64,000 bases of DNA, taken from positions 64,001-128,000 of the IMG/VR virus record IMGVR_UViG_3300020190_000007; one strand, given 5' to 3'. This document shows positions 1 to 64,000 of this stretch, in pieces; within the stretch, counting starts at the first letter, position 1, and each line of letters starts with the position of its first letter. The translations under genes were made by a program, and so were the position numbers. The notes beneath the pieces are model-generated. The model was not told where the DNA came from, did not search any database, and worked only from the letters and a program-made list of their open reading frames with translations. This stretch comes from a virus.

Positions 1-535
1 TACCTGTTTGTCGCATCTCGCCTTGTTTTTGTGCAAAAAACTCCTGAGGATTTAAATTAAAGGGGTATGAATCCAAAGAACGTAACTCCAATTTTTCTTG
101 GGGTGTTCTTTCTTTCATCGTTTCAACTTTACTTCCTAATTCATCAATTTTGTTTATTACGGCATCCATCTGAGATAGTTTTTGTTCTAAATCTGTTAGT
201 TTGGTAAATACCGTTTCCATTTTATCAACAACATTTGTGTTATTAGACTTACTGTCATCCAAATCCTTTTTAATTGATTTAGTCATGTTAACTAAATCCG
301 TAATATCTATTTCTTCAGTATCATCAGCGGGTGCTGTAGGTGCTGTAGGTGCTGTAGGTGCTGTTGGAGCTCCGGCCGGCATAGGTGCCTCTGGTGGGAC
401 ATCACCAGGTGGTGGAATTGGTGAGTCCGTGGCGGGAGGTGGTACTTCACCCTGTTCCATTAAGTTTTTTGTATATTTATTAATCGCGTTATATCTCGCG
501 AGTTCTTCCATAAGTGATTTTTCTAATCTTTTCAT
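1..535 (-). CDS. Hypothetical Pro/acidic-rich virion or prohead protein, 3' end outside the window (absent from the ORF track)
   Basis: ATG at 535 on the minus strand gives MKRLEKSLMEELARYNAINKYTKNLMEQGEVPPPATDSP...PTAPTAPTAP...coiled coil...LELRSLDSYPFN, open to the window edge. Confidence 0.75.
   Translation of the reverse strand, partial: MKRLEKSLMEELARYNAINKYTKNLMEQGEVPPPATDSPIPPPGDVPPEAPMPAGAPTAPTAPTAPTAPADDTEEIDITDLVNMTKSIKKDLDDSKSNNTNVVDKMETVFTKLTDLEQKLSQMDAVINKIDELGSKVETMKERTPQEKLELRSLDSYPFNLNPQEFFAQKQGEMRQTG
329..368. repeat. 9-bp tandem repeat (GGTGCTGTA) encoding PTA repeats on the minus strand
   Basis: gtgctgtaggtgctgtaggtgctgtaggtgctgttgg read directly. Confidence 0.85.
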
Positions 536-537
536 AG

Positions 538-744
538 TTAGTCTTGTAAAAGTTGTCTACCGTCTTCGGTTATAAATTTTTTATTTATCCTTTCTACTAT
601 ACCATCTTTAGACCTGATTACATAACATTCACCGGTGTTAAGGTCACATTCTTCTTTTTCCATTCCATCGTTTGAAATGTACTTAATTTGTTTTGGATTA
701 TCTATAAAGTTGTCCAATGTTTTATTTAATTTTTCGTTATTCAT
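538..744 (-). CDS. Small hypothetical protein
   Basis: 68-aa ORF with a TATTTATT motif at 757-764 upstream; abuts the next gene. Confidence 0.7.
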   Translation of the reverse strand: MNNEKLNKTLDNFIDNPKQIKYISNDGMEKEECDLNTGECYVIRSKDGIVERINKKFITEDGRQLLQD

Positions 745-788
745 GGTATTTTATTTAATAAATATCTAAAAAAATTAAAAACTTTAAA

Positions 789-3700
789 TTAATCCATTTT
801 AAAATATACTACATCCCCATCATATAACCCCAAATCGGACATAAGTTTCGATGACATACCCATACCAATTTGGGTAGATTTCGGTCCTCTGCTAATTGGT
901 CCTTCAACTATTATTGAACCAACGGTTTTGTCTAATTGGTAATTAGGATTTACCGTTAATTGCACATTGTTTTTTGGGTTTTTAAATGTTGTTTTAGCTG
1001 TTTTTATAACATCATTAGTGATTGTTCTTGACAATTGAAAATCCACATTAAAAAATCTGTAATTTGAATCCTTAACATCAGACCATTGAATTCCATTTGT
1101 GAGATTGAATCCCTGTGTATCTTCTATTGGGTACTTTGCTCCACCCATTCTATATACAATAGTTCTAAACCATTCCTCATTACCGTTTCTAACTTTTTGT
1201 ATTAGACGAGTTTCATTATATCCATTATATGGTACGCCGAATCTGTTAATACCAACTTCTTGGATAACCGTTTCACCTTGTATATTTTTACCTTGTCTGT
1301 CCGTAACATATGGTATTCCTTGGTATATAACTGTTTGGTCGGTATCGGTATCGTTAGCGGCTCTCTGTTTGATTTTAGCAATTGCTTTTGATTGAATCTT
1401 ATCAAACAAAACTCTATAACTCGCAACAAATGAATCCCTCGGGTCGGGTAATGAGGAGTATGGTATTCGTGTTCCTGAAAAACTTGTTGAAATACTATTA
1501 CCCTTTATCTGATGAGAAACCTCGGTAATCCAATACGAGCCCCTAAACATAGGTATGTTTTTTAAATAAAAATACATAGTTGGTTGAATCATAACATTAC
1601 CCATAGCTGTAACACCACATTTATATGATGCTTGTTTGTAATAATCAAACAAACTAACATCAACATTGTGCACACCGGCGCCAGAAGCGGACCTTGACAA
1701 ATTTTCTAAAACCTCAAAGGATTCTGATGTATTTTTTAATGTGCTTTGGTCCAGTGTAACTCCTTTGAATATACCTTGATTTTGGTCACCGAAGCTTACC
1801 TCAAACGCAACTACTCTATTAGATTTAGATAAATCGTTTTGTGAAAAACTTTCTAAAGATGTTATCAATAATGGATTCGGTGTTTGCCCGCCAATGTAAA
1901 AACTATCATCAACAAACTTATATGGTTTACTATTGGACATATCAATTCTTTTCGATGTTTGTCCGGCTAATTGTATGATAACTTTTGGTGTCGCCTCTTG
2001 ATAATCAACCTCTAAGAATGTACCAAATAAATTTGAGGCAACCTTTTTTGATGGTGTTATTTTGTTCTTATTTGTCAAATTATTACCGTAAAAATTTATA
2101 TAAGCGGGTAAAGCCCTCATATCTAATCCGGTACCTTGAATTATCATGGAAATAGCGTTGTATAAAGGAAGTTTAGAGTTGTTTGGGTTCAATAAAGGTG
2201 TAAACTTATCTATGTTTAAATAAAATTTATCACCAATGTCTCTATTAGCTTTGTCTAAGAATAAAAATTCCTCTAGTAATAAACGTTGACCAATTGAATT
2301 ACCGGCGGTCCATTTATCGTTAAATGATTTGAAAGTGTTATACAATTCTAACTTTGTTTGAGTTGAATTGTAACCTCTAAACATATCAATACTAGCAGCA
2401 GGATTACCCGTGGCATTACTCGTTAAACCACCTAATAATGGTAAAAGTGTATTCAAATACAAAGCAAGTCTAGCTTCGGCCCCTTTTGGGGTATTTGTTT
2501 CACCTGTACTTTTAAGTATTATCGAATCTTGTAAATAAGTTAAAAAAGCGGCTTTGGTGTTGGTTCCTCCCGCTTCTCGATATCCACCATATATCTGAGC
2601 TAATGGTCTATGTTTTTTTATATTATCTTCAGTTAATTTTATATCTAATAAACTAAAGAAATTAACATAGTAACTATCGATATCTTCACCAATGTATAAT
2701 TTGATAAAATTAAGATTTGGTGTTGTTAAATCCGCAGCACTGAAAGGTTGTGGTTTATACGTTGTAAGAGCACGATAAGGGTCTACCGCGGTTAAACCAT
2801 ATAAAGAATTTGCGTCAATTTCTTTTGGATTAGCTAAGGTAAATTTTATTAAATTAGTGGTGTTTAATATATCTGTGGTAATTGATTGTGCATTTTTCTT
2901 TTGTCTTTCTTTCAGAGTGTTACCAATTAATAAATCAATATCGTTGCTATCATCATCTTTTTTTTCAACAACAGATAATTTTTTTAAAATGTCTTGAAAT
3001 TTAGAGTAATTTAAATTTCTAAAAATTGCATATGGTATTTCTTCATTCATTTTTTCACTAGCAAAATCAATAAAAAAACTTTCGAAGTACTCAAGTATCT
3101 GAGGACTAAATGTACCAATTAAGTCTAATGCTTTTTTGTAATTGGTTGATATCGAATACGTGTTACCTGTTGTCCTAAAATAATCATATGGACTTGGGAA
3201 GGTTTGTCCACTAAAACTAGTTGATAGGTTATCGTTTAGATACCAAAGTGTTTTGAATGTTAATTCTTCGGCTAATGTAAATGTGTTACTATCGGATATT
3301 TCACTATTTTTATGACCACCAAGAGATGGTAATAAGGTGTAATTTTTATCTGATGAGACGTATTTGGAATTATCCATTACCACGTCCCAATAATTCATAC
3401 CACTTTTTTGTGTAACCCTGTGTAGTAATTTATCTGAAGTACTTGTGGAAGAATATGAAACATTTCCTAACGTTATGTCGTAAGTGGCATAATCATTTAC
3501 TATTTGACTGTAAACAGTTTGATAAAATGGTCTTATGCCCACATTTGTGAAACCGGTATATGTGACACCTGATGTGGAGCCAGATGATGTTGATATTTTT
3601 GGTATTACATCAAAAGTTACATACTCATCAGAAACCGCTAATACTGTTGCACCTGTTAGTCCCGTAAGTGGTGTTTGTGAAATTGTAAATCCTGTAGTGC

Positions 3701-6700
3701 TTGTAATATTTGTAATATATGTGTTTGGCGCCGTTTGTCCTGTACCGGCAATAACTGTTACGGTCATTCCTGTTTGTAAATTCACCGTGCTTGTTACATT
3801 AATCGTTGTACCACTACTACTTGCGTTCGTTAATGTTTCTGATATTAACACTCCGTTATTATCAAAAAGAGTTTTACCCGATAACGGTCTGGTTAAATAA
3901 CTCGAGTTTATACACCCATTTAAAATATCATAACCATCTATTAGGTGTGTTTTATATCTATGATAAATTGAACCCCATTTCAATATCAAATGATATGGAA
4001 TAAAATGAGTGGACGATACCTCTCTAAATAAAGATGATGTTAATATTTTTTTATTCTCGAAGGTTATTTCCTCGTCTAAATCAATAAATGGTAATGAATT
4101 TAATAACAAATACGAAGAACCAACATACTTACCTTGTGGGGTTGATTTATTGAAATCATTAAATAATTGATTGTGAAAATAAGGGGTGTTTAATATTGAG
4201 GTTGTGTTTCCTGATACAGATAATGTGTTAGTAAACATGTCAACTTCACCCGATAATAATTTTGATACGTCATTATAACCTGTTTTCAACCAACTGTTTA
4301 TCTCTATCGGCGAACAAATAAATCCTTGTGAACTATTAACCTTTAGAATTCCATTGAATTTAAAATTGTCTCTCGTAAAGTTTGTCTTACCTAAATAATT
4401 CAAATATGTTGTTGAATTAAAAGGATATATGTCTGTTCTATATGCTTCAGGTTCGTAATCAATTAAAATCTTATTTAAATCGTCTTCTTTTAAATCACCC
4501 GTAGGATTAGTGGCGGATTCGTCATATTTTTCAAATTTGAATGGTTCTTCGATTACGTTTGATATGTAATTTGTTGTTGGTAAATGGTCTTTAAAATAAT
4601 TAAACCTTTCAAATGGTGACAGACCTGGTAAGTATCCATTATATACGGTAGTGGTTTTGGGTGTCCCATCTTCATTTTTTTGAATAACACCATTTTCTAA
4701 TAAATTTGTTTTTGTAACAGGAGCAATCAATTTATTTTTATTAGTTATTGTTTTTGCTAACTCAATAATGTCATTATCGTCTTTTATTAATTCTTGAATA
4801 TTTTTAAACTCTTCGTTGGCTAATTGTATAATCATTTGGTCATTAAAAGAATCAAACAGTGTTGTATAAAGAGCCCTTTCGTAAAGTTCATAAACAAATG
4901 CCGCGTAACTTTTATCAATAAATGGTATTGATTCATTTATAACGTCAATACCTGATAAGTCTTCAATTTTTTGATTTTCAGTGTTCGAATCAAAAACATA
5001 GTTTACGTCATTTCTTGTGGGTTCGTTATTTACATTTGTTTCTACCCTATTAGTAACAATTTTAATATATTCTTCAATAAAATCAACTTCAGGCCAAAGG
5101 GTTTTGTCATAAGATTTTAATTTGTGAACTAATTCTTCATCACCAGGATATGCAATTACATTTTGTTTACCACCACCTTGGGGTTTTTTTACTTCAGGCC
5201 ATGGATATATATTTTCACCCTTAGATTCTTTTGATAAGTTTGTGAGTGTTTTTTTTCTATTGTTCGCGGCTTCAAACGCTTTATTATGAACGTCCTTCAT
5301 TAATCTTATGAAAACTTCGGCATTGGCCAATAGGACCGCGAACATGTTTCTAACGGTAGGTTCAAACCCAAATCCATATTCATTACTTTTAATGACCTTG
5401 TTCATTTCTCTTTCAACATCGTCTTCAACTTTTTTTCTTTGTTCCTCAAATGATTTTCTGATTTGAAATATGTCTTCAAAAATTCCATCAATATAAACGA
5501 CAACTTTTTTGTCATTGAGAACCTTATAATATGAACTAATATTTTTTACGTTTCTAATTGAGATTCTTTTAAAATCCCCACTTGTTTTATTTATTAAGAC
5601 ATTATTATTGTATAATTCTTGGGTTAAAAGCTTGGTTTTACCCATCGCGGTATTGAAACTGGTTAAAAGAAGTTCAAGAGCTCCCGCACCATTACCTAAT
5701 ATGTGTTTTGTTTCTGTTTTATCTTTTGCATTCAAATAAAACCACAAATCACTAACAGTCTCGTTGTTTGTTGAGGTTTTAGTAAATGATGTATATTCTT
5801 GTGATAGATACTGTTTACCCCAAGCTTTTATTGAATTTTCAAAATCATTGAGAAGGGTGTCCATTTCTTTTATACCAGAAAAGACATCCATACTGACTTT
5901 ACTAAAAATTTGTTGTTCTAGTATTTTATCAAGACTTTCCGCGATGTACCCAATTTCTTTTAGTGTACGAACAGGAAAACCTTTCGGGATTAAACCTTTT
6001 TGTTCATACTGCCTATATACTGATTTTAATATCGAATAACCTCTTGATGATTGTTTTACTGTCGTTTCGTATAATCCAGTGTTTTGATTAAATTTTGTAT
6101 TGTCTTTTTCTTCAACCAAAAACATATAAGGACAGTTAATAATCGCTGATAGAGGAATGTCATTCAACCACGCAAAAGTGGAACCCACAAATTTTGTTGT
6201 GATTTCAAAATTACCATTAGAATCATTAAATCTAGATTTGAAATCAATCATATGTAATCTGTATCGAATAGCTTTACCATAATAACCTTTAACAGTTAAA
6301 TAAAAGATTGGCCATGGTAAATGGAAAAAAGCCCTGTATGGTGAATTTTCTGAGGATTCAAAAAGTGTTTTTCCTCTTACGTCAACAAAGTTTATAGTAA
6401 TTTGTGGAACAAAGTTAGCCCCTTTTACATCGATGTTTATTGAATCAATACCAAATGTTTGTGCGGTTGGGTCTTTAAATTGGTCTTCACCAAATGTTAC
6501 ATCATATCCGTCTTTATATGTGGATTCTTGTCCTTGAATTGGTTTTGGAACAAAGGCATCCGTCCATGTTGTGTCAAAGTTACCGTCTCCACTAGCGTTT
6601 CTTAAGAAATTAAGATTACCCTTAGCAATTTGTGTTAAGGTATTTCCTAAATTATCATCAGCAATGAGAGTCGTTCTTGGAATTAAATCAGCTTCCAAGT

Positions 6701-6854
6701 TCGCATACATGACTAAGTTTTCTTGTTTATGTCCTCTTGGTTGAACTTCTCCGTTTGAATCGACAACACTATTTGGGTCAACATAAATAAGATTGTTTTG
6801 GTCAACTTTTACAAGTATGTTTTCATTATTTGGGTAATCATTATTGCTCGCCAT
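789..6854 (-). CDS. Giant baseplate hub-like protein (gp27/GpD/VgrG-type termini with very large insertions)
   Basis: N-terminal FGIDSINIDV..FVPQITINFVDVRG and C-terminal GNVMIQPTMYFYL..FRGSYWITEVSHQI..STSFSGTR resemble hub beta-barrels; lies after TMP, tube-initiator and LysM-like genes. Confidence 0.6.
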   Translation of the reverse strand: MASNNDYPNNENILVKVDQNNLIYVDPNSVVDSNGEVQPRGHKQENLVMYANLEADLIPRTTLIADDNLGNTLTQIAKGNLNFLRNASGDGNFDTTWTDAFVPKPIQGQESTYKDGYDVTFGEDQFKDPTAQTFGIDSINIDVKGANFVPQITINFVDVRGKTLFESSENSPYRAFFHLPWPIFYLTVKGYYGKAIRYRLHMIDFKSRFNDSNGNFEITTKFVGSTFAWLNDIPLSAIINCPYMFLVEEKDNTKFNQNTGLYETTVKQSSRGYSILKSVYRQYEQKGLIPKGFPVRTLKEIGYIAESLDKILEQQIFSKVSMDVFSGIKEMDTLLNDFENSIKAWGKQYLSQEYTSFTKTSTNNETVSDLWFYLNAKDKTETKHILGNGAGALELLLTSFNTAMGKTKLLTQELYNNNVLINKTSGDFKRISIRNVKNISSYYKVLNDKKVVVYIDGIFEDIFQIRKSFEEQRKKVEDDVEREMNKVIKSNEYGFGFEPTVRNMFAVLLANAEVFIRLMKDVHNKAFEAANNRKKTLTNLSKESKGENIYPWPEVKKPQGGGKQNVIAYPGDEELVHKLKSYDKTLWPEVDFIEEYIKIVTNRVETNVNNEPTRNDVNYVFDSNTENQKIEDLSGIDVINESIPFIDKSYAAFVYELYERALYTTLFDSFNDQMIIQLANEEFKNIQELIKDDNDIIELAKTITNKNKLIAPVTKTNLLENGVIQKNEDGTPKTTTVYNGYLPGLSPFERFNYFKDHLPTTNYISNVIEEPFKFEKYDESATNPTGDLKEDDLNKILIDYEPEAYRTDIYPFNSTTYLNYLGKTNFTRDNFKFNGILKVNSSQGFICSPIEINSWLKTGYNDVSKLLSGEVDMFTNTLSVSGNTTSILNTPYFHNQLFNDFNKSTPQGKYVGSSYLLLNSLPFIDLDEEITFENKKILTSSLFREVSSTHFIPYHLILKWGSIYHRYKTHLIDGYDILNGCINSSYLTRPLSGKTLFDNNGVLISETLTNASSSGTTINVTSTVNLQTGMTVTVIAGTGQTAPNTYITNITSTTGFTISQTPLTGLTGATVLAVSDEYVTFDVIPKISTSSGSTSGVTYTGFTNVGIRPFYQTVYSQIVNDYATYDITLGNVSYSSTSTSDKLLHRVTQKSGMNYWDVVMDNSKYVSSDKNYTLLPSLGGHKNSEISDSNTFTLAEELTFKTLWYLNDNLSTSFSGQTFPSPYDYFRTTGNTYSISTNYKKALDLIGTFSPQILEYFESFFIDFASEKMNEEIPYAIFRNLNYSKFQDILKKLSVVEKKDDDSNDIDLLIGNTLKERQKKNAQSITTDILNTTNLIKFTLANPKEIDANSLYGLTAVDPYRALTTYKPQPFSAADLTTPNLNFIKLYIGEDIDSYYVNFFSLLDIKLTEDNIKKHRPLAQIYGGYREAGGTNTKAAFLTYLQDSIILKSTGETNTPKGAEARLALYLNTLLPLLGGLTSNATGNPAASIDMFRGYNSTQTKLELYNTFKSFNDKWTAGNSIGQRLLLEEFLFLDKANRDIGDKFYLNIDKFTPLLNPNNSKLPLYNAISMIIQGTGLDMRALPAYINFYGNNLTNKNKITPSKKVASNLFGTFLEVDYQEATPKVIIQLAGQTSKRIDMSNSKPYKFVDDSFYIGGQTPNPLLITSLESFSQNDLSKSNRVVAFEVSFGDQNQGIFKGVTLDQSTLKNTSESFEVLENLSRSASGAGVHNVDVSLFDYYKQASYKCGVTAMGNVMIQPTMYFYLKNIPMFRGSYWITEVSHQIKGNSISTSFSGTRIPYSSLPDPRDSFVASYRVLFDKIQSKAIAKIKQRAANDTDTDQTVIYQGIPYVTDRQGKNIQGETVIQEVGINRFGVPYNGYNETRLIQKVRNGNEEWFRTIVYRMGGAKYPIEDTQGFNLTNGIQWSDVKDSNYRFFNVDFQLSRTITNDVIKTAKTTFKNPKNNVQLTVNPNYQLDKTVGSIIVEGPISRGPKSTQIGMGMSSKLMSDLGLYDGDVVYFKMD

Positions 6855-7167
6855 AATATAGATTATATAATTCTATACTTCTTTTATAATCTTGTAAAGA
6901 CGTTGTAAGAGGAAAGGGTACTCTAATAACAGTATTATCAGGTATTTCAAATTCAATACTTCCCGCCGTTGGATTTGCCTGTAATATTAACCATCCAAAC
7001 ACTGGTGAACCATAATAATCTTGCGATATTTTATCAAACCTATCTCTACCCTTTTTATAAAACATATATCTATCCGAAGATTTTATTGGGATTTCAATCC
7101 CTGGTACAATCCTAAATTTACCGTCTTCAATAAAAAACTGATATCTATCAAAATACTGTCTACTCAT
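6841..7167 (-). CDS. Baseplate wedge gp53/tail protein X-like (LysM-fold) protein
   Basis: DRFDKISQDYYGSPVFGWLILQANP...IPDNTVIRVP is the typical LysM/gp53-like pattern; synteny. Confidence 0.75.
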   Translation of the reverse strand: MSRQYFDRYQFFIEDGKFRIVPGIEIPIKSSDRYMFYKKGRDRFDKISQDYYGSPVFGWLILQANPTAGSIEFEIPDNTVIRVPFPLTTSLQDYKRSIELYNLYYGEQ

Positions 7168-10100
7168 TATTGTGGTCTATAATAATTTAATTTATCTGTA
7201 ACTTCGTTTGATGTTGAAAAGATTTGGTTCGCTTCATCTATTATTGTTTGGTTTGTTTCATCTGTTGTGGATGAAATTCCAAACTTAATTTCTTTATCGC
7301 TTTTCCTTTTTTTGAATTTTGTTAATTTAAATTTCTGTTCTTCTGGTTTTTCAACAAATTTATTTAATCTTTTTTTCAATTGATTTTTTAAATGGTCTTT
7401 ATATAACAAAGGGTCTTTTAGCTCTGATATAAATGCTTCTACTTTATCGAATAACAATTGTTTCATCATAAATTCAAAATCCGCCGATTGTATTGTTGGA
7501 TTTAAAAATGTAATATTGGTAGATAAACCATCAACTAATTTCGGTGCGTTTGTCTCAATATAATCAACACATGTACTGTATTCGTTATATAACAAATCCG
7601 AAGTAAAACCACTTATTGCAACAGATTTAACAATACTATCTTGTACTGTTGAATCTTTACCATTTTTAATAACAAAATTAACCCTATCTAAATCAGATAT
7701 TAATTGATTTCTTGATTTTTCCAATTCATCCAATATTTGAGTAGAATCGGTGAGTTCATTTATTTTATTTTCAATTATCTCTTTAGTTATAAAATCTTTT
7801 AATTTGACATTTGTATCTGTAAGTATTGAGCCGGTCATTTCTTTATCAAACTCAACCATATTAACTAAATAAGTTGAAGACGAGTCATTAAGAAAATTAG
7901 CCAACCCTGTTTTTAATCCTGATGTATAAACGGTTAATTCTTGTGTCTTTTTATATAAACCAAGTAATGATAATGTTTTACCCGGTGTTGGTGATGTTGA
8001 GGTGTAAATGTCGTATTGATTTATTGGTCTATATTCACCCTTAAATAAAAGAGCAGTAATATCTTTACCGTATTTTGTATAAACTTTGTTATACGTGTCT
8101 TGATACTTATCAAAATAACTTTCTGTTGAGGTGAAGACGGATTTAATTATGTCCGTATATTTTATACTGTTACCATCAAGGGTACCCATATAATTTCCAT
8201 CTTTTACATTTTTAGTATTTTGAGATTGATTGTTTTTGTTAATGGCGTTTGTATAAGTTTTGTTCAAATCTGCTAAAAATTCACGAGTAAATTCTTCAGC
8301 ATTTCTACCTCCAATAGTTTCGTTTGTTGCGATTGACCTCTCATCGTACATTTCTGTGTTTGCAAAGAAATTAGATGATAAGGCGTTTTGTAATCTTTCA
8401 ACAGGTTTAGATAATCCTTGTCCACCAATAAAATTTATAGATAATGTTACCGACGCAATCATAGGTTGAACTCCAATGCCTTCGGGGTTCAAATCAAATA
8501 GTATTTGCCCACCGTCATCATAAGAAATGTTTACATCTCTAATTACTATTTTTGAGTGATAAAAATCGCCAATTCTTAAGACACAAACAGGCGGTGGTCC
8601 AAACGCGGTGTTTCTTGCTCTAACATCTGATTCTTCCGAAATACCTTTAATTGGGATGGTGTCTCCCGGTCTAATACATTGTTGTAAAAATGTAAGTCTA
8701 GCATTTAAACCTTCAGGTGTTGTTGAATGAAATGCTGGATGAAAATATTTTAATTTTTCTTTAAGTGATGAGAAAACAATCGGGTCAGTTTCTTCTAATT
8801 TTTTAAAGTAAAAACATTCGGATAGTGTTTTTGCGATAATTCTTTTTAGTGGGTCAATGGCGGGTTTTCTTGTTGGTGGGTTCACAACAACCTGTCCATT
8901 TTCTTCTATTTTTGTTATAGGTGGTTGTGGTGTTGGTGTATCGGGTTGTTTCTTCTCTGATTTATTATTGTACTTTAAAGACATTGCCGTTTGTCTACAA
9001 TAGAACGCAATTGGTGAGTATTGTTTTAATTTTGGTACTCTAACGAAATCTTTATTAACACAATCTTTATCAGGTTGGGTCCCAGTTAATGTTTCACCAT
9101 AATTGACCGATTCTACAATAATTTTAGTATCATGTTCAAATCCAAAATCTTTTGTATTATACTCTTTTAATATAACAATCGGTTGTCCTTGTTGAATTAT
9201 TTCTTTATCGTTTTCAGAGTTATCTTTGTTTACTAAATTTAAATTTTCTGGCCATTTTATTTGCCATTCTTTTTTTCCTCCGACAGCCGATAATCTATCA
9301 AAAATATCTTGAATTACGGAGTGACTTCTTCTTAGTGATAATCTTTCGTTGTAATCATTAGTCGCAACTGATGAACATGAAGATAAAATTTGAAATCTAA
9401 TTGTTTCCGCCGTTTTACCAGATATGTCTGATATTAAACTATTTAAACTAGATACGTATTTATTAAATGACACATCAGCTTGGTCAAAATAATCACCGAT
9501 TTTTGTTTTTTGAGCATCAATGTCGGATTGTGTTATAACGTGATTAGCATCACCAAAAATAAAAGATTTTTCTGTTTTTACTTGAGTGTCTGTTTGAGAC
9601 AAACCAGTTAAAGTATTTAACGCGGCACCTAATTCATCAATATAAGCTTGTTTTTGGCCTTTGTAATCGTCGTATAATTCTGTATAATTTTTTGTGGTAT
9701 CAAGGTCTAAACTTGGTCCCGGTCTATCATTTTCATACTTTAATTTAATTATAACCTCATCAACAGGTTTAGAATCTGCTTCGTTACCTTGTGTTGTCGT
9801 GTTTGTTGGTGTTGTCTCTGTTGGGTACTCAGTGGTTACCTTATATTGTTTGATAGTTTCAGGGTCTTGTCCTTGATTTAATAAACTTTGAATCAGTTTT
9901 ATATCGTTTGTATCTAATTGAGTAAATCTTCTAATTAATTCGTAGAAATCCAATTCCTTACAACCAGCAAAAAAAGCGTTGATATAATTTTCAGATTCTT
10001 CCTCTGACATTCCTTTGAAAAGTTCTCTCACTAATAAATTTAAGATACTCGGGTGGTCAACAACAACCTTAAATGATAATTGCCCACTTCTTGATGTGTC

Positions 10101-12014
10101 TTGATATGTATATATTGGTTCGGGTCTACCCAAAAAAGTATTGTCTTGCCATCTCGCTTGGTTGTTTTCACTAATCTTTAAATCGTATGGTGGAAACCAC
10201 ATAACCCTACCCCCATTGTTACCTCTTTCACAAAATGGTAAATCATTGTATGTAAATCCTGGTGTATTTGATGTTCTCCATGCTAAGTTTTCAATTGAAA
10301 ACATATATTTTTTAGCATAAAATCCATCACCCGTTCCGACACCGTTTGGTGTTTCAAATATATTTGTTGAGTTTTTAGACCCAAATGAATTTTTAAAACT
10401 ATTTTTTGCATCATAGTTTCCGCTTGATATAGGTGCAATATTAATATTATACGGTCTACTATCACCACCCATTACACTATCATCGAACTTTCTAATATTA
10501 GCGGTTCTTTTCATTGTATCTGAATAGTTCATATAGGACCTATCTTTAGTCCAAACACGACAATATTCAGCTCCTGTTTCTTGTTTATACTTATCAACAA
10601 ACTTAATTGCGGAACCTCGTGACAACATACTATCACCCTCTTTAAAGATTCTACTGGTTTGGTCAATAACGTTACCAACATGTGTTCTTGTTGCTTGACC
10701 ATCTTTAGGCATTGAATCCAATATTTCTTGAGTTTTACCTAAAATTGAATCTTCTCTAAATCCGTATTTTGTTGAAATTGAATTGTTATAATCGTTACTT
10801 TCTCTTGATTGGAATTCCTCGTTCCATAATCCAATCTTATTCTTTGAGTTTTTACTAATCCACGTAAGTTTACCACTAATTGGTCCACCTTGGGAAATAT
10901 TTCTTTGTCTCTCAAATAAAGCGGCTTGTACCGGGTCAAACATTAAACTTAAGAAGTAACTACTTTTAACCATGTTGTCATTAAAATCTGACATAGTATA
11001 TTTTACGTCTTCCGCTCTATCGTCTCCAATATAAGCAACACCTTTTGGTGCTTCAAGTCCTAAAAAGTTTTTAATTCCACCGGCAACATTGTTTGCAAAA
11101 TTAAAAAGTTTTGATGATTGTTGTGACCTTGCTGTTGTTGTGTAATTTGGTGCGTATGTTGAATATGATAATTGGTCAAACAAAATTTGTTTCTGACCCT
11201 CACCTAAGTATTCAACCATTAAGTCAGATGGTTTTCTACCTAATTTTGGTCTTCTTTGAATACCAACTAAACTACCTAAAACACCTGTTACATCTTGTAA
11301 TATCGCACCCGCTTCGGTTTTTGGTGTCGGTCTATTTACAATAGGGTTTCTTGGGTTGCTTAAATAATCTCCTGGTATTTCACTAAATGGAAATTCAATA
11401 CCCGCAACCGTTTGGAGAAAATCTACACCTTTACCTAATAAACTTTTAGCAACAGTAATTTTATAGTTTTTTTCAATTAGAGGTTCTCTTCCTGTAACTA
11501 TGTTTATCGCTGTTGCGATGTTACCATCCAATGCGTCAAGTATTCTAGCCCTACCTAAAGTTGCTGATTCTAAATTTTGTTGTAGTCTGGCTAATACAGG
11601 ACCTTGTTTGTTTTCTCTAATATTTTGTGTAGCAAATTTCATTAACCTCGAATCGTCATCGAAGTTTTGACCCGCCATAATACTAACTAAATTAGTTGTT
11701 TGGGGTTCAAACGAATTAATATAACCCGCAGATAAAATACCACCATTTAGTTGTGATAAAGTTGGTAAAGACGTGTTTGTGTATTCCTCAATAGTGCTAT
11801 TTGGTGGAATATATAGGTTAATAAAATTTTGACCAAAGTATACCGACCAATTTGTTTTAACATCACCAGGGTCAACATTAGCAAAATTGTTTAGATTTTG
11901 AACAACGTAATTTGTATCAGTAAACGTTTGAGGTCCATTGGGTCTGTTTAGGGTTTTTGAAATTAAAAAATCTCTAAACGCTTTGGTAGTATTAAAATCT
12001 AAATATGTTGGCAT
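7167..12014 (-). CDS. Large baseplate/tail-tube initiator-like protein with an inserted OmpA-like domain
   Basis: FLGRPEPIYTYQDTSRSGQLSFKVVVD and PPPVCVLRIGDFYHSKIVIRDVNISYD are tube-initiator-like; YNERLSLRRSHSV...NYGET is OmpA-like; follows the TMP gene. Confidence 0.6.
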   Translation of the reverse strand: MPTYLDFNTTKAFRDFLISKTLNRPNGPQTFTDTNYVVQNLNNFANVDPGDVKTNWSVYFGQNFINLYIPPNSTIEEYTNTSLPTLSQLNGGILSAGYINSFEPQTTNLVSIMAGQNFDDDSRLMKFATQNIRENKQGPVLARLQQNLESATLGRARILDALDGNIATAINIVTGREPLIEKNYKITVAKSLLGKGVDFLQTVAGIEFPFSEIPGDYLSNPRNPIVNRPTPKTEAGAILQDVTGVLGSLVGIQRRPKLGRKPSDLMVEYLGEGQKQILFDQLSYSTYAPNYTTTARSQQSSKLFNFANNVAGGIKNFLGLEAPKGVAYIGDDRAEDVKYTMSDFNDNMVKSSYFLSLMFDPVQAALFERQRNISQGGPISGKLTWISKNSKNKIGLWNEEFQSRESNDYNNSISTKYGFREDSILGKTQEILDSMPKDGQATRTHVGNVIDQTSRIFKEGDSMLSRGSAIKFVDKYKQETGAEYCRVWTKDRSYMNYSDTMKRTANIRKFDDSVMGGDSRPYNINIAPISSGNYDAKNSFKNSFGSKNSTNIFETPNGVGTGDGFYAKKYMFSIENLAWRTSNTPGFTYNDLPFCERGNNGGRVMWFPPYDLKISENNQARWQDNTFLGRPEPIYTYQDTSRSGQLSFKVVVDHPSILNLLVRELFKGMSEEESENYINAFFAGCKELDFYELIRRFTQLDTNDIKLIQSLLNQGQDPETIKQYKVTTEYPTETTPTNTTTQGNEADSKPVDEVIIKLKYENDRPGPSLDLDTTKNYTELYDDYKGQKQAYIDELGAALNTLTGLSQTDTQVKTEKSFIFGDANHVITQSDIDAQKTKIGDYFDQADVSFNKYVSSLNSLISDISGKTAETIRFQILSSCSSVATNDYNERLSLRRSHSVIQDIFDRLSAVGGKKEWQIKWPENLNLVNKDNSENDKEIIQQGQPIVILKEYNTKDFGFEHDTKIIVESVNYGETLTGTQPDKDCVNKDFVRVPKLKQYSPIAFYCRQTAMSLKYNNKSEKKQPDTPTPQPPITKIEENGQVVVNPPTRKPAIDPLKRIIAKTLSECFYFKKLEETDPIVFSSLKEKLKYFHPAFHSTTPEGLNARLTFLQQCIRPGDTIPIKGISEESDVRARNTAFGPPPVCVLRIGDFYHSKIVIRDVNISYDDGGQILFDLNPEGIGVQPMIASVTLSINFIGGQGLSKPVERLQNALSSNFFANTEMYDERSIATNETIGGRNAEEFTREFLADLNKTYTNAINKNNQSQNTKNVKDGNYMGTLDGNSIKYTDIIKSVFTSTESYFDKYQDTYNKVYTKYGKDITALLFKGEYRPINQYDIYTSTSPTPGKTLSLLGLYKKTQELTVYTSGLKTGLANFLNDSSSTYLVNMVEFDKEMTGSILTDTNVKLKDFITKEIIENKINELTDSTQILDELEKSRNQLISDLDRVNFVIKNGKDSTVQDSIVKSVAISGFTSDLLYNEYSTCVDYIETNAPKLVDGLSTNITFLNPTIQSADFEFMMKQLLFDKVEAFISELKDPLLYKDHLKNQLKKRLNKFVEKPEEQKFKLTKFKKRKSDKEIKFGISSTTDETNQTIIDEANQIFSTSNEVTDKLNYYRPQ

Positions 12015-12042
12015 TTACATTATAAATAGAAACTTTTTAATT

Positions 12043-14004
12043 TTAATTAAATTGAGGTGGCAAGGTAAAAGATGTGTAATCTAATTGTGAAGGTGTAACC
12101 GTTTGACGCATTTCATTTACCACTGATGGACTTTTATACATTTCCCGAACAACCGCATCCAAAACAGGACCATTTGTTTTAAAGTTATGTTCGTGTTTAT
12201 AATTAACCACTGCGGCCGTTTGATTTGAGTTTTGATTATTGGTATTACCTTTTAATTTATTTTCCAAATCAGATTCACTTACACCCATACTTTTAGCAAC
12301 CAAAGCTTTAGCGGGTGCAACTGCTTCACTAACCATCTTAGAAAATAACTCTTCGTCCGTTTTTTGTAACCCACCTAAACTTGTTTTTTCTTTTAAATTT
12401 TCAGATAACTCTAACCCTTCAATGTATTTGTCAAATTCAGCTAAAGGTTGTCTTATTGTCGCGGCCGCTTGTACCTTAGCAACTGTTAATAATGCACTTA
12501 TGTCTTTTTGCATATTTTGGGTTGCGGTATATTGGTCTCTTGCAATATCTTCAACAGACATATCTTCAAAAGCTTTTTGGTTCTCTAATAAACCTTTTGC
12601 AATTGTTGGACTTAATTCATCTAATGCAACTTTAGTATCCTGCAATCCTAATTCTTTTGCCAAGGATTGAGGGATGTCAATAACCATTCTACCACCCTCC
12701 ATTTTAGAGATGTTGGTTAAGAACTCTTTTTCTTTTTCGTCAATTTGTAGACCTGATGATAACAACGCGGTTGCTGCTGACGACCTTTCCGCAGCTTTGA
12801 TTGCGGTTTTAGACATCTCTTCCATACTCATACCCATTTGGTCCGCTAATGCTTTAGATTTTCTAAGATTAGCTCCTGTGATTTCAAACCTACCTAATTC
12901 AGTATTATATGTGGCTAATGAACCTGCAACACCTATCATAGCATCTTGTAATCCACCAGCATCGTTGGTCGCCATATACATTAATTTTAATGGGTCATTA
13001 AAGTCACCAATAGCGCCTCCTATAGCTTGTAATTCAGCAGATAACGCAATTGCTTGGTCCGGGTCAAAAAGTTTTTCCGCCATTGTTTTAACCTTTTCAA
13101 TATTCATATTAAATTCAATAGACTTCTGAACCATTCTGGTTAATCCCTCAACACCATTTTTAAATCCAATGGTATTTAATTTGTCCATATTAGCACCAAC
13201 ATCCGCCACTACTTTTCTTGCATTTAAACCAAGAGTTAATGAACTTTTACCCGCTTTGTCAATTTCTTTGATTGCATCTTTTGCACCAATACCTATTTTG
13301 TCAAAACTATCTAACGCGGCACCCAATCTATATAAATCACCATAAAATGCTCTTGCTGTTTTTTGAGATTCTTGTAAAACATCTTTACCGAATGTTGTCA
13401 TCTTACCAGTTTGTTCAACCATTTGTACTGAATAATCTTTCACATCCTCAAAACTAAATCCCATGGCGGTTGCGGCTGGTAATGTTTCAAATATATTGTT
13501 TCTAAATTGTCTCGATAATTCACCGGTTAAACCAAGTTCAGAATTAATTTTATTTCTTAATTCCACTTCTTGTTTTTGTATTTTTTCCAATTCTTTACCG
13601 AGAAAAGACACCATTTCACTAGTTCCTTTAACACCTAATTGAACCATAAAATCAGGTAGATTTTTTGATTCTCTCGCTATTTTACCTATTGTTTCAGATA
13701 TGGTGCTAAATTGAAATACAGTATCTTTTTGTAATGATAATGATGAAACAGGATTTGAATACCCTAAGTCCGCAATGTCTTGTGTTTTTAGTAAGTCGGT
13801 TGCATAAGACGCTGTTTTACTACCCGCACCTCCTGTGTTCCCTCCGCTTGATGGTTCTTTTTGGTTATAAAATGACCAATAATCATCTACTTTACCCATT
13901 AAAGAACTATTATTCTGTACTGATTGCAATTTTAAGAACTCGTTTTTGAATTGAGTATAATTTAAACCTGCTCTTAGTTTGGATACCTCTTCATTAATTG
14001 TCAT
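12043..14004 (-). CDS. Tape measure protein
   Basis: 653-aa Ala/Gly/Leu-rich helical protein after tube and chaperone genes; KALADQMGMSMEEMSK-type repeats. Confidence 0.75.
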   Translation of the reverse strand: MTINEEVSKLRAGLNYTQFKNEFLKLQSVQNNSSLMGKVDDYWSFYNQKEPSSGGNTGGAGSKTASYATDLLKTQDIADLGYSNPVSSLSLQKDTVFQFSTISETIGKIARESKNLPDFMVQLGVKGTSEMVSFLGKELEKIQKQEVELRNKINSELGLTGELSRQFRNNIFETLPAATAMGFSFEDVKDYSVQMVEQTGKMTTFGKDVLQESQKTARAFYGDLYRLGAALDSFDKIGIGAKDAIKEIDKAGKSSLTLGLNARKVVADVGANMDKLNTIGFKNGVEGLTRMVQKSIEFNMNIEKVKTMAEKLFDPDQAIALSAELQAIGGAIGDFNDPLKLMYMATNDAGGLQDAMIGVAGSLATYNTELGRFEITGANLRKSKALADQMGMSMEEMSKTAIKAAERSSAATALLSSGLQIDEKEKEFLTNISKMEGGRMVIDIPQSLAKELGLQDTKVALDELSPTIAKGLLENQKAFEDMSVEDIARDQYTATQNMQKDISALLTVAKVQAAATIRQPLAEFDKYIEGLELSENLKEKTSLGGLQKTDEELFSKMVSEAVAPAKALVAKSMGVSESDLENKLKGNTNNQNSNQTAAVVNYKHEHNFKTNGPVLDAVVREMYKSPSVVNEMRQTVTPSQLDYTSFTLPPQFN

Positions 14005-14015
14005 ATCTATAAATA

Positions 14016-14159
14016 TTATTTAGGAGCGTTTTCTAATTCAATAATATACTCCACGTAATATCTACGTATGAAAACGGGCATGGTGATAATATCACCATAA
14101 CTAAAACCTCTTTTGATTAAAAATAAAATTTCATCTAACTGTCCTTTCTTATAAGCCAT
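14016..14159 (-). CDS. Small tail/baseplate assembly chaperone (gp51-like or frameshift extension of the upstream gene)
   Basis: MAYKKGQLDEILFLIKRGFSYGDIITMPVFIRRYYVEYI resembles gp51/GT-type segments; ATG at 14159 overlaps the upstream stop. Confidence 0.6.
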   Translation of the reverse strand: MAYKKGQLDEILFLIKRGFSYGDIITMPVFIRRYYVEYIIELENAPK

Positions 14160-14898
14160 AGAAAGGGCGAAAAAACTCAACCCCGAACCCAATTTCAACT
14201 TGGGTGTCTTCTCCTGACGGGGTTTTTACTGTTTTTGTTAAATCTAATCCTGGTTTATTTTCTTTTACAAATTTTTTGAAATCTTGGGAATCTTTGATTG
14301 GTAATCTTTCCACAAAATTGTGAATATTCATCATATCCTTGTTTCCTGCAACAGATTTAATCATCATTTCTAATTGTTTTGTCACGATAGGTGCAACACC
14401 TTGACCGTTCCAACTTCTTTTTAAATCATCAAGTTCTTTTTCTTGTTTTGGTGTTAAAAATTTAAATGTAATTTGAACTTTTGATTTTTCCATAAAATAT
14501 GGGTATTCACCATTCGAATCGCATTCTAAATTAAAATCTTTGAATTTTAATTCACTCATATCAACAGATACTTCAAATTCCTTTTCGGTTTTAGGGTCTG
14601 TTAAATAGAATTTATATTCAGGACCGAAAGCGGTGTTTCTTAAAAATATTAATACCGCTTGTCTATCTTCTTCAACAATATCTTCAATTTGAATATCTCT
14701 ATCCAAAATTTTTCTTTTTAATAATTCATCTATTACACCATTCGAGGCAATAAGATTTTGAGCTGATAATATATTTTCATCGGCGGCTGTTAAATACGCA
14801 ACCTTGAGTGATTTCTTTTTATTTTGATAGTGTATACCTCTTGAGGGTAGTTCAACAACATCATATGCAATTGTTGGGTCAACTCTAAATTCTTCCAT
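14149..14898 (-). CDS. T4 gp26-like baseplate hub assembly / tail assembly chaperone
   Basis: VELPSRG, YLTAADENIL, EDRQAVLIFLRNTAFG and the C-terminal FGVEFFRP; between tube and TMP genes. Confidence 0.75.
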   Translation of the reverse strand: MEEFRVDPTIAYDVVELPSRGIHYQNKKKSLKVAYLTAADENILSAQNLIASNGVIDELLKRKILDRDIQIEDIVEEDRQAVLIFLRNTAFGPEYKFYLTDPKTEKEFEVSVDMSELKFKDFNLECDSNGEYPYFMEKSKVQITFKFLTPKQEKELDDLKRSWNGQGVAPIVTKQLEMMIKSVAGNKDMMNIHNFVERLPIKDSQDFKKFVKENKPGLDLTKTVKTPSGEDTQVEIGFGVEFFRPFYGL

Positions 14899-14947
14899 AT
14901 TTTTTATTTTATAACTAGTATAGTTTACGAAAACTTTTAAAAAAAGT

Positions 14948-14983
14948 AAAGGTCTCCTTTTGAGAGACCTTTTATTGACAGAT
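14948..14983. terminator. Intrinsic terminator after the tail tube gene (possibly bidirectional)
   Basis: AAAGGTCTC-loop-GAGACCTTT inverted repeat with A/T tracts. Confidence 0.75.
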
Positions 14984-14997
14984 TTTTTATTATTTGA

Positions 14998-15486
14998 TTA
15001 GTAAACTAAAATACATCTATCCATTCTTAACGAACATGTGATAGATGCAATATCATCTCTTGAATAATCAAGTTCGTTAAAGTTTAAGTCGGTTATGAAA
15101 GAACCTTGAAGTATCCATTTTTCAACCACAACCCCCGTTGGGTCTAACATCTCTAATTCAATATCCTTTTTATAACCAGCTGCGTAACCCATACGACCTG
15201 TTACTGATTCGGCGTGTAGACGGAACCATTCCATCAACGCTTGTGACGCTGAAGGACCAATTGGGTCTTTGAAGGTTACTCTTATTTCACTCCATTCAAA
15301 TCTACCAGCAACATATGTTGAGGTGTTTATAAAAGGAATTGCAACTGAATTTATTTTTGCGCTTGGTCTTGCACTTGATGTTACATACCATTCATTTATT
15401 CCTAATGATGAAGGAAATCTAAGTATGAATCGGTTAACTCTTTTCGGTTCGTAAGGAACCGGCATTTTCATTAATAAATCTGCCAT
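14998..15486 (-). CDS. gp19: Tail tube protein (T4 gp19-like)
   Basis: YEPKRVNRF, SARPS, YVAGRFEW, GYAAGYKKDIELEMLDPTGVVVEKWIL; next to the sheath gene. Confidence 0.9.
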   Translation of the reverse strand: MADLLMKMPVPYEPKRVNRFILRFPSSLGINEWYVTSSARPSAKINSVAIPFINTSTYVAGRFEWSEIRVTFKDPIGPSASQALMEWFRLHAESVTGRMGYAAGYKKDIELEMLDPTGVVVEKWILQGSFITDLNFNELDYSRDDIASITCSLRMDRCILVY

Positions 15487-15609
15487 GTCAATATTTGTTT
15501 TTTATTTTTTTTATTTTTAATCTTTCTTATAAATATGTTGTATATGAAAAAACAAAAAAAATCTTCTCAATACTTGATTTTGTGAAAATTATTTCGTATT
15601 TTTTCCATA

Positions 15610-15726
15610 CTAGTACTAGATGCTAGTAAATTAAGAACTAGATTAAAGAAACTAGAATAACTAGAAAGAAATAAACTAGATAAAAATAAACTAGAACTAG
15701 AACTAGAATACTGGTGCATATACTGG
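15610..15726 (+). repeat. Irregular array of 10 CTAG cores (7 AACTAGA) plus 2 ACTGG variants
   Basis: CTAG at 15610, 15616, 15623, 15638, 15652, 15661, 15676, 15691, 15697 and 15703 in a non-coding gap. Confidence 0.9.
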
Positions 15727-15786
15727 GTAATTTATAATTTTATTTTTTTTATATTTAGTAGTTCCGTAGGTCACACTATATTATAA

Positions 15787-15802
15787 TGTTCCACGTGGAA
15801 CA
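15787..15802. promoter_or_regulatory. parS: parS-like palindrome TGTTCCACGTGGAACA
   Basis: Perfect 16-bp palindrome (18 bp with flanks) matching the chromosomal ParB/Spo0J site pattern TGTTNCACGTGNAACA. Confidence 0.75.
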
Positions 15803-15803
15803 T

Positions 15804-15833
15804 AAAATAGGGAGGGTTTCCCCTCCCCTTTTT
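15804..15833. terminator. Bidirectional intrinsic terminator after the sheath gene
   Basis: GGGAGGG-TTTC-CCCTCCC hairpin with T tracts on both strands. Confidence 0.8.
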
Positions 15834-15834
15834 A

Positions 15835-18690
15835 TTAGATATCATCAAATGATGCTCCTGTTGGTGTAATTATGAACTCAACATCTATGAATTCTAGAGC
15901 TCTTGTTGGTTTGATATAAATCTTACCTCTCAAAGTATTAGAGTCAATGTCTTCTGGGTCGTTGGAAACCGTAACACGGAATTCATATAAACCCCTTTCC
16001 CTTTTAATTGCATCTAATATTGGGTTAACCAATCTCAAGAATTCATTACGAACTTGTTCGTCATTTTGTTCGAATAACAATCTTACCGCTACTGCCGAAA
16101 TTAATTTTCTAGCCCTTAACAATAATCTTCTTACGTTAATTCTATCCAACGCCGATTCACGAATTTGAAGGGTTTTGTTACCCCATATAATTGTGCCGGT
16201 ATCTGCGTATGTTGCTATTGGGTTAATTCTAGCTTTGTATAGGTCATCTCTTTCATCTAAAGTTAATTTCTTAACCGCTTTAATTGAATTTACTAATCCT
16301 CTTGAATAACCCGCTACCGCAAACCAAGGGAAAGATACGTTATCGGTTAACGCAATATTTCTTAAAACTTCACCAGTTGGTGGTAGATATATTTGTACGG
16401 CGTTGTCTACGTCTCTAACTTGAATCCAAGGCCAATAAACAGCTGAATAATTACTATCAATCGACACACCGTCCAAAGCGTCTATTACTTCATCCGCAGT
16501 ACTGTAGTTTGGTGGTGAAATTACGTAAAGAGAATCCGCTCTATCGTCTTCAATCATATCAATTGCATATGACGTTAAAGAACTATTGTCATAGAAGTTA
16601 ATACCCGGTGTTGCAAAAATGTTTATATCAACTGATTCAGGATTTGAGAAGGTGTCAATACCTTGGGCGTAAGCGTAGTAATCAGAGTTTCCCGATACCG
16701 TGCTAAACACGCCTCCATTATTGGTATTACCACTTGTGTAAGTGTTTTTACCAAAGATGAATCCATCACCGTAGGTTCTCACATTTCTATAGATATCCCA
16801 ACCATCAAATCCTCCAGCAGCGGTAAAAGTGAACTTACGATAATTGATGTTTGTCAATACGTTACTAACTCCACCTGTTTGACCCTCTAAATCATACGAT
16901 GTAGTTAAGAAAGTTGTTCCTGTGATTGTAGACGCGTTTGTTGATAAGTGGAAACCCTTAGTCGTACCAGCCGCTGAAGTTCCTTTGAATTTAAATAAGT
17001 CCCTATCGTATGTTACTTTATTGGTTGGACTTGATAAACCAAAGTATGTTTTTCTCACTTTATCACCTGAAGATAAAACCGGTGTTCCATCTGCGAGATA
17101 AGATTCGGTATCACCAGCATTAAAGAATGTAGTTTTGTAAATCACAGAACCCAAAGTGTCTGAACCGAAAGTACTGTTATTCGGGAATCCTTTAAATCCG
17201 GCGGGATATGCGTCAACGGGGTGATTATCAGACATTAACAGCATAATGTATTTTGAACGTATTTCATATTCACCATCGGATGTACCAACCTTTTTAGCCA
17301 CATAATTAGGTAAATCTGGATTCATACTACATCTACTAAATTTTTCAAGTACGACAATATTATTGTCTGTATCGTTAAAATCTCTAACAATTAAGTCAAA
17401 GTCACCCGTGTCTATATTGATATTAATAATAGAAATTTTTACCTCAAAGTTCGCTGCGTCCCCGTCTGATATTGTAATTACATCAAATAAATCATTGACT
17501 TCACCACCTCTTACTTCAGAAACAACAGTTGGTGATATTGGAGTATCATAAGACGTTTTAAAGTCATTACCAACAGTTTCATAAGATTCTGTTAAGCTTA
17601 AACCTCTAATATATCCTTCTTCATAAGCTCTTAACAAATAATTTGGATAAGCTTCAAATACATAAATAGGAACGTCACCTTTTAATTTGTCATAAACATC
17701 TGTACCAAATACTTTTGTTACATATTTTGATGACGACGCATCCATACTACAAGTAAATGATTTTGCTCCGCTCGTTGAACCTGTAATATTCACTGTAAAT
17801 TCAGCTAAAGGATTTGTAGTAATTCCTGAACCTGTCACAATGAAATTAGCATTCCCCGTGGACTCTAAGTTTAAAGTTTGTTGGCTGTAAGAGCCTCTTG
17901 GTCTGAACGCTAAAACAACCTGATTATTATATGCCGTATTGAGTGTTGCGTTGTAGGTGAACTTAGTCACATCAAATCTACTTGCACCACTGTTGTATAC
18001 AAATAAGTAAGAATACACTTCAGAACCCGCGGAATTTACTAAAACATTATACCATTCCTTATTGTTATTATTATTTGCGTTATTTAAACCTGTTAGAGGA
18101 GAAAGTTCTTCAAGTGATGCGGTTTGACCAGAGGTTTGTGAAGTTGGTACTTCACCCATAACAAACCACTCTCCATGATTAGATGATGTGTTACCACTAA
18201 AGTTTGCCACAATATAATCTGTAATATAATTTCCATCTACAGATATTTTATCTGATAGTTCACTATAAATCGTACTTGCCGTGATTGTTGTGGTCTGTGC
18301 TGACATTGTTAAACCCGTGGTTGTACCACTAAGCGATTCCAATATAACACCAGCAATTGTCTTAACCCCGTAAGTTTTAACAGGTAAGTAACCCGTTAAA
18401 CCCAATATTTTTGTTACAAATAATTGGTTTGATTCTTCTAAATAAGATTTTGCAAAATAAGGTAATTCATATTTTGGGTTATTGTTGTTGTCTTTTAAGG
18501 GACTTGTTCCTCCAAAATATGACTTGAATTCGTCAAAATTAGTTATTAATAAAGGTTCAAAAGCGGGACCCTTTAAGGTTTCACCCACCAAACCTAATGT
18601 GCTGACACCAACACTTTGTGCCACGAATGTTAAGTCTTTTTCGGATGTGTATACACCCGGAGATACAAAAACTCTATTTGAATTTGCCAT
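15835..18690 (-). CDS. gp18: Contractile tail sheath protein (T4 gp18-like)
   Basis: SPGVYTSEKD, YSAVYWPW, PWFAVAGYSRG, INPI, WGNKTL, LDRINVRRLL, IKPTRALEFI. Confidence 0.95.
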   Translation of the reverse strand: MANSNRVFVSPGVYTSEKDLTFVAQSVGVSTLGLVGETLKGPAFEPLLITNFDEFKSYFGGTSPLKDNNNNPKYELPYFAKSYLEESNQLFVTKILGLTGYLPVKTYGVKTIAGVILESLSGTTTGLTMSAQTTTITASTIYSELSDKISVDGNYITDYIVANFSGNTSSNHGEWFVMGEVPTSQTSGQTASLEELSPLTGLNNANNNNNKEWYNVLVNSAGSEVYSYLFVYNSGASRFDVTKFTYNATLNTAYNNQVVLAFRPRGSYSQQTLNLESTGNANFIVTGSGITTNPLAEFTVNITGSTSGAKSFTCSMDASSSKYVTKVFGTDVYDKLKGDVPIYVFEAYPNYLLRAYEEGYIRGLSLTESYETVGNDFKTSYDTPISPTVVSEVRGGEVNDLFDVITISDGDAANFEVKISIININIDTGDFDLIVRDFNDTDNNIVVLEKFSRCSMNPDLPNYVAKKVGTSDGEYEIRSKYIMLLMSDNHPVDAYPAGFKGFPNNSTFGSDTLGSVIYKTTFFNAGDTESYLADGTPVLSSGDKVRKTYFGLSSPTNKVTYDRDLFKFKGTSAAGTTKGFHLSTNASTITGTTFLTTSYDLEGQTGGVSNVLTNINYRKFTFTAAGGFDGWDIYRNVRTYGDGFIFGKNTYTSGNTNNGGVFSTVSGNSDYYAYAQGIDTFSNPESVDINIFATPGINFYDNSSLTSYAIDMIEDDRADSLYVISPPNYSTADEVIDALDGVSIDSNYSAVYWPWIQVRDVDNAVQIYLPPTGEVLRNIALTDNVSFPWFAVAGYSRGLVNSIKAVKKLTLDERDDLYKARINPIATYADTGTIIWGNKTLQIRESALDRINVRRLLLRARKLISAVAVRLLFEQNDEQVRNEFLRLVNPILDAIKRERGLYEFRVTVSNDPEDIDSNTLRGKIYIKPTRALEFIDVEFIITPTGASFDDI

Positions 18691-18827
18691 TTTTAAATTG
18701 TTTGGTTAATTAATTTTATTTCTTTATCAATAAATATCTTTGTTTTTAGCAAAGATTCCCTTGATTTTTTTAAAAATGGTACTTATGGATACTAATTTAT
18801 ACTTTAATATCTATATTTATCTTTATC

Positions 18828-19004
18828 ATGAAAAACTCCTCGAAAAATATAAAGGTTAGTGAAAATCATCATAAAATGTTAAAAGAACATTGCGATAAAA
18901 ATGGATTAAAAATTTACAAGGTTGTTCAAAAATGGATTGATGAGTTTTGTAAAACAGGAAAGGTGAATGATTCACCTAAGAAAAAAGACCTATACGGGGA
19001 TTAA
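18828..19004 (+). CDS. Ribbon-helix-helix DNA-binding protein, 58 aa (below the ORF-track cutoff)
   Basis: MKNSSKNIKVSENHHKMLKEHCDKNGLKIYKVVQKWIDEFCKTGKVNDSPKKKDLYGD shows beta strand, helix, G-turn, helix; TATTTATC upstream; divergent from the sheath gene. Confidence 0.7.
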   Translation: MKNSSKNIKVSENHHKMLKEHCDKNGLKIYKVVQKWIDEFCKTGKVNDSPKKKDLYGD

Positions 19005-19014
19005 TTGAATATTA

Positions 19015-20937
19015 TTAAGCACCATTTGTTGAAGACGGTGTTGGAGTAACAGATGGTGTAGGAGTAACACTTGGAGTAACAGATGGTGTTATCGATGCAC
19101 TTACTGATGGGGTAAGAGAACTTGTTGGGGTCACAGATGGCGTTGGGGATGGTGGGGTGACTAAATCAATTTGCAACGTATCATTATCACCGATACTTTG
19201 AGTTAAAATATATGTTTCAGTGTTCGGTGCATTACCGGTATATCCACTTATTAGGTGACCATTTTCATAAACACGTAGAACATATCCGGTTCCACCAGTA
19301 ATCGAGACAAACAAAAAATCACCAGCAACGCTTGAATTAATAAACGCGTTTTGACTTACCCCATATAAAATAGGAAATTCAAAGTTCCACATAGCCGAAA
19401 AACTACTACCAAAAGATGATATTACAGAACCATTAGTATTAGTATTTGTAAACAATAAATTTCTGAAAGGCGTGGGTGTTGGTGTTAATGTTGGAGTTGG
19501 GGTTGGGGTTAATGATGGAGTTAATGATGGTGTTGGTGTTATTGATGGTGTAATAGAAGGGGTAATTGTTGGTGTAACAGATGGTGTCATGGATGGTGTG
19601 GTAGATGGCGTTATCGACGGTGTGACTGAACTAGTTTGAGTTACAGAAGGTGTAATTGATGGTGTTGGTGTTATCGACGAACTTACTGATGGGGTAATAG
19701 AACTTGTTGGGGTTACTGACGGAGTTAATGATGGTGTTGGCGTTATCGACGAACTTACTGATGGGGTAATAGAACTTGTTGGGGTTACTGACGGAGTTAA
19801 TGATGGTGTTGGTGTCGGTGTTGGAGGTATCGTAAAAGTTGATTGGGTGATTACATCGTACCTATATTTTGTTTTTCCAATTGTATCGACTTCAATGGAA
19901 CCAAAAGTGTTTGTTTGTGTTAAATTACTAAATGTACCATCAATAGTATATTGAGTGGTTCCACTATATTGATTTGATTCAATAAAAATTTTCACTGGTA
20001 TACTTATAGAACTACCAGTAACCGTCGATAACGTATCTGTAAAAGATATTTCAACGGTTTTATCCACTTTTTTAGTTGATGTTGCAGTGTATTGTGCAAT
20101 GATTGAACCACTTGAGTAATTTGATGATATAGTTATTATATTTTCAGATTTATCGATTGATGGTATACTTCTTAAATCAGGTTCAATCATCGTTATACTT
20201 CTATTTACCGCTGGTGAAACTTCGAACTCCTCATCATCAATTAGAAACCCTAACATTGTAAATCCATAATTTTGAACGTAGAATCTTCTACCATCCAAGG
20301 TGTCCATTGGGGTATTATCTTCAATTCTATCTAACACGATTGGAATGTAGTGTCCTTTCACTCGGGTGTATCCCTGACGAGACGAAAACTTTTGTAAAAC
20401 CTTTTGATTGAATTTATTTATGTCTCTAAATTTTGTACAGACAATTGTTACATCAAAACTAATGTCAACCGCAATTGGTTGAGGGATTTTATAGATATCA
20501 GCACCCATTTGGTTTCCATCCCAAGTTGGAACCGAAGCGTAAAAGAAATCTCTTCTATCAGGGATGGTTCTTTGAATTGATGGATTAGTACCTAATTGAA
20601 CTTCAGGTTTTCTTACAACCGCGATAAACGGTAATTTAATATTTCCATCTTCATCACTAAAAGACCAATTATTGGTGTATTCACCCCACCTTTGAATTGT
20701 TAAAATTTTTGGAATCATAGGTATTTGGTCACCATCGGAAATTACTTTGAAATTTTCTTTCACAAATTCCAACATACCTAAATCAAGGTCGTCATGTAAT
20801 ATTGAATCAGGAAGGAATGTGTCAGATTTTATAATTTCTTCTAACAATTCTTTTCTTCTACCCATTATTGCAGGACCATCGGCGTTTTGGTTTGCGCCAT
20901 ATACTTTAATATCTTTTTTTCTTTTTGGTAATCCCAT
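19015..20937 (-). CDS. Tail terminator/completion-like protein (gp15-like) extended by beta domains and Pro/Thr/Ser-rich linkers
   Basis: KLPFIAVVR and [15 protein letters not shown] in the N-terminal part; between neck gene and sheath; long TPTPS tracts. Confidence 0.6.
19470..19825 (-). repeat. TPTPS/TPSVT low-complexity tract including a 72-bp duplication
   Basis: [24 protein letters not shown] occurs twice, near-identical at DNA level (about 19670-19812). Confidence 0.85.
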
Positions 20938-20939
20938 AA

Positions 20940-21452
20940 TTAAATTCCTCTAAATTCAGATTCTTGGGCTATTGCACAAGTGATGGTTCTATAATGAGGT
21001 CTGAAACCAAACATATTATGTTTATTATCTGAAGTAACCTTTCCATCGTTTACTACCGTATAGTATCTAATTCTTTCTTCTGATTCGGGATATCCAATAA
21101 AGTCACCATATCTAATATCAATATCCATTTCTTCAAGATGTTTGATGTATACGGATACTGTCATATTACCAGGTTCCAAATATCTATTTACACCTTTAGT
21201 GTATGAATTATTTTTAGGTTCTTCAATTTTAACCAATCCAAAAAATTCAGTAGGTGGTAAAAATTTAATTTGGTCTTTACCCACCTCACCATAAACATCA
21301 TCTGTGTCGGTTTTTTGTCTATCTACCCTAAATAGAACTAATTTCATACCCAAATCACCATGCAAATATTCTTCACCTAACTGAACATTTAAATCAAAAT
21401 CAGTTTCAGAAAAGAACTTACTTAGCCTGGTTATTGGTAGTTTATTTTTCAT
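20940..21452 (-). CDS. Neck/head-closure protein (T4 gp14-like)
   Basis: [21 protein letters not shown]; position next to the tail terminator-like gene. Confidence 0.65.
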
Positions 21453-21505
21453 TTCTTATAAATAGTTCATTTATTGATTCTATTTTAGTATATTTAATTT
21501 ATTGT

Positions 21506-23260
21506 ATGCAGAGTCAGATTCCTGAGATAGAAGCGAGAAAAATTTTATCAACTTATCAAGGTTTTAATAACCAACTAATTGAGTGGAAAAGAAAATTATC
21601 CGAAGTGAGAGGTTTTCAGTTAACAAGACCTCAAGCCGATTATGTTTTAAAATACCATGATGTGGTCCCCCGAGTTGCAAAAAAATATATTAGTATTGTT
21701 GATGGGTTTGCGGACAAGTTGATGGAATCTAAATATCTAACAAAACCACCCGAAAAAATATGGTGTGAAAAGTTATTATGTGAAAGTGATATGGCGTATC
21801 ACATATGGGGTAAAATTTTTGAAAGTGAAAAAAATTCAGCTATGTGGGTTCCCAAATCTGCTATTATACAAGAAGAAAAAAAATTAAATAGAGTAGTTGA
21901 TTATTCCCCTTACGATAATAGACCTCCATTATCACATCAAAAAACGGCGATTGAAAAATTATTAGCCAACGACAAATATATTCTCGCTGATGATATGGGA
22001 TTAGGTAAAACGACTTCAGCGATTATTGCTTCGTTAGAAAGCGGCGCAAAAAAGATTTTAATAATATGTCCAGCGTCTCTAAAGATTAATTGGCAAAGAG
22101 AAATTGAAAATTACTCAGACAAGAAAACTTTAATTGTTGAGGGTCGTAAGTGGGGTTCAACATTTAATTACTACATTATTAATTATGATATTATAAAGAA
22201 CTATCATTCAACTGATACACATGAAATTGGTCAAGAAAATACCAATTTAATAACTAATGAAAAATTTGATTTAGTAATAGTAGATGAGGCTCACTATATA
22301 TCAAATACAAGTGCTCAGAGAACTAAATTAATAAATGACATGTTAAAAAATATACCAAAAGTTTGGTTACTAACAGGCACACCCATAACCTCTAAACCAA
22401 TCAATTATTATAATCTATTAAGAATTGTAAATTCAAATGTTACATTAAATTGGCAAGGTTATGTTAAGAGATATTGTGGTGGTTACCAATTTACAGTAAA
22501 CAAAAAAAAAATATGGAACACTAACGGTGCAACAAATTTAGATGAACTTAGGATGAGAACAAAAAATCTTGTTCTGAGAAGGATGAAAACAGACATTTTG
22601 GATTTACCTGATAAAATTATTACACCAATTTTCTTAGATTTAAAAAGCACTTATTACGATGAAGAACTTGAAGACTTTTTAAGAATTACAAGTGAGGCTA
22701 AAAACAAAGAATCATTATCGGTGACAATTAATCGTTTAATGAAAGTTAGACAGATAATTTCACAAGAAAAAATTAATTACACGTGTGAGATTATTGATAA
22801 GTGTTTAGAACAGGGTAAAAAAGTAATCGTGTTTACTAATTTTACAATGTCATTGAATACGATACACGAAAAATACAAAAAGAACTCGGTAGTTTTAGAT
22901 GGTAAAATGTCCAAAGATAAAAGACAACAATCAGTTGACCGTTTTCAAAGTGAGGATAAAGTTAAGGTATTTATTTCAAATATAGTTGCGGGAGGAGTTG
23001 GTATTACCTTAACATCTGCGGAGGTTGTAATTATGAATGACCTATCATTTGTGCCCGCACATCATAGCCAAGCGGAAGACAGAGCTTTTAGGTACGGACA
23101 GAAAAAAAATGTGTTAGTATACTATCCAATTTTTGAAAACACCATAGAAAAAATAGTTTATAATATGCTTCAAAAGAAAAAGAACATTATTGACCAAGTG
23201 ATGGGTGATGGTGATTATTCTGAAAGTTTTGCCCAATCAATTCTTAAAGAGATTCTTTAA
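21506..23260 (+). CDS. SNF2-family (SMARCAL1/HARP-like) helicase/translocase
   Basis: LADDMGLGKT, DEAH, LTGTP, GGVGITL, QAEDRAFRYGQ; likely start MQSQ at 21506. Confidence 0.92.
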   Translation: MQSQIPEIEARKILSTYQGFNNQLIEWKRKLSEVRGFQLTRPQADYVLKYHDVVPRVAKKYISIVDGFADKLMESKYLTKPPEKIWCEKLLCESDMAYHIWGKIFESEKNSAMWVPKSAIIQEEKKLNRVVDYSPYDNRPPLSHQKTAIEKLLANDKYILADDMGLGKTTSAIIASLESGAKKILIICPASLKINWQREIENYSDKKTLIVEGRKWGSTFNYYIINYDIIKNYHSTDTHEIGQENTNLITNEKFDLVIVDEAHYISNTSAQRTKLINDMLKNIPKVWLLTGTPITSKPINYYNLLRIVNSNVTLNWQGYVKRYCGGYQFTVNKKKIWNTNGATNLDELRMRTKNLVLRRMKTDILDLPDKIITPIFLDLKSTYYDEELEDFLRITSEAKNKESLSVTINRLMKVRQIISQEKINYTCEIIDKCLEQGKKVIVFTNFTMSLNTIHEKYKKNSVVLDGKMSKDKRQQSVDRFQSEDKVKVFISNIVAGGVGITLTSAEVVIMNDLSFVPAHHSQAEDRAFRYGQKKNVLVYYPIFENTIEKIVYNMLQKKKNIIDQVMGDGDYSESFAQSILKEIL

Positions 23261-24385
23261 GGTATTTGTCATAAAGTCAATATCTTCTTTTTTCTGAGAA
23301 ATACTATTAATTATTTCAATCCATGTATCGTGAATTTTATTGATATCAAAATTTTCGACACTTGAAGGTAAACTCACACAAACTTTTCTTTCTTCTTCTA
23401 TAAAATTTAAGTTTGTGTTTTCAGAAACTTCAAGAGAAAACTCTACATCGTTTTTTGAACAATACATAAAAAACTCAAAGAAAATTTTTGAGTTAAAAAC
23501 ATCATCAATTTTTTCTTCCATAAGTACATTATTTTTGTTATATGTATACCAACCATTTAATTCGGGTATAATTGTATCTTCTTTAAGATGTAAAAAAACC
23601 ATTCTCGTTGGGCTCACAGTATGAAATCTAAAATCATAGTTCAATGATACCAAAACCAAAAAATCAATGTTTTTACCAATGTAGTCCTTTACATCTATTA
23701 TGTTTTTAAAACTATCACCTTGAAATTTAACAACCTTACTTTGAATCCTTTTTACTTTTGTGTCATCCTTATTATTCACCGTGAACAAATCACAACCATT
23801 AATCATATCTATCAAAGAACCTCTATATAAAGATGTCCTGTAAATATTCACCGATTTTACATTTTTTTTAAAATAGTACTCAATACATAATTCTGCAAAC
23901 GTACCTATTCCCATAGTTTTCGATGCGATGTTAAAAAGTTCATATAAAAAATCATTTATCCCAATAATTTTATGGTCAATTAATATACGGTCTTTGTATT
24001 CTCTAAACCATTTAAAATAGTTAATTATTTCTTCTTCAACTGATAAACTATCATCAAAAGTGATATCCCTTAATGGTTTTCCATTTAGGTTATTAATTCC
24101 TTTAAAAAAATAATCCTGAAAAATCCATTCATTTAATTTTTCAATTATTTTTATATTGATAAGATAGTTTGTGTTAAACTGATTCACGGGTGACCAAGAA
24201 CCTTTAGGGGTTAATACACCATAAGTTCCATTTTTTTGACAAAAACCATATTGATTTTTATTAAAATAACATTCTTTAAAAACCTCTCTCCACTCACTCA
24301 AAAAAAGGTCCTTAGTGGGTCCCTTTATTGTGCAAATCTTTTTTATATGATTTTCAATGTTTTTTGAGATTTCAGCAGAATACAT
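23237..24385 (-). CDS. Putative PD-(D/E)xK nuclease-domain protein
   Basis: GTFAELCIEYYF...IDMINGCDLF...IQSK pattern; TATATTTG promoter at 24405-24412. Confidence 0.45.
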   Translation of the reverse strand: MYSAEISKNIENHIKKICTIKGPTKDLFLSEWREVFKECYFNKNQYGFCQKNGTYGVLTPKGSWSPVNQFNTNYLINIKIIEKLNEWIFQDYFFKGINNLNGKPLRDITFDDSLSVEEEIINYFKWFREYKDRILIDHKIIGINDFLYELFNIASKTMGIGTFAELCIEYYFKKNVKSVNIYRTSLYRGSLIDMINGCDLFTVNNKDDTKVKRIQSKVVKFQGDSFKNIIDVKDYIGKNIDFLVLVSLNYDFRFHTVSPTRMVFLHLKEDTIIPELNGWYTYNKNNVLMEEKIDDVFNSKIFFEFFMYCSKNDVEFSLEVSENTNLNFIEEERKVCVSLPSSVENFDINKIHDTWIEIINSISQKKEDIDFMTNTLKNLFKN

Positions 24386-24439
24386 GTCATTTAAAATATT
24401 AAAACAAATATAAAGATATTTATTGATAAATAAAAATCA

Positions 24440-25558
24440 ATGTCAACCACTGTAATTTCAAATACTGAAAAACAAAAATTGTACTCGCAAGTCTTTCACT
24501 TGTTAGGTCTACCAGTTAGAGGTGTGGAACTAACGGAGGAACAGATGGACACTTTTTTGGAATTATCCGTGTCTGAGTATGAACAATACGTAAGTGATTG
24601 GTTAATTGAATCACAATGGTCAGCGCTTGCGGGTCTTAACGTTGATACACAATCATTGTCGCGAGCGTTTACAACAAGAAGTTTAGATTATGAAACACAA
24701 TACACCCATTCTTATTCCAAGATTGTTGGATTACAGACGGGAGGTAATAGTGAATTAAAAAAAGATTACATTTCATTGTCCGCAAATACACAAACTTATG
24801 TAGTACCGGCCGGTAGAGAAATTAACGAGTTGCTATGGTTCTCAAGGGCAGAATTGACCGACTCTATTGTTGACCCGTTTTTAGGTGGTTTTGGTGGTCT
24901 TGGAGGTGTGGCTTTTGGTGGTGTTGGTGGATTTGCACAACAAGGCGCGTCTGGCTCATATTTCTTATTACCCGCTTATGATTTACTTTTAAGAATGGGT
25001 GATAGAAATATTAAAAATCGTTTAATAGGTGGCGACTTAACATATAGAATTACAGCAGGACCTAACGGAACGAAAATAGTTCACTTATATAACGTACCGG
25101 GTGGCAGATTTGATTTTGGTTCAATTCAAAATAATAGACAAAAAGTTTGGTATTGGTATTATGACACTACAGACCCTGATACGTGTTTAGATAAAAATAG
25201 TGGTATAGTAAAATTACCATCAGATGTAGAAACCGAAGAACTAACTTGGGATATGTTAAATAAACCTGCACAAAACTGGGTTAGAAAATACTTGATTGCA
25301 TATTCTAAAGAGGGTTTAGGTAGGATATATGGTAAATTTTCAGGTGATTTACAAGTGCCCGATAGCTCGGTAAAATTAGATTATTCAAGTCTGCTCCAAG
25401 AAGGTAAAGACGAAAAATTAAAACTGATAGAGGAATTAATGAATCGTTTAGAAAGACTAAGACCCGACAAATTATTGGAAAGAAAAGGTATGGAAGCTGA
25501 AAACATAAACAAAGCTCTTAAATACAGACCTTTCCAATCACCATTTAACGTTATATAA
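24440..25558 (+). CDS. Neck protein / head-tail adaptor (T4 gp13-like)
   Basis: LLGLPVRGVELTEEQM, WVRKYLIAYSKEGLGRIYGKFSG..PDSSVKLDYSSLLQEG. Confidence 0.8.
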   Translation: MSTTVISNTEKQKLYSQVFHLLGLPVRGVELTEEQMDTFLELSVSEYEQYVSDWLIESQWSALAGLNVDTQSLSRAFTTRSLDYETQYTHSYSKIVGLQTGGNSELKKDYISLSANTQTYVVPAGREINELLWFSRAELTDSIVDPFLGGFGGLGGVAFGGVGGFAQQGASGSYFLLPAYDLLLRMGDRNIKNRLIGGDLTYRITAGPNGTKIVHLYNVPGGRFDFGSIQNNRQKVWYWYYDTTDPDTCLDKNSGIVKLPSDVETEELTWDMLNKPAQNWVRKYLIAYSKEGLGRIYGKFSGDLQVPDSSVKLDYSSLLQEGKDEKLKLIEELMNRLERLRPDKLLERKGMEAENINKALKYRPFQSPFNVI

Positions 25559-25559
25559 T

Positions 25560-28457
25560 TCAGATATTAGTTGCGTGGTAAGCGAAATCGTTACCATTTG
25601 TTTGTATTATTTCGTCTTCATTACTCCTAATACTTTCGGCTTGAAGAGAAACTACCTTTCTATTTAAATCAACCCAATATGGGTCAGCAAGATTTAAACT
25701 ATCTTCTACATACATAAAAAATGGGTCCTTATTTACTCTATTCCAAAACAAAACTTCACTGTCAGAAAGAGTCATGACATCATCGTATTTGTCTTGGCCA
25801 TCTTCTTTTAATGGGAATCCACCCACTAATTCACATTGTGTTCTGGTAAAATACTGTCTATCCTCAGGTTTTTCAACCAAAATATCGTGACGTATTTCAG
25901 GTTTAAAGACAACTAAAAGTGTTTCGATTCTTTTGTTAAAATTGGTCAAATATCTAGACACATTATAATTTCCCGTCATATCTGGATTGTCAGATAATTC
26001 TTTTTCAGAAATCATATAACAATTGATTTGAATGTAATTATCTGGCATTGGTTTACCATTTTGTTGAGTAAACTCTTCCTGTTGTTTTTTACTTGGTTTA
26101 GTTATCTTTTGCACATCGCCATCAGATTTATTCTGACCATTATTAATATAATAAATTGTCTCACCAAGAGTTGCGGGGTAGTTATTTTTAATAACCAATT
26201 CCATATGTGCTTGACGAGACATTAATGACCCCGCTTTTGTTGTTTTCTTGATGTGTTTCTTATAATCCTCTACCGATTGTTTAACACGAGATTTGTTAGC
26301 CATTTTAGACAATGGTATTTTTTTATCATAAATTTCTTGAACATATTTGTAATAAAGTTCAACAAAAGACAATCCATCACCATTTAATAAATGTTTTAAA
26401 CCCTCATCCAAAAATTCAACAACATACTGTTGTAGTTTTTTTGATTTAATCGTATTTCCGGTTAATTTAATCTTCTCTTTTCCCTTCTTAATAATTTTGA
26501 TGATGTAGTTTTTTCTTGATACATTAATACAAGCCGGTGCGGTGTAATCAATATCAAGACCCATTTCATTTCTCATAAATGTATCATTAAATTCTGCGGT
26601 GTCGGCTTCAATACCCACATATTCTATACCATCTTGTACTAATTCATTTAAACCTTTACCAACGTAAATGTGGGTATCAACATCATCAGGAGTAGAAAAA
26701 TTTACTCCGTCCGTATCCATAACCAATGGAACATAACCTTTTTTCTCAAAAAACATAATCATCATACGGAGACATTGACGGCCAGTACAAGTAATTGTTT
26801 CACCCATATTCATATCGCCCCACGGAAATACTTGAGGAGCCGATAATGAACCAAAATATGCATTAATGAAAATTTTAATTGGTAATTGTTTACGGTCATA
26901 CATTTCGGCCTCATCTGGATTTGATTTTGATAATTGACTTGCGAGTCTTTTGTATTTGATACGAATGTTTCGGAAATACTTTAACATTGATTTCTGAACA
27001 CCCATAACATCACACTCAGGAAAAACATCATAAACCAATTGAATTGATGGATAAAGTGAAGCATAGTCAAACTTCACAATATTCTTAGAGTATCCAACAT
27101 TCAATAGTCTTGAAAGACCCCCTGTGATTGCTCTTTTCTCATCTTTAGTAGGAATTGCTAACCCATTTTCATACGACCACGCTAACATGATAATTTTCCA
27201 AAGAGTCGCTGTACCCATGGTTGCAATTCTTTCATAAGTGGTTGGTACCAATTTAGATAGTAAAAATGTTGATTGTGAAAATGAATCATCAACAATCATT
27301 GTTTCATATAAGTCATCGTCAAGATATTGTTCCACAATTCTTTGACCGGGCCATATTTCATACTTATTTGGGTACTTGTCCAATAAGTTTTCGGTACCAA
27401 GTTCACCAATTCTTTTATATTTACCTGTTTTAGGATTAACGTAATAACTATGGTTTTCTAAATATATTTTGGAAATGAACGCACCATCAACATACACTCT
27501 ATTAGGTTTTTCTTTCTCTAAATACTGAGTGATATATTTCAATCCCCAAGATTTAATTTCTGAATTGATTGCTTGGGCTCTTCTAACCGCGTGTGAGATG
27601 TCTACAATATTGTGACCCCAAATCACGTGTTGTGTATAAGGTTCAATTTCGTTTGCTAATTTAAGTAGACCCTCTTTTTGTTTAATACCATCAGATGTCA
27701 ATATTGAAGTACACTCAACAATGTCAACACCTAAAATTTCCGCTCTTTTAAGTATAAATGGAAAGTCAAATGATGCTGAGTTATAACCACCAATAATTGT
27801 TGGTTTCAATTCTTTTATGATTTCAAAAAACTCCTCAATACATTTCTTTTCACCATCAGGACCAAAAGCGGAGATTGTTTTTTGTAAACCACGATTGTCT
27901 TTAACTCCAATAAGAATTATCTCATTAGTTATTGGTTCAAGACCAGTGGTCTCAATATCAAATACAAATCTGTGTACACCCGAGTAATCATCAATACCCT
28001 TGAAAAGTCTTTTTTTCTTTTGAATTAGATATTGTTCAACAGGAGACAATATAGTAAATAGATGTTTAAACTTATCACCCCATGGGTCAACTCCACCCTG
28101 TTTGAAAAAATTGATTAGTTCTCGGTATCCTTTTAAACTCTTTATCAAATAGTTTTGACCATTTTCGAGCCTTTCGTTACCGTAAGTCTTAAGTTTATCA
28201 ATAATAATCCCATATTCACCCATTTTTTTCTTTTGAGTGGATTTACTACCTTGATAAAAATTACAAGAACTTAAATCGCCAACCCAAAGGAATGGCGTGA
28301 AAGAATCTGGTTTAACCAATTTACCCCTTTCAGGGTCTTGAATAATTTTGTAAATTTTGTTGTTTTGATAATCGTATTCAACCCCAACAATAAATTCTTC
28401 AGGGTCCCACCCGTTTAAAAAGTTCTCGATTACCTCTTGAGAAATAACTTCTGACAT
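25560..28457 (-). CDS. polB: Family B DNA polymerase
   Basis: Exo DIETTG, GYNSASFD, YLDDD; polymerase DYASLYPS, KIFINAYFG, MDTDG. Confidence 0.95.
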   Translation of the reverse strand: MSEVISQEVIENFLNGWDPEEFIVGVEYDYQNNKIYKIIQDPERGKLVKPDSFTPFLWVGDLSSCNFYQGSKSTQKKKMGEYGIIIDKLKTYGNERLENGQNYLIKSLKGYRELINFFKQGGVDPWGDKFKHLFTILSPVEQYLIQKKKRLFKGIDDYSGVHRFVFDIETTGLEPITNEIILIGVKDNRGLQKTISAFGPDGEKKCIEEFFEIIKELKPTIIGGYNSASFDFPFILKRAEILGVDIVECTSILTSDGIKQKEGLLKLANEIEPYTQHVIWGHNIVDISHAVRRAQAINSEIKSWGLKYITQYLEKEKPNRVYVDGAFISKIYLENHSYYVNPKTGKYKRIGELGTENLLDKYPNKYEIWPGQRIVEQYLDDDLYETMIVDDSFSQSTFLLSKLVPTTYERIATMGTATLWKIIMLAWSYENGLAIPTKDEKRAITGGLSRLLNVGYSKNIVKFDYASLYPSIQLVYDVFPECDVMGVQKSMLKYFRNIRIKYKRLASQLSKSNPDEAEMYDRKQLPIKIFINAYFGSLSAPQVFPWGDMNMGETITCTGRQCLRMMIMFFEKKGYVPLVMDTDGVNFSTPDDVDTHIYVGKGLNELVQDGIEYVGIEADTAEFNDTFMRNEMGLDIDYTAPACINVSRKNYIIKIIKKGKEKIKLTGNTIKSKKLQQYVVEFLDEGLKHLLNGDGLSFVELYYKYVQEIYDKKIPLSKMANKSRVKQSVEDYKKHIKKTTKAGSLMSRQAHMELVIKNNYPATLGETIYYINNGQNKSDGDVQKITKPSKKQQEEFTQQNGKPMPDNYIQINCYMISEKELSDNPDMTGNYNVSRYLTNFNKRIETLLVVFKPEIRHDILVEKPEDRQYFTRTQCELVGGFPLKEDGQDKYDDVMTLSDSEVLFWNRVNKDPFFMYVEDSLNLADPYWVDLNRKVVSLQAESIRSNEDEIIQTNGNDFAYHATNI

Positions 28458-28487
28458 ATCATATAAATTTGTTTTGACACATTTGCT

Positions 28488-28526
28488 TACAACAAAATGT
28501 TGTAGTTTGTCTTACTAACAAATATA
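28488..28526 (-). promoter_or_regulatory. Bacteroidota-type -7 promoter (TATATTTG, 28519-28526) and 5'-UTR hairpin of the polymerase gene
   Basis: TAnnTTTG match; TACAACA-TTT-TGTTGTA hairpin at 28488-28504. Confidence 0.6.
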
Positions 28527-28544
28527 CGAAACTTTTCTCACATC

Positions 28545-28913
28545 TTAAAAAATGGTAATAAATAGTTTTTCTTTAACGGGAAGTATCAGTTTTGTGGTTG
28601 GATTTAAACTTGTATTTAAAAATTGAACGGTTATTTTACCTTCGTATTTACCAACTATAGCGGTTTGAGATTCGGTAAATTGATGAGTGATATAATATTC
28701 GTCGGTCGTTTGATTGTATTTTTTATCTCTTGTTGTAATCAAACATGTGGAGTTCAATATCTCGGGTTCACCCGTTTCCACATCGTACATATCAAAAGTA
28801 ATGTCACAACTTTCTAACATGTCATTAAATCCTGACTTATCATTTTTTCCATCATCAATAAGTCTCATTTTTAAAATTGGTTGCGACGCTCCCTGTCTTA
28901 TAAAAAATTCCAT
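28545..28913 (-). CDS. Small Ig-like virion protein (BppU N-terminal-like)
   Basis: FFIRQGASQPILKMRL...TAIVGKYEGKITVQF...LILP; TATTTATA upstream. Confidence 0.55.
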   Translation of the reverse strand: MEFFIRQGASQPILKMRLIDDGKNDKSGFNDMLESCDITFDMYDVETGEPEILNSTCLITTRDKKYNQTTDEYYITHQFTESQTAIVGKYEGKITVQFLNTSLNPTTKLILPVKEKLFITIF

Positions 28914-28997
28914 ATTTTATAAATATTTTAAAATTAGTAAATTATTATTATTTAACAGATTCAACTTCAGAACAACAAAATGCACTAATAGGGCCGA

Positions 28998-29180
28998 TTA
29001 CTTATAGTGGTTGTATAATGTACTACTAGCTCTTCTGTTTGAAATTGGTGTGGGATATCTACCTGAAACAGGTTTGTTCGCACCACTATAAGTCTTACTT
29101 GGTCGTGGCATGTTAATCTGAGCCTTCATTTGTTTTTGAAGGTACTCAGCAATATCCAACATCATTCCATCAACCGCCAT
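28998..29180 (-). pseudogene. Short ORF, possibly a truncated virion morphogenesis gene
   Basis: 60 aa starting 3 nt after the upstream gene and ending just after ASSTLYN. Confidence 0.3.
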
Positions 29181-29183
29181 AGA

Positions 29184-30905
29184 TTAGTAAATTACAATAT
29201 AGTTAGGGCATGGGTCAAACACAGAGTTAATTGTTACTGATACAAGATTTTCACCAGGTATTAACGAATTGATATTAACTTGTTTGTGATGCTGGTTTGT
29301 TGACATAACTGTCGTAGCGTTTGCTGTCCCACCTAAACTACCCAAAACACTAAAGTTTATTGTGACATTACATAACGCTTGTGCTGGTATTGTATGACCG
29401 CTGTCTTCCCATAAATGGAAATCTGCGTTATTATTATTCAATCTAACCCCCGTTAAGTATTGGGTTGTTATAGAAGTAGATGTCGGGGTTGGAGTGGGAG
29501 TAGGAGTCGCAGTTGGTGTAATTGAAGGAGTCGGTGTAGAGGTTGTTGTTAAAGAGGTCATACTATCAATACAATCTGTGACACACTCAGTTATATTATA
29601 ATATGGTTTAGTGGATACTAAATAATTGTGACTAACTCTAACAAAATTTAATGGTTCTTCATAGTATCTAATTCTTTTATAATTAAAACATGAAATTCCC
29701 ATATTATGTATTCCTCCCGAATATTGGGTACCACCCGCCCACGATTGAATCATAGGTTGATACCCCCTTGTTGAGGGTATAACTTCCTCCCACCCTTTTA
29801 ATTTATATATTGTTCTACCATTTAAGTAAATTTTCAAAGTACCCACTCTTCTTCCTCTTTCTAAAGCCCATTTTTTATTTAAAACTTCAATGTCTTCAAA
29901 TGTTGGGGTGGCTCCGGTTAACCAATCACTAATTGCGGTTGTAAGTGTTCGTCCAGTAATTAAATCGTTCCAACCACCATCATTTTCTATTCTACAATCT
30001 GTATAATATTTGTCTCTTTCAAAAGAAATTGTGATATTAAAATCATTTGACGTTCCGTCTGTACATAAAACAGGTGTTTGTCCTGAGGAAGTATAAAAGG
30101 TTTCGGTGAATCCGCTATTTGTTACACATATTCCCGAATATCTAATTGACCTCCATTGTATTCTACCATCATTTGTAAATGAAAATGATAAATTATTATC
30201 GGCATAATCTAATAAATCGTTCTCACCACGAACACCTAAATAATAAATAGTTCTACCGCTTATCCAATCTAAACCATTTCTATTTAGTACTAGGTCAATA
30301 GTCCAACCTTTTTCTGTTCTTCTATGTACTTTATATGAACAGTTATCAGCGCCGGCACCGTGGTTAATTTGATAAGCCCATGGTTTCGCTTCGGGTATGG
30401 AATCTTGAGGGCAACAATTATCTGTATCGGCTAATTTAGCGACACAAGCGTAAGACGCTCCCGTTATTCCTGTTGTGAAACCTGAAGTGTTGAGTGAAAA
30501 TGGGTTTGAAATTGAATTATTGTATCCGTTATTCCTCAAATAGTGAGTATTACTATAAAGTTTGTAAGAGTATACGTCGTTTTGTAAAATAATATCTGAA
30601 TTTCCTAATGTGTTGGTAAACGCCGAGTAACTTAAAGTCCAAGTTAATGCAGAATACGTGTAACCACTGTCATTCACACTATTGTTATACTCAATTAAAG
30701 ATATCGTATCTCTAACGCAATCAGTGTTTTGTAGCGATGTTGTATTAATTGTTAGTGCGGTATAAGTTATGGCGGTATTTAAATCTAAAACTAATTCATC
30801 ATAGTCGTCTTGAGTTTTTGATATTTCATAATCATAGTACTCCGATGAATCTAATTGTAAATCTAACCTACTACCATAATATTTGAGTATGTTTTGACTA
30901 TTCAT
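29184..30905 (-). CDS. Virion structural protein (LamG/concanavalin-like core, TPTP linker, C-terminal beta domain)
   Basis: GWTIDLVL, GTLKIYLNG, IRYYEEPL; Cys/Thr-rich; TATTTATA upstream. Confidence 0.55.
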   Translation of the reverse strand: MNSQNILKYYGSRLDLQLDSSEYYDYEISKTQDDYDELVLDLNTAITYTALTINTTSLQNTDCVRDTISLIEYNNSVNDSGYTYSALTWTLSYSAFTNTLGNSDIILQNDVYSYKLYSNTHYLRNNGYNNSISNPFSLNTSGFTTGITGASYACVAKLADTDNCCPQDSIPEAKPWAYQINHGAGADNCSYKVHRRTEKGWTIDLVLNRNGLDWISGRTIYYLGVRGENDLLDYADNNLSFSFTNDGRIQWRSIRYSGICVTNSGFTETFYTSSGQTPVLCTDGTSNDFNITISFERDKYYTDCRIENDGGWNDLITGRTLTTAISDWLTGATPTFEDIEVLNKKWALERGRRVGTLKIYLNGRTIYKLKGWEEVIPSTRGYQPMIQSWAGGTQYSGGIHNMGISCFNYKRIRYYEEPLNFVRVSHNYLVSTKPYYNITECVTDCIDSMTSLTTTSTPTPSITPTATPTPTPTPTSTSITTQYLTGVRLNNNNADFHLWEDSGHTIPAQALCNVTINFSVLGSLGGTANATTVMSTNQHHKQVNINSLIPGENLVSVTINSVFDPCPNYIVIY

Positions 30906-30961
30906 GCTATTCTATAAATATCTTTCCTTTCTTTTGATATTTATTATAAAAAGATTATTGC

Positions 30962-31720
30962 ATGGATAAATACATTAAAAATATTATTGAGGAAACATTT
31001 GCATCAAAAAAACAACAAAGATTCTTCTACGCAAAAGCCAATGACAAGTCAACATCAAAGAAGGAAAGAAATAAATGGTCAAAATGGGCTAAAGAATATT
31101 CTGACGATACTGACTTTAAAAAAATACCAGAAAAGGTTGAAACCGAGGTAGATGAAATTGTGGACGAAAAGGGTAATGTGGCCAGAAAAAAAATTCCTCT
31201 TACCAAAGCAACTAAAGGGGGTTCTCGTTCAATAACCGACAAAGTTGTTAAAACCAGTGCCGGTAGTATGGGTACTCACGGGGTTCACGGTACTCACACA
31301 TCCTTAAGATATTGGGCCGAATCAGACTTAAGTAAGGCTTTAGGATTTGAAAAAACTTTAGGTCAAGACGAGAATATTGAAGGGGCTTATGAATACTTTG
31401 AAGATGATTTAGGTATGAGTGATGATGAAACCGAGGAAAGATTATCTTCTTATGGTTACGATAAAAAATTAAAAGGAGATAAAGTAAGACTTATTGAAAA
31501 CCCCAAAAAATTTGTAAATGACTATGTTGAAAGTGTTTTGAATAAAAAATCAACTCATAGTGATTTAGTAAAAAAAGACCAAACAGAAGATATTGAAGTT
31601 GAATTAAGTCCAATCATAAAAAGACAAGTAATGTCTTTAAAAAATACCATGTCAAAAAACAATATATCTGTTGAAGATGTGATAAATATTCTTAAAAAAG
31701 AAGAAAATACCGGTGAATAA
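30962..31720 (+). CDS. Hypothetical (putative internal head protein)
   Basis: IIEE followed by a basic module FASKKQQRFFYAKA; late motif at 30938-30945. Confidence 0.6.
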   Translation: MDKYIKNIIEETFASKKQQRFFYAKANDKSTSKKERNKWSKWAKEYSDDTDFKKIPEKVETEVDEIVDEKGNVARKKIPLTKATKGGSRSITDKVVKTSAGSMGTHGVHGTHTSLRYWAESDLSKALGFEKTLGQDENIEGAYEYFEDDLGMSDDETEERLSSYGYDKKLKGDKVRLIENPKKFVNDYVESVLNKKSTHSDLVKKDQTEDIEVELSPIIKRQVMSLKNTMSKNNISVEDVINILKKEENTGE

Positions 31721-32210
31721 AGAATTAAAAGATAGAATTTTTGATATTCCACAAGATATTTTAGACAAGATAAACCATACAGTAATCGGTTTAAATGGTG
31801 AAAATACGCGAGGTATCGAAAGAGCTAAAAAACTTTTAATCGATAAAAAAGTAAAATATGGTCAACTGAAAAGAATTATTCACGATATCCAAAATATGGA
31901 TAAAACAAAAGATAAAACCAAGTATGACTTATGTGGTGGAGACCTAATGGAAAAATGGGCTAAACAATTTTTACAAGGAGAACGAGATTTAATAAGTGGT
32001 AGAAAAGATTCAAGAAAAAAAGCCGATGAAATCACATCAATAACAGGAGAAAGAAAAAATAGTCATCTCAAAACTCATAAAAAAAGATTTGGTTTTAAAA
32101 TTCCAACCAATTTAGTTAAAAGTAATTCTCATAAAACAAGTGTATCTCCACTCACATCAATGAAATTATTTGAAGAAATAGACAAAATAAAAAAATTAAT
32201 TAGTTATTAA
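31713..32210 (+). CDS. Hypothetical basic protein
   Basis: GTG start overlapping the upstream stop; ends LFEEIDKIKKLISY. Confidence 0.65.
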   Translation: MNKELKDRIFDIPQDILDKINHTVIGLNGENTRGIERAKKLLIDKKVKYGQLKRIIHDIQNMDKTKDKTKYDLCGGDLMEKWAKQFLQGERDLISGRKDSRKKADEITSITGERKNSHLKTHKKRFGFKIPTNLVKSNSHKTSVSPLTSMKLFEEIDKIKKLISY

Positions 32211-32211
32211 T

Positions 32212-32874
32212 ATGCCAACACAATTAGAAATAATCGGAGATAGAGAAAGAAATATTCTCATGTCTAAAAATGAGTACAATCTTGGAGATTTGTATAGTTC
32301 AAATAATACTGGAGCGCTGTCAGATGGCGATGAAAGAGGTAAAGGAGAATTAAATAATAGTATTGGTTCTAAAACAGATATTGTAGAAAGAACTTCTTTA
32401 GTTGCAAAAAATCTTTACGGCCCAACAAATGAATACAGTTCAAATAATGCCGGCGCGTTATCAGATGGCGATGAAAGAGGTAAAGGAGAGTTAAATAATA
32501 GTGTTGGTTCTAAAACAGATATTGTAGAAAGAACTTCTTTAGTTGCAAAAAATCTTTACGGCCCAACAAATGAATACAGTAGTGGTAACCCCAATGCACT
32601 ATCAGATGGCGATGAAAGAGGTAAAGGAGAATTAAATAATAGTATTGGTTCTAAAACAGATATTGTAGAAAGAAACGGTCTTTTGTCTAAAAACATTTAT
32701 AATAATTCTTTTGAATATTCTTCGGGCAACCCTAACGCCTTATCAGATGGCGACGAGAAAGGTAGAGGAGAAAACAATACGGGTGGAGTTGGTACCTTAA
32801 CAGATATTAACGAAAGAACGACTTTAGGCGCTAAAAACAAATACGGTAGTACAAAAACTTACCCCGATTTTTAA
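32212..32874 (+). CDS. Repeat protein made of about four 47-aa units
   Basis: ALSDGDERGKGELNNSIGSKTDIVER unit repeated with 141-bp period. Confidence 0.75.
   Translation: MPTQLEIIGDRERNILMSKNEYNLGDLYSSNNTGALSDGDERGKGELNNSIGSKTDIVERTSLVAKNLYGPTNEYSSNNAGALSDGDERGKGELNNSVGSKTDIVERTSLVAKNLYGPTNEYSSGNPNALSDGDERGKGELNNSIGSKTDIVERNGLLSKNIYNNSFEYSSGNPNALSDGDEKGRGENNTGGVGTLTDINERTTLGAKNKYGSTKTYPDF
32293..32860 (+). repeat. 141-bp coding tandem repeat, about 4 copies
   Basis: cagatggcgatgaaagaggtaaagga at about 32321, 32462 and 32603, with a diverged copy near 32744. Confidence 0.9.
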
Positions 32875-33728
32875 TGATAAAATTTCAATCAATATTAACA
32901 AACATTTTATCCGAAGCGCCTACAAGAAGTACACAAAAAACCCTTGAAAACGCAATCAAAAATAGAATGCCTGTGTCTTTTGATTATAGAGGACCCAAAG
33001 GAGAGGTTCAACCTGGTAGAAGAATCAAAACGGAATTAGTTGCATCGGGATTAACAAAAAAAGGAAATTTAGCGGTAAGGGGTTATGTTAAACCACCATC
33101 AGTATCTAAAAAAGGATTTAGAAAACATGGATGGAGAACATTTATTATAGATAGAATATCGTCAGGTTCAATCCAAGTTTATGAGGATGAACAATTCAAT
33201 CAGAAAAGACCCGGATATAAAGAAGGTGATGATAATAGTTTTTCTACAACATATGTTACAAGTGATTGGGGAGCAATGAAACAACCCCAACAAACAAAAC
33301 CAACACCATCACCAGAACCAAAAAGAAAAGAAGAACCCAAAAAACAAGAACTACCACAACCAAAACCAAAAGAAAAACCATCCACTGTCCCTGTTGAAAC
33401 ACCAAAAAGAGAAGTTGAGGTTTTCAATGATTTAAAAACAAAGGTTAAAGTTGTTGACAATATCAAACAAATTAGTCCTGAAGAATTTAAAACCGCCATT
33501 GAAGATTTATACAAAAAGAAAATGGACGATTGGAAAAAATCTCAAGTAGATATTGGGGGAAATTTAAACGCTGGCGAAGGTACGAGAAGAAGAATTGAAA
33601 AAGACTCGGAATTAGATTTAGATAGATTATTAAAACAAGATAACATTAAAGTTATTGAACCCCCATCAGAAGAAACTGTTGAGTTACAAGAACAATTAAA
33701 AAGAATCAAGACTTTAATTTTGTTTTAA
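32874..33728 (+). CDS. WYL-domain protein with Pro/Lys linker and helical C-terminus
   Basis: LENAIKNRMPVSFDY...GRRI..ELVASG...LAVRGY...GWRTFIIDRI is WYL-like. Confidence 0.7.
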   Translation: MIKFQSILTNILSEAPTRSTQKTLENAIKNRMPVSFDYRGPKGEVQPGRRIKTELVASGLTKKGNLAVRGYVKPPSVSKKGFRKHGWRTFIIDRISSGSIQVYEDEQFNQKRPGYKEGDDNSFSTTYVTSDWGAMKQPQQTKPTPSPEPKRKEEPKKQELPQPKPKEKPSTVPVETPKREVEVFNDLKTKVKVVDNIKQISPEEFKTAIEDLYKKKMDDWKKSQVDIGGNLNAGEGTRRRIEKDSELDLDRLLKQDNIKVIEPPSEETVELQEQLKRIKTLILF

Positions 33729-33755
33729 AAATACTTATTTTATAAAAAAATCAAT

Positions 33756-34337
33756 ATGGAAAAAACAGGACAAGGCGTAATATCACAAAATGATTTAATG
33801 CAAAGATTAGTGCAAGCCAAAAAAGTGTTGAACAAAGTTGAGACTGGTGACTTTGAAACAGGTAATGTTAATGAAGAAATACTAAGAAGTAACCCTGAAG
33901 ATATTTTATCGTCAACAACTCAAAACCTACAAGTAAGACAACCACAACAACCAAATTTACAAAAAATACAAGAATCTAAATTACCCGAAGTAATCAAAAG
34001 AGCGATGATTGAAAATCCAATACCACAAATTAGTTTATCGGATTCTTTAGATTTAAACTTTGTCGAAAAAACAAAAAAACTAATGGAATCAGAGGGTGTT
34101 GTCACAAAAAAATCTACACAACAAAGGAGTTCACAAGTAGATAGTTCAGATTTGGTTAAACAACTTACACCAATAATTGAAAACATTGTAAGAAAAACTG
34201 TAGTCGAAATAATGGATTCCAAACTTAATCAAATTTTAACAGCGCAACAAACCATGAGTATTAATGAAAATTTAGTATTAAAGGTTGGTGATTCCGTCTT
34301 TAAAGGTAAAATTACAGGGGTAAATAAATCTAAGTAA
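33756..34337 (+). CDS. Hypothetical protein
   Basis: 193-aa ORF in the operon. Confidence 0.65.
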   Translation: MEKTGQGVISQNDLMQRLVQAKKVLNKVETGDFETGNVNEEILRSNPEDILSSTTQNLQVRQPQQPNLQKIQESKLPEVIKRAMIENPIPQISLSDSLDLNFVEKTKKLMESEGVVTKKSTQQRSSQVDSSDLVKQLTPIIENIVRKTVVEIMDSKLNQILTAQQTMSINENLVLKVGDSVFKGKITGVNKSK

Positions 34338-34389
34338 GTTTGACTTTTTCAATTTCTTTTCTTATAATTTATAAAAAGAAAAGATTTGA

Positions 34390-35610
34390 ATGTCAAAAAT
34401 TAAAATTTTAGCAATACCCCCCGATACACATGGTGTAGGTAAATATAGAATATTAGACCCATATAAATTTATTGGAGACCATTATAGTGACGAATTTCAT
34501 GTCGACATTACATTCTCTGCTGAAAACAACGATAATTTCTTTAAGAACTACGATATTGTGGTCTTCCACAGTTTTATCCATCAAACGAGTCACGAAGAAA
34601 ATATTTCAAGAATTAAGTGGTTAAAATCTCAGGGTATTAAAACCGTAATGGATATTGATGACCATTGGTCTCCCGACCACAGACACCCAATGTATTTTCA
34701 CATTAGAGAAAGTGAGCTACCAAAGAAAAAAGCTGACATGATGAAAGAGTCGGACTACGTTACGTGTACGACTGAATATTTTGCCGATACTTTAAGAAAA
34801 AGATTAAATTTAAAAAATGTTTTAGTATTCCCTAACGCAATCGACCCAAATGAGAGCCAATTTAAACCTAAACCCACACAATCAGATAGACTTAGATTTG
34901 GGTGGCTTGGAGGTTCAACCCACTTACATGATTTAGAACAAATTAGAGGTGGAATTTCAATGATTAATAATGAATACGATAATATTCAATTTGTCTTGTG
35001 TGGTTACGATTTAAGGGGTTCTATTACTGAGGTAAATCAACAAACAGGTGAAAAAAAAACACGACAAATTCAACCCACGGAAACGGTTTGGTACAAATAC
35101 GAACAAATATTTACGGACAATTACAAAACAATTGACTCTGAGTATAAATCATATTTAATGAATTTTACACAAACACCAGAAATTGACGATAGTGATAAAA
35201 AATATAGAAGAGTTTGGACACAACCAATTGGAAAATATGGTTATAATTATAACTTATTTGATGTATCTTTAGCACCAATTATACCCTCACAATTCAACTC
35301 CTGTAAATCACAGTTAAAAATAATCGAGGCGGGTTTCCATAAAAAACCTATTATTGCAAGTGAAACATTGCCCTATACGATTGATTTAAAAACAGCATAC
35401 AAAGAAGGTAAGTTGTTAGATAACGGTAACGCTTTATTAGTACATGAAAACAAAAACCATAAACTGTGGTCAAAGTATATGAAATTATTAATAAATAATC
35501 CAAATATGGTTGAAGATTTGGGTAATAGATTATACGAGACAGTGAAAGACAAATACTCTTTAGTAACAGTTTCAAAAAACAGAACAGAATTTTTCAAATC
35601 AATAATTTAA
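34390..35610 (+). CDS. Glycosyltransferase, GT-B fold (GT4-like)
   Basis: GVGKYRI, MDIDDHW, VFPNAID, FGWLGGSTHLHDL, DVSLAP..FNSCKSQLKIIEAG. Confidence 0.85.
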   Translation: MSKIKILAIPPDTHGVGKYRILDPYKFIGDHYSDEFHVDITFSAENNDNFFKNYDIVVFHSFIHQTSHEENISRIKWLKSQGIKTVMDIDDHWSPDHRHPMYFHIRESELPKKKADMMKESDYVTCTTEYFADTLRKRLNLKNVLVFPNAIDPNESQFKPKPTQSDRLRFGWLGGSTHLHDLEQIRGGISMINNEYDNIQFVLCGYDLRGSITEVNQQTGEKKTRQIQPTETVWYKYEQIFTDNYKTIDSEYKSYLMNFTQTPEIDDSDKKYRRVWTQPIGKYGYNYNLFDVSLAPIIPSQFNSCKSQLKIIEAGFHKKPIIASETLPYTIDLKTAYKEGKLLDNGNALLVHENKNHKLWSKYMKLLINNPNMVEDLGNRLYETVKDKYSLVTVSKNRTEFFKSII

Positions 35611-35622
35611 AAACAAAAAACC

Positions 35623-35856
35623 ATGCATTATTTAGTAACAGTAGGTTATGAAACCGAAAATTTAGACAGAAACGGTAATTCAAGATTGCAAAAAGTTAAG
35701 TACATTGTAGAAGCTGAGTCGGTTGAAGAAGCAACTTTGGTTGTTTCAAAGTACAGAGCCGGAGACACGAGGTCTTCAGAAAGTTTGGCGATTGTAAAGA
35801 TGCCAATCGAATGTATTATTGACCCACAAAATACTCCTGAGTACTTTAAAAAATAA
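35623..35856 (+). CDS. DUF4494-like small protein
   Basis: VTVGYE...NGNSRLQKVKYIVEAESVEEA resembles the Bacteroidota DUF4494 N-terminus. Confidence 0.5.
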   Translation: MHYLVTVGYETENLDRNGNSRLQKVKYIVEAESVEEATLVVSKYRAGDTRSSESLAIVKMPIECIIDPQNTPEYFKK

Positions 35857-35861
35857 TTAAA

Positions 35862-36428
35862 ATGTTAACCGCAGAGCAAATAGAGTCAAACAAGAAAAAG
35901 TTTCTTGAAACAAACTCGAAATATAAAATTTTTACAGAAGAGTTGTTAGACTTTTTGGGTAATGACTTTTTTTTAGCACCAGCTTCCACATCTTTAGACA
36001 TGTATGGGTGTTTTCCAGGTGGATTATTGGGTCATTGTTTTAAAGCCGCGAAGTATTCGGTTAAAACCAATGAACTACTCCCTGAAACAATGAGGGTAGA
36101 AACGTCTTCTATTTTGAAGTGTATATTTTTATCACAGATTGGTAAAACTTTTATGTTTAAACCAAACCCAAGTGAATGGCATAGAAAAAACCTTGGTAAA
36201 ATGTACGAATTCAACGAACAGGAAGTTTCAATGAAATCAGGTGAAAGGGCAATATATTATGCGGTAAACAACGGGGTAAAATTATCAGAAGACGAATTCC
36301 AATCAATCATGAACTCGGATAAAGAATCGGATGATAAAATGGCTAAGTATCGTTCTGGTACTTTATCTAATGTAATAAGAGTCGGTTTTGAACTATCAAT
36401 ATTAGAAGAAAAAAATGGACAAAAATGA
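35862..36428 (+). CDS. HD-domain-like protein with degenerate metal ligands
   Basis: APAS....GGLLGH...LSQIGK, where LHDxGK is expected. Confidence 0.6.
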   Translation: MLTAEQIESNKKKFLETNSKYKIFTEELLDFLGNDFFLAPASTSLDMYGCFPGGLLGHCFKAAKYSVKTNELLPETMRVETSSILKCIFLSQIGKTFMFKPNPSEWHRKNLGKMYEFNEQEVSMKSGERAIYYAVNNGVKLSEDEFQSIMNSDKESDDKMAKYRSGTLSNVIRVGFELSILEEKNGQK

Positions 36429-37014
36429 AATTGAGTCGTATATTAAACGACTCCAAGAATTAGAAAAAGAAATCCTTAACGATAACTCCGATGATACGTC
36501 AATTATGGGAGACTTAAATAATTTGTTATTTAGTCTTGGTGATGATATCAAAAATCAAGTTGAGGAACAAGTTAATCGATTTGAAGTAAAAGTTAAAAAA
36601 TTACATCCTGACGCAGTGATTCCCAAATACGCAAAAGATGGAGACGCGGGAATGGATTTAGTTGCAACATCAATCTTATCGGAAACCACAACTCATGTTA
36701 CTTATGGTACAGGAATCTCTATTGAAATTCCAAAAGGTTTTGTTGGGTTAATATTTCCTCGCTCATCTATTAGAAAATATGATTTATCATTAACAAATTG
36801 TGTCGGTGTAGTTGATAGTGGATATAGGGGGGAATTACAAGCAACATTCAAAAAATCTAATTGGTTAAAAGGAAATGAATCTGAAAAATATCAAATCGGT
36901 GATAGGATTGTTCAAATAATGATAATTCCATATCCTTCAGTCACTTTTGTTTGGGTAGACGAATTATCTCAAACAGACAGGGGGGAAGGGGGGTTTGGTT
37001 CTACGGGTTCATAA
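36415..37014 (+). CDS. dut: Trimeric dUTPase with an N-terminal acidic extension
   Basis: AGMDL, PRSS, GVVDSGYRGE, DRIVQ, RGEGGFGSTG. Confidence 0.95.
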   Translation: MDKNEIESYIKRLQELEKEILNDNSDDTSIMGDLNNLLFSLGDDIKNQVEEQVNRFEVKVKKLHPDAVIPKYAKDGDAGMDLVATSILSETTTHVTYGTGISIEIPKGFVGLIFPRSSIRKYDLSLTNCVGVVDSGYRGELQATFKKSNWLKGNESEKYQIGDRIVQIMIIPYPSVTFVWVDELSQTDRGEGGFGSTGS

Positions 37015-37037
37015 TAATTTTATTAAAAAAAACTGAA

Positions 37038-37754
37038 TTGAGAAAATCAACAATAAAAACCGTAAATGTAGTGGAAGATAAAAAAACATCTAAAAAAGAT
37101 AGAATTAGGCAAATTATAAAACAACCTAAAGAAAAATTTCTTAACAAAAATCAAGAAAATTATTGGAAAACTTTAGGTGAAAATGAAATAACATTTTGTT
37201 TTGGACCCGCCGGTGTTGGTAAATCTTATATTGCAATGAAAAGGGCTGTTGATTTACTTTGGGACGAAAATAATAAATATGAAAAAATTATTATCGTTAG
37301 GCCAGCGGTCGAAGCGGAGGAAAAATTAGGTTCACTACCCGGTGGATTAGAAGAAAAACTAGACCCATACATCTATCCTTCATACTATTTACTAAATAAA
37401 ATAATAGGTAAAGAGGCAAGAGAAAAATTAAAAGATGAAGGGTTTATTGAAATTGCCGCATTGGCTTATATGAGAGGATGGAATGTTGACAATACAATTT
37501 TAGTCTTCGAAGAGGCTCAAAACACAACCCCGTCCCAAATGAAACTTTTATTGACCCGTATTGGGTTTAATTCAAAATTTTTTATTTCGGGAGATTTAGA
37601 ACAATCAGACAAATTTAAAGACAAAACAAAAACCGGATTATACGACGCAAAAGTAAGACTTGGTGATTTAAAAAACATCGGTGTATTTGAATTTAGTAAT
37701 GAGGATATTGTTAGAAATCCAATTATTACTCAAATCTTAAAAATGTACGATTAA
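37038..37754 (+). CDS. phoH: PhoH-family ATPase
   Basis: GPAGVGKS, RPAVE..EKLGSLPG, AYMRG, EEAQN, GDLEQSD, DIVRN; probable TTG start near 37038. Confidence 0.93.
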   Translation: MRKSTIKTVNVVEDKKTSKKDRIRQIIKQPKEKFLNKNQENYWKTLGENEITFCFGPAGVGKSYIAMKRAVDLLWDENNKYEKIIIVRPAVEAEEKLGSLPGGLEEKLDPYIYPSYYLLNKIIGKEAREKLKDEGFIEIAALAYMRGWNVDNTILVFEEAQNTTPSQMKLLLTRIGFNSKFFISGDLEQSDKFKDKTKTGLYDAKVRLGDLKNIGVFEFSNEDIVRNPIITQILKMYD

Positions 37755-37791
37755 ACTTTACTTATAAAATTTTATAAATTATATTTCCTAT

Positions 37792-38472
37792 ATGGAAATA
37801 TTTGTTGGTATTGATGGTGTTTTAAGAAATACAATACAGAAATTTGATTACCATTATAGAGATTATTTTTTAAACACCGAAACATGTGAGGAAGAAAAGT
37901 TTGATTATGGTGTAAATGGTGTGCCAATATCTATTGAAAATTTGTTAAGTACCTACAATTTTCAATCAATCGATGAATTTAATAAATTTTTATATTTTGA
38001 TTTCCCAATTGAAATATATGGACACGCCGGTTTGAGTTATAATCAAGCAGCCACTGAATTAAACAAATTAATTTTTGAAAATAAAAACCACAAAATAACC
38101 TTAGTTGGTTTAAGCGAAAAGGGTAAAGCAAAACCCGCCACACTCTTTTTTCTTTCAAAAAATGGTATTATATGTGATAATATCATTTTTTCAACGACTG
38201 GAGAAATAAAAAAATTATGGAAAAAATGTGATTTATGGATAACGGATGATATAAATGTTGTTTCACAATGTCCAATACACAAAAAAGTTATAAAATTTAA
38301 TACCTTTTATAATAATAACTTTACAAATAAACTACAAATAAATAAATTATCAGAAATAAATAAAACATGGTTGAAATTTTCGGTAAAAACTATTATATCG
38401 ATGTTGATAGAATCAGTGACAAATGTCAAACGGGTAATCAAATTCAAAATGAGGACGGAATCACAACATTAG
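37792..38472 (+). CDS. HAD-superfamily 5'(3')-nucleotidase-like protein with altered motif I
   Basis: VGIDGVLRN in place of DxDGVL; WITDD. Confidence 0.6.
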   Translation: MEIFVGIDGVLRNTIQKFDYHYRDYFLNTETCEEEKFDYGVNGVPISIENLLSTYNFQSIDEFNKFLYFDFPIEIYGHAGLSYNQAATELNKLIFENKNHKITLVGLSEKGKAKPATLFFLSKNGIICDNIIFSTTGEIKKLWKKCDLWITDDINVVSQCPIHKKVIKFNTFYNNNFTNKLQINKLSEINKTWLKFSVKTIISMLIESVTNVKRVIKFKMRTESQH

Positions 38473-38648
38473 AAATAAACCTATTTAAATATGAGATTAT
38501 TAAAAGTTGTATTGAGAGAATACTAAATGAGTTTGATGAAGTAGATGAAGAATTGGGTGAATTTGGCCAAAGTAGTTTATCAACATCTTTTAAAATTGCT
38601 TTTAATACTCTAATAAAATATGACATACTAATATCAGAAGATGAATAA
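38367..38648 (+). CDS. Hypothetical acidic protein
   Basis: 93-aa ORF whose stop overlaps the next gene's start region. Confidence 0.65.
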   Translation: MVEIFGKNYYIDVDRISDKCQTGNQIQNEDGITTLEINLFKYEIIKSCIERILNEFDEVDEELGEFGQSSLSTSFKIAFNTLIKYDILISEDE

Positions 38649-39726
38649 CAAAGAAAATATAGAAAAATTATCGGTTGCTTTAGAAAAACTAAAAACCAAA
38701 ACCAACACCATATATTTTTTGGTGTACGATACAAAAAAGAATCCAAGAGCGTCAGTAAAGCATATTTACGACATCGCTTTAACTTTAAAACAAAGTGGGT
38801 ATAATTCAAAATTACTTGTTGAAGATAAAACATATTCAGGAGTGAATTCTTGGTTGGGTGACAATTACTCCGAATTAGAAATTGTAACAATTAAAGACGA
38901 CCGAGTTGAAATCAAAATTGAAGATGTTATTATTGTTCCTGAGTACTATTCGAACGTGTTGGAATCTATGACCAATATTAGATGTGTAAAAGTCATGTTA
39001 GTTCAACAAAAAGAATACATTTTTGAAACATTACCAATTGGTAGTAGATGGTCCGATTACGGATTTGATAGGGTAATCACAACTACTAAATTTTCTAAAA
39101 AATATATTAGTGAGATTTTTCCCGAGTCTCTGGTGCATATTATTCCTCCAATTATAGGTGATGAATTTAAGGTTAATGATAAAAATACAAAACCAATTAT
39201 TTCTATAATGTGCAAAGACAGGTCAACAAACAAGAGAATTATATCTGAATTTTATATTAGATACCCACACTTGAGGTGGTTGACGTTTAGAGACATGGTT
39301 AATATGTCTTATCAAGAATTTGCTGATAACCTGAGAGAGTGTATTGTTTCAGTATGGGTAGATGAAGATTCCACATTTGGGACCTTCCCATTAGAATCGA
39401 TGAAATCGGGAGTACCCGTAATCGGTAAGATACCAAAGAATGAACCAGATTGGTTAAGTGAAAATGGTATGTGGACATATGACGATTCAAAAATTGTTGA
39501 AATCCTCGGAACATATATTAACGCTTGGTTGGAGGGTGTTGAAATTAATGATGATATCAAAAATAAAATGAAAGACACGTTGTTGCCATATGAATCAGAT
39601 ATTACAAAAAGTAACATATTAAATATTTTTGATTCATTTATAAATAAAAGAATTGATGTAATAGAACAAGCAATAAATAAAATAAAAGAAGAATTTAATA
39701 AATCAACTAAAGAAGAGGTATCATGA
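38641..39726 (+). CDS. Glycosyltransferase, GT-B fold
   Basis: DVIIVPE, STFGTFPLESMKSGVPVIG (ExFGxxxxEAM-type motif, first Glu altered). Confidence 0.75.
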   Translation: MNNKENIEKLSVALEKLKTKTNTIYFLVYDTKKNPRASVKHIYDIALTLKQSGYNSKLLVEDKTYSGVNSWLGDNYSELEIVTIKDDRVEIKIEDVIIVPEYYSNVLESMTNIRCVKVMLVQQKEYIFETLPIGSRWSDYGFDRVITTTKFSKKYISEIFPESLVHIIPPIIGDEFKVNDKNTKPIISIMCKDRSTNKRIISEFYIRYPHLRWLTFRDMVNMSYQEFADNLRECIVSVWVDEDSTFGTFPLESMKSGVPVIGKIPKNEPDWLSENGMWTYDDSKIVEILGTYINAWLEGVEINDDIKNKMKDTLLPYESDITKSNILNIFDSFINKRIDVIEQAINKIKEEFNKSTKEEVS

Positions 39727-40502
39727 AAGACATATCAATAATTTTACCCATTCATAAATGGGATGAGGAATATGAAACGATGTTTAGAAACGCGTTCAGT
39801 TCAGCCGAACAATTTTATAACGATGTAAAGTTGATAATTGTTGGGCCACCAAGTGTTGTTTCAAAAATAAACATTGAACAATCTAATTTGGAGTATAAAA
39901 TAATGGAAAACAGTGGTGAACAAGATTTTTGTTCACAGATTAATCTAGGTATCACAAATTGTGACACAGAGTGGTTTTCTATTTTGGAAGTTGATGATGA
40001 ATATCACAAAAATTGGTTAACATTAGTAAACTCATACAGAAAAGAAAACCCTGAAGTTGGGGCTTTTTTAAGTTTAGTAAAAGATATCAATGTTGAAGGA
40101 AAGTTTTTAAGTTACACCAATGAATCAACTTGGGCCTATGGATTTACAGATAAACAGGGATTCTTAGATAATGAAGCTTTATTAGAATACCAAAACTTTC
40201 AAATTAATGGTGGCCTATACAAAACATCTGTTATAACAGAGTATGGTAAATTAAAATCAAACATCAAACTAACATTTGGTTATGAATTTTTATTAAGGTT
40301 AACACATAACAATGTGAATGTCATGACGATTCCGAGATTAGGATACCAACACGTAAACTTTAGAGAGGATTCTTTATTTTGGAATTATAAAAATTCAGAA
40401 AAAATGAGACTTTCACAAGAAGAGGTTAAATTTTGGTTAAACACAGCAAAAAAAGAGTTTTTCTTCAAAAACGTAAGAGATATAAATTATGTAGAAAATT
40501 AA
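39723..40502 (+). CDS. Glycosyltransferase, GT-A fold (GT2-like)
   Basis: ISIILPI, QINLGI..CDTEWFSILEVDDEY, YEFLLRL. Confidence 0.75.
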   Translation: MKDISIILPIHKWDEEYETMFRNAFSSAEQFYNDVKLIIVGPPSVVSKINIEQSNLEYKIMENSGEQDFCSQINLGITNCDTEWFSILEVDDEYHKNWLTLVNSYRKENPEVGAFLSLVKDINVEGKFLSYTNESTWAYGFTDKQGFLDNEALLEYQNFQINGGLYKTSVITEYGKLKSNIKLTFGYEFLLRLTHNNVNVMTIPRLGYQHVNFREDSLFWNYKNSEKMRLSQEEVKFWLNTAKKEFFFKNVRDINYVEN

Positions 40503-40505
40503 TAT

Positions 40506-41204
40506 ATGCCGCGTAAACGAACCCAAAAAATATATTTTGGGGAGGAACAAGAAAAAGCGGTTGTAAGATACTTAGAATCCGAATCCGAAACAGAAAAGAA
40601 TAAGATATTCAACGAATATTTAAGAGAACCTCTCACAATAATGGTCGAAAGCATAATTCGACGTTATAAATTATATAGAAAAGATTTTGAATTTGTGGAC
40701 ATACACGCAGATACAATGTCTTTTTTAATGACGAAGATTAATAAATTTGACCATACAAAAAACCATAAAGCTTATTCTTATTTTGGTACTATTTGTAAAA
40801 ACTACTTAATGGGTGCAATTCAAAGGGACGCTAAAGAAATGAATCGAAGCGTTTCTTACGATGATATCTCATCCGATTTAGAGGAAAGTGCAGAGCATTC
40901 TTATTACATTGATGAATATCATATTGATTACAAAGATGTTATAATAAAATTTATAATTGAATTAGAAACCTTTATAGAGACAGAAGAATTGAATGATAAT
41001 GAACAGAAAATAGGGTATGCTTTAATTGAGATTTTTAGCAACTTTGAAAAAATATTCCAAATAGGTGAAGGAAATAAATTCAATAAAAATTTAATTCTAT
41101 TATCATTAAGAGAAATGACATCATTATCAACAAAAGAAATCAGAATCTCTCTAAAGAGATATAAAAAAGTTTACGAAGGAATCATGGTAAGATTCGTAAA
41201 TTAA
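40506..41204 (+). CDS. Phage late-transcription sigma factor (T4 gp55-like)
   Basis: KINKFDHTKNHKAYSYFGTICKNYL is a sigma region 2 / gp55-like motif. Confidence 0.65.
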   Translation: MPRKRTQKIYFGEEQEKAVVRYLESESETEKNKIFNEYLREPLTIMVESIIRRYKLYRKDFEFVDIHADTMSFLMTKINKFDHTKNHKAYSYFGTICKNYLMGAIQRDAKEMNRSVSYDDISSDLEESAEHSYYIDEYHIDYKDVIIKFIIELETFIETEELNDNEQKIGYALIEIFSNFEKIFQIGEGNKFNKNLILLSLREMTSLSTKEIRISLKRYKKVYEGIMVRFVN

Positions 41205-41225
41205 CTATTTCTCTATTTATATATT

Positions 41226-41600
41226 ATGAGGGAAAAGAAAAATATAATATCATTAGACACAGATTCAGCGTTAGCGTTGATGCAAGAAATCTACAACGAT
41301 ATTGTTGAACAAAAAAATACTGCGTCAATGATAACTAAAAAAATGTTAACATTCATGAAAGACGCTGAGGATATGAGCGTCATTGGTCCCGTCATTAAAG
41401 AACAACAAAAAATATTAAACGATTGTACCGAAAAAAAGATTTCATTAGTTAAACTTCAAGGAGCCTTATTAAAACAAACCCAAGGAAGTGGCCCAAATTC
41501 AAGTGGTGGTAAATTACAACTTACTGATGAAGATAGAGTCATATTGGAAAAACTGATGAATGATACTGAAGGAGAGTCGTCAGGAACATATACAGACTAA
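41226..41600 (+). CDS. Hypothetical helical late protein
   Basis: 124 aa; TATTTATA ends 4 nt before the ATG. Confidence 0.6.
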   Translation: MREKKNIISLDTDSALALMQEIYNDIVEQKNTASMITKKMLTFMKDAEDMSVIGPVIKEQQKILNDCTEKKISLVKLQGALLKQTQGSGPNSSGGKLQLTDEDRVILEKLMNDTEGESSGTYTD

Positions 41601-43558
41601 TGGCTAATTCAAAAGAACCCAAAAAAAAACTTCAAGCTTCGATTGAAGCAATAAAAAAAATTAATGACGACCCAAAGGGTTCATTGGGTTCTATTGCCGA
41701 CTCTTATCAAAAAAACATACCGGACCCAAACGAGTTATTTTCTAAAAAAAGTGCCGATTTAAAAAATAAATTAAAATCTAAGGTAGAAAATAATAAAGAC
41801 ATCTTTAAAGAATTGTTAGAAATTACAGAACAATTCATTACCAGTAACAAAAAAACAAAAACCGATACTACACCAACAAAAAGTGACAGTGTACCTGTCA
41901 ATGTTGACAAGAATCTCGTAAAAGGAAAAATAAAACGTTATGCGGTTTCTTCCTCAAAAACAACTCTAAAATCTGCAAAACAAATTGCAATTAAACATTT
42001 TTCAGAAGCTCTTTTTATGGGTGACGGAATTTGTGGTAGTCAGTCCGTTTTTAATATAGATTCAATAGTCCTAAAACCTGACGAATTTGACTTCTTAGAT
42101 ATTTTTACAATTGACCCCGATTCAGATTGTGGTCAATTAATTTACGAGAAAAAGTCACCTGATAAAAACAAACAAAAGGCGAATAGAAAATTTTATGATT
42201 TAATGTCTTCAGGAGGTTTATACACTTACTCATCAAACAATGGTAAAAACCTATTTAGTACCCAATGGAGTGCTTCAACACAACAATTTTTAATTACAGG
42301 ATTAACTCAAGGTACAACAGGTACAACCAAAGTGCAAGACTTCATCAAAGACTATTATGAGTCTTTGGAATTTCCTGATATTGAAGATATCATGAAGACC
42401 GCTATGATGTTAACCATACAAGGCGGTTCAAGTTGTAGTGACTCAAGTAAATTTACAGTATCATTAAATAAATCTCTAAGATTAATTGATAAATTATTCA
42501 AAGTATGTGGTTCCAATACTCAAAAAGATGAATTAAAAAATCAGACACCTGTTGATATGTTTAGTGAAAACGACCAAGACATTGAATTCTATTTTGATTT
42601 CGATGATGTGGAAGGTATTGACTTAGACGATGAACAAAATAGATTTAAAAGAGTATTAAAGTTTAAAGACTGTTATAATTTTGAAATACCAGTAGACGAC
42701 ATGCATGTGGAGGATTTTATCTACTTAACAAATAATCAGAGCGTAGAGAGTGCGGTAGACAACACTTTAGAAAATTTAGCTAAAGATGCTTTATCACAAT
42801 CAGACTCCTCTTTTGATATTAGCGCATTTTTAAATAACCTATTAAATAATTTCATCATCAATTTACCAAAAGCTTTGGTTATGTCGATTTTGTCGGCTAA
42901 AATATTCTTACCAATTATAGTATTATATAAAATATTTAAAACAGGTTTAACCAATGTGTATTTAAACAGTAAAGAATTAGCCAAGAAATTTTACAAGGCT
43001 ATCGGTGCGATAATTAAAGATTTATTTTGGTTATTCATAAGAGAATTTTATAGATTAATAAAAGTAGATTTATTGGCGTTTATCCAAAGTATTGTACAGA
43101 GAATTATTAAAAATAAGTACAAAAGGTATCTATTAATTATTACATCGTTAATTGCTTTATTGAGGAAAGCTTTAGAGACAGAGATAAATAATTGTTATGA
43201 TTTATTCCAAACAATACTATCAACAATTGAGGCCGCATTATCACAAAAAGCACCTATAACAATACCTTCAATTCTTTTACTATTTTCAGATTCATTACCG
43301 GGTTTCAGTCAAGATAGGGCATTTATGAATATCATGAATAAATTAGAAGCGTCAGGTGTACCTACCGGACCTTTATTTGGTGAATCAAATGACATAGGTA
43401 GTTTGGTAAAATCCGTTGTTGATGGGTATACCGAAGAAGAGGATGCAAATTCATTTGTAAAAATTGTATTGAAAGGTGGAACACTACCCGGTCCACCACT
43501 CGCTGGTGGCGCGGTAATACCACCTGGATTTATTACGGGCGTAGGTAAAAAACAATAA
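41600..43558 (+). CDS. Putative virion/baseplate protein with hydrophobic helices
   Basis: 652 aa directly upstream of the gp5-like gene; hydrophobic C-terminal half. Confidence 0.5.
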   Translation: MANSKEPKKKLQASIEAIKKINDDPKGSLGSIADSYQKNIPDPNELFSKKSADLKNKLKSKVENNKDIFKELLEITEQFITSNKKTKTDTTPTKSDSVPVNVDKNLVKGKIKRYAVSSSKTTLKSAKQIAIKHFSEALFMGDGICGSQSVFNIDSIVLKPDEFDFLDIFTIDPDSDCGQLIYEKKSPDKNKQKANRKFYDLMSSGGLYTYSSNNGKNLFSTQWSASTQQFLITGLTQGTTGTTKVQDFIKDYYESLEFPDIEDIMKTAMMLTIQGGSSCSDSSKFTVSLNKSLRLIDKLFKVCGSNTQKDELKNQTPVDMFSENDQDIEFYFDFDDVEGIDLDDEQNRFKRVLKFKDCYNFEIPVDDMHVEDFIYLTNNQSVESAVDNTLENLAKDALSQSDSSFDISAFLNNLLNNFIINLPKALVMSILSAKIFLPIIVLYKIFKTGLTNVYLNSKELAKKFYKAIGAIIKDLFWLFIREFYRLIKVDLLAFIQSIVQRIIKNKYKRYLLIITSLIALLRKALETEINNCYDLFQTILSTIEAALSQKAPITIPSILLLFSDSLPGFSQDRAFMNIMNKLEASGVPTGPLFGESNDIGSLVKSVVDGYTEEEDANSFVKIVLKGGTLPGPPLAGGAVIPPGFITGVGKKQ

Positions 43559-43559
43559 T

Positions 43560-43760
43560 ATGAATATTGAAAAATTACAAAATATTGTAGAAAATGCAAA
43601 AGATAAATCAAATAAGGATTTATTTGATGCTGAAGAATTTTTATTTAAACAACACGAAGAATTAAAACTGTACATTGTTGAATTAACAAAAAAATTAGAG
43701 TTCATTGAAAATCTACATGGGACAATAATTACTGAAATTGAAAATAGAAAAATACAATGA
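43560..43760 (+). CDS. Small coiled-coil hypothetical protein
   Basis: 66-aa ORF coupled to both neighbours. Confidence 0.6.
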   Translation: MNIEKLQNIVENAKDKSNKDLFDAEEFLFKQHEELKLYIVELTKKLEFIENLHGTIITEIENRKIQ

Positions 43761-45316
43761 AAATAGTTGATATAGGTGTATGTTTAGACAACAATGACCC
43801 TAAAGGTTTAGGACGTATTCGTGTTGTTGATTATGATGATTACATTGGGGGTAAATCGAATATAAAAGAAGGTATTCAAAATTGGAGTAAAGATGACCCA
43901 TTTGTAGCATCTCCATTTTTACCCAATAATATAAATTTTATACCTGAAAATAAACAAGCGGTTAAAATCATTAGATACGATACCGAAAAAACAACAGTAA
44001 ACCAAGAATACATTGCAGGTCCGTTTTCAACAAGATATGATTTTAACTCACAAGAATTTAATACACAAATATCTCAAACATCTTATGGTGTTTCTGTTGA
44101 GGATAAGGTAGATATTATAAAAAATGAAGAAGGAACTCTTCCCGAGAATTGTAAAAACGCCTTATCGAAATATAGAGACTATTCTGTAGGTGGAAAGTAT
44201 GGTTCTGATGCTTTATTTACACAAGACGGATTAGTTTTAAGAGGTGGTAAGTTAATTCAAAAGGAGGTTGCTAGTAATCAAAACAGAGAACTTCTAACAA
44301 AAGGATTCCCAATAGTTTCTGATAAGGTTGCTAAATTACATTTAAAAAAATTCGGACCTAAACAATTTATATCAGAAGAAATAAAAACGGAAAATGTAAC
44401 AGAGAATTCAAATTTAAAGTTCATAATTGAGTATGATGTTGACAACCTGACAAACCCAACTTATGTAAATTTTTATTTATATCAAATAAAACCTAATGTA
44501 ACTGAAAAATATAATTCAAGTAATTTTACGGAGTCGACGCAAATATTAGCGGGAGAATCTGTTTTTCTATCTGAATCCGGTAACACTTATACGTTTAGGA
44601 TTGATTTAAATTCAATTTTTTTATATAACGTAGCGTCACTAAACAAAAAAATTAAATTAATATATCAAGAAATTAGAAATAAACTAAAAACAATACAAAG
44701 TAATGGATTCGAGGATATTGTTCCTTTTAAAATACTCACAGATTTAATAGTAACTCAATCAGATTCAAACATATATCCTTTTTTCTTTAGACCGACAAAT
44801 GAGTTTGAAAACAGGTCAACAACAAGTACTGAAAAAAATAACAGATTAACTCTGTTTAATAACATAAAAATACCCGGGTCTACTTCAAAATCAAGTTTAG
44901 TTTATAATAGAGATAAGGTTACACCAAACACGAAGACAGTTGAAAAAGTCATAAAAGTTTTAAAAACGGATTCTACGTCTTTTGAACAAACTTTTGGAAA
45001 CGTGACCGCCGATAAAATTTACTTACTTTCTACGGACACAAATTTTACGGATAAAAAAATTGATTTTCCTGTTTTAAACACTTATGAATATGACCAATCT
45101 GACTATATTGAAAAGATAGAACCAAATACATATTCTTTAGTGAGAGGTGAAATATTATTAGATTTTATTGATGCTCTTTACACCGTTTTAACTAGTCACG
45201 TACACAATATCAATAAAGAGTATGTTAAGAATGGATACTCCCCTCACGCAAAATTGGAAATACTGTATAAAAAATTAAGGGACGAGTTGATAAATAAATC
45301 TATTAAAATCAACTAA
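43757..45316 (+). CDS. Baseplate central spike (gp5/VgrG OB-fold-like)
   Basis: GVCLDNNDPKGLGRIRV at the N-terminus; LVRGEILL...SHVH (HxH) near the C-terminus. Confidence 0.7.
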   Translation: MKIVDIGVCLDNNDPKGLGRIRVVDYDDYIGGKSNIKEGIQNWSKDDPFVASPFLPNNINFIPENKQAVKIIRYDTEKTTVNQEYIAGPFSTRYDFNSQEFNTQISQTSYGVSVEDKVDIIKNEEGTLPENCKNALSKYRDYSVGGKYGSDALFTQDGLVLRGGKLIQKEVASNQNRELLTKGFPIVSDKVAKLHLKKFGPKQFISEEIKTENVTENSNLKFIIEYDVDNLTNPTYVNFYLYQIKPNVTEKYNSSNFTESTQILAGESVFLSESGNTYTFRIDLNSIFLYNVASLNKKIKLIYQEIRNKLKTIQSNGFEDIVPFKILTDLIVTQSDSNIYPFFFRPTNEFENRSTTSTEKNNRLTLFNNIKIPGSTSKSSLVYNRDKVTPNTKTVEKVIKVLKTDSTSFEQTFGNVTADKIYLLSTDTNFTDKKIDFPVLNTYEYDQSDYIEKIEPNTYSLVRGEILLDFIDALYTVLTSHVHNINKEYVKNGYSPHAKLEILYKKLRDELINKSIKIN

Positions 45317-45340
45317 AACGATATTTATACTATAAAGGGA

Positions 45341-46714
45341 ATGTCGTACTATCGCTCATATTTTTCTAAAAACAATACTATCATCGAAGACAGTAGAGTT
45401 AACACCGCAAAAAATCCAACAACTGAGATTTATTATGGGGACGGATATTCGAGATTCATATTTAAAGTTGATTTTACAGATTTACAATCAAAAATTGACA
45501 GTGGTGATTTAGTTATAACCACAGGAACAACTCACTACTTGAAAATGACTAATACGGTCATTGGTGACGCTAAATTAGTTGGAGACAGTAAGTCCAATGG
45601 TAAAGACCGAGCAACATCATTCGATTTAATATTATTTTCAATACCACAATCATGGGATGAAGGTGTTGGATATGATTATGAATTTACCACTTATGATGAC
45701 AGTTCAGGTAACAAAATATATGACACACGAGCTTCTAATTGGTACGATAGAACTACAACATCGGGATGGACTCATCCAGGTGTGTATACAGGTGCGACCG
45801 TAATAAGTACAATACACTTTGACAATGGTAATGAAAATATCAATGTTAACATTACAAATTATGTAAATGGTATATTACTATCAGGTAACACTGACCATGG
45901 ATTAGGGTTGGCTTTCACATCAGCATTTGAATCCATAACTACGGGTGAAACACAACAATCGGTATCGTTTTTCTCAAAATACACTCAAACATTCTTTGAG
46001 CCATTTGTTGAGACGACTTTGTACGATAGAATATATGATAACAGACATAATTTTATTGAAAAGAGATATAATAATCTTTATCTATATGTAACGAAAGGTT
46101 CTAATTTCTATGATTTAGAAAGTAACCCCACTGTTGATATACTTAATTCAAGTAGTGTTGCTATTTCTGGATTAACAGGTCTTACAACAACAAAAATTAG
46201 AAAAGGTGTCTACAAAGTGAGATTCGGTTTAACAGGACAACTATGTGATGGTAAAAGATTTTTCTATGATAGATGGAAAAATCTAACACTTGATGGTGTG
46301 TCTATAGGTAACGCCACTCAAAAGTTTGTACCAAAACCGTATACATCGGGGTATAGTGTTGGTTCAAACCCAACCGAGACTCAAAACTATAAAATTCAAT
46401 TTTCAGGAATAAAACAGAATGAAAAAATAATTAGGGGTGAATTAAAAAAGATTGTACTTTATTTGAAATCAATTGAACAATCAAGAACAATATTATTTGA
46501 CGATGTTTATTATAGAATTTTCATAAAAGAAGGAAAAACAAATGTAATTGTTTACGATTGGACTAATGTAGATGTTACAAATGAGAATTCTTTTTATTTA
46601 GATACATCGTTTATGATTCCAAGGGAGTATTTTATGGAATTTAAAGCTAAAACATATACTGAGGAAATATTTTACAACGACTATGTCAAGTTTGAAATAT
46701 TATCAGAAATTTAA
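45341..46714 (+). CDS. Virion structural protein (DNRLRE/CBM-like beta-sandwich domains)
   Basis: SKNNTI, YSRFIFKVDF, WDEGVG, VNITNYVN, FFEPFVET; late motif upstream. Confidence 0.55.
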   Translation: MSYYRSYFSKNNTIIEDSRVNTAKNPTTEIYYGDGYSRFIFKVDFTDLQSKIDSGDLVITTGTTHYLKMTNTVIGDAKLVGDSKSNGKDRATSFDLILFSIPQSWDEGVGYDYEFTTYDDSSGNKIYDTRASNWYDRTTTSGWTHPGVYTGATVISTIHFDNGNENINVNITNYVNGILLSGNTDHGLGLAFTSAFESITTGETQQSVSFFSKYTQTFFEPFVETTLYDRIYDNRHNFIEKRYNNLYLYVTKGSNFYDLESNPTVDILNSSSVAISGLTGLTTTKIRKGVYKVRFGLTGQLCDGKRFFYDRWKNLTLDGVSIGNATQKFVPKPYTSGYSVGSNPTETQNYKIQFSGIKQNEKIIRGELKKIVLYLKSIEQSRTILFDDVYYRIFIKEGKTNVIVYDWTNVDVTNENSFYLDTSFMIPREYFMEFKAKTYTEEIFYNDYVKFEILSEI

Positions 46715-46727
46715 AATATTTATTATT

Positions 46728-47159
46728 ATGGATAACTTAGAAGGAATTATTAAAAATCAACTTGACAATTACAAGAATGAAAATATAACTGAAAACTACA
46801 TGTTTTTCAGTAATCTTAAACAACTTCACAGACAATGTCAAATGTTGTTACAATTAGACCCATCTATCGTTGAAGACATTTTACAAAATGGTCATGATTG
46901 GGCTGATGACCATGTTGCTGTCGCTAAAGAAAATGTTGACCAAGTTTTTGATTTTATGATGAATATAACGAAAGAATCATTAAACGAGGCCAAATCAAAT
47001 AAACTTTGTGCACGAGGAAAATCAGCAGCAAAATCAAAATTTAAAGTCTATCCAAGCGCGTACGCTAATGGATATGCGATTCAAGTTTGTAAAGGTAAAA
47101 TAAAAGGTTTAGATGGGGTAAGAAAGTGCTCGGGGTCATATTGCTCGGGTAAAAAATAA
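46728..47159 (+). CDS. Putative internal head protein with a basic Cys-containing C-terminal module
   Basis: Start MDNLEG 3 nt after TATTTATT; module KFKVYPSAYANGYA follows SLNE-A. Confidence 0.6.
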   Translation: MDNLEGIIKNQLDNYKNENITENYMFFSNLKQLHRQCQMLLQLDPSIVEDILQNGHDWADDHVAVAKENVDQVFDFMMNITKESLNEAKSNKLCARGKSAAKSKFKVYPSAYANGYAIQVCKGKIKGLDGVRKCSGSYCSGKK

Positions 47160-48187
47160 TGGATAAAAAAATTGTCTGTCAATGCGGTTGGAATTGGTCT
47201 TTATATGATGGTGGAGATGACCCGTATACGTGTCATAAATGTGGTCATGATAATACAGATAAGTACACAATGAAGATTTATATTAGTGAAGAAGATTTAT
47301 CTTATGTAAATGAATCTATTGAATCTGGAGAGGTTTTAAAAGAAGACTTGGCAAGATGGTTTAAAGAAAAATGGGTTGACGTTTCTCGTAAGATTGACGG
47401 TAAACACCCCCCCTGTGGTAGAAAATCGGCTGATGGTGAAGAAGGTAGAAAGGGTTATCCAAAATGTAGACCATCAAAAAAAGTATCAAAAGACACTCCA
47501 AAAACCGCTGGTAGTTATAGTAAAAAAGAAAAAAAATCTATGACTTCTCAAAAAAGAAGAGCAGAAAAGAAAGAACCGAAGATAGGCAAGGGTAACAAAC
47601 CTACAATGACAAAATTTAATGAAAATATGGAAAATATAATTAAATTAGATACAACTACAATTCAAAATACAATTAAACATCCAAAATTGGTTACTGAAAA
47701 TATGGAAATTTCTAACGCTCTCCAATATCATATTATTTATAAAAAATCATTATTAGAAAATGTATACAAATTAGGTACTGATAATTTTTTTAAATTATTA
47801 GAAGAATGTAAAGAACTATATTTGACTGGTCACTTAGATTTATCGGATGAGGATATTACATTCATTTATCAAAATGAATACGGCCCAATTGAAGAAACTA
47901 ATTATGAAATTACAGACCTTTTAAATGAAGCCGAATATCAGGGAAGAAAGGTACAACTTGGAAAAATTATGCAGGGTGATATTAAGAAATTTAAAGTTTA
48001 TGTTAAGAATGATAAAGGAAAAGTAGTAAAAGTAAATTTTGGGTTTGGTGGTAAATCTGCAAAGGGTAAAGTAATGAAAATTAAAAAGAATAATCCCGAA
48101 AGAAGAAAATCATTTAGAGCTAGACACAATTGTGATAATCCAGGTCCACGTTGGAAACCAAGATATTGGGCTTGTAGAACTTGGTAA
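47159..48187 (+). CDS. Multi-module basic protein (Zn-ribbon, LARWFKEKW module, FRARHNC module)
   Basis: CQCG..CHKCG; DLARWFKEKWVDV..PCGR..YPKCRP; KFKVYV..VNFG..RRKSFRARHNC..RYWACRTW. Confidence 0.6.
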   Translation: MDKKIVCQCGWNWSLYDGGDDPYTCHKCGHDNTDKYTMKIYISEEDLSYVNESIESGEVLKEDLARWFKEKWVDVSRKIDGKHPPCGRKSADGEEGRKGYPKCRPSKKVSKDTPKTAGSYSKKEKKSMTSQKRRAEKKEPKIGKGNKPTMTKFNENMENIIKLDTTTIQNTIKHPKLVTENMEISNALQYHIIYKKSLLENVYKLGTDNFFKLLEECKELYLTGHLDLSDEDITFIYQNEYGPIEETNYEITDLLNEAEYQGRKVQLGKIMQGDIKKFKVYVKNDKGKVVKVNFGFGGKSAKGKVMKIKKNNPERRKSFRARHNCDNPGPRWKPRYWACRTW

Positions 48188-48628
48188 TTAATAATAATTA
48201 ACAACAACCCCACATTCAAGGAGGAGTTGGAGGGATTTCTTTTGAGATTCATCCCACTTCTCCTTATTTTTTGTGGTACATACCTCTTTACAGTAAACAG
48301 TTTTAATTCCACTATTTACTATACCTCTAGCACAGTCCATACATGGTAATCCCGACGTAAGATATATTGTGGAACCTTTTAATGGTGTTCCTACACGAGC
48401 GGCGTTATAAATTGCATTACGTTCCGCATGTTCAAACCAGAAGTATTTTTCAGGTCTTTCCTGACGTTCTAATTTAGAATCGTCCATTCCCCTTGGGAAA
48501 GAATTATAACCCGTAGAAAGTACCTCATTGTCACCCCCAACGATTACCGCACCTATCTGTGTGAATTGGTCTTTTGATTTAAGTTTTACTTGTTCCGCTA
48601 ATCCTAAAAAATATTCCGTCCAATTCAT
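48188..48628 (-). CDS. dCMP deaminase
   Basis: SKD, TGYN, HAERNAI, PCMDC zinc-binding motifs. Confidence 0.93.
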   Translation of the reverse strand: MNWTEYFLGLAEQVKLKSKDQFTQIGAVIVGGDNEVLSTGYNSFPRGMDDSKLERQERPEKYFWFEHAERNAIYNAARVGTPLKGSTIYLTSGLPCMDCARGIVNSGIKTVYCKEVCTTKNKEKWDESQKKSLQLLLECGVVVNYY

Positions 48629-48978
48629 ATTAATTTTTGGTTTGAAATAAAATGTACTCTATTATTGTAATATAATCTAAGATTTTCGGCAAGACCTTTT
48701 TCCATTAATTTACTCATCTCTCTACAATTGTCCGAATCACTAATATCAATACCGACTATGAATCTACCATCATATTGTTTTTGATAAGTAATTGGTCGAA
48801 TATATTTTCCTTGGTCTTCCATCTTAAGATATTTCACCATTTCATCTTTAGTCTGTTTACACTCAATATTCCTACTTTCTATCAAACCTTTTAATACGTC
48901 TAATCTTAATTTCTCATAATCAAAGGGTTCGTCGGACATAATTGCTTTTTGTATATTTTTTTTTGATATTTTACCCAT
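48625..48978 (-). CDS. Hypothetical protein with a HeH/SAP-like DNA-binding motif
   Basis: YEKLRLDVLKGLIESRNIECKQTKDEMVKYL; TATATTTG at 48983-48990. Confidence 0.5.
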   Translation of the reverse strand: MGKISKKNIQKAIMSDEPFDYEKLRLDVLKGLIESRNIECKQTKDEMVKYLKMEDQGKYIRPITYQKQYDGRFIVGIDISDSDNCREMSKLMEKGLAENLRLYYNNRVHFISNQKLI

Positions 48979-49007
48979 ATTACAAATATACTGAAAAATT
49001 GTACAAT

Positions 49008-49035
49008 AAAAAAGGGGGACTAATGTCCCCCTTTC
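49008..49035. terminator. Intrinsic terminator after the major capsid gene
   Basis: AAAGGGGGAC-TAAT-GTCCCCCTTT with a T tract on the minus strand. Confidence 0.85.
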
Positions 49036-49054
49036 TATTATGAGATAGTTATGA

Positions 49055-50818
49055 TTATCTCAAGGTGTCAAGACTAAATGTAGACAAACCACTTACGTTT
49101 ACCACACCAAAATAACGGTTGTTAACCATTTTCTTAGCGTATCTGGTCATAATACCTTTGATTGGTGTAAAGTTGAATGGATTGTACATTGTAGGTGTTA
49201 ATTGTAATGGAACGTATGGTGCGTAAATATAACCAGCGTCCAACAATGATTTACCTTTGTGACCGATAACAACCTTACCAGCTGGTAAGTATGGGTCACG
49301 GTACACTTGATAACGACCTGCTAAAGAACCGATTTTCTCGATACCCATGTTATATTGGTCTTGCTCAGGAGCCGCGTTTGAAACGTGGAAGTATTCCAAG
49401 TCGTCAAATACTGCAGATACCTCAGAAGATACAACAATCCAGTTAGCTCCACCTCTTAAGGTAGTTTTATGGATTTGAGCTGAGATTTGGTTAATTTTGG
49501 TAACCAATGTTTGGTTCCAGTCTTTTTGAGTGTAACCAGCGAATGATGAACCATCGTTACCGTATCTCCATTCGTTGTAGTCCCACTTAGATGTCCAAGC
49601 GGCACCTTTACGAATGTCACGAAGGATTTCACGGTCGATTTCTGCTGCGATTTGCTCAGACAATAAAGCTGTCAATTCAGCTTCAGCATCGATGTTGTGG
49701 AATGCACTTACGTCTTGTGCTAATTCAGGAGACCAGCTAGCTCTCAATTTTCTTTCAGTTACAGAAACTGTTACTGACTCAAGGTCGAAAGATACTTCAC
49801 CGATTTCTTCTTCGAATTCTAATGAATTGTATTCTCTCCAACTTACCTTAATGTCACTCGCCGCTAATGATGAACCAGCAACTGTGTAATCTGTAAAACC
49901 TGTTGTTACACCGTTGTACTTTTGTAAGTCGATAGATAAGTAAATAACTCCATCAGCGTCACAAACGTTTGTGAATTTACCTGTTCTACCACTGTCTTTA
50001 GAACCGTACTCTACAATGCCTTTACCGTATTTTTGAGTTACTACGCTGAAAGGAATATTAGCGGCTGCAGTAGCACCTAAGTGAGTATATAACGAACTAT
50101 CAAGACCTGATAAAGTGTAAACAGTTAATGATGCTAAGAACTCTTCAGTATCCATGACATGACCATTAGGGCCGGAAAGTTTACTAGCACCTTCGTAAGT
50201 TGTAAAACCTGAAATTTTAGCAATTACACTTGATACTGTGTTACCTGTAGCAATAGCCGCTTGAGTTGAAGCTACGCCGTTACTAAATGTAACAAATTCA
50301 ATTGTTGAGCCAGTAATTGTTGCAAAAGTACCTTTTGAGTAGTCAAACAAACCAGAATCAACTGAATCACTCGCTTCGTAGAAACGGTCATACAAGTTGT
50401 TACCAGTGTAACCAACGGCTGGGTCGGTATCGGTTGTGTTTGGGAAACCGAATGGTTGACGGTGTGCGTTTGCCGATGTTCTATCTTGAATTTTAGGTAC
50501 AAAGTAGAACAATTTACCGATAGGTAAGTTCATTGCTTGTACGGATACGATGTCGTTCGCTAACAATTTAGAGAAAACACGACGGATAATAGGGAATACT
50601 ACAGTTTCAAATGAACCTGAAGCATCGGCTACAGCCGCTTCGTTGATTAGGTATGAAGCTTGGTTTTCATACAATTGTGCGATGTTGTCTTTTTGGTGAC
50701 CGTTAAGACCCTCAAGGAATCCTAAGTCATCCCATTTTTTAATGGTATCTTCTTTGATAACACGGAGGTGTTTTAATCCAATGTTACCAACCATACCAGA
50801 TTCTAATAATGCTCCCAT
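49055..50818 (-). CDS. gp23: Major capsid protein (T4 gp23-like)
   Basis: IVSVQAMNLP, RKLRASWSPELAQD, AEIDREI, GYIYAPYVPL, GIMTRYA. Confidence 0.96.
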   Translation of the reverse strand: MGALLESGMVGNIGLKHLRVIKEDTIKKWDDLGFLEGLNGHQKDNIAQLYENQASYLINEAAVADASGSFETVVFPIIRRVFSKLLANDIVSVQAMNLPIGKLFYFVPKIQDRTSANAHRQPFGFPNTTDTDPAVGYTGNNLYDRFYEASDSVDSGLFDYSKGTFATITGSTIEFVTFSNGVASTQAAIATGNTVSSVIAKISGFTTYEGASKLSGPNGHVMDTEEFLASLTVYTLSGLDSSLYTHLGATAAANIPFSVVTQKYGKGIVEYGSKDSGRTGKFTNVCDADGVIYLSIDLQKYNGVTTGFTDYTVAGSSLAASDIKVSWREYNSLEFEEEIGEVSFDLESVTVSVTERKLRASWSPELAQDVSAFHNIDAEAELTALLSEQIAAEIDREILRDIRKGAAWTSKWDYNEWRYGNDGSSFAGYTQKDWNQTLVTKINQISAQIHKTTLRGGANWIVVSSEVSAVFDDLEYFHVSNAAPEQDQYNMGIEKIGSLAGRYQVYRDPYLPAGKVVIGHKGKSLLDAGYIYAPYVPLQLTPTMYNPFNFTPIKGIMTRYAKKMVNNRYFGVVNVSGLSTFSLDTLR

Positions 50819-50845
50819 TTTAGTATTAATTTTTAATTTTTAAGT

Positions 50846-52201
50846 TTATTTTATTTTTGCCATTAAATCTTTCATTCTTCTGAATTGTGGATTCTCATAT
50901 GCTTTTGATTCCGACAATACTTTTGAAGAAGAAGATGTTTGTGACGTTGTTATTTTATCAACCACTGATTCAGTTACAGGTTTTTTTGTATCTAATTCAG
51001 TTTTTATAGAACTATATAAGTTCTTAGACTCTTTCAAGGTTGAGATTGAATCGAATCTTTTTAAGATGTTTAACTTCTCTTGTTTGGTGGTCGAGTGTTC
51101 AGTAAACAAACGGGTAGCGTAAGCCAAGTTAGCGTTGAATACAGCAACTTCATTTAACTTTTCTTTGAATAAGACTAAAGCCTTTTTATATTCATCGTTT
51201 TGTTTTTTGAGTTTACTAACTTCTTCGTTGATTGAACCCGAACCAGCTTTATATTTTGTTTTGCCTTTAATACCGGCTCTATTCATACCACCTTTATCTC
51301 CGTGAAGATTTGATGTAGTTCTTGATGCTTCATCAACGTCACCCATCTTGGGGTCTTGGTCTTCGTCATCTTCGCACATCTTTTCGTCCTCGTACATCTT
51401 GGGGTCTATTTCATATTCGCACAACTCGTCGTCCTCGGGCATCATCATAGGGTCCATCATGTCTTCATCAACATCATCAAGTTCGATTTCGTAAACTGTT
51501 TGTTCAGAATCATCCATCATTTCTTTCAATTCATTTGAATATTCCGACTCATAACCCATGCCCATGTCTTCATCATCCATTTCCATGTCTTCATCATCCA
51601 TTTCCATGTCTTCATCATCCATTTCCATGTCTTCATCATCCATTTCCATGTCTTCATCATCCATTTCCATGTCTTCATCATCCATTTCCATGTCTGCACC
51701 TAACTTAATGATATACTCGTCATCACCATCAGACAATTCGATGTGGTCATCATCTTTCTTAACGATTACTCCATCTTCAGGACTCATTGCTTTAAAAACT
51801 TTTAAAATTTCGTCTTCGTCAGCACCAGTCATATCAACCACATCGTCATCATCCATGTCTCCAAAGTCGTTCATGTTATCCATGTCGCCAAAGTCGTCAT
51901 CAGATGAATCTTTTGAGTCGATGTCTTTAGATAGTTCATCAGATGAGTTGTCATCATCTTCGTCTGATTTATCGTCCCCAGTGTTATCGTCAGCACCTGC
52001 TGATACATCGTCTGCGGGGTCTTCTTCAGGATTAGGTTGTTCTTTAACAACTTTTTCCTCATCTTCCATGGATTCTTTCAACAAATCGCCGATTTCTTGT
52101 TTCATAGTTGAAGCAAGTATACCTTTTGCGTTTGCCCTTACCGCCTCCTCAAGGGTCTGTACTTGAAGCAATGCTTGTTCTAGAATGGATTTTTCGCTCA
52201 T
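50846..52201 (-). CDS. Prohead core scaffolding protein (gp22-like)
   Basis: Highly acidic, coiled-coil C-terminus, between protease and capsid genes. Confidence 0.8.
   Translation of the reverse strand: MSEKSILEQALLQVQTLEEAVRANAKGILASTMKQEIGDLLKESMEDEEKVVKEQPNPEEDPADDVSAGADDNTGDDKSDEDDDNSSDELSKDIDSKDSSDDDFGDMDNMNDFGDMDDDDVVDMTGADEDEILKVFKAMSPEDGVIVKKDDDHIELSDGDDEYIIKLGADMEMDDEDMEMDDEDMEMDDEDMEMDDEDMEMDDEDMEMDDEDMGMGYESEYSNELKEMMDDSEQTVYEIELDDVDEDMMDPMMMPEDDELCEYEIDPKMYEDEKMCEDDEDQDPKMGDVDEASRTTSNLHGDKGGMNRAGIKGKTKYKAGSGSINEEVSKLKKQNDEYKKALVLFKEKLNEVAVFNANLAYATRLFTEHSTTKQEKLNILKRFDSISTLKESKNLYSSIKTELDTKKPVTESVVDKITTSQTSSSSKVLSESKAYENPQFRRMKDLMAKIK
51562..51695. repeat. Perfect 21-bp tandem repeat x6 encoding (DMEMDDE)6
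   Basis: ccatgtcttcatcatccattt repeated six times. Confidence 0.95.
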
Positions 52202-52281
52202 ATTATTAAATATATTTACCTATAAATATGCTGATAATGTAAAAAAATACCGATTATAGTTTGATAACCTATAATAAATTA

Positions 52282-52965
52282 TTATTTACCTAAATAACTA
52301 TCCAACTTTGACATCAAATTTTTCATTCTATTTGAGTCTGATGGATTTTCTTGAATTGATTCTTGATATTGGTCCCTGTCTTTTAAGTCTGAGAATACAT
52401 ATGCACCTGGTGTACTTGGGGATGACACTAAATCAAAACACACTAATTCAAAATCTTCTTGAACAATGTTTTGACCTTTAATATTTTTTAAAGAACCAAC
52501 ACCTCTTGATGATATACCAAGTGTTGCACCATTCATTAATAACATGGCAGCTTGGTCACCTTTAGTACTAACTATTCCCATTTTTTTCCAAGCGGGAGAA
52601 GTAAATAATTTTATTTTACCCATAAGGATTTTACCATCCCACCATGTTTCTAAAATCGAATGTGAAACTCTGTCTAAATCTATTAGTGAAGATGTTGGGT
52701 GATTTAGTTCGTTTAATGCACCACCTTTATTTATAATAGATTGATATTTTTCATTTTCTCTCTTAAGAATGTCTTCAGGGTAGATTCTACCATTTTTATT
52801 TGGTGTATCATATTTTTGTAAAACAGCGTAAAGGACCACATCATCAGAATAGTCCACATCTTTCATTTCAGAAATAATTTTCTGATTTTCTTTTGGTGAT
52901 ATATAACCAGCGTCGTATTCTATTAGTATACCTTTACCGGTTTCATTTGGGCCGAGTATTTTCAT
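52282..52965 (-). CDS. gp21: Prohead core protease (T4 gp21-like)
   Basis: NKNGRIYP, ELNHP, VSH, GISSRGVGS, FDLVSSPSTPGA. Confidence 0.93.
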   Translation of the reverse strand: MKILGPNETGKGILIEYDAGYISPKENQKIISEMKDVDYSDDVVLYAVLQKYDTPNKNGRIYPEDILKRENEKYQSIINKGGALNELNHPTSSLIDLDRVSHSILETWWDGKILMGKIKLFTSPAWKKMGIVSTKGDQAAMLLMNGATLGISSRGVGSLKNIKGQNIVQEDFELVCFDLVSSPSTPGAYVFSDLKDRDQYQESIQENPSDSNRMKNLMSKLDSYLGK

Positions 52966-52995
52966 CCAACTTTTTATAATAAATACCTCAGATAC

Positions 52996-53424
52996 TTAAT
53001 TAATTTTTTTTTCAAAGAAATTAAATAAAGTTTCGTTCGTCAAAACGGTGTCTATTATAGTTTCTGATAAGTTGGTAATAATATTTTCAACTTCTTTAGA
53101 ACGCACATCAAAAAATTTATCGACATACAATGTAATTTCAAGGTCCATGAAAGACCTTTTATTTGTTTTTATGGCACTAGTTTTAATATCCAAATCAACA
53201 ATTGATTCTCTTTTAAATAAATCAGAATTTAAACAATAAACTTTTTCTTTTATTTGTCTTCTTGTTTTTGAAATTAATTTTTCAAAATCGTGGTCGTTTA
53301 TTGTTGGTTGAGTCCATGAATTTAATTGTACGTAGATTGTTTTTAAGTTTTTACAATCAACCGTTCCGTATCCAATTTTTACATTATTGTGAACACCAAT
53401 TGAAATAAACTTTCCTTTTTTCAT
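52996..53424 (-). CDS. Hypothetical protein
   Basis: 142-aa ORF divergent from bS21. Confidence 0.65.
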   Translation of the reverse strand: MKKGKFISIGVHNNVKIGYGTVDCKNLKTIYVQLNSWTQPTINDHDFEKLISKTRRQIKEKVYCLNSDLFKRESIVDLDIKTSAIKTNKRSFMDLEITLYVDKFFDVRSKEVENIITNLSETIIDTVLTNETLFNFFEKKIN

Positions 53425-53521
53425 TTAATAATATCATACTTATGTACTTTATGGTGTATTTAAAATATACAAAATAAACTTAATAAATCAAAACTTTTTA
53501 TTTATATTTCAAAAAAAGATT

Positions 53522-53722
53522 ATGATAATCGTAAACGTCAACAAAGAAAAAAACCTTGAATCAGCATTAAAAAAATACAAATACAAGGTTCAAAAAACTA
53601 AACAAATCGAAAAACTTAGAAAAAAACAAGAATATGTTAAACCATCGGTTGAAAAAAGAGATAAAAAATTAAAGGCGATTTATAAGCAGCAATTGTTTAC
53701 CGATAAAGAAAAATCAAATTAA
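53522..53722 (+). CDS. rpsU: Phage-encoded 30S ribosomal protein bS21
   Basis: NLESALKKYKYKV...LRKKQEYVKPSVEKR..KAIY matches the bS21 pattern. Confidence 0.9.
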   Translation: MIIVNVNKEKNLESALKKYKYKVQKTKQIEKLRKKQEYVKPSVEKRDKKLKAIYKQQLFTDKEKSN

Positions 53723-54454
53723 ACCATTTTTTAATTCAATTAGTTTATAGTAATTGAATTTTGAAATTTCCGATTTTTCAACTTCTAATTTTACATTAGT
53801 AAGTTTACTAACTACAGAATCTTCGGTAGATTCTTTTAATAGTGAATCTAATTTGTTATTAAGTTCTTTTTTTACAGAGTTCATTTCATTAATCAATTCC
53901 TCATCAGTCATTGATACAATCTTATTGAAAGTTTCTTTTTGTTCCTCATTCAAAAAATCACTATACTTAATATTAAAATTATTTACCAACACCGCATTCA
54001 ATAAAGAATGATTTTCTATTTGAACTGAAGGTTTTTCAAAAATTTCTTTTTTCTTTTCTTGAATCAAATGAAATATTAAGTTTTCTCTAGCGTCAATCTT
54101 AGATGCGATATTGTGCATATTGGTTTCCTCCGAAAGAATATCCAAATCGTTATAAAGTAAATTTGATTCCGCTACAACGCCTTTGATTGATTTATCAAAC
54201 TCTTTTATTTCTTTTTTCAAAGATTTAGTTTTTTCTACTAAAATAGGTTCAATAGATTCCACATATAATTTGGCTTTATCTTTTGATGAAATGTTCAAGT
54301 TTTCAATATTTTCATAAAACATATACATTTCAGATAAAGATTTATTTGATTTTAGTTTATTTACTAAATCTTTAATTTCACCTTTATTATTAGAGGCGTA
54401 AGATTCGGTAAGTTTTGTTAATAGTTTTATTTTTAATTTACCAAAGTTTGTCAT
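53714..54454 (-). CDS. Hypothetical helical prohead protein
   Basis: 246 aa immediately downstream of the portal gene. Confidence 0.6.
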   Translation of the reverse strand: MTNFGKLKIKLLTKLTESYASNNKGEIKDLVNKLKSNKSLSEMYMFYENIENLNISSKDKAKLYVESIEPILVEKTKSLKKEIKEFDKSIKGVVAESNLLYNDLDILSEETNMHNIASKIDARENLIFHLIQEKKKEIFEKPSVQIENHSLLNAVLVNNFNIKYSDFLNEEQKETFNKIVSMTDEELINEMNSVKKELNNKLDSLLKESTEDSVVSKLTNVKLEVEKSEISKFNYYKLIELKNGLI

Positions 54455-54459
54455 TTTTG

Positions 54460-56274
54460 TTATTCGTTTAAGAAGTTTTTAAGTTTATTTTCTATTTCAT
54501 AAATATTATCTTGAGCTTTATTCATATCAAACAAATCTTCTAATTTGTCATTTTCGTTCAACATACTCAATATATTGTGTTTTTTTGTTTCGTTCTCACT
54601 CAAAGGAGCGTCTCCACCCCCCGCTGGTGGCGGTGGTGGTGGGGTACCTCCGCCCGTACCCATATTCATACCGCCAGCATCGCCGCCAGCCGCATCTCCA
54701 CCTTCTTGTCTTTCCTCTTCGGGAACCCCATATTTTGAATCAACATCATCAAATACACCACTTCGTTTGATAACGTTTTGTGTGTTAGTTAATTCGAAAC
54801 CAATTGCTCTTTCAATTCTTTGTTGTTGTAAATCAAGAATCACTTCACTGTCACTCATACCAAGAATATTTTTCTTAGCCCAAGTATGTGAAACAGGTAG
54901 GATTCCAATTTGAGATTGGTCAGATGTTGCATCTTTATACAATACAATTTTTTCTTTCCATTGTTCAATTCTCAACAAATCAGATTGTGCTGACGGGTTT
55001 GTTAATGATAATGTGAAATTATCTAATTCATCTTCCAAACCCAATAAGTAAAGATGAATTAATGCTATTTTATTTAATTCTTGAATTACCGATTTTTGAA
55101 TTCTGTTGATTGTTCTTGCAAAACGAATATCCATCAACGCGAGAGTTTTACCGTCACCAACAACTTCTTCAAAACCTAAGAAAGCTTTTGGAATACGAAG
55201 TGCCGCCAACATTTTCTTTTGGATATATTCAATGTCGGCAATTTCACCTAAGTTTTGTGCCCCTGCTAATGTTTCAATAGGATTTGTTTGAGCTGGGTCA
55301 CGAACAGGGATGAAATAATCTTGGTCAACCGCCATTTGATTATATCTCATATCAACTTGACCGTTTCTTGAATCAACCACTTGGTCTCTTTTAAATTTAT
55401 TAGCCACACGTTGTACATAAGCCTCGATGTCTTTGTCATCCATGTTACCAACAAATATTTTAAAAACCCTTCTTTCAGGTGCTCTTGTTGTTCTATAAAT
55501 CAACATAGCATCCTCTGCTAAAAGTAATTGTTTCCAAATTCTTCTAATTTTATCCAACATAGAGGTACCATAAGGAAGTTTTCTATCATCACCCAATAAT
55601 CTAAAATGGGCTATTTCCCAAGCTTGAAATTCTAAATCTTTATTTTTCCATTGAAATCTTAACTCTCTTGTTGGAAGTTGCATTGAGTTTTGTTGATTTG
55701 GTGTTTTGCTTTCTTTACCTTCATGTCTTTCAATTTCAATATTAGGTAATTGTTGACACCCAATAATACCTCTTTCAGGGTCTATTTTAAGGTAAACAAA
55801 GTTATCGCCGTACTTACAAGTACCCCTTGTCCACATTTGTAAGTTAGTGTTCAAATCTAACCTATTCATAAACAAATCATCAAGAATAATTTTGACTCTT
55901 GATGATTCTGAAAAAATAGTTAATATTTCACCTTTTTCAGATAATGTTGTTGATTCTTCGGCGTATATATCTAAAGCGGCAGAAATTTCAGGAGTAAATT
56001 CCATCGATTCATAATCGTAATATGCTGACAACCTATTTGGTTCGTAATATACCGATTGATTATAAAGAGATTGGTCAAGTTTTGTCCACTTGTCTGCAAT
56101 GTATTGACTCTGCTGAGCTTGTAGCATCGATTTTTCATACTCCTCCCTACTATTTGTTTTTAGTATTTGTTCTTTATCAAAATTGAAAGACGGAGCCTCC
56201 TCAGGAGTTACCCTACCAGGGAACCCAAACATTTTTGTTAATCTCTGAAATACCGTTAAATTACTTTCCGCCAT
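54460..56274 (-). CDS. gp20: Portal protein (T4 gp20-like)
   Basis: EISAALDIYAEE, EDAMLIYRTTRAPERRVFKIFVGNM, DYFIPVR, IETLAG, DIRFARTI. Confidence 0.95.
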   Translation of the reverse strand: MAESNLTVFQRLTKMFGFPGRVTPEEAPSFNFDKEQILKTNSREEYEKSMLQAQQSQYIADKWTKLDQSLYNQSVYYEPNRLSAYYDYESMEFTPEISAALDIYAEESTTLSEKGEILTIFSESSRVKIILDDLFMNRLDLNTNLQMWTRGTCKYGDNFVYLKIDPERGIIGCQQLPNIEIERHEGKESKTPNQQNSMQLPTRELRFQWKNKDLEFQAWEIAHFRLLGDDRKLPYGTSMLDKIRRIWKQLLLAEDAMLIYRTTRAPERRVFKIFVGNMDDKDIEAYVQRVANKFKRDQVVDSRNGQVDMRYNQMAVDQDYFIPVRDPAQTNPIETLAGAQNLGEIADIEYIQKKMLAALRIPKAFLGFEEVVGDGKTLALMDIRFARTINRIQKSVIQELNKIALIHLYLLGLEDELDNFTLSLTNPSAQSDLLRIEQWKEKIVLYKDATSDQSQIGILPVSHTWAKKNILGMSDSEVILDLQQQRIERAIGFELTNTQNVIKRSGVFDDVDSKYGVPEEERQEGGDAAGGDAGGMNMGTGGGTPPPPPPAGGGDAPLSENETKKHNILSMLNENDKLEDLFDMNKAQDNIYEIENKLKNFLNE

Positions 56275-56326
56275 GTATATAAATAGTTTAAGAGAATATA
56301 ATTAATTTTATTATTATAATAAAGGA

Positions 56327-58102
56327 TTATCTTTTTTTATTAAACAACCAAGAGTACCGAGAGTATTGTTCTTTTGTTGCGTTGTTATTATGTCTTGGAA
56401 TATTGGGGTCATTATCCACTGACATTGAACCTATTTGGTCAAACGCTGTTCCGTATGAATAAAATGATTTATTTGGTTCATATGTTCTTTCGGACAATGT
56501 CCAAGATTCTAACATCGCTTTATTAGCATTCTCGTTTTTAGTTAGTTGTGCAAATGAAATATCACCAACATATAATGCCATTGACATACTCATAATCGCA
56601 TCATCGTGAGCCCCTTTCATGTGGTCAGGTCTACCATTTATATAAACAAATGTGTTTAATTCATTCATTAATCTCGCAGACCTAACTTGAAACCCTTTTC
56701 TTAATTGTTCTTCAAAAGCAGCAACAATTTGTGTCCTTTTATTGTTAAAGTTAATACCTGGAATTTTTTCCAACGCTTTAGAGTTGTACTCCCAAATATT
56801 TTTGGTATTAATTCCATCTATATAAAGATTTTTATAATTTAACTCTTGTAGTTTTCTTGATGTTGCAACACCCATACCACCGGTAATATCAACCACAATA
56901 AAAGCTTCATAAAGTATCCCCCATTTATATGCGACCGAAGCCAAATCATCAGGTGGTATTTTACCAACATATTCCGCCACTTGTTCTCTTTCATCAAAAT
57001 CTATGATACTAATTGCAGAAAAGTCCTCACTATCACCTCTTGAAACGTCTACACCCATAATATATTTATGACCCTGTACGGGTTCTTTCCATTGCCAAAA
57101 AGTACCATGCATATACTTTTCTTTTGGGTCCCTCAGCATGTTTTTAACAATATTATCTTGTACTTCAGTTGGAATTACACCGTCCCCTGAACCAAGAAAA
57201 TCACATTCTAATTCTTGGGATATTTTTCTTCTATCAAACTTGAATTTTTTACACATTGATTCAAACCAAGAAGATAAAGGTTTAAAACCTTCTTCTTCGT
57301 ATTGTTTGTAATTTTCAATATCAAAATCAGTCATTACAATATCATCATCGTTATATTGTTCTCTATTCAACATGTAATGAACAATATCATTACATTTAAC
57401 CCATCTCAAATCTTTTGTGTAACGAGGGTCTTTGAACCATCTAAGGTCGGTAATGTGAAAATCATTTACAGCTCTAATTGCTTGGTCATAAACACCATAA
57501 TAAATCGGGTCAAAACCGTTTGGGGTAGAAATAAGAATAATCTTACCACCCGTAGATAATGACGCCATAGACGCTGCCCAAAAGTCTTCACCCGCCTCAA
57601 TATACGCAGCTTCGTCAAATATAAGAATTGTAGGTGTATAACCACGTAAAGCATCCGCAGAAGTTGCAACTGCTTTCACTTCGCAACCATTGTTTAACCT
57701 AAATCTACTTTCTGAGTTTTTATCGGGTGAAAATCCTACATTAATCCAATCAGGCCACTGGTCTAAAAAATGTCTAATCTTGTTAGCCATTTCAACCGCG
57801 GTGTCTTTTTTGTTTGCGATAATAAGAACTCTTTCAGGGTTCTCGGGTTTTGCTAATTGTAATTTTTTAGAAATCCAAGCGGCAGTAACCGTGGTCACAC
57901 CCGCTTGTCTATACTTTCTTGTGATATTTTCATTGTAATCCTCGTAATCTTTTAATAATTGAATTTGGTCAGGAAAAAGTTTTAATGGAACAAATCTTTT
58001 TTGAGTATTATCGTAAGTCTGTAGGTATGTTCTCAAAGCATATGGTGTATCTTTTAAAATACGGGCATACTCTTTTAATTGTTCTATTTTTTGATTACTC
58101 AT
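56327..58102 (-). CDS. gp17: Terminase large subunit (T4 gp17-like)
   Basis: LFPDQ, KYRQAGVTT, ILIFDEAA, ISTPNG, QELECDF, GVDVSRG, HDDAIM. Confidence 0.95.
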   Translation of the reverse strand: MSNQKIEQLKEYARILKDTPYALRTYLQTYDNTQKRFVPLKLFPDQIQLLKDYEDYNENITRKYRQAGVTTVTAAWISKKLQLAKPENPERVLIIANKKDTAVEMANKIRHFLDQWPDWINVGFSPDKNSESRFRLNNGCEVKAVATSADALRGYTPTILIFDEAAYIEAGEDFWAASMASLSTGGKIILISTPNGFDPIYYGVYDQAIRAVNDFHITDLRWFKDPRYTKDLRWVKCNDIVHYMLNREQYNDDDIVMTDFDIENYKQYEEEGFKPLSSWFESMCKKFKFDRRKISQELECDFLGSGDGVIPTEVQDNIVKNMLRDPKEKYMHGTFWQWKEPVQGHKYIMGVDVSRGDSEDFSAISIIDFDEREQVAEYVGKIPPDDLASVAYKWGILYEAFIVVDITGGMGVATSRKLQELNYKNLYIDGINTKNIWEYNSKALEKIPGINFNNKRTQIVAAFEEQLRKGFQVRSARLMNELNTFVYINGRPDHMKGAHDDAIMSMSMALYVGDISFAQLTKNENANKAMLESWTLSERTYEPNKSFYSYGTAFDQIGSMSVDNDPNIPRHNNNATKEQYSRYSWLFNKKR

Positions 58103-58115
58103 ATATATAAATATG

Positions 58116-58142
58116 AAAAAGGGTGGTTAAAAACCACCCTTC
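58116..58142. terminator. Intrinsic terminator upstream of the terminase gene
   Basis: AAGGGTGGTT-AAA-AACCACCCTT with a T tract on the minus strand. Confidence 0.8.
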
Positions 58143-58148
58143 GAACTT

Positions 58149-59591
58149 TTATACTATGGGACCTTGTGGGTCATCATCGTCATCTGTTAATCGTATACCA
58201 AGACCACCCAAGAAGTTTCCCAAATCATCATCATCTGTTTTATCTGTGATTCGTTCCAATTCTTGGTTAAATCTATTAATTGCGTCATTGTAATTTTTAT
58301 CTCTTAACATTTGACCGATACCTTGAAGTAGTACCCCCATCAATCTTTTACCTTCACCAGAACCTGAAACAACTTCTTTTGTGAATACTAAAAATTCTTT
58401 CGCCGGTAATCTAAAGATACTGGTAACTAGGTAATTTTGAAGATAATATGATTCTTCTTCATTAAAAATTTCATCAGGGAATTGTTGTCTGATTCTATCA
58501 TAAATTGCTGGTCCTAATCTTAAATCCCATACCTCTTTTTCTAACGTATCTTCTGATTGTTCAATTTCAGCGAATCTTGGGTCTTCTTTACCTTCATCAT
58601 CTTTTGGTCTTCCTTGTATACCAAATAACTCATATGTACCTTTAATTAATTCGTGCACTAAAATTGGGAAATTTACCGCTTCTACATAAACTGTTGGTGG
58701 TGTTGTACTACGTTTTACTTGTTCTTTTCCACCCATACCAGCACCTCCCATCATACCTTTCATTTGGTTATCACTTAATTGCCAGTATAATGTATCATTT
58801 ATTGACATTAAAATACCGTAGTTAGCAACCAAATTGTTAGAACCTGTAATTTCAGCAAGTTTGTCCGCAACATACGAATACATGTAGTGACCCTTTTTAG
58901 AGACACCTTGTATCATTGCGTTAATCATTCTTCTTTTAGCTCTTTCAAAATCCATTTTTTCCAAATCAGTGGCTAAGTCTTTTTCAACATCAACAGGGTC
59001 AATATTTTGTTGTTGTTGCATTTCTCGATTGAAACCCTCAGGATTTACTTGACCTTGACCGACAAGTTTTGCATCATATTGTATTTTGTACTTTTTACTA
59101 CCATCTGGTAATCTATAAAAAACTTTATAAATTCCATTATCGAATTCAATTCCACCATTATCACCCTCACTTAAAGTTGATTTTTCCTTTCTACTTAAAA
59201 CAGGAATTTCATCAACAGCCAACCTAATACCTAACGCAATCAATTCCGGTCTATGATTTTCTTCTGCTTGTACAATTTCATTATGTGCAGTCATCATCAT
59301 TTGTACCAACGGCATTATCCCACTCTCATCATCTGTTAATCTAACGTTTGAACCAGTAAGTTCCCTCAATCTTGCAACAACTTGTCTGTATCTTTCAGAT
59401 GCTAATAATTCTTGGAAATTTTTATTTGGTTCATCACCCGTTTTGGGTAGAGGGACTTTTTTAAGTGGAGTATCACCCGTAGAAAGAGTTCTCTGTATGT
59501 CTATGTTCGGTCTATCTTCCGAATCAAAATCCATTGGCATTTCGTTTATATCTTCCAGTAAAGATACTAAATCTTTTTTCTTGAATTTCAT
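58149..59591 (-). CDS. Hypothetical virion protein with a zincin-like HELIK segment
   Basis: VEAVNFPILVHELIKGTYELF...DTLEKEVWD; N-terminal LLE/INE sites. Confidence 0.55.
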   Translation of the reverse strand: MKFKKKDLVSLLEDINEMPMDFDSEDRPNIDIQRTLSTGDTPLKKVPLPKTGDEPNKNFQELLASERYRQVVARLRELTGSNVRLTDDESGIMPLVQMMMTAHNEIVQAEENHRPELIALGIRLAVDEIPVLSRKEKSTLSEGDNGGIEFDNGIYKVFYRLPDGSKKYKIQYDAKLVGQGQVNPEGFNREMQQQQNIDPVDVEKDLATDLEKMDFERAKRRMINAMIQGVSKKGHYMYSYVADKLAEITGSNNLVANYGILMSINDTLYWQLSDNQMKGMMGGAGMGGKEQVKRSTTPPTVYVEAVNFPILVHELIKGTYELFGIQGRPKDDEGKEDPRFAEIEQSEDTLEKEVWDLRLGPAIYDRIRQQFPDEIFNEEESYYLQNYLVTSIFRLPAKEFLVFTKEVVSGSGEGKRLMGVLLQGIGQMLRDKNYNDAINRFNQELERITDKTDDDDLGNFLGGLGIRLTDDDDDPQGPIV

Positions 59592-60394
59592 TTTTTAATT
59601 TTTTTCTTTTCGGCTAACGCCTTTGGTTTAGTATCAGGACCTGGTTGTGGTTCAAACGGGTCAAACGGTTCGTCTTCTTGTGGTCTTGTTGGTGTTTTTG
59701 GTTTGGTTGGTGTTTCTGTTGGTGTTTCAACAGGTGCTGGTTGGGCTGCAGCCATGATTGCATCATAAGTCATAAACTCAGGTACACCATTGTGACCTTT
59801 TTTCGCTCTTGTTGCCGGCATTGGTTGAAACGTCGCTTCCATTTTTTCACTAATAATATTCATGATGTCATTTTTAGATGTAAAATTACTGTATTTTGAT
59901 TCAGTCAAATCTAACACCCATTCTTCAACTTCTGAAACACTTTCGTTCATTTTTTTCTTCCAACCTTGTTTTGCTCTAATAGCAAATTTTATTTCGGCTT
60001 CTTGGTCTATAATTTTTTTAGGTACTTTTTTACCTTCGTCTTGATATTTCTTACTTTTTTCTTTTAAAGAATTAAGTTCTTTTTTTAGTTCTACAACTGA
60101 CTTACCAGCGTGTTCACCGGTTTTTTTAACCTTGGTATCACCCTCCCATTTTTCATTTACACCCCCATGTTTTTTGTCCTTACATTTAGGACATACTTTA
60201 GATTCGTAAGTTTCAATGGTTTTACCATCGGCTTTAGCTGCTTCGATATCTTTTAAATTATTCGCTTTAATCATAACAGCTTCTTTAAGAACTGTTTTAG
60301 ATAAAGTTATAAGTTCGTTATCACTTAAACGAGAAAGAGTTCTCTCTGAAAACCCTTCCATTATTAATTCTTCAATGACTAATCTTCTATTCAT
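59588..60394 (-). CDS. Hypothetical (putative internal head protein)
   Basis: Modules bounded by LKE-A, VNE-K, MNE-S, LTE-S; Pro-rich tail. Confidence 0.6.
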   Translation of the reverse strand: MNRRLVIEELIMEGFSERTLSRLSDNELITLSKTVLKEAVMIKANNLKDIEAAKADGKTIETYESKVCPKCKDKKHGGVNEKWEGDTKVKKTGEHAGKSVVELKKELNSLKEKSKKYQDEGKKVPKKIIDQEAEIKFAIRAKQGWKKKMNESVSEVEEWVLDLTESKYSNFTSKNDIMNIISEKMEATFQPMPATRAKKGHNGVPEFMTYDAIMAAAQPAPVETPTETPTKPKTPTRPQEDEPFDPFEPQPGPDTKPKALAEKKKIKK

Positions 60395-60792
60395 GATTCT
60401 TTGAATTTTATTGATTTTTTTTCAAGGGAGATATTCCTTTCTTTTAATTTTTTTGAAACATTTTCATATGACTCACCAAAACGGAAAAATAACCTATCTT
60501 CTTCTAAATCAAAATTAGATTTTTCCCACGCCATAGCAATTATACCATCTACAGCATCAATAACACCGAAATAGTCTGAATTTTGTATTAATTCAAAAAC
60601 TATTTCGGTGTCTTTCAGTAGACCAACTTGGTCTATATATTCAATGTTTGGTGATTTTGGTGTGGATGTTGATGATGCGGGTATGTCAAACCATTCGTCC
60701 ATGTCTATCTCAGTTGATTCACTAAAAATGAATTCATACTGTTTTTGACCCTTATAATCGGTTCCAATTTCGTTGACATATATAAGTCGCAT
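60391..60792 (-). CDS. Hypothetical protein
   Basis: 133-aa ORF coupled to neighbours. Confidence 0.65.
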   Translation of the reverse strand: MRLIYVNEIGTDYKGQKQYEFIFSESTEIDMDEWFDIPASSTSTPKSPNIEYIDQVGLLKDTEIVFELIQNSDYFGVIDAVDGIIAMAWEKSNFDLEEDRLFFRFGESYENVSKKLKERNISLEKKSIKFKES

Positions 60793-60793
60793 T

Positions 60794-61855
60794 TTACTTA
60801 AAGTATTTACCTAAAGTATTAGATATTGTTTTGTTAATTTCTTTTTTGATTTCGTCCAAATCGATTTCCTTAACATCATCACCACCTAAATCAGCGTATT
60901 TTGATAAATCAATTTCTTCTTCCGTTGACATTGGTGTGTTTATAAAACTTTCCAATTTGTCCATTGCGTGCATTTCACCTAAATCAGCGTCAGCAGTTGG
61001 TTCAGCTGGTGTAGTATCGTCATCAGCAGGAACGTCAGACATATCATCAGATGGTTCGTCAGATAACTCTACATCATCCTCAATATCCCTATCGAATTTT
61101 TTACCAATCTCTTCGATATCATCATCCTCCAACTTATCTAAATCTACTGCCGAAATAACCATGTTAAGGACATATTTGATATCGTCACTTTCCATTTTAT
61201 CTTTTTGGTCTCTTAGTTCTTGTCCTAATTTTCCTGCAAATTTTTGGATTTCAGTCATATAGTCAGATGGTTTACCTGATTCATCAGATGGTAAATCATC
61301 ACCCATTTCGTCCCCTTCAGGTGCCATTGGAGTATTACTTTCGGGAGCCATTGGGACATCACTTTCGGGAGCCATTGGGACATCACCACCCATTTCAGGT
61401 GATGGTGGTACGTCACCCTCAGGAGCTACGGGAGCTGGCGGAACCTCACCCATTTCTGGTGATGAAACAGGAGCTTCGTTAGCGGGTTCTGAAGTTGGTT
61501 TTTGTTTTAAAACGTACTTAGTTGCTTCATTTAATTCACGTCCAGATAATAACTCTAATCTTTTTAGTGCTTCCGCATATGAATTAAATTTATTTTTATT
61601 TTTCATGAATAGACCACCGATGTAGTCTAATGAATTTTCGTTTAAACCTTTTTTAACGTAGTATCCATCTTTTTCTCTTACAATACCAAATCTGAAACCA
61701 CTTACGGATTCAGAAAGATATTCAGTTTTAGATACTGGTGATTGGTTAGGGGTAGATGATTTTTTATCATTACCGTAATAGGTCAACTCGAGGATACGTC
61801 TTAGTTTGTCGTCTCCGTTAAGTTTTTCGCTTCCTAATGGTTTTAAATCTGCCAT
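60794..61855 (-). CDS. Hypothetical acidic/Pro-rich prohead protein
   Basis: DDKLRRILELTYY helix, DVPMAPES repeats, late motif at 61893-61900. Confidence 0.65.
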   Translation of the reverse strand: MADLKPLGSEKLNGDDKLRRILELTYYGNDKKSSTPNQSPVSKTEYLSESVSGFRFGIVREKDGYYVKKGLNENSLDYIGGLFMKNKNKFNSYAEALKRLELLSGRELNEATKYVLKQKPTSEPANEAPVSSPEMGEVPPAPVAPEGDVPPSPEMGGDVPMAPESDVPMAPESNTPMAPEGDEMGDDLPSDESGKPSDYMTEIQKFAGKLGQELRDQKDKMESDDIKYVLNMVISAVDLDKLEDDDIEEIGKKFDRDIEDDVELSDEPSDDMSDVPADDDTTPAEPTADADLGEMHAMDKLESFINTPMSTEEEIDLSKYADLGGDDVKEIDLDEIKKEINKTISNTLGKYFK

Positions 61856-61929
61856 TGCTTTAAATGTTGATAATTATATTATTCTTGTATCCTATAAATA
61901 CATGCATATAGATAAAAAATTTACTGTTT

Positions 61930-62718
61930 CTATTGCGGTAAGGACAATTTTTTATTTCGTATTGAACTTTTGATATTAAAAAGTTTTTCGATAAATCCAT
62001 TTCTTCTTAATAATTTGAAGGTTAAATTTTCATAGGAATATTCACCTCCTTTTTCTAATCCTGATTGTCTGAATTTTTTTAGCTTGTCTTTTAGGGTTTT
62101 TATTTCTTTTGAAACATCTCGACCTTTATTGTTTAAATCTTCTAAACGTTCTACTTCTTTTGCGTATTCCTCGGATTTTTCTAAAATTTTCTTCTCATCG
62201 ATTTCAAAAGCTGATTCAAATTTTTTAGGTTCAATAACCCAATCATTATTCAAAACCGAGTAAACACCTGTTGCAAAATACTTGTCATCCACGTCTTGAA
62301 CATACATCTCCACTTCATATCCTTTAATTTTAATATCGGTGGTCTCGTTCCACAATCTTCGTTTTACATCAAAAAATTCTTGTACGATTTGGTGATAAAC
62401 AACTAAATCTTTAGACTCTGATTCATCAAATTCGTCATAATCAATTAATATGTGGATATCAACGTCTGAATATTCAGACCAATTATAGTTTGCTAATGAA
62501 CCAATAAAAATAATATCATAGATGAAAAAATTAACCCCAACAAAGTCGATAAATTCTTCTGTTATTTCTAACATTTTTTTTCGAACTTCTGAATTTAAAA
62601 CAGATTTACCATTATTAATATCAAAGATATCGTTAGGCAATGAATCCTTTGGAACAAAAGATTTTACAATCTCTTTGTTCTTTTCCATGTCTTCAATTAT
62701 TTCGTCAATTACACTCAT
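61930..62718 (-). CDS. Pol-beta-superfamily nucleotidyltransferase
   Basis: IGSLANYNWSEYSDVDIHI (GS...DxD) and a third acidic residue in VEMYVQD. Confidence 0.8.
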   Translation of the reverse strand: MSVIDEIIEDMEKNKEIVKSFVPKDSLPNDIFDINNGKSVLNSEVRKKMLEITEEFIDFVGVNFFIYDIIFIGSLANYNWSEYSDVDIHILIDYDEFDESESKDLVVYHQIVQEFFDVKRRLWNETTDIKIKGYEVEMYVQDVDDKYFATGVYSVLNNDWVIEPKKFESAFEIDEKKILEKSEEYAKEVERLEDLNNKGRDVSKEIKTLKDKLKKFRQSGLEKGGEYSYENLTFKLLRRNGFIEKLFNIKSSIRNKKLSLPQ

Positions 62719-62960
62719 TTGATTTTTTTATATTTATACGTTCTCGATATATTCGAATTAAAAAATTTACCTTGAGATTCTGATTTTTTAAAATTTTCAA
62801 AAATCTCTAGTGGCACATTTTCATATTCATAAATAGAACCATTATTAAATTCAATCGATAAATGGTTTTCAGATGAATTATAAATCGCTCGATTCAGATT
62901 TGATGATGAAACCACAACCTCTGTAATGTTACCTTCTGTTTTTTCTAAAATAATTGACAT
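62715..62960 (-). CDS. KTSC-domain protein
   Basis: VSSSNL..Y...LSIEFNNGSIYEYENVP..F..SESQGKFFNSNI. Confidence 0.9.
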   Translation of the reverse strand: MSIILEKTEGNITEVVVSSSNLNRAIYNSSENHLSIEFNNGSIYEYENVPLEIFENFKKSESQGKFFNSNISRTYKYKKIK

Positions 62961-63002
62961 AATTTTTTTTTTAGATATTAGTATACATAATAAATATCAA
63001 AT

Positions 63003-63023
63003 AAAAAACCCCTTGTAGGGGTG
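63003..63023 (-). terminator. Possible intrinsic terminator
   Basis: ACCCC-TTGTA-GGGGT hairpin with an A6 tract. Confidence 0.45.
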
Positions 63024-63132
63024 TCATTTTTTATTTATGTTTGTGGAAACAGGTATTCCTAAAAACAACTTCTCGGAGTCAACATTTGTTTTTACGGGAT
63101 TCTTTTTGTATACTTAAAGAAAATTATTTCGT

Positions 63133-64000
63133 ATGTCAGTAGATTTTTTCGAAGAAGGAAACACAACCAACCCAAAGAAAACAAGAAAGGGTTCAACCAC
63201 CCCTATCCTTGATAACTTTTCAAGGGATTTAAACAAAATGGTAGAAGAGGGTAAAATTGACCCAATAATTGGGAGAGATGGTGAGGTTAAAAGAATTGCA
63301 CAGATATTATCTAGAAAAAAGAAAAACAACGTAGTGATAATTGGTGACGCGGGTGTGGGTAAATCGGCTTTAGTTGAGAAACTCGCTCAGATGATTGTAA
63401 AAGGAGATTGTCCATCAAATCTTTTAGACAAACGAGTTGTATCATTAGATTTAACATCTTTGGTGGCTGGTACAAAATACAGAGGTCAGTTTGAAGAACG
63501 TATTAAAGCAGTTCTAAACGAAATACAGAATGAACCTAATGTAATTGTGTTTATTGATGAAATACACACAATGGTTGGTGCTGGCAACGCTAGCGGGTCA
63601 ATGGACGCCGCTAATATTATGAAACCCGCATTAGCTCGAGGAGAAATTCAATGTATTGGGGCGACAACATTTGATGAATTTAAAAAACACATCGAGAAAG
63701 ATGGTGCATTAGTTAGAAGATTTCAAAAAATAATTTTGAAAGAACCAAGTAAGGAAGAAACAGTTCAAATTTTAAAAAATTTAAAAGATTCATATCAAAA
63801 TTTTCACAAAGTATTTTATGAACCGGAGGTTTTTGAAACTATCGTGAATTTGTCATCAAGATTTATCACAGACCGTCAGTTTCCCGATAAAGCAATTGAC
63901 GTGATGGATGAATTGGGTTCAGAAAAAAAAATAAATACCAAAATTCCTGAGATTATTGAAAAACTAAAAAAGGAATCTGATGATTTAAAAAATAGGAAGA
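63133..64000 (+). CDS. ClpB/ClpC-family Hsp100 AAA+ ATPase lacking the N-terminal Clp-repeat domain; partial (absent from the ORF track)
   Basis: MSVDFFEE..TPILDNFSRDL..IDPIIGR..GDAGVGKS..LVAGTKYRGQFEER..FIDEIH..KPALARG..GATT..RRFQ..FPDKAID. Confidence 0.93.
   Translation, partial: MSVDFFEEGNTTNPKKTRKGSTTPILDNFSRDLNKMVEEGKIDPIIGRDGEVKRIAQILSRKKKNNVVIIGDAGVGKSALVEKLAQMIVKGDCPSNLLDKRVVSLDLTSLVAGTKYRGQFEERIKAVLNEIQNEPNVIVFIDEIHTMVGAGNASGSMDAANIMKPALARGEIQCIGATTFDEFKKHIEKDGALVRRFQKIILKEPSKEETVQILKNLKDSYQNFHKVFYEPEVFETIVNLSSRFITDRQFPDKAIDVMDELGSEKKINTKIPEIIEKLKKESDDLKNRK

Follow-up and report, generated by a model that had tools for sequence, protein, structure and literature searches.

A host-type parS palindrome and a predicted antisense unit in the conserved sheath-tube spacer of a phage family from lakes: a possible composite cis-acting module

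The DNA analysed here, called the window throughout, is a stretch of 64,000 nucleotides that corresponds to bases 64001-128000 of a 170,860-bp IMG/VR virus record, itself about 55% complete by CheckV. Related genomes span 233-334 kb, and one of these, of 310,542 bp, has terminal repeats. Two minus-strand tail genes, those for the tail sheath (15835-18690; PHROG tail sheath, E 4e-59) and the tail tube (14998-15486; PHROG tail tube, E 2.5e-24), are separated in the window by a spacer that occupies 15487-15834. An earlier note on this DNA had described a gap of about 350 bp between the two genes, and the measured length is 348 bp. The note had listed a CTAG array, an A/T run, a palindrome, a bidirectional terminator and the hexamer TTGATT in this spacer, all of which lie where it had placed them, and had read the whole as a phage replication origin coupled to a loading site for host ParB. 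Megablast returned no close cultured relatives. The best match to the sheath protein, at 33% identity, comes from Microcystis phage Mel-JY01, whose own sheath-tube gap is only 94 bp long.

A search of IMG/VR with the tube protein found about 600 contigs at 85-99% identity, and a conserved 25-nt pattern from the spacer led to 120 more IMG/VR stretches, all of them sheath-tube regions except for three chance matches. The comparative set consists of 120 distinct spacers, of which 110 measure 250-470 bp. Across these roughly 120 spacers the order of parts is invariant. On the gene strand it begins with a GC-rich hairpin (the terminator), followed by a 16-mer resembling parS, one repeat arm (for example ACCCAGTAT), a core that is AT-rich, variable in sequence and equipped with CTAG or CCAG boxes, the inverted arm TACTGGG, and a highly conserved block of about 35 bp, AAAAAAYTACGAAAA..TTGAYAnnnTCAAG. 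A variable stretch comes next, then ATATTTATAAG, which contains the late promoter motif TATTTATA, and finally an A-rich leader, lacking a Shine-Dalgarno sequence, that ends at the ATG of the tube gene. The alignment of sheath-tube gaps from related phages, which had been proposed as a check on the locus, therefore finds the position of the palindrome, the arms, the block and their order kept across about 120 variants. No conserved open reading frame is present in the spacer; the longest spacer ORFs encode 0-66 aa, and their frame shifts relative to the conserved blocks. A 50-aa ORF at 15567-15719 (minus strand), in which CTAG would be read as Ser-Ser, was rejected as coding, as it is not conserved.

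The palindrome TGTTCCACGTGGAACA, at 15787-15802, is a perfect match to the host-type parS, TGTTNCACGTGNAACA. It is the sole site in the window within three mismatches of parS and the sole perfect copy in the 170,860-bp record, while the 288-kb relative G001 (92% complete) has just one site within two mismatches, also in the spacer. A parS-like element with at most three mismatches occurs at the same position in 96 of the 120 spacers, against 0.7% for random sequence of equal composition. Six of these elements are perfect and 20 have one mismatch, so that 26 of 120 spacers are within one; 16 of 120 lack the element. It is degenerate in many lineages, with a variable centre and a less conserved right half; common variants have a CACAAG centre or a TGC left arm. 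At each of the 14 positions that parS specifies, the consensus of the family agrees with it. Among 61 Flavobacteriaceae genomes scanned, 53 have one to three parS matches, usually two about 1.9 kb apart, and TGTTCCACGTGGAACA is the commonest spelling; a reversed control gave 0 matches. One Flavobacteriaceae MAG, G004, which holds a related phage contig, encodes a true ParB (113 bits), and TGTTCCACGTGGAACA occurs in it twice without mismatch. The perfect parS palindrome claimed in the earlier note is thus upheld, and its spelling equals the dominant chromosomal parS of the Flavobacteriaceae. Judged by its letters, the site in the phage spacer is an exact copy of the chromosomal parS of the predicted host family. 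The predicted host belongs to the Bacteroidota, and the phage leaders, as noted for the tube gene, are without Shine-Dalgarno sequences. For bS21 phages, among which the present one may belong, a paper reports hosts in Flavobacterium or the Bacteroidetes.

The cognate ParA and ParB genes of a self-contained ParABS locus were not found on the element. The ParB_N profile matched nothing above its cut-off in the record or in relatives 76-100% complete, where a GmrSD_N-like ORF gave 13-15 bits only, and no CbiA-type ParA was matched in the record or in the near-complete relatives G001-G003. The only ParB_N-like ORF, considered as a possible phage ParB, was rejected as a weak GmrSD_N-like protein. 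In G001 the ORF with weak GmrSD_N and ParB_N matches has 251 aa (G001:C1:220900-221655, equivalent to L083:958-1713, minus strand); its N-terminus resembles a ParB/Srx-fold nuclease, and it is not a partition ParB. The ParB-like partners of phage T-dioxygenases were likewise set aside, as they have no DNA-binding domain and no bearing on the site.

Because the phage lacks both ParA and ParB, its palindrome is most likely a borrowed site for the host's ParB. Precedent exists in phi29 and Nf, described in PMC2731898 as virulent Bacillus phages whose host-type parS sites are bound by Spo0J. According to the same source, which cites Meijer et al. 2005, phi29 has five such sites and uses them through the host Spo0J, which helps to bring the phage genome into the prespore. 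Like phi29 and Nf, the present phage has a chromosomal-type parS with neither ParA nor ParB and shows no sign of a partition operon, and the partner must therefore be a host protein. There are differences. The present phage has one site against five in phi29; the site has around it a conserved spacer that also contains repeats and a predicted antisense unit; many relatives have a degenerate version of the site or have lost it; and binding by ParB is here predicted from sequence. Furthermore, the predicted host family does not sporulate, so entrapment in a spore cannot be the purpose.

The exact 18-mer ATGTTCCACGTGGAACAT is found in at least 120 IMG/VR stretches, where about one is estimated by chance. 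Of 119 loci examined (L222-L341), eight fall in this phage family, and at least 111 viral contigs outside it, with GC contents of 26-71%, have the 18-mer. Several of the loci outside the family have a second parS nearby. Long open frames cover about 90% of the sequence of these loci, and 40% of the sites lie outside such frames. No chromosomal ParB homologue was found within the examined loci outside the family.

The spacer also receives insertions, and is a hot-spot for them in L133, L175, L139, L145, L131, L031, L032, L037, L072 and L078. In five relatives extra genes lie between the terminator and the palindrome, in antisense orientation in four. Genes for YkuD L,D-transpeptidases (L133, L175, L139) and for an SGNH/GDSL hydrolase (L145) are all antisense. 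The YkuD genes have TATTTATA late promoters of their own; the hydrolase gene has no promoter motif of its own and starts 6 nt past the palindrome. Homing-endonuclease-like inserts, encoding Zn-finger/REase_MTES_1575 proteins of 500-550 aa, are present in several relatives. Genes of 0.7-2 kb are thus tolerated between the parts of the spacer.

These inserts bear on a different reading of the palindrome, in which it would be a mere hairpin or the site of some unrelated protein, similar to parS by coincidence, in a spacer that serves as a recombination or insertion hot-spot created by homing-endonuclease traffic. The centre of the palindrome does vary in a loop-like manner while 5-bp arms are retained, one lineage lacks the palindrome entirely, and homing-endonuclease-like genes sit in the spacer of several relatives, as such a reading would have it. 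Coincidence does not readily account for a consensus that equals parS at every specified position in the spelling of the host family, for an identical 18-mer in over a hundred viral stretches where chance predicts roughly one, or for the conservation of arms, block and order over the whole comparative set. We regard this reading as quite improbable.

Between the conserved block and the palindrome lies the repeat region. The CTAG array (15609-15707, plus strand) holds ten CTAG and seven AACTAGA and is a lineage-specific, expanded form of the CYAGTAT repeat core. The ten CTAG copies fall within 97 bp (15610-15706), where about 0.09 would be expected, since the whole 170,860-bp record contains 156; the seven AACTAGA copies, all on the plus strand, fall at 15636-15707. 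Direct counting thus reproduces the ten CTAG and seven AACTAGA previously given for about 100 bp. CTAG is depleted in the window as a whole (45 observed, 105 expected from shuffles). The next-largest cluster in the record has at most four copies, and the array is single-copy here as well as in G001. Copy number is 7-10 among the closest relatives (96-97% identical over the C-terminal 200 aa of the sheath, 98-99% in the tube protein), 0-11 per spacer in ordinary relatives and 0-33 family-wide, and the unit, spacing and orientation change too. The extreme is L078, with the largest CTAG array seen in the phage family: the first 420 nt after its sheath stop contain about 15 copies of a 16-bp unit, CTAGTATCTAGGATCT, which bring the spacer to 33 CTAG. 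No paper on CTAG arrays in phages was found in the literature.

On the parS side the array is followed by two ATACTGG boxes in direct repeat (15708-15727, plus strand; CCAGTAT on the gene strand), which represent the family-wide arm. Most relatives keep this arm in the form ACCCAGTAT, and it pairs with its inverted partner across the core; one double compensatory change is seen, in L046. Between the repeat arms and parS is a run of 30 bp of pure A/T, read directly at 15728-15757, one base longer than the almost pure tract reported before at about 15729-15757. The corresponding region is AT-rich in relatives and variable in sequence.

The most conserved non-coding sequence of the spacer is a block at 15565-15608 on the plus strand, pointing away from the tube gene and into the repeats. 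It contains TTGATT at 15574-15579 and CGTATTTTTT at 15595-15604, or, in promoter terms, TTG (15574-15576), 20 nt, and TATTTTTT (15597-15604). The block is unique in the genome, and its pattern is confined to the sheath-tube spacer in IMG/VR, the three chance matches aside. Sigma-A promoters of Bacteroidota have a -33 TTG and a -7 TAnnTTTG (PMC9723704), and in Flavobacterium the latter box sits at -12 to -5 (PMC9723704), on which basis the predicted start is A15609. Where such a promoter has its two elements about 19-21 nt apart, TTG, N20 and TAnnTTT are present in 115 of the 120 spacers, in the form TTG-N20-TAnnTTTT; the spacing is 20 in 97 of 98, and a purine stands at the predicted +1 in 108 of 115. 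Nine positions of TTG, TA and TTTT are about 96-100% invariant within a 31-nt block. Two features depart from Bacteroidota sigma-A promoters: the last base of the -7 box is T in all 115 relatives where the consensus has G, and four further spacer positions are invariant beyond TTG and TAnnTTTT. For both reasons the block might rather be the site of a protein.

At the opposite end is an intrinsic terminator hairpin (15802-15835, stem-loop 15809-15828), which has an A-run at one flank and a T-run at the opposite flank and is called on both strands, in agreement with the bidirectional terminator of the earlier note. Its stems differ in sequence among relatives with pairing retained. The A-run before the hairpin, which would be the U-tract of a plus-strand RNA, is near-universal. 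The gene-strand T-run is missing in at least two lineages, and in L041 and L060 a terminator is called on the antisense strand only.

The promoter-like segment is thus real and conserved, and together with the terminator it bounds a discrete unit, a predicted antisense non-coding transcript of about 225 nt (15609-15833, plus strand) that would include the repeats, the A/T tract and the parS hairpin. At the level of signals this is what a non-coding RNA gene should present: a promoter-like block of its own, a terminator of its own and no conserved ORF. It also resembles the sigma-A sRNA genes of Bacteroidota, with TTG and TAnnTTT separated by 20 nt, a purine at the start and, further downstream, a terminator with a U-tract, and it differs from known sRNA genes in belonging to no Rfam family and in being recognized from sequence signals alone. 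Rfam scores in the spacer did not exceed 20 bits, and across the whole window no model reached its gathering score. The antisense orientation of the YkuD and hydrolase inserts, and the hydrolase gene's lack of a promoter motif, speak for the unit; the late promoters that the YkuD genes carry speak against it. The predicted antisense RNA folds with a z-score of -2.7; across relatives the repeat domain has a median z of about -2 to -2.7, a moderate value that is not strand-specific. Where the palindrome departs from Watson-Crick pairing, the pair is mostly G.U on the antisense strand (43 cases vs 6), with few independent events behind this count. RNAalifold found no consensus for 108 antisense sequences, as the variability of the core prevents their alignment. 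Overall the evidence for an RNA structure is weak. A comparison of minimum free energies between strands was rejected as a test, being confounded by composition, and a census of Bacteroidota promoters in the genome was too noisy for defining early promoters. We consider that the plus-strand transcript is probably made, by a modest margin, and a discrete antisense non-coding unit over repeats and palindrome, as predicted from these signals, is the best-supported additional reading of the spacer.

The same folding data raise the matter of the other strand. A read-through sheath-tube mRNA could form a long hairpin that is processed in RNase III-like fashion and so sets the ratio of sheath to tube. 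RNA of the repeat domain is more stable on the gene strand than on the antisense strand in 86 of 103 relatives, the whole spacer gives z = -5.2, and where the gene strand has no terminator, co-transcription of the spacer is unavoidable. The energy difference, however, is expected anyway of a U/G-rich strand; in most lineages transcription ends ahead of the element and begins again at TATTTATA beyond it; and the conserved block is left unexplained. Such processing is very unlikely to be what the spacer is for.

The same parts, differently assembled, underlie the origin reading of the earlier note, in which transcription from a promoter would enter a series of initiator sites and an AT-rich tract suited to unwinding, and parS would lie beside them as it does on chromosomes. 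T4 oriF and oriG and the T7 primary origin consist of a promoter followed by an AT-rich unwinding element, and T4 origins within late-gene regions are known. The spacer is similar to these in that a conserved promoter-like element in a late-gene region faces the repeats and the 30-bp pure A/T tract, which would suit unwinding; short repeats border the AT-rich core in most relatives, and the module is single-copy in near-complete genomes. It differs in that a terminator closes the antisense unit, the skew signal is absent, and neither the number nor the phase of the repeats is kept. Cumulative GC/AT skew, proposed as a check, has no inflection at the locus in the record or in G001, and neither shows a switch of strand composition there. 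The nearest change of slope is 3 kb away, at a switch in gene direction, and in G001 the spacer lies inside a block of 58 co-directional genes. (Skew was itself rejected as a test for an origin, since it follows transcription and gene direction.) The proposal that the CTAG boxes are iterons, conserved sites for an initiator, does not hold for repeats that range from none to 33 copies with varying spacing and orientation and that some relatives do without. Relatives also carry genes inserted between the parts, and no initiator gene was noticed beside the spacer. The claim of a phage replication origin is thus unsupported; we judge it unlikely, and present evidence does not justify annotating the spacer as an origin.

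An alternative for the repeats is an operator or centromere-like array on DNA, bound by a phage protein. The candidate protein is a ParG/omega-like ribbon-helix-helix (RHH) protein of 58 aa, encoded at 18828-19004 on the plus strand, divergent from the sheath gene and 3 kb from the array. Its ORF is conserved in every relative whose locus reaches that region and has weak Pfam matches to ParG, RepB-RCR_reg and Omega. The structural model is an extended strand-helix-helix with a core pLDDT of 87-90, and a fold search with it returned almost only RHH structures, ParG first, with 1p94 and 1irq among the matches. By predicted fold, then, the element encodes a protein of the RHH DNA-binding type. 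Upstream of the gene are TATCT/TATCC boxes about 10 bp apart. Also in this region, a palindrome ATCTTTG-N7-CAAAGAT at 18736-18756, conserved in nearly all relatives, adjoins the late promoter motif of the sheath gene, which is TATTTATT here and TATTTATA in most relatives; the palindrome is probably an operator.

ParG and omega proteins bind arrays of short repeats, as in ParG-parH of plasmid TP228 and the omega heptad arrays of pSM19035. Here, too, boxes of 6-7 bp separated by AT-rich spacers form an array, and the RHH gene, of ParG/omega-like type, is not far away. TATCT is enriched 3.6-fold, and TATCTAG about 200-fold, on one strand of the sheath-tube spacer, and the array of L078 is built of TATCTAG units. 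The RHH protein would then regulate divergent promoters in the spacer or form a hybrid partition site with host ParB, and the conservation of its gene, the ParG and Omega matches, the ParG-led fold search and the shared boxes agree with this. Three things set it apart from TP228 and pSM19035: an ATPase of the ParF/ParA type was not found, 3 kb separate the array from the RHH gene, and the link between boxes and protein is one of motif resemblance only. Two or more TATCT boxes are present in just 26 of 108 spacers, boxes in the window are mostly TTCTAG rather than ATCTAG, the CbiA-type ParA partner was not found, and the RHH sites are more simply explained by autoregulation and control of the sheath promoter. 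The array as operator or centromere for this protein is accordingly doubtful, and the modelled RHH protein as a binder of the spacer is a lead.

The last part of the spacer belongs to the tube gene. The late-type promoter motif TATTTATA at 15528-15535 (minus strand) precedes an A-rich leader, 15487-15527, and is present upstream of the tube gene in all relatives. The motif occurs 11-50 nt upstream of about 30 genes, tail genes among them, always in gene orientation, and this recurrence identifies the copy at 15528-15535 as the tube gene's own predicted late promoter. A T4-type late promoter on the plus strand, TATAAATA at 15528, was rejected; it is TATTTATA read on the gene strand. TATTTATA often stands just 3-10 nt before the ATG, giving very short leaders (for example window 7167-14004, 15528-15535).

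Taken together, we favour, at a strength somewhat short of probable, a composite cis-acting module in which a host-type parS, an antisense RNA unit, a repeat element and a late promoter are combined. Host ParB would load on phage DNA at the spacer parS, as suggested by the lack of ParA and ParB in the phage. As with Spo0J and phi29, the segregation machinery of the host might then place or carry the phage genome; alternatively, hundreds of phage copies might soak up ParB from a host with only one to three sites of its own. Host RNA polymerase would start at the Bacteroidota-type plus-strand promoter (TTG 15574, box 15597-15604, start about 15609) and yield an RNA, non-coding and about 225 nt long, that runs antisense to the direction of the tail genes. 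That RNA would pass through the CTAG/CCAGTAT repeats and the A/T tract, cross the parS palindrome, which may form a hairpin in it, and end at the bidirectional terminator. The CTAG boxes would be the slippage-prone core of a family-wide inverted-repeat element, which might work in RNA, by forming a long imperfect hairpin, or in DNA, as an array of operators; the specific job of the boxes is inferred. The tube gene, as motif recurrence shows, would be served by its own late promoter TATTTATA.

A bolder version joins several of these elements in a hybrid, borrowed centromere. The single parS would load clamps of host ParB on a lake phage of about 300 kb, and the adjacent repeat array, bound by the RHH protein and traversed by an early antisense transcript, would tune the loading. 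The phage could then persist as an episome, in a carrier state, in slow-growing Flavobacteriaceae, or could strip ParB from the one to three sites of the host during lytic growth. We consider this version improbable.

These phages, with about 600 related contigs in IMG/VR, are abundant in lakes, and none is cultured. If host ParB does load on them, borrowing of the host's centromere machinery of the phi29 type extends to non-sporulating Bacteroidota and to huge phages, which suggests a way in which carrier states might arise or host segregation be sabotaged. With the exact 18-mer in more than 110 unrelated viral contigs, an orphan host-type parS may be a common, little-described feature of phages. 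The predicted antisense RNA and the repeat array make a defined experimental target of 350 bp once a host-phage pair exists.

Two further observations concern the tube gene itself. A strong intrinsic terminator (14948-14972, minus strand) lies directly 3' of it, so the gene is bracketed by its own predicted promoter and its own terminator. Within its first 15 codons is a conserved hairpin at 15444-15462, CCGGTTCC..loop..GGAACCGA, of which the stem is kept and the loop varies among relatives; it receives a terminator-like call on the plus strand in the window, L081, L041 and L060.

Follow-up and report, generated by a model that had tools for sequence, protein, structure and literature searches.

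A chromosomal-type parS palindrome in the tail sheath-tail tube spacer of large lake phages, a probable docking site for a ParB-type protein

The question raised by the locus

Why would a phage that looks lytic carry, between two of its tail genes, what reads as a perfect copy of the centromere site of bacterial chromosomes, and which protein would bind there? The sequence that raises this question is ATGTTCCACGTGGAACAT, a perfect 18-bp palindrome at positions 15786-15803 of the window, that is, of the whole 64,000-nucleotide stretch that was analyzed (positions 64001-128000 of a linear virus record of 170,860 bp, 55% complete by the CheckV estimate). The inner 16 bp (15787-15802), which contain two inverted GTTCCAC half-sites, match the chromosomal parS at 16 of 16 positions, and A/T flanks complete the 18-mer.

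A single parS-type palindrome between the tail sheath and tail tube genes

A pattern scan of the window with TGTTNCACGTGNAACA identifies one exact match, at 15787-15802, which is also the sole exact match in the entire 170,860-bp record, so that the preliminary description, where the palindrome was presented as the only such match in the window, holds and extends to the record. When up to two mismatches are allowed, one extra match appears in the window (35352-35367; 0.26 expected). By our own arithmetic from the base composition, an exact match is expected approximately 5e-4 times per record. Half-sites number 56 genome-wide, against an expectation of about 36-49, and thus are neither clearly avoided nor clearly enriched. 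Given that the identical spacer is found on at least 10 contigs from different metagenomes, the palindrome is not an assembly artefact. A search of the region for near-identical sequences among GenBank phages yields no match.

Two other features of the record lie outside the window. A one-mismatch parS-like 16-mer with the center CACCTG is located inside a gene (virus record 40456-40471), and similar spellings are present in two relatives (G111:227672 and G112:252524); this 16-mer may owe its presence to conservation of the coding sequence and not be a site. A 21-bp palindrome occurs six times inside a long gene encoding Thr-Pro-Ser-Val repeats (virus record 32793-38951), and these six copies are a by-product of the coding repeat.

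The palindrome is located in a 348-bp spacer that extends from the terminator side of the tail sheath gene (15835-18690, minus strand, 951 aa; phrog_23, E-value 3.9e-59) to the tail tube gene (14998-15486, minus strand, 162 aa; phrog_4542, E-value 2.5e-24), which has its own terminator at 14948-14972 and is followed by the baseplate hub gene. The site thus lies between the sheath stop and the tube start, in agreement with the intergenic location originally assigned to it. In the minus-strand reading, the spacer opens with the sheath terminator (15809-15828), a G+C-rich hairpin followed by a T run that scores as a terminator on both strands, and the palindrome begins 5 nt past the terminator stem. 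An A/T-rich stretch then separates the palindrome from two CCAGTAT repeats (15708-15726; ACCCAGTAT, with 5 nt between the copies, CCAGTAT being the minus-strand reading), a motif that is unique in the record. The adjacent segment (15609-15706) is an array of about 11 short CTAG-centered repeats (AACTAGA-like) that is present family-wide. The tetranucleotide CTAG is found 156 times genome-wide, against 506 expected (about 30% of the expectation), and a record-wide scan shows that CCCAGTAT is confined to the sheath-tube spacer, which is itself unique within the genome. The module formed by the CTAG array and the CCAGTAT repeats (15609-15726) is kept across the family, even in lineages that lack the palindrome; its candidate roles are an origin, a regulatory platform and an array akin to a centromere.

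Closer to the tube gene, the spacer contains the box TATTTATA (15528-15535, minus strand), at a distance of 49 nt from the tube start codon. Of the 72 genes preceded by non-coding sequence, 19 have this 8-mer 11-49 nt upstream, where about 1.1 would be expected; examples are the genes at 12043-14004, 20940-21452, 28545-28913, 29184-30905, 54460-56274 and 56327-58102. Judging from this distribution, TATTTATA is probably the main (late-type) promoter element of the phage and the proximal promoter of the tube gene. The box is near the tube start and the palindrome is about 250 nt upstream, that is, outside the proximal promoter of this gene. As a separate observation, TATTTATA reads as the T4 late-promoter box when reverse-complemented.

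Identity of the palindrome with bacterial parS

For Pseudomonas aeruginosa and P. putida, this very 16-mer has been published as parS, and it has been used as a ParB site in experiments; in other species, changes at positions 1 and 16 of parS are tolerated (PMC7022226). The ParB protein of P. aeruginosa also binds lone GTTCCAC and GTTTCAC heptamers as well as parS-like sites with two substitutions (PMC10419367). The exact 16-mer is present in more than 120 bacterial genome stretches across many phyla, often in 2-5 clustered copies, and the carriers include Flavobacterium, Algibacter, Chitinophaga, Daejeonella and Flavobacteriales genomes. Among 101 sampled genomes of the class Bacteroidia (a count that includes G096, which is marked as unpublished and is used for no other statement), 69 contain exact sites, 1-3 each. 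In the Bacteroidia sites, position 5 is always T or C and position 12 always A or G, and a control with the reversed pattern yields close to zero matches. The A/T flanks are the commonest flanks of the bacterial 16-mer copies (45 of 163, compared to about 10 expected), and their addition gives the 18-mer of the phage.

Thus, the phage sequence is identical to the parS of chromosomal ParABS systems, preferred flanks included, in the spelling that is used by Pseudomonas and Bacteroidia. It differs from the chromosomal sites in that it is carried by a virus, is present in a single copy and is not near a known origin or a parAB operon, no parAB being detected in the record; furthermore, many relatives of the phage possess one-mismatch versions. 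The initial proposal that the palindrome matches the site of chromosomal ParB/Spo0J is borne out by the 16/16 identity, and the comparison with parS of Bacteroidota hosts that was suggested at that stage points in the same direction, the phage spelling being in use in 69 of the 101 Bacteroidia genomes. On the strength of these matches, the palindrome is, in sequence, a genuine chromosomal-type parS.

The relevance of Bacteroidota is suggested by the upstream regions of the phage genes, none of which (0 of 154) contains a Shine-Dalgarno motif, a pattern compatible with a host from this phylum. A canonical ParB is encoded in all five site-carrying Bacteroidota genomes that were checked, in each case on a contig other than that with the site.

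Conservation of the site in related jumbo phages

Several hundred IMG/VR loci from lake metagenomes, collected by sheath homology, yield 102 distinct sheath-tube spacers. The 14-bp core GTTNCACGTGNAAC is perfect in 15 of these, has one mismatch in 47 and two mismatches in 13, and in the other 27 it either has at least four mismatches or is absent. A core with at most two mismatches is therefore found at the same place in 75 of the 102 spacers, compared to 0.2% of shuffled spacers, which never reach one mismatch or fewer; its position is always 27-84 nt past the sheath stop codon. Loss of the palindrome in related phages would have counted against a parS, and the observed retention is the opposite outcome. 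Judged by these alignments, the conserved palindrome is not a product of chance.

Perfect cores extend to lineages in which the sheath protein shares 100/90, 87, 75 and 65-66% identity with that encoded in the window, and one of the carriers is a complete genome of 310,542 bp with terminal repeats. The perfect 18-mer, too, is found again in several lineages. Each of four near-complete or complete relatives has one strong site per genome, and additional one-mismatch matches in relatives show no conservation of position. A majority consensus built from 44 distinct variants departs from parS at position 16 only. Single mismatches mostly fall on the central positions 8-10, the common one-mismatch variants having the centers CACATG, CACGCG and CACGAG, and the left half of the site is better conserved than the right half in this 44-variant alignment. 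The close relatives of the phage toggle exactly positions 5 and 12, as is tolerated in Bacteroidia, and in one lineage positions 6 and 11, neither of which varies among host sites, have both changed in a symmetric manner. In several lineages, additional GTTCCAC heptamers adjoin the site, in direct or inverted order.

The distance between CCAGTAT and the parS-like core is 31-35 nt in most relatives, with a diverged intervening sequence, and 52-62 nt in the clade of the window; clades with perfect sites depart from the 31-35 nt spacing.

Partition genes and a ParB-like protein of the phage family

Neither ParB_N (PF02195) nor the ParA-type AAA_31 domain (PF13614) has a match in the 170,860-bp record. 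In three large relatives, one of them 93% complete, searches with the ParB_N, HTH_ParB and TIGR00180 profiles detect nothing above the cut-off, and tubulin, tyrosine integrase and Tet_JBP are not found either. Given the absence of the partition genes that were searched for and of the tyrosine integrase, the phage looks lytic and devoid of a partition cassette. Tubulin-based partition was likewise considered and discarded, having not been found in the relatives searched. The original statement that the window contains no parA or parB accordingly stands and extends to the whole record; what it does not cover is a divergent protein with a ParB fold that is encoded by the relatives.

This protein of about 250 aa (e.g., L083:958-1713 on the minus strand, L210:1477-2223, and L429-L431) matches phrog_12305, "ParB-like partition protein", over the full length (E-values 6e-22 and 2e-27) and has 636 homologues, many of these on contigs of 200-335 kb. 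There is no sequence match to any solved structure. The AlphaFold2 model (mean pLDDT 89.5) gives structural matches to ParB, KorB and Noc with Z-scores that span 9.8-11.8: the N-terminal domain aligns structurally with its counterpart in ParB (7bm8, Z 11.4, rmsd 1.9 A, 90 residues), and two-domain matches are obtained with KorB (8qa9, Z 10.2, 169 residues), Noc (7nfu, Z 9.8, 168 residues) and, more weakly, Spo0J (1vz0, Z 6.1). According to this model, the protein of the relatives is composed of a ParB N-terminal domain and a ParB-like central helical domain. In place of the CTP-binding GERRxR, the nucleotide-binding motif reads DGQHR, as in DUF262/DndB proteins; a match to GmrSD_N is weak; and a C-terminal block, EMIEDIYNY...KLNLRF, is invariant. 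In a profile alignment with Bacteroidota ParBs, the N-terminal domain alone aligns (hhalign probability 70%), so that the DNA specificity of the phage protein cannot be derived from that of host ParB.

The gene is present on perfect-site contigs of the window's own clade, including contigs with sheaths 95-97% identical, and in every complete or near-complete site carrier that was checked (G001, G002, G109, G111 and G112). Gene and site are separated by about 150 kb, and the window's record, which is 55% complete, does not contain the gene; the collinearity with G001 indicates that it would fall outside this record fragment. Lineages without the site have sheaths that are about 82% and about 74% identical. 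The contigs of the clade that lacks the site do not exceed 92 kb and thus are shorter than the distance between gene and site. The spelling of the site does not co-vary with the protein, given that clades sharing the same spelling encode ParB-like proteins that are 40-45% identical.

Alternatives to recognition by host ParB

A palindrome that arose by chance and has no function is the explanation that we find hardest to credit. The AT-rich phage spacers are rich in palindromes, with about 60 that have arms of at least 8 nt in the record, but the low expectation for an exact match and the retention of the site in 75 of 102 diverged spacers run against it. An RNA or DNA hairpin, i.e., a second stem-loop behind the sheath terminator that would serve stability or termination, or part of a small RNA, appears very improbable as well. 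A 5-bp stem with a 4-nt loop can fold directly after this bidirectionally scoring terminator; however, in the 44-variant alignment, pairing is kept at 79.2% compared to 78.0% in shuffles, with only 7 double-change cells, the combinations T..G and C..A both occur at positions 5/12 so that no single strand keeps the pairing, the additional half-sites also come in direct-repeat order, and Rfam yields no match. The RNA hairpin was rejected because there is neither covariation beyond the column composition nor an Rfam match. The lack of covariation together with the varied extra GTTCCAC half-sites favors a site for a protein, and independent changes at positions 5 and 12 are tolerated by bacterial parS but not by a single RNA strand. 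Two further candidates were dismissed on simpler grounds: a multi-copy promoter motif, given that the inverted repeat occurs once per genome, and a leader micro-ORF starting from the ATG of the palindrome, given that several lineages have no start codon there. If the site is bound by a protein, this could be some other transcription factor of the phage or the host, for which the palindrome would be an operator that acts jointly with the CTAG array and CCAGTAT to control late transcription of sheath and tube or to insulate the two units, the likeness to parS being fortuitous. Dimeric regulators unrelated to ParB commonly read 5-6-5 inverted repeats, and such an operator would fit the fixed position behind the sheath terminator and 31-35 nt before CCAGTAT in most lineages, the uniqueness of the spacer in the genome and the asymmetric conservation of the two halves. 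We nevertheless regard it as rather unlikely: a chance match is hard to reconcile with a consensus that equals parS at 15 of 16 positions and with perfect 18-mers in several lineages, the tube gene has an ordinary TATTTATA promoter box some 250 nt away and there is no known promoter beside the site, one target in a 310-kb genome would be unusual for a regulator, and the spacing does not hold for the clades with perfect sites.

The phage family's own ParA-less ParB-like protein with the DGQHR motif is a stronger contender for docking at the single site, albeit one that we hold to be doubtful. It would form with the palindrome an orphan pair in the style of ParB or KorB, e.g., a clamp-like regulator or organizer of the late region, and the identity with host parS would then be inherited or convergent, with host ParB being irrelevant or a competitor. 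The full-length phrog_12305 match, the structural model with its ParB, KorB and Noc matches, the size of the family and the presence of the gene in the window's clade and in every checked complete or near-complete site-carrying relative all speak for this possibility, and the lineage-specific variants of the site, including the symmetric double change, fit a co-evolving private reader. Conversely, the sequence alignment to true ParBs is limited to the N-terminal domain, HTH_ParB and TIGR00180 give no match above the cut-off, and DGQHR takes the place of GERRxR. Moreover, KorB, Noc and P1 ParB read other sequences, so that the exact host spelling of the phage site, along with the toggling at host-tolerated positions, would have to be put down to coincidence; clades with one and the same site have proteins that differ by 55-60%; and the gene of the protein is distant from the site and not in the window's record.

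Host ParB as the favored reader

In view of its sequence and its conservation, the palindrome probably serves a ParB-type protein as a functional docking site, and we give an even chance to the more specific reading that the host's chromosomal ParB recognizes this single parS-type site. Under the host ParB reading, dimers of the protein would recognize the two inverted GTTCCAC half-sites and load there, and would then spread onto the flanking phage DNA, over the late-gene region, thereby tying the phage genome to the ParABS and SMC machinery of the host. Host ParA and SMC might then position the infecting genome or pass it on while lysis is delayed, in a carrier or pseudolysogenic state. By analogy with the parS-Spo0J interaction of phi29, the benefit would be expected in slow-growing or starved lake bacteria. 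Two side effects are conceivable, namely titration of ParB after the phage genome has replicated, since hosts carry 1-3 sites and the replicating phage would outnumber them, and a copy-number-dependent damping of the neighboring late genes. The latter effect is possible given that ParB complexes can repress adjacent promoters in P. aeruginosa (PMC5521831). Binding, the binding protein and the benefit are all parts of what we infer here.

Several observations point to host ParB: the exact 16/16 match that includes the flanks; the toggling, in close relatives, of host-tolerated positions only; the DNA-binding part of the phage ParB-like protein, which is too diverged to be aligned with host ParB and would be unlikely to share the exact host spelling; and the precedent in the lytic phage phi29. 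Other observations argue against it. One-mismatch sites are the commonest class (47 of 102), although tight binding by an invariant host dimer should select for two perfect halves; the right half has changed more than the left; one lineage has the symmetric double change at the host-invariant positions 6 and 11; and the family possesses a ParB-fold protein of its own. In addition, the absence of the site in 27 of the 102 spacers implies that it is dispensable, and the 31-35 nt spacing to CCAGTAT in most lineages suggests that the site functions within a composite element, whereas simple loading of ParB would require no such partner. Modification of the phage DNA could also block ParB. Recognition by host ParB and recognition by the phage protein are compatible with each other: in any cell that contains ParB, this protein should bind a perfect parS regardless of other readers. 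The suggestion in the preliminary description that the phage uses host ParB, ParA and SMC is therefore sustained in part: the parS spelling, its conservation, the lack of a canonical parB and the phi29 precedent are in its favor, and the second candidate reader in the relatives and the central mismatch in most of them weaken it.

Comparison with known systems

The kind of mechanism envisaged here, a host-type parS on a lytic phage that makes use of host ParB, is already known from phi29. In PMC2731898, which cites Meijer et al. 2005, lytic phi29 is described as carrying five parS sites for host Spo0J, by which its genome gets into the spore. As in the present case, a phage classed as lytic and lacking its own parAB carries a host-type parS. 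The two differ in most other respects: phi29, a podovirus of 19 kb, infects a Firmicute that forms spores, has five sites and gains entrapment in the spore, whereas the phages described here are myoviruses of about 310 kb with a Bacteroidota-type host and one parS-type site at a fixed place between sheath and tube, and their family encodes a ParB-fold protein besides. We know of no endospore formers among the Bacteroidota. Apart from engineered ParB/parS labelling, the phi29 work was all that literature searches on chromosomal parS in jumbo or lytic phages retrieved. Compared to phi29, the new aspects are the non-spore-forming host phylum, the family of myoviruses of about 300 kb, and the single fixed site in a composite conserved spacer, alongside a ParA-less ParB-fold gene.

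The KorB-OB pair of RK2, the Noc-NBS pair and the orphan ParB-fold proteins of phages (PMC12704722) resemble the present case in combining a ParA-less ParB-fold protein with a palindrome on one chromosome; the differences here are one site instead of many dispersed ones, the parS spelling of the host and the DGQHR motif of the protein. Centromere sites on phage DNA are also found in P1 (parABS), N15 (sopABC) and mycobacteriophages (parABS), but these cassettes belong to temperate phages, encode their own ParA and ParB, act on private sites and serve extrachromosomal inheritance, whereas here ParA and tyrosine integrase were not found and the site is that of the host.

parS on other viral contigs and implications for phage biology

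The exact 18-mer is present on at least 120 IMG/VR contigs (L212-L331) with unrelated flanks and G+C contents of 26-71%, and a palindrome of the same composition in reversed order has no IMG/VR match. Among the 120 matches listed, 9 belong to the phage family analyzed here. The other 111 listed loci (median length 7.8 kb) give three weak matches to canonical ParB profiles and none to the profile of the phage ParB-like protein. The genes beside the listed viral sites encode, e.g., a phi29-like capsid, connector and packaging protein (Gp16), lysozymes, Mom, Acb3 and TET-associated glycosyltransferases; a Pfam scan of the ORFs on these contigs identifies four genes of the latter kind next to sites. 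Host-type parS sites that are orphan at least locally thus seem to be widespread on phage-like contigs. A recurrent group of viral contigs (G+C about 0.49) contains paired parS sites 7-8 nt apart, in CC/GG and TC/GA spellings (L222, L229, L239, L242, L243, L251, L256, L264, L300, L301, L304, L307 and L321). ParB proteins associated with 5mYOX that lack a DNA-binding domain have been described (PMC13229309), and the paired-site contigs might be connected with such proteins. For the phage family itself, a link to TET/JBP DNA modification, considered in view of the TAGT genes beside other viral parS sites, was rejected because no Tet_JBP is found in the family.

A broader idea, which we put forward tentatively and consider on balance unlikely, is that orphan host-type centromeres are a general phage device, used by lytic Bacteroidota lake phages of about 300 kb and represented on at least 100 unrelated contigs, through which host ParB, ParA and SMC would handle the viral chromosome and allow dormant or carrier inheritance without lysogeny genes, with the ParB-fold protein of the phage modulating or replacing host ParB. 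The presence of the 18-mer on so many viral contigs, mostly without a nearby parB, suggests a broad phenomenon that can be surveyed across viromes. The site is small, exactly defined and conserved, so that the idea is directly testable. If host ParB does load at this site, large phages of abundant freshwater Bacteroidota that are taken to be "lytic" would have a means of being inherited or positioned by the segregation system of the host, and the parS-type palindrome would open a molecular route to pseudolysogeny and carrier states, which are frequently observed in nature but, beyond phi29 and Bacillus, poorly understood.
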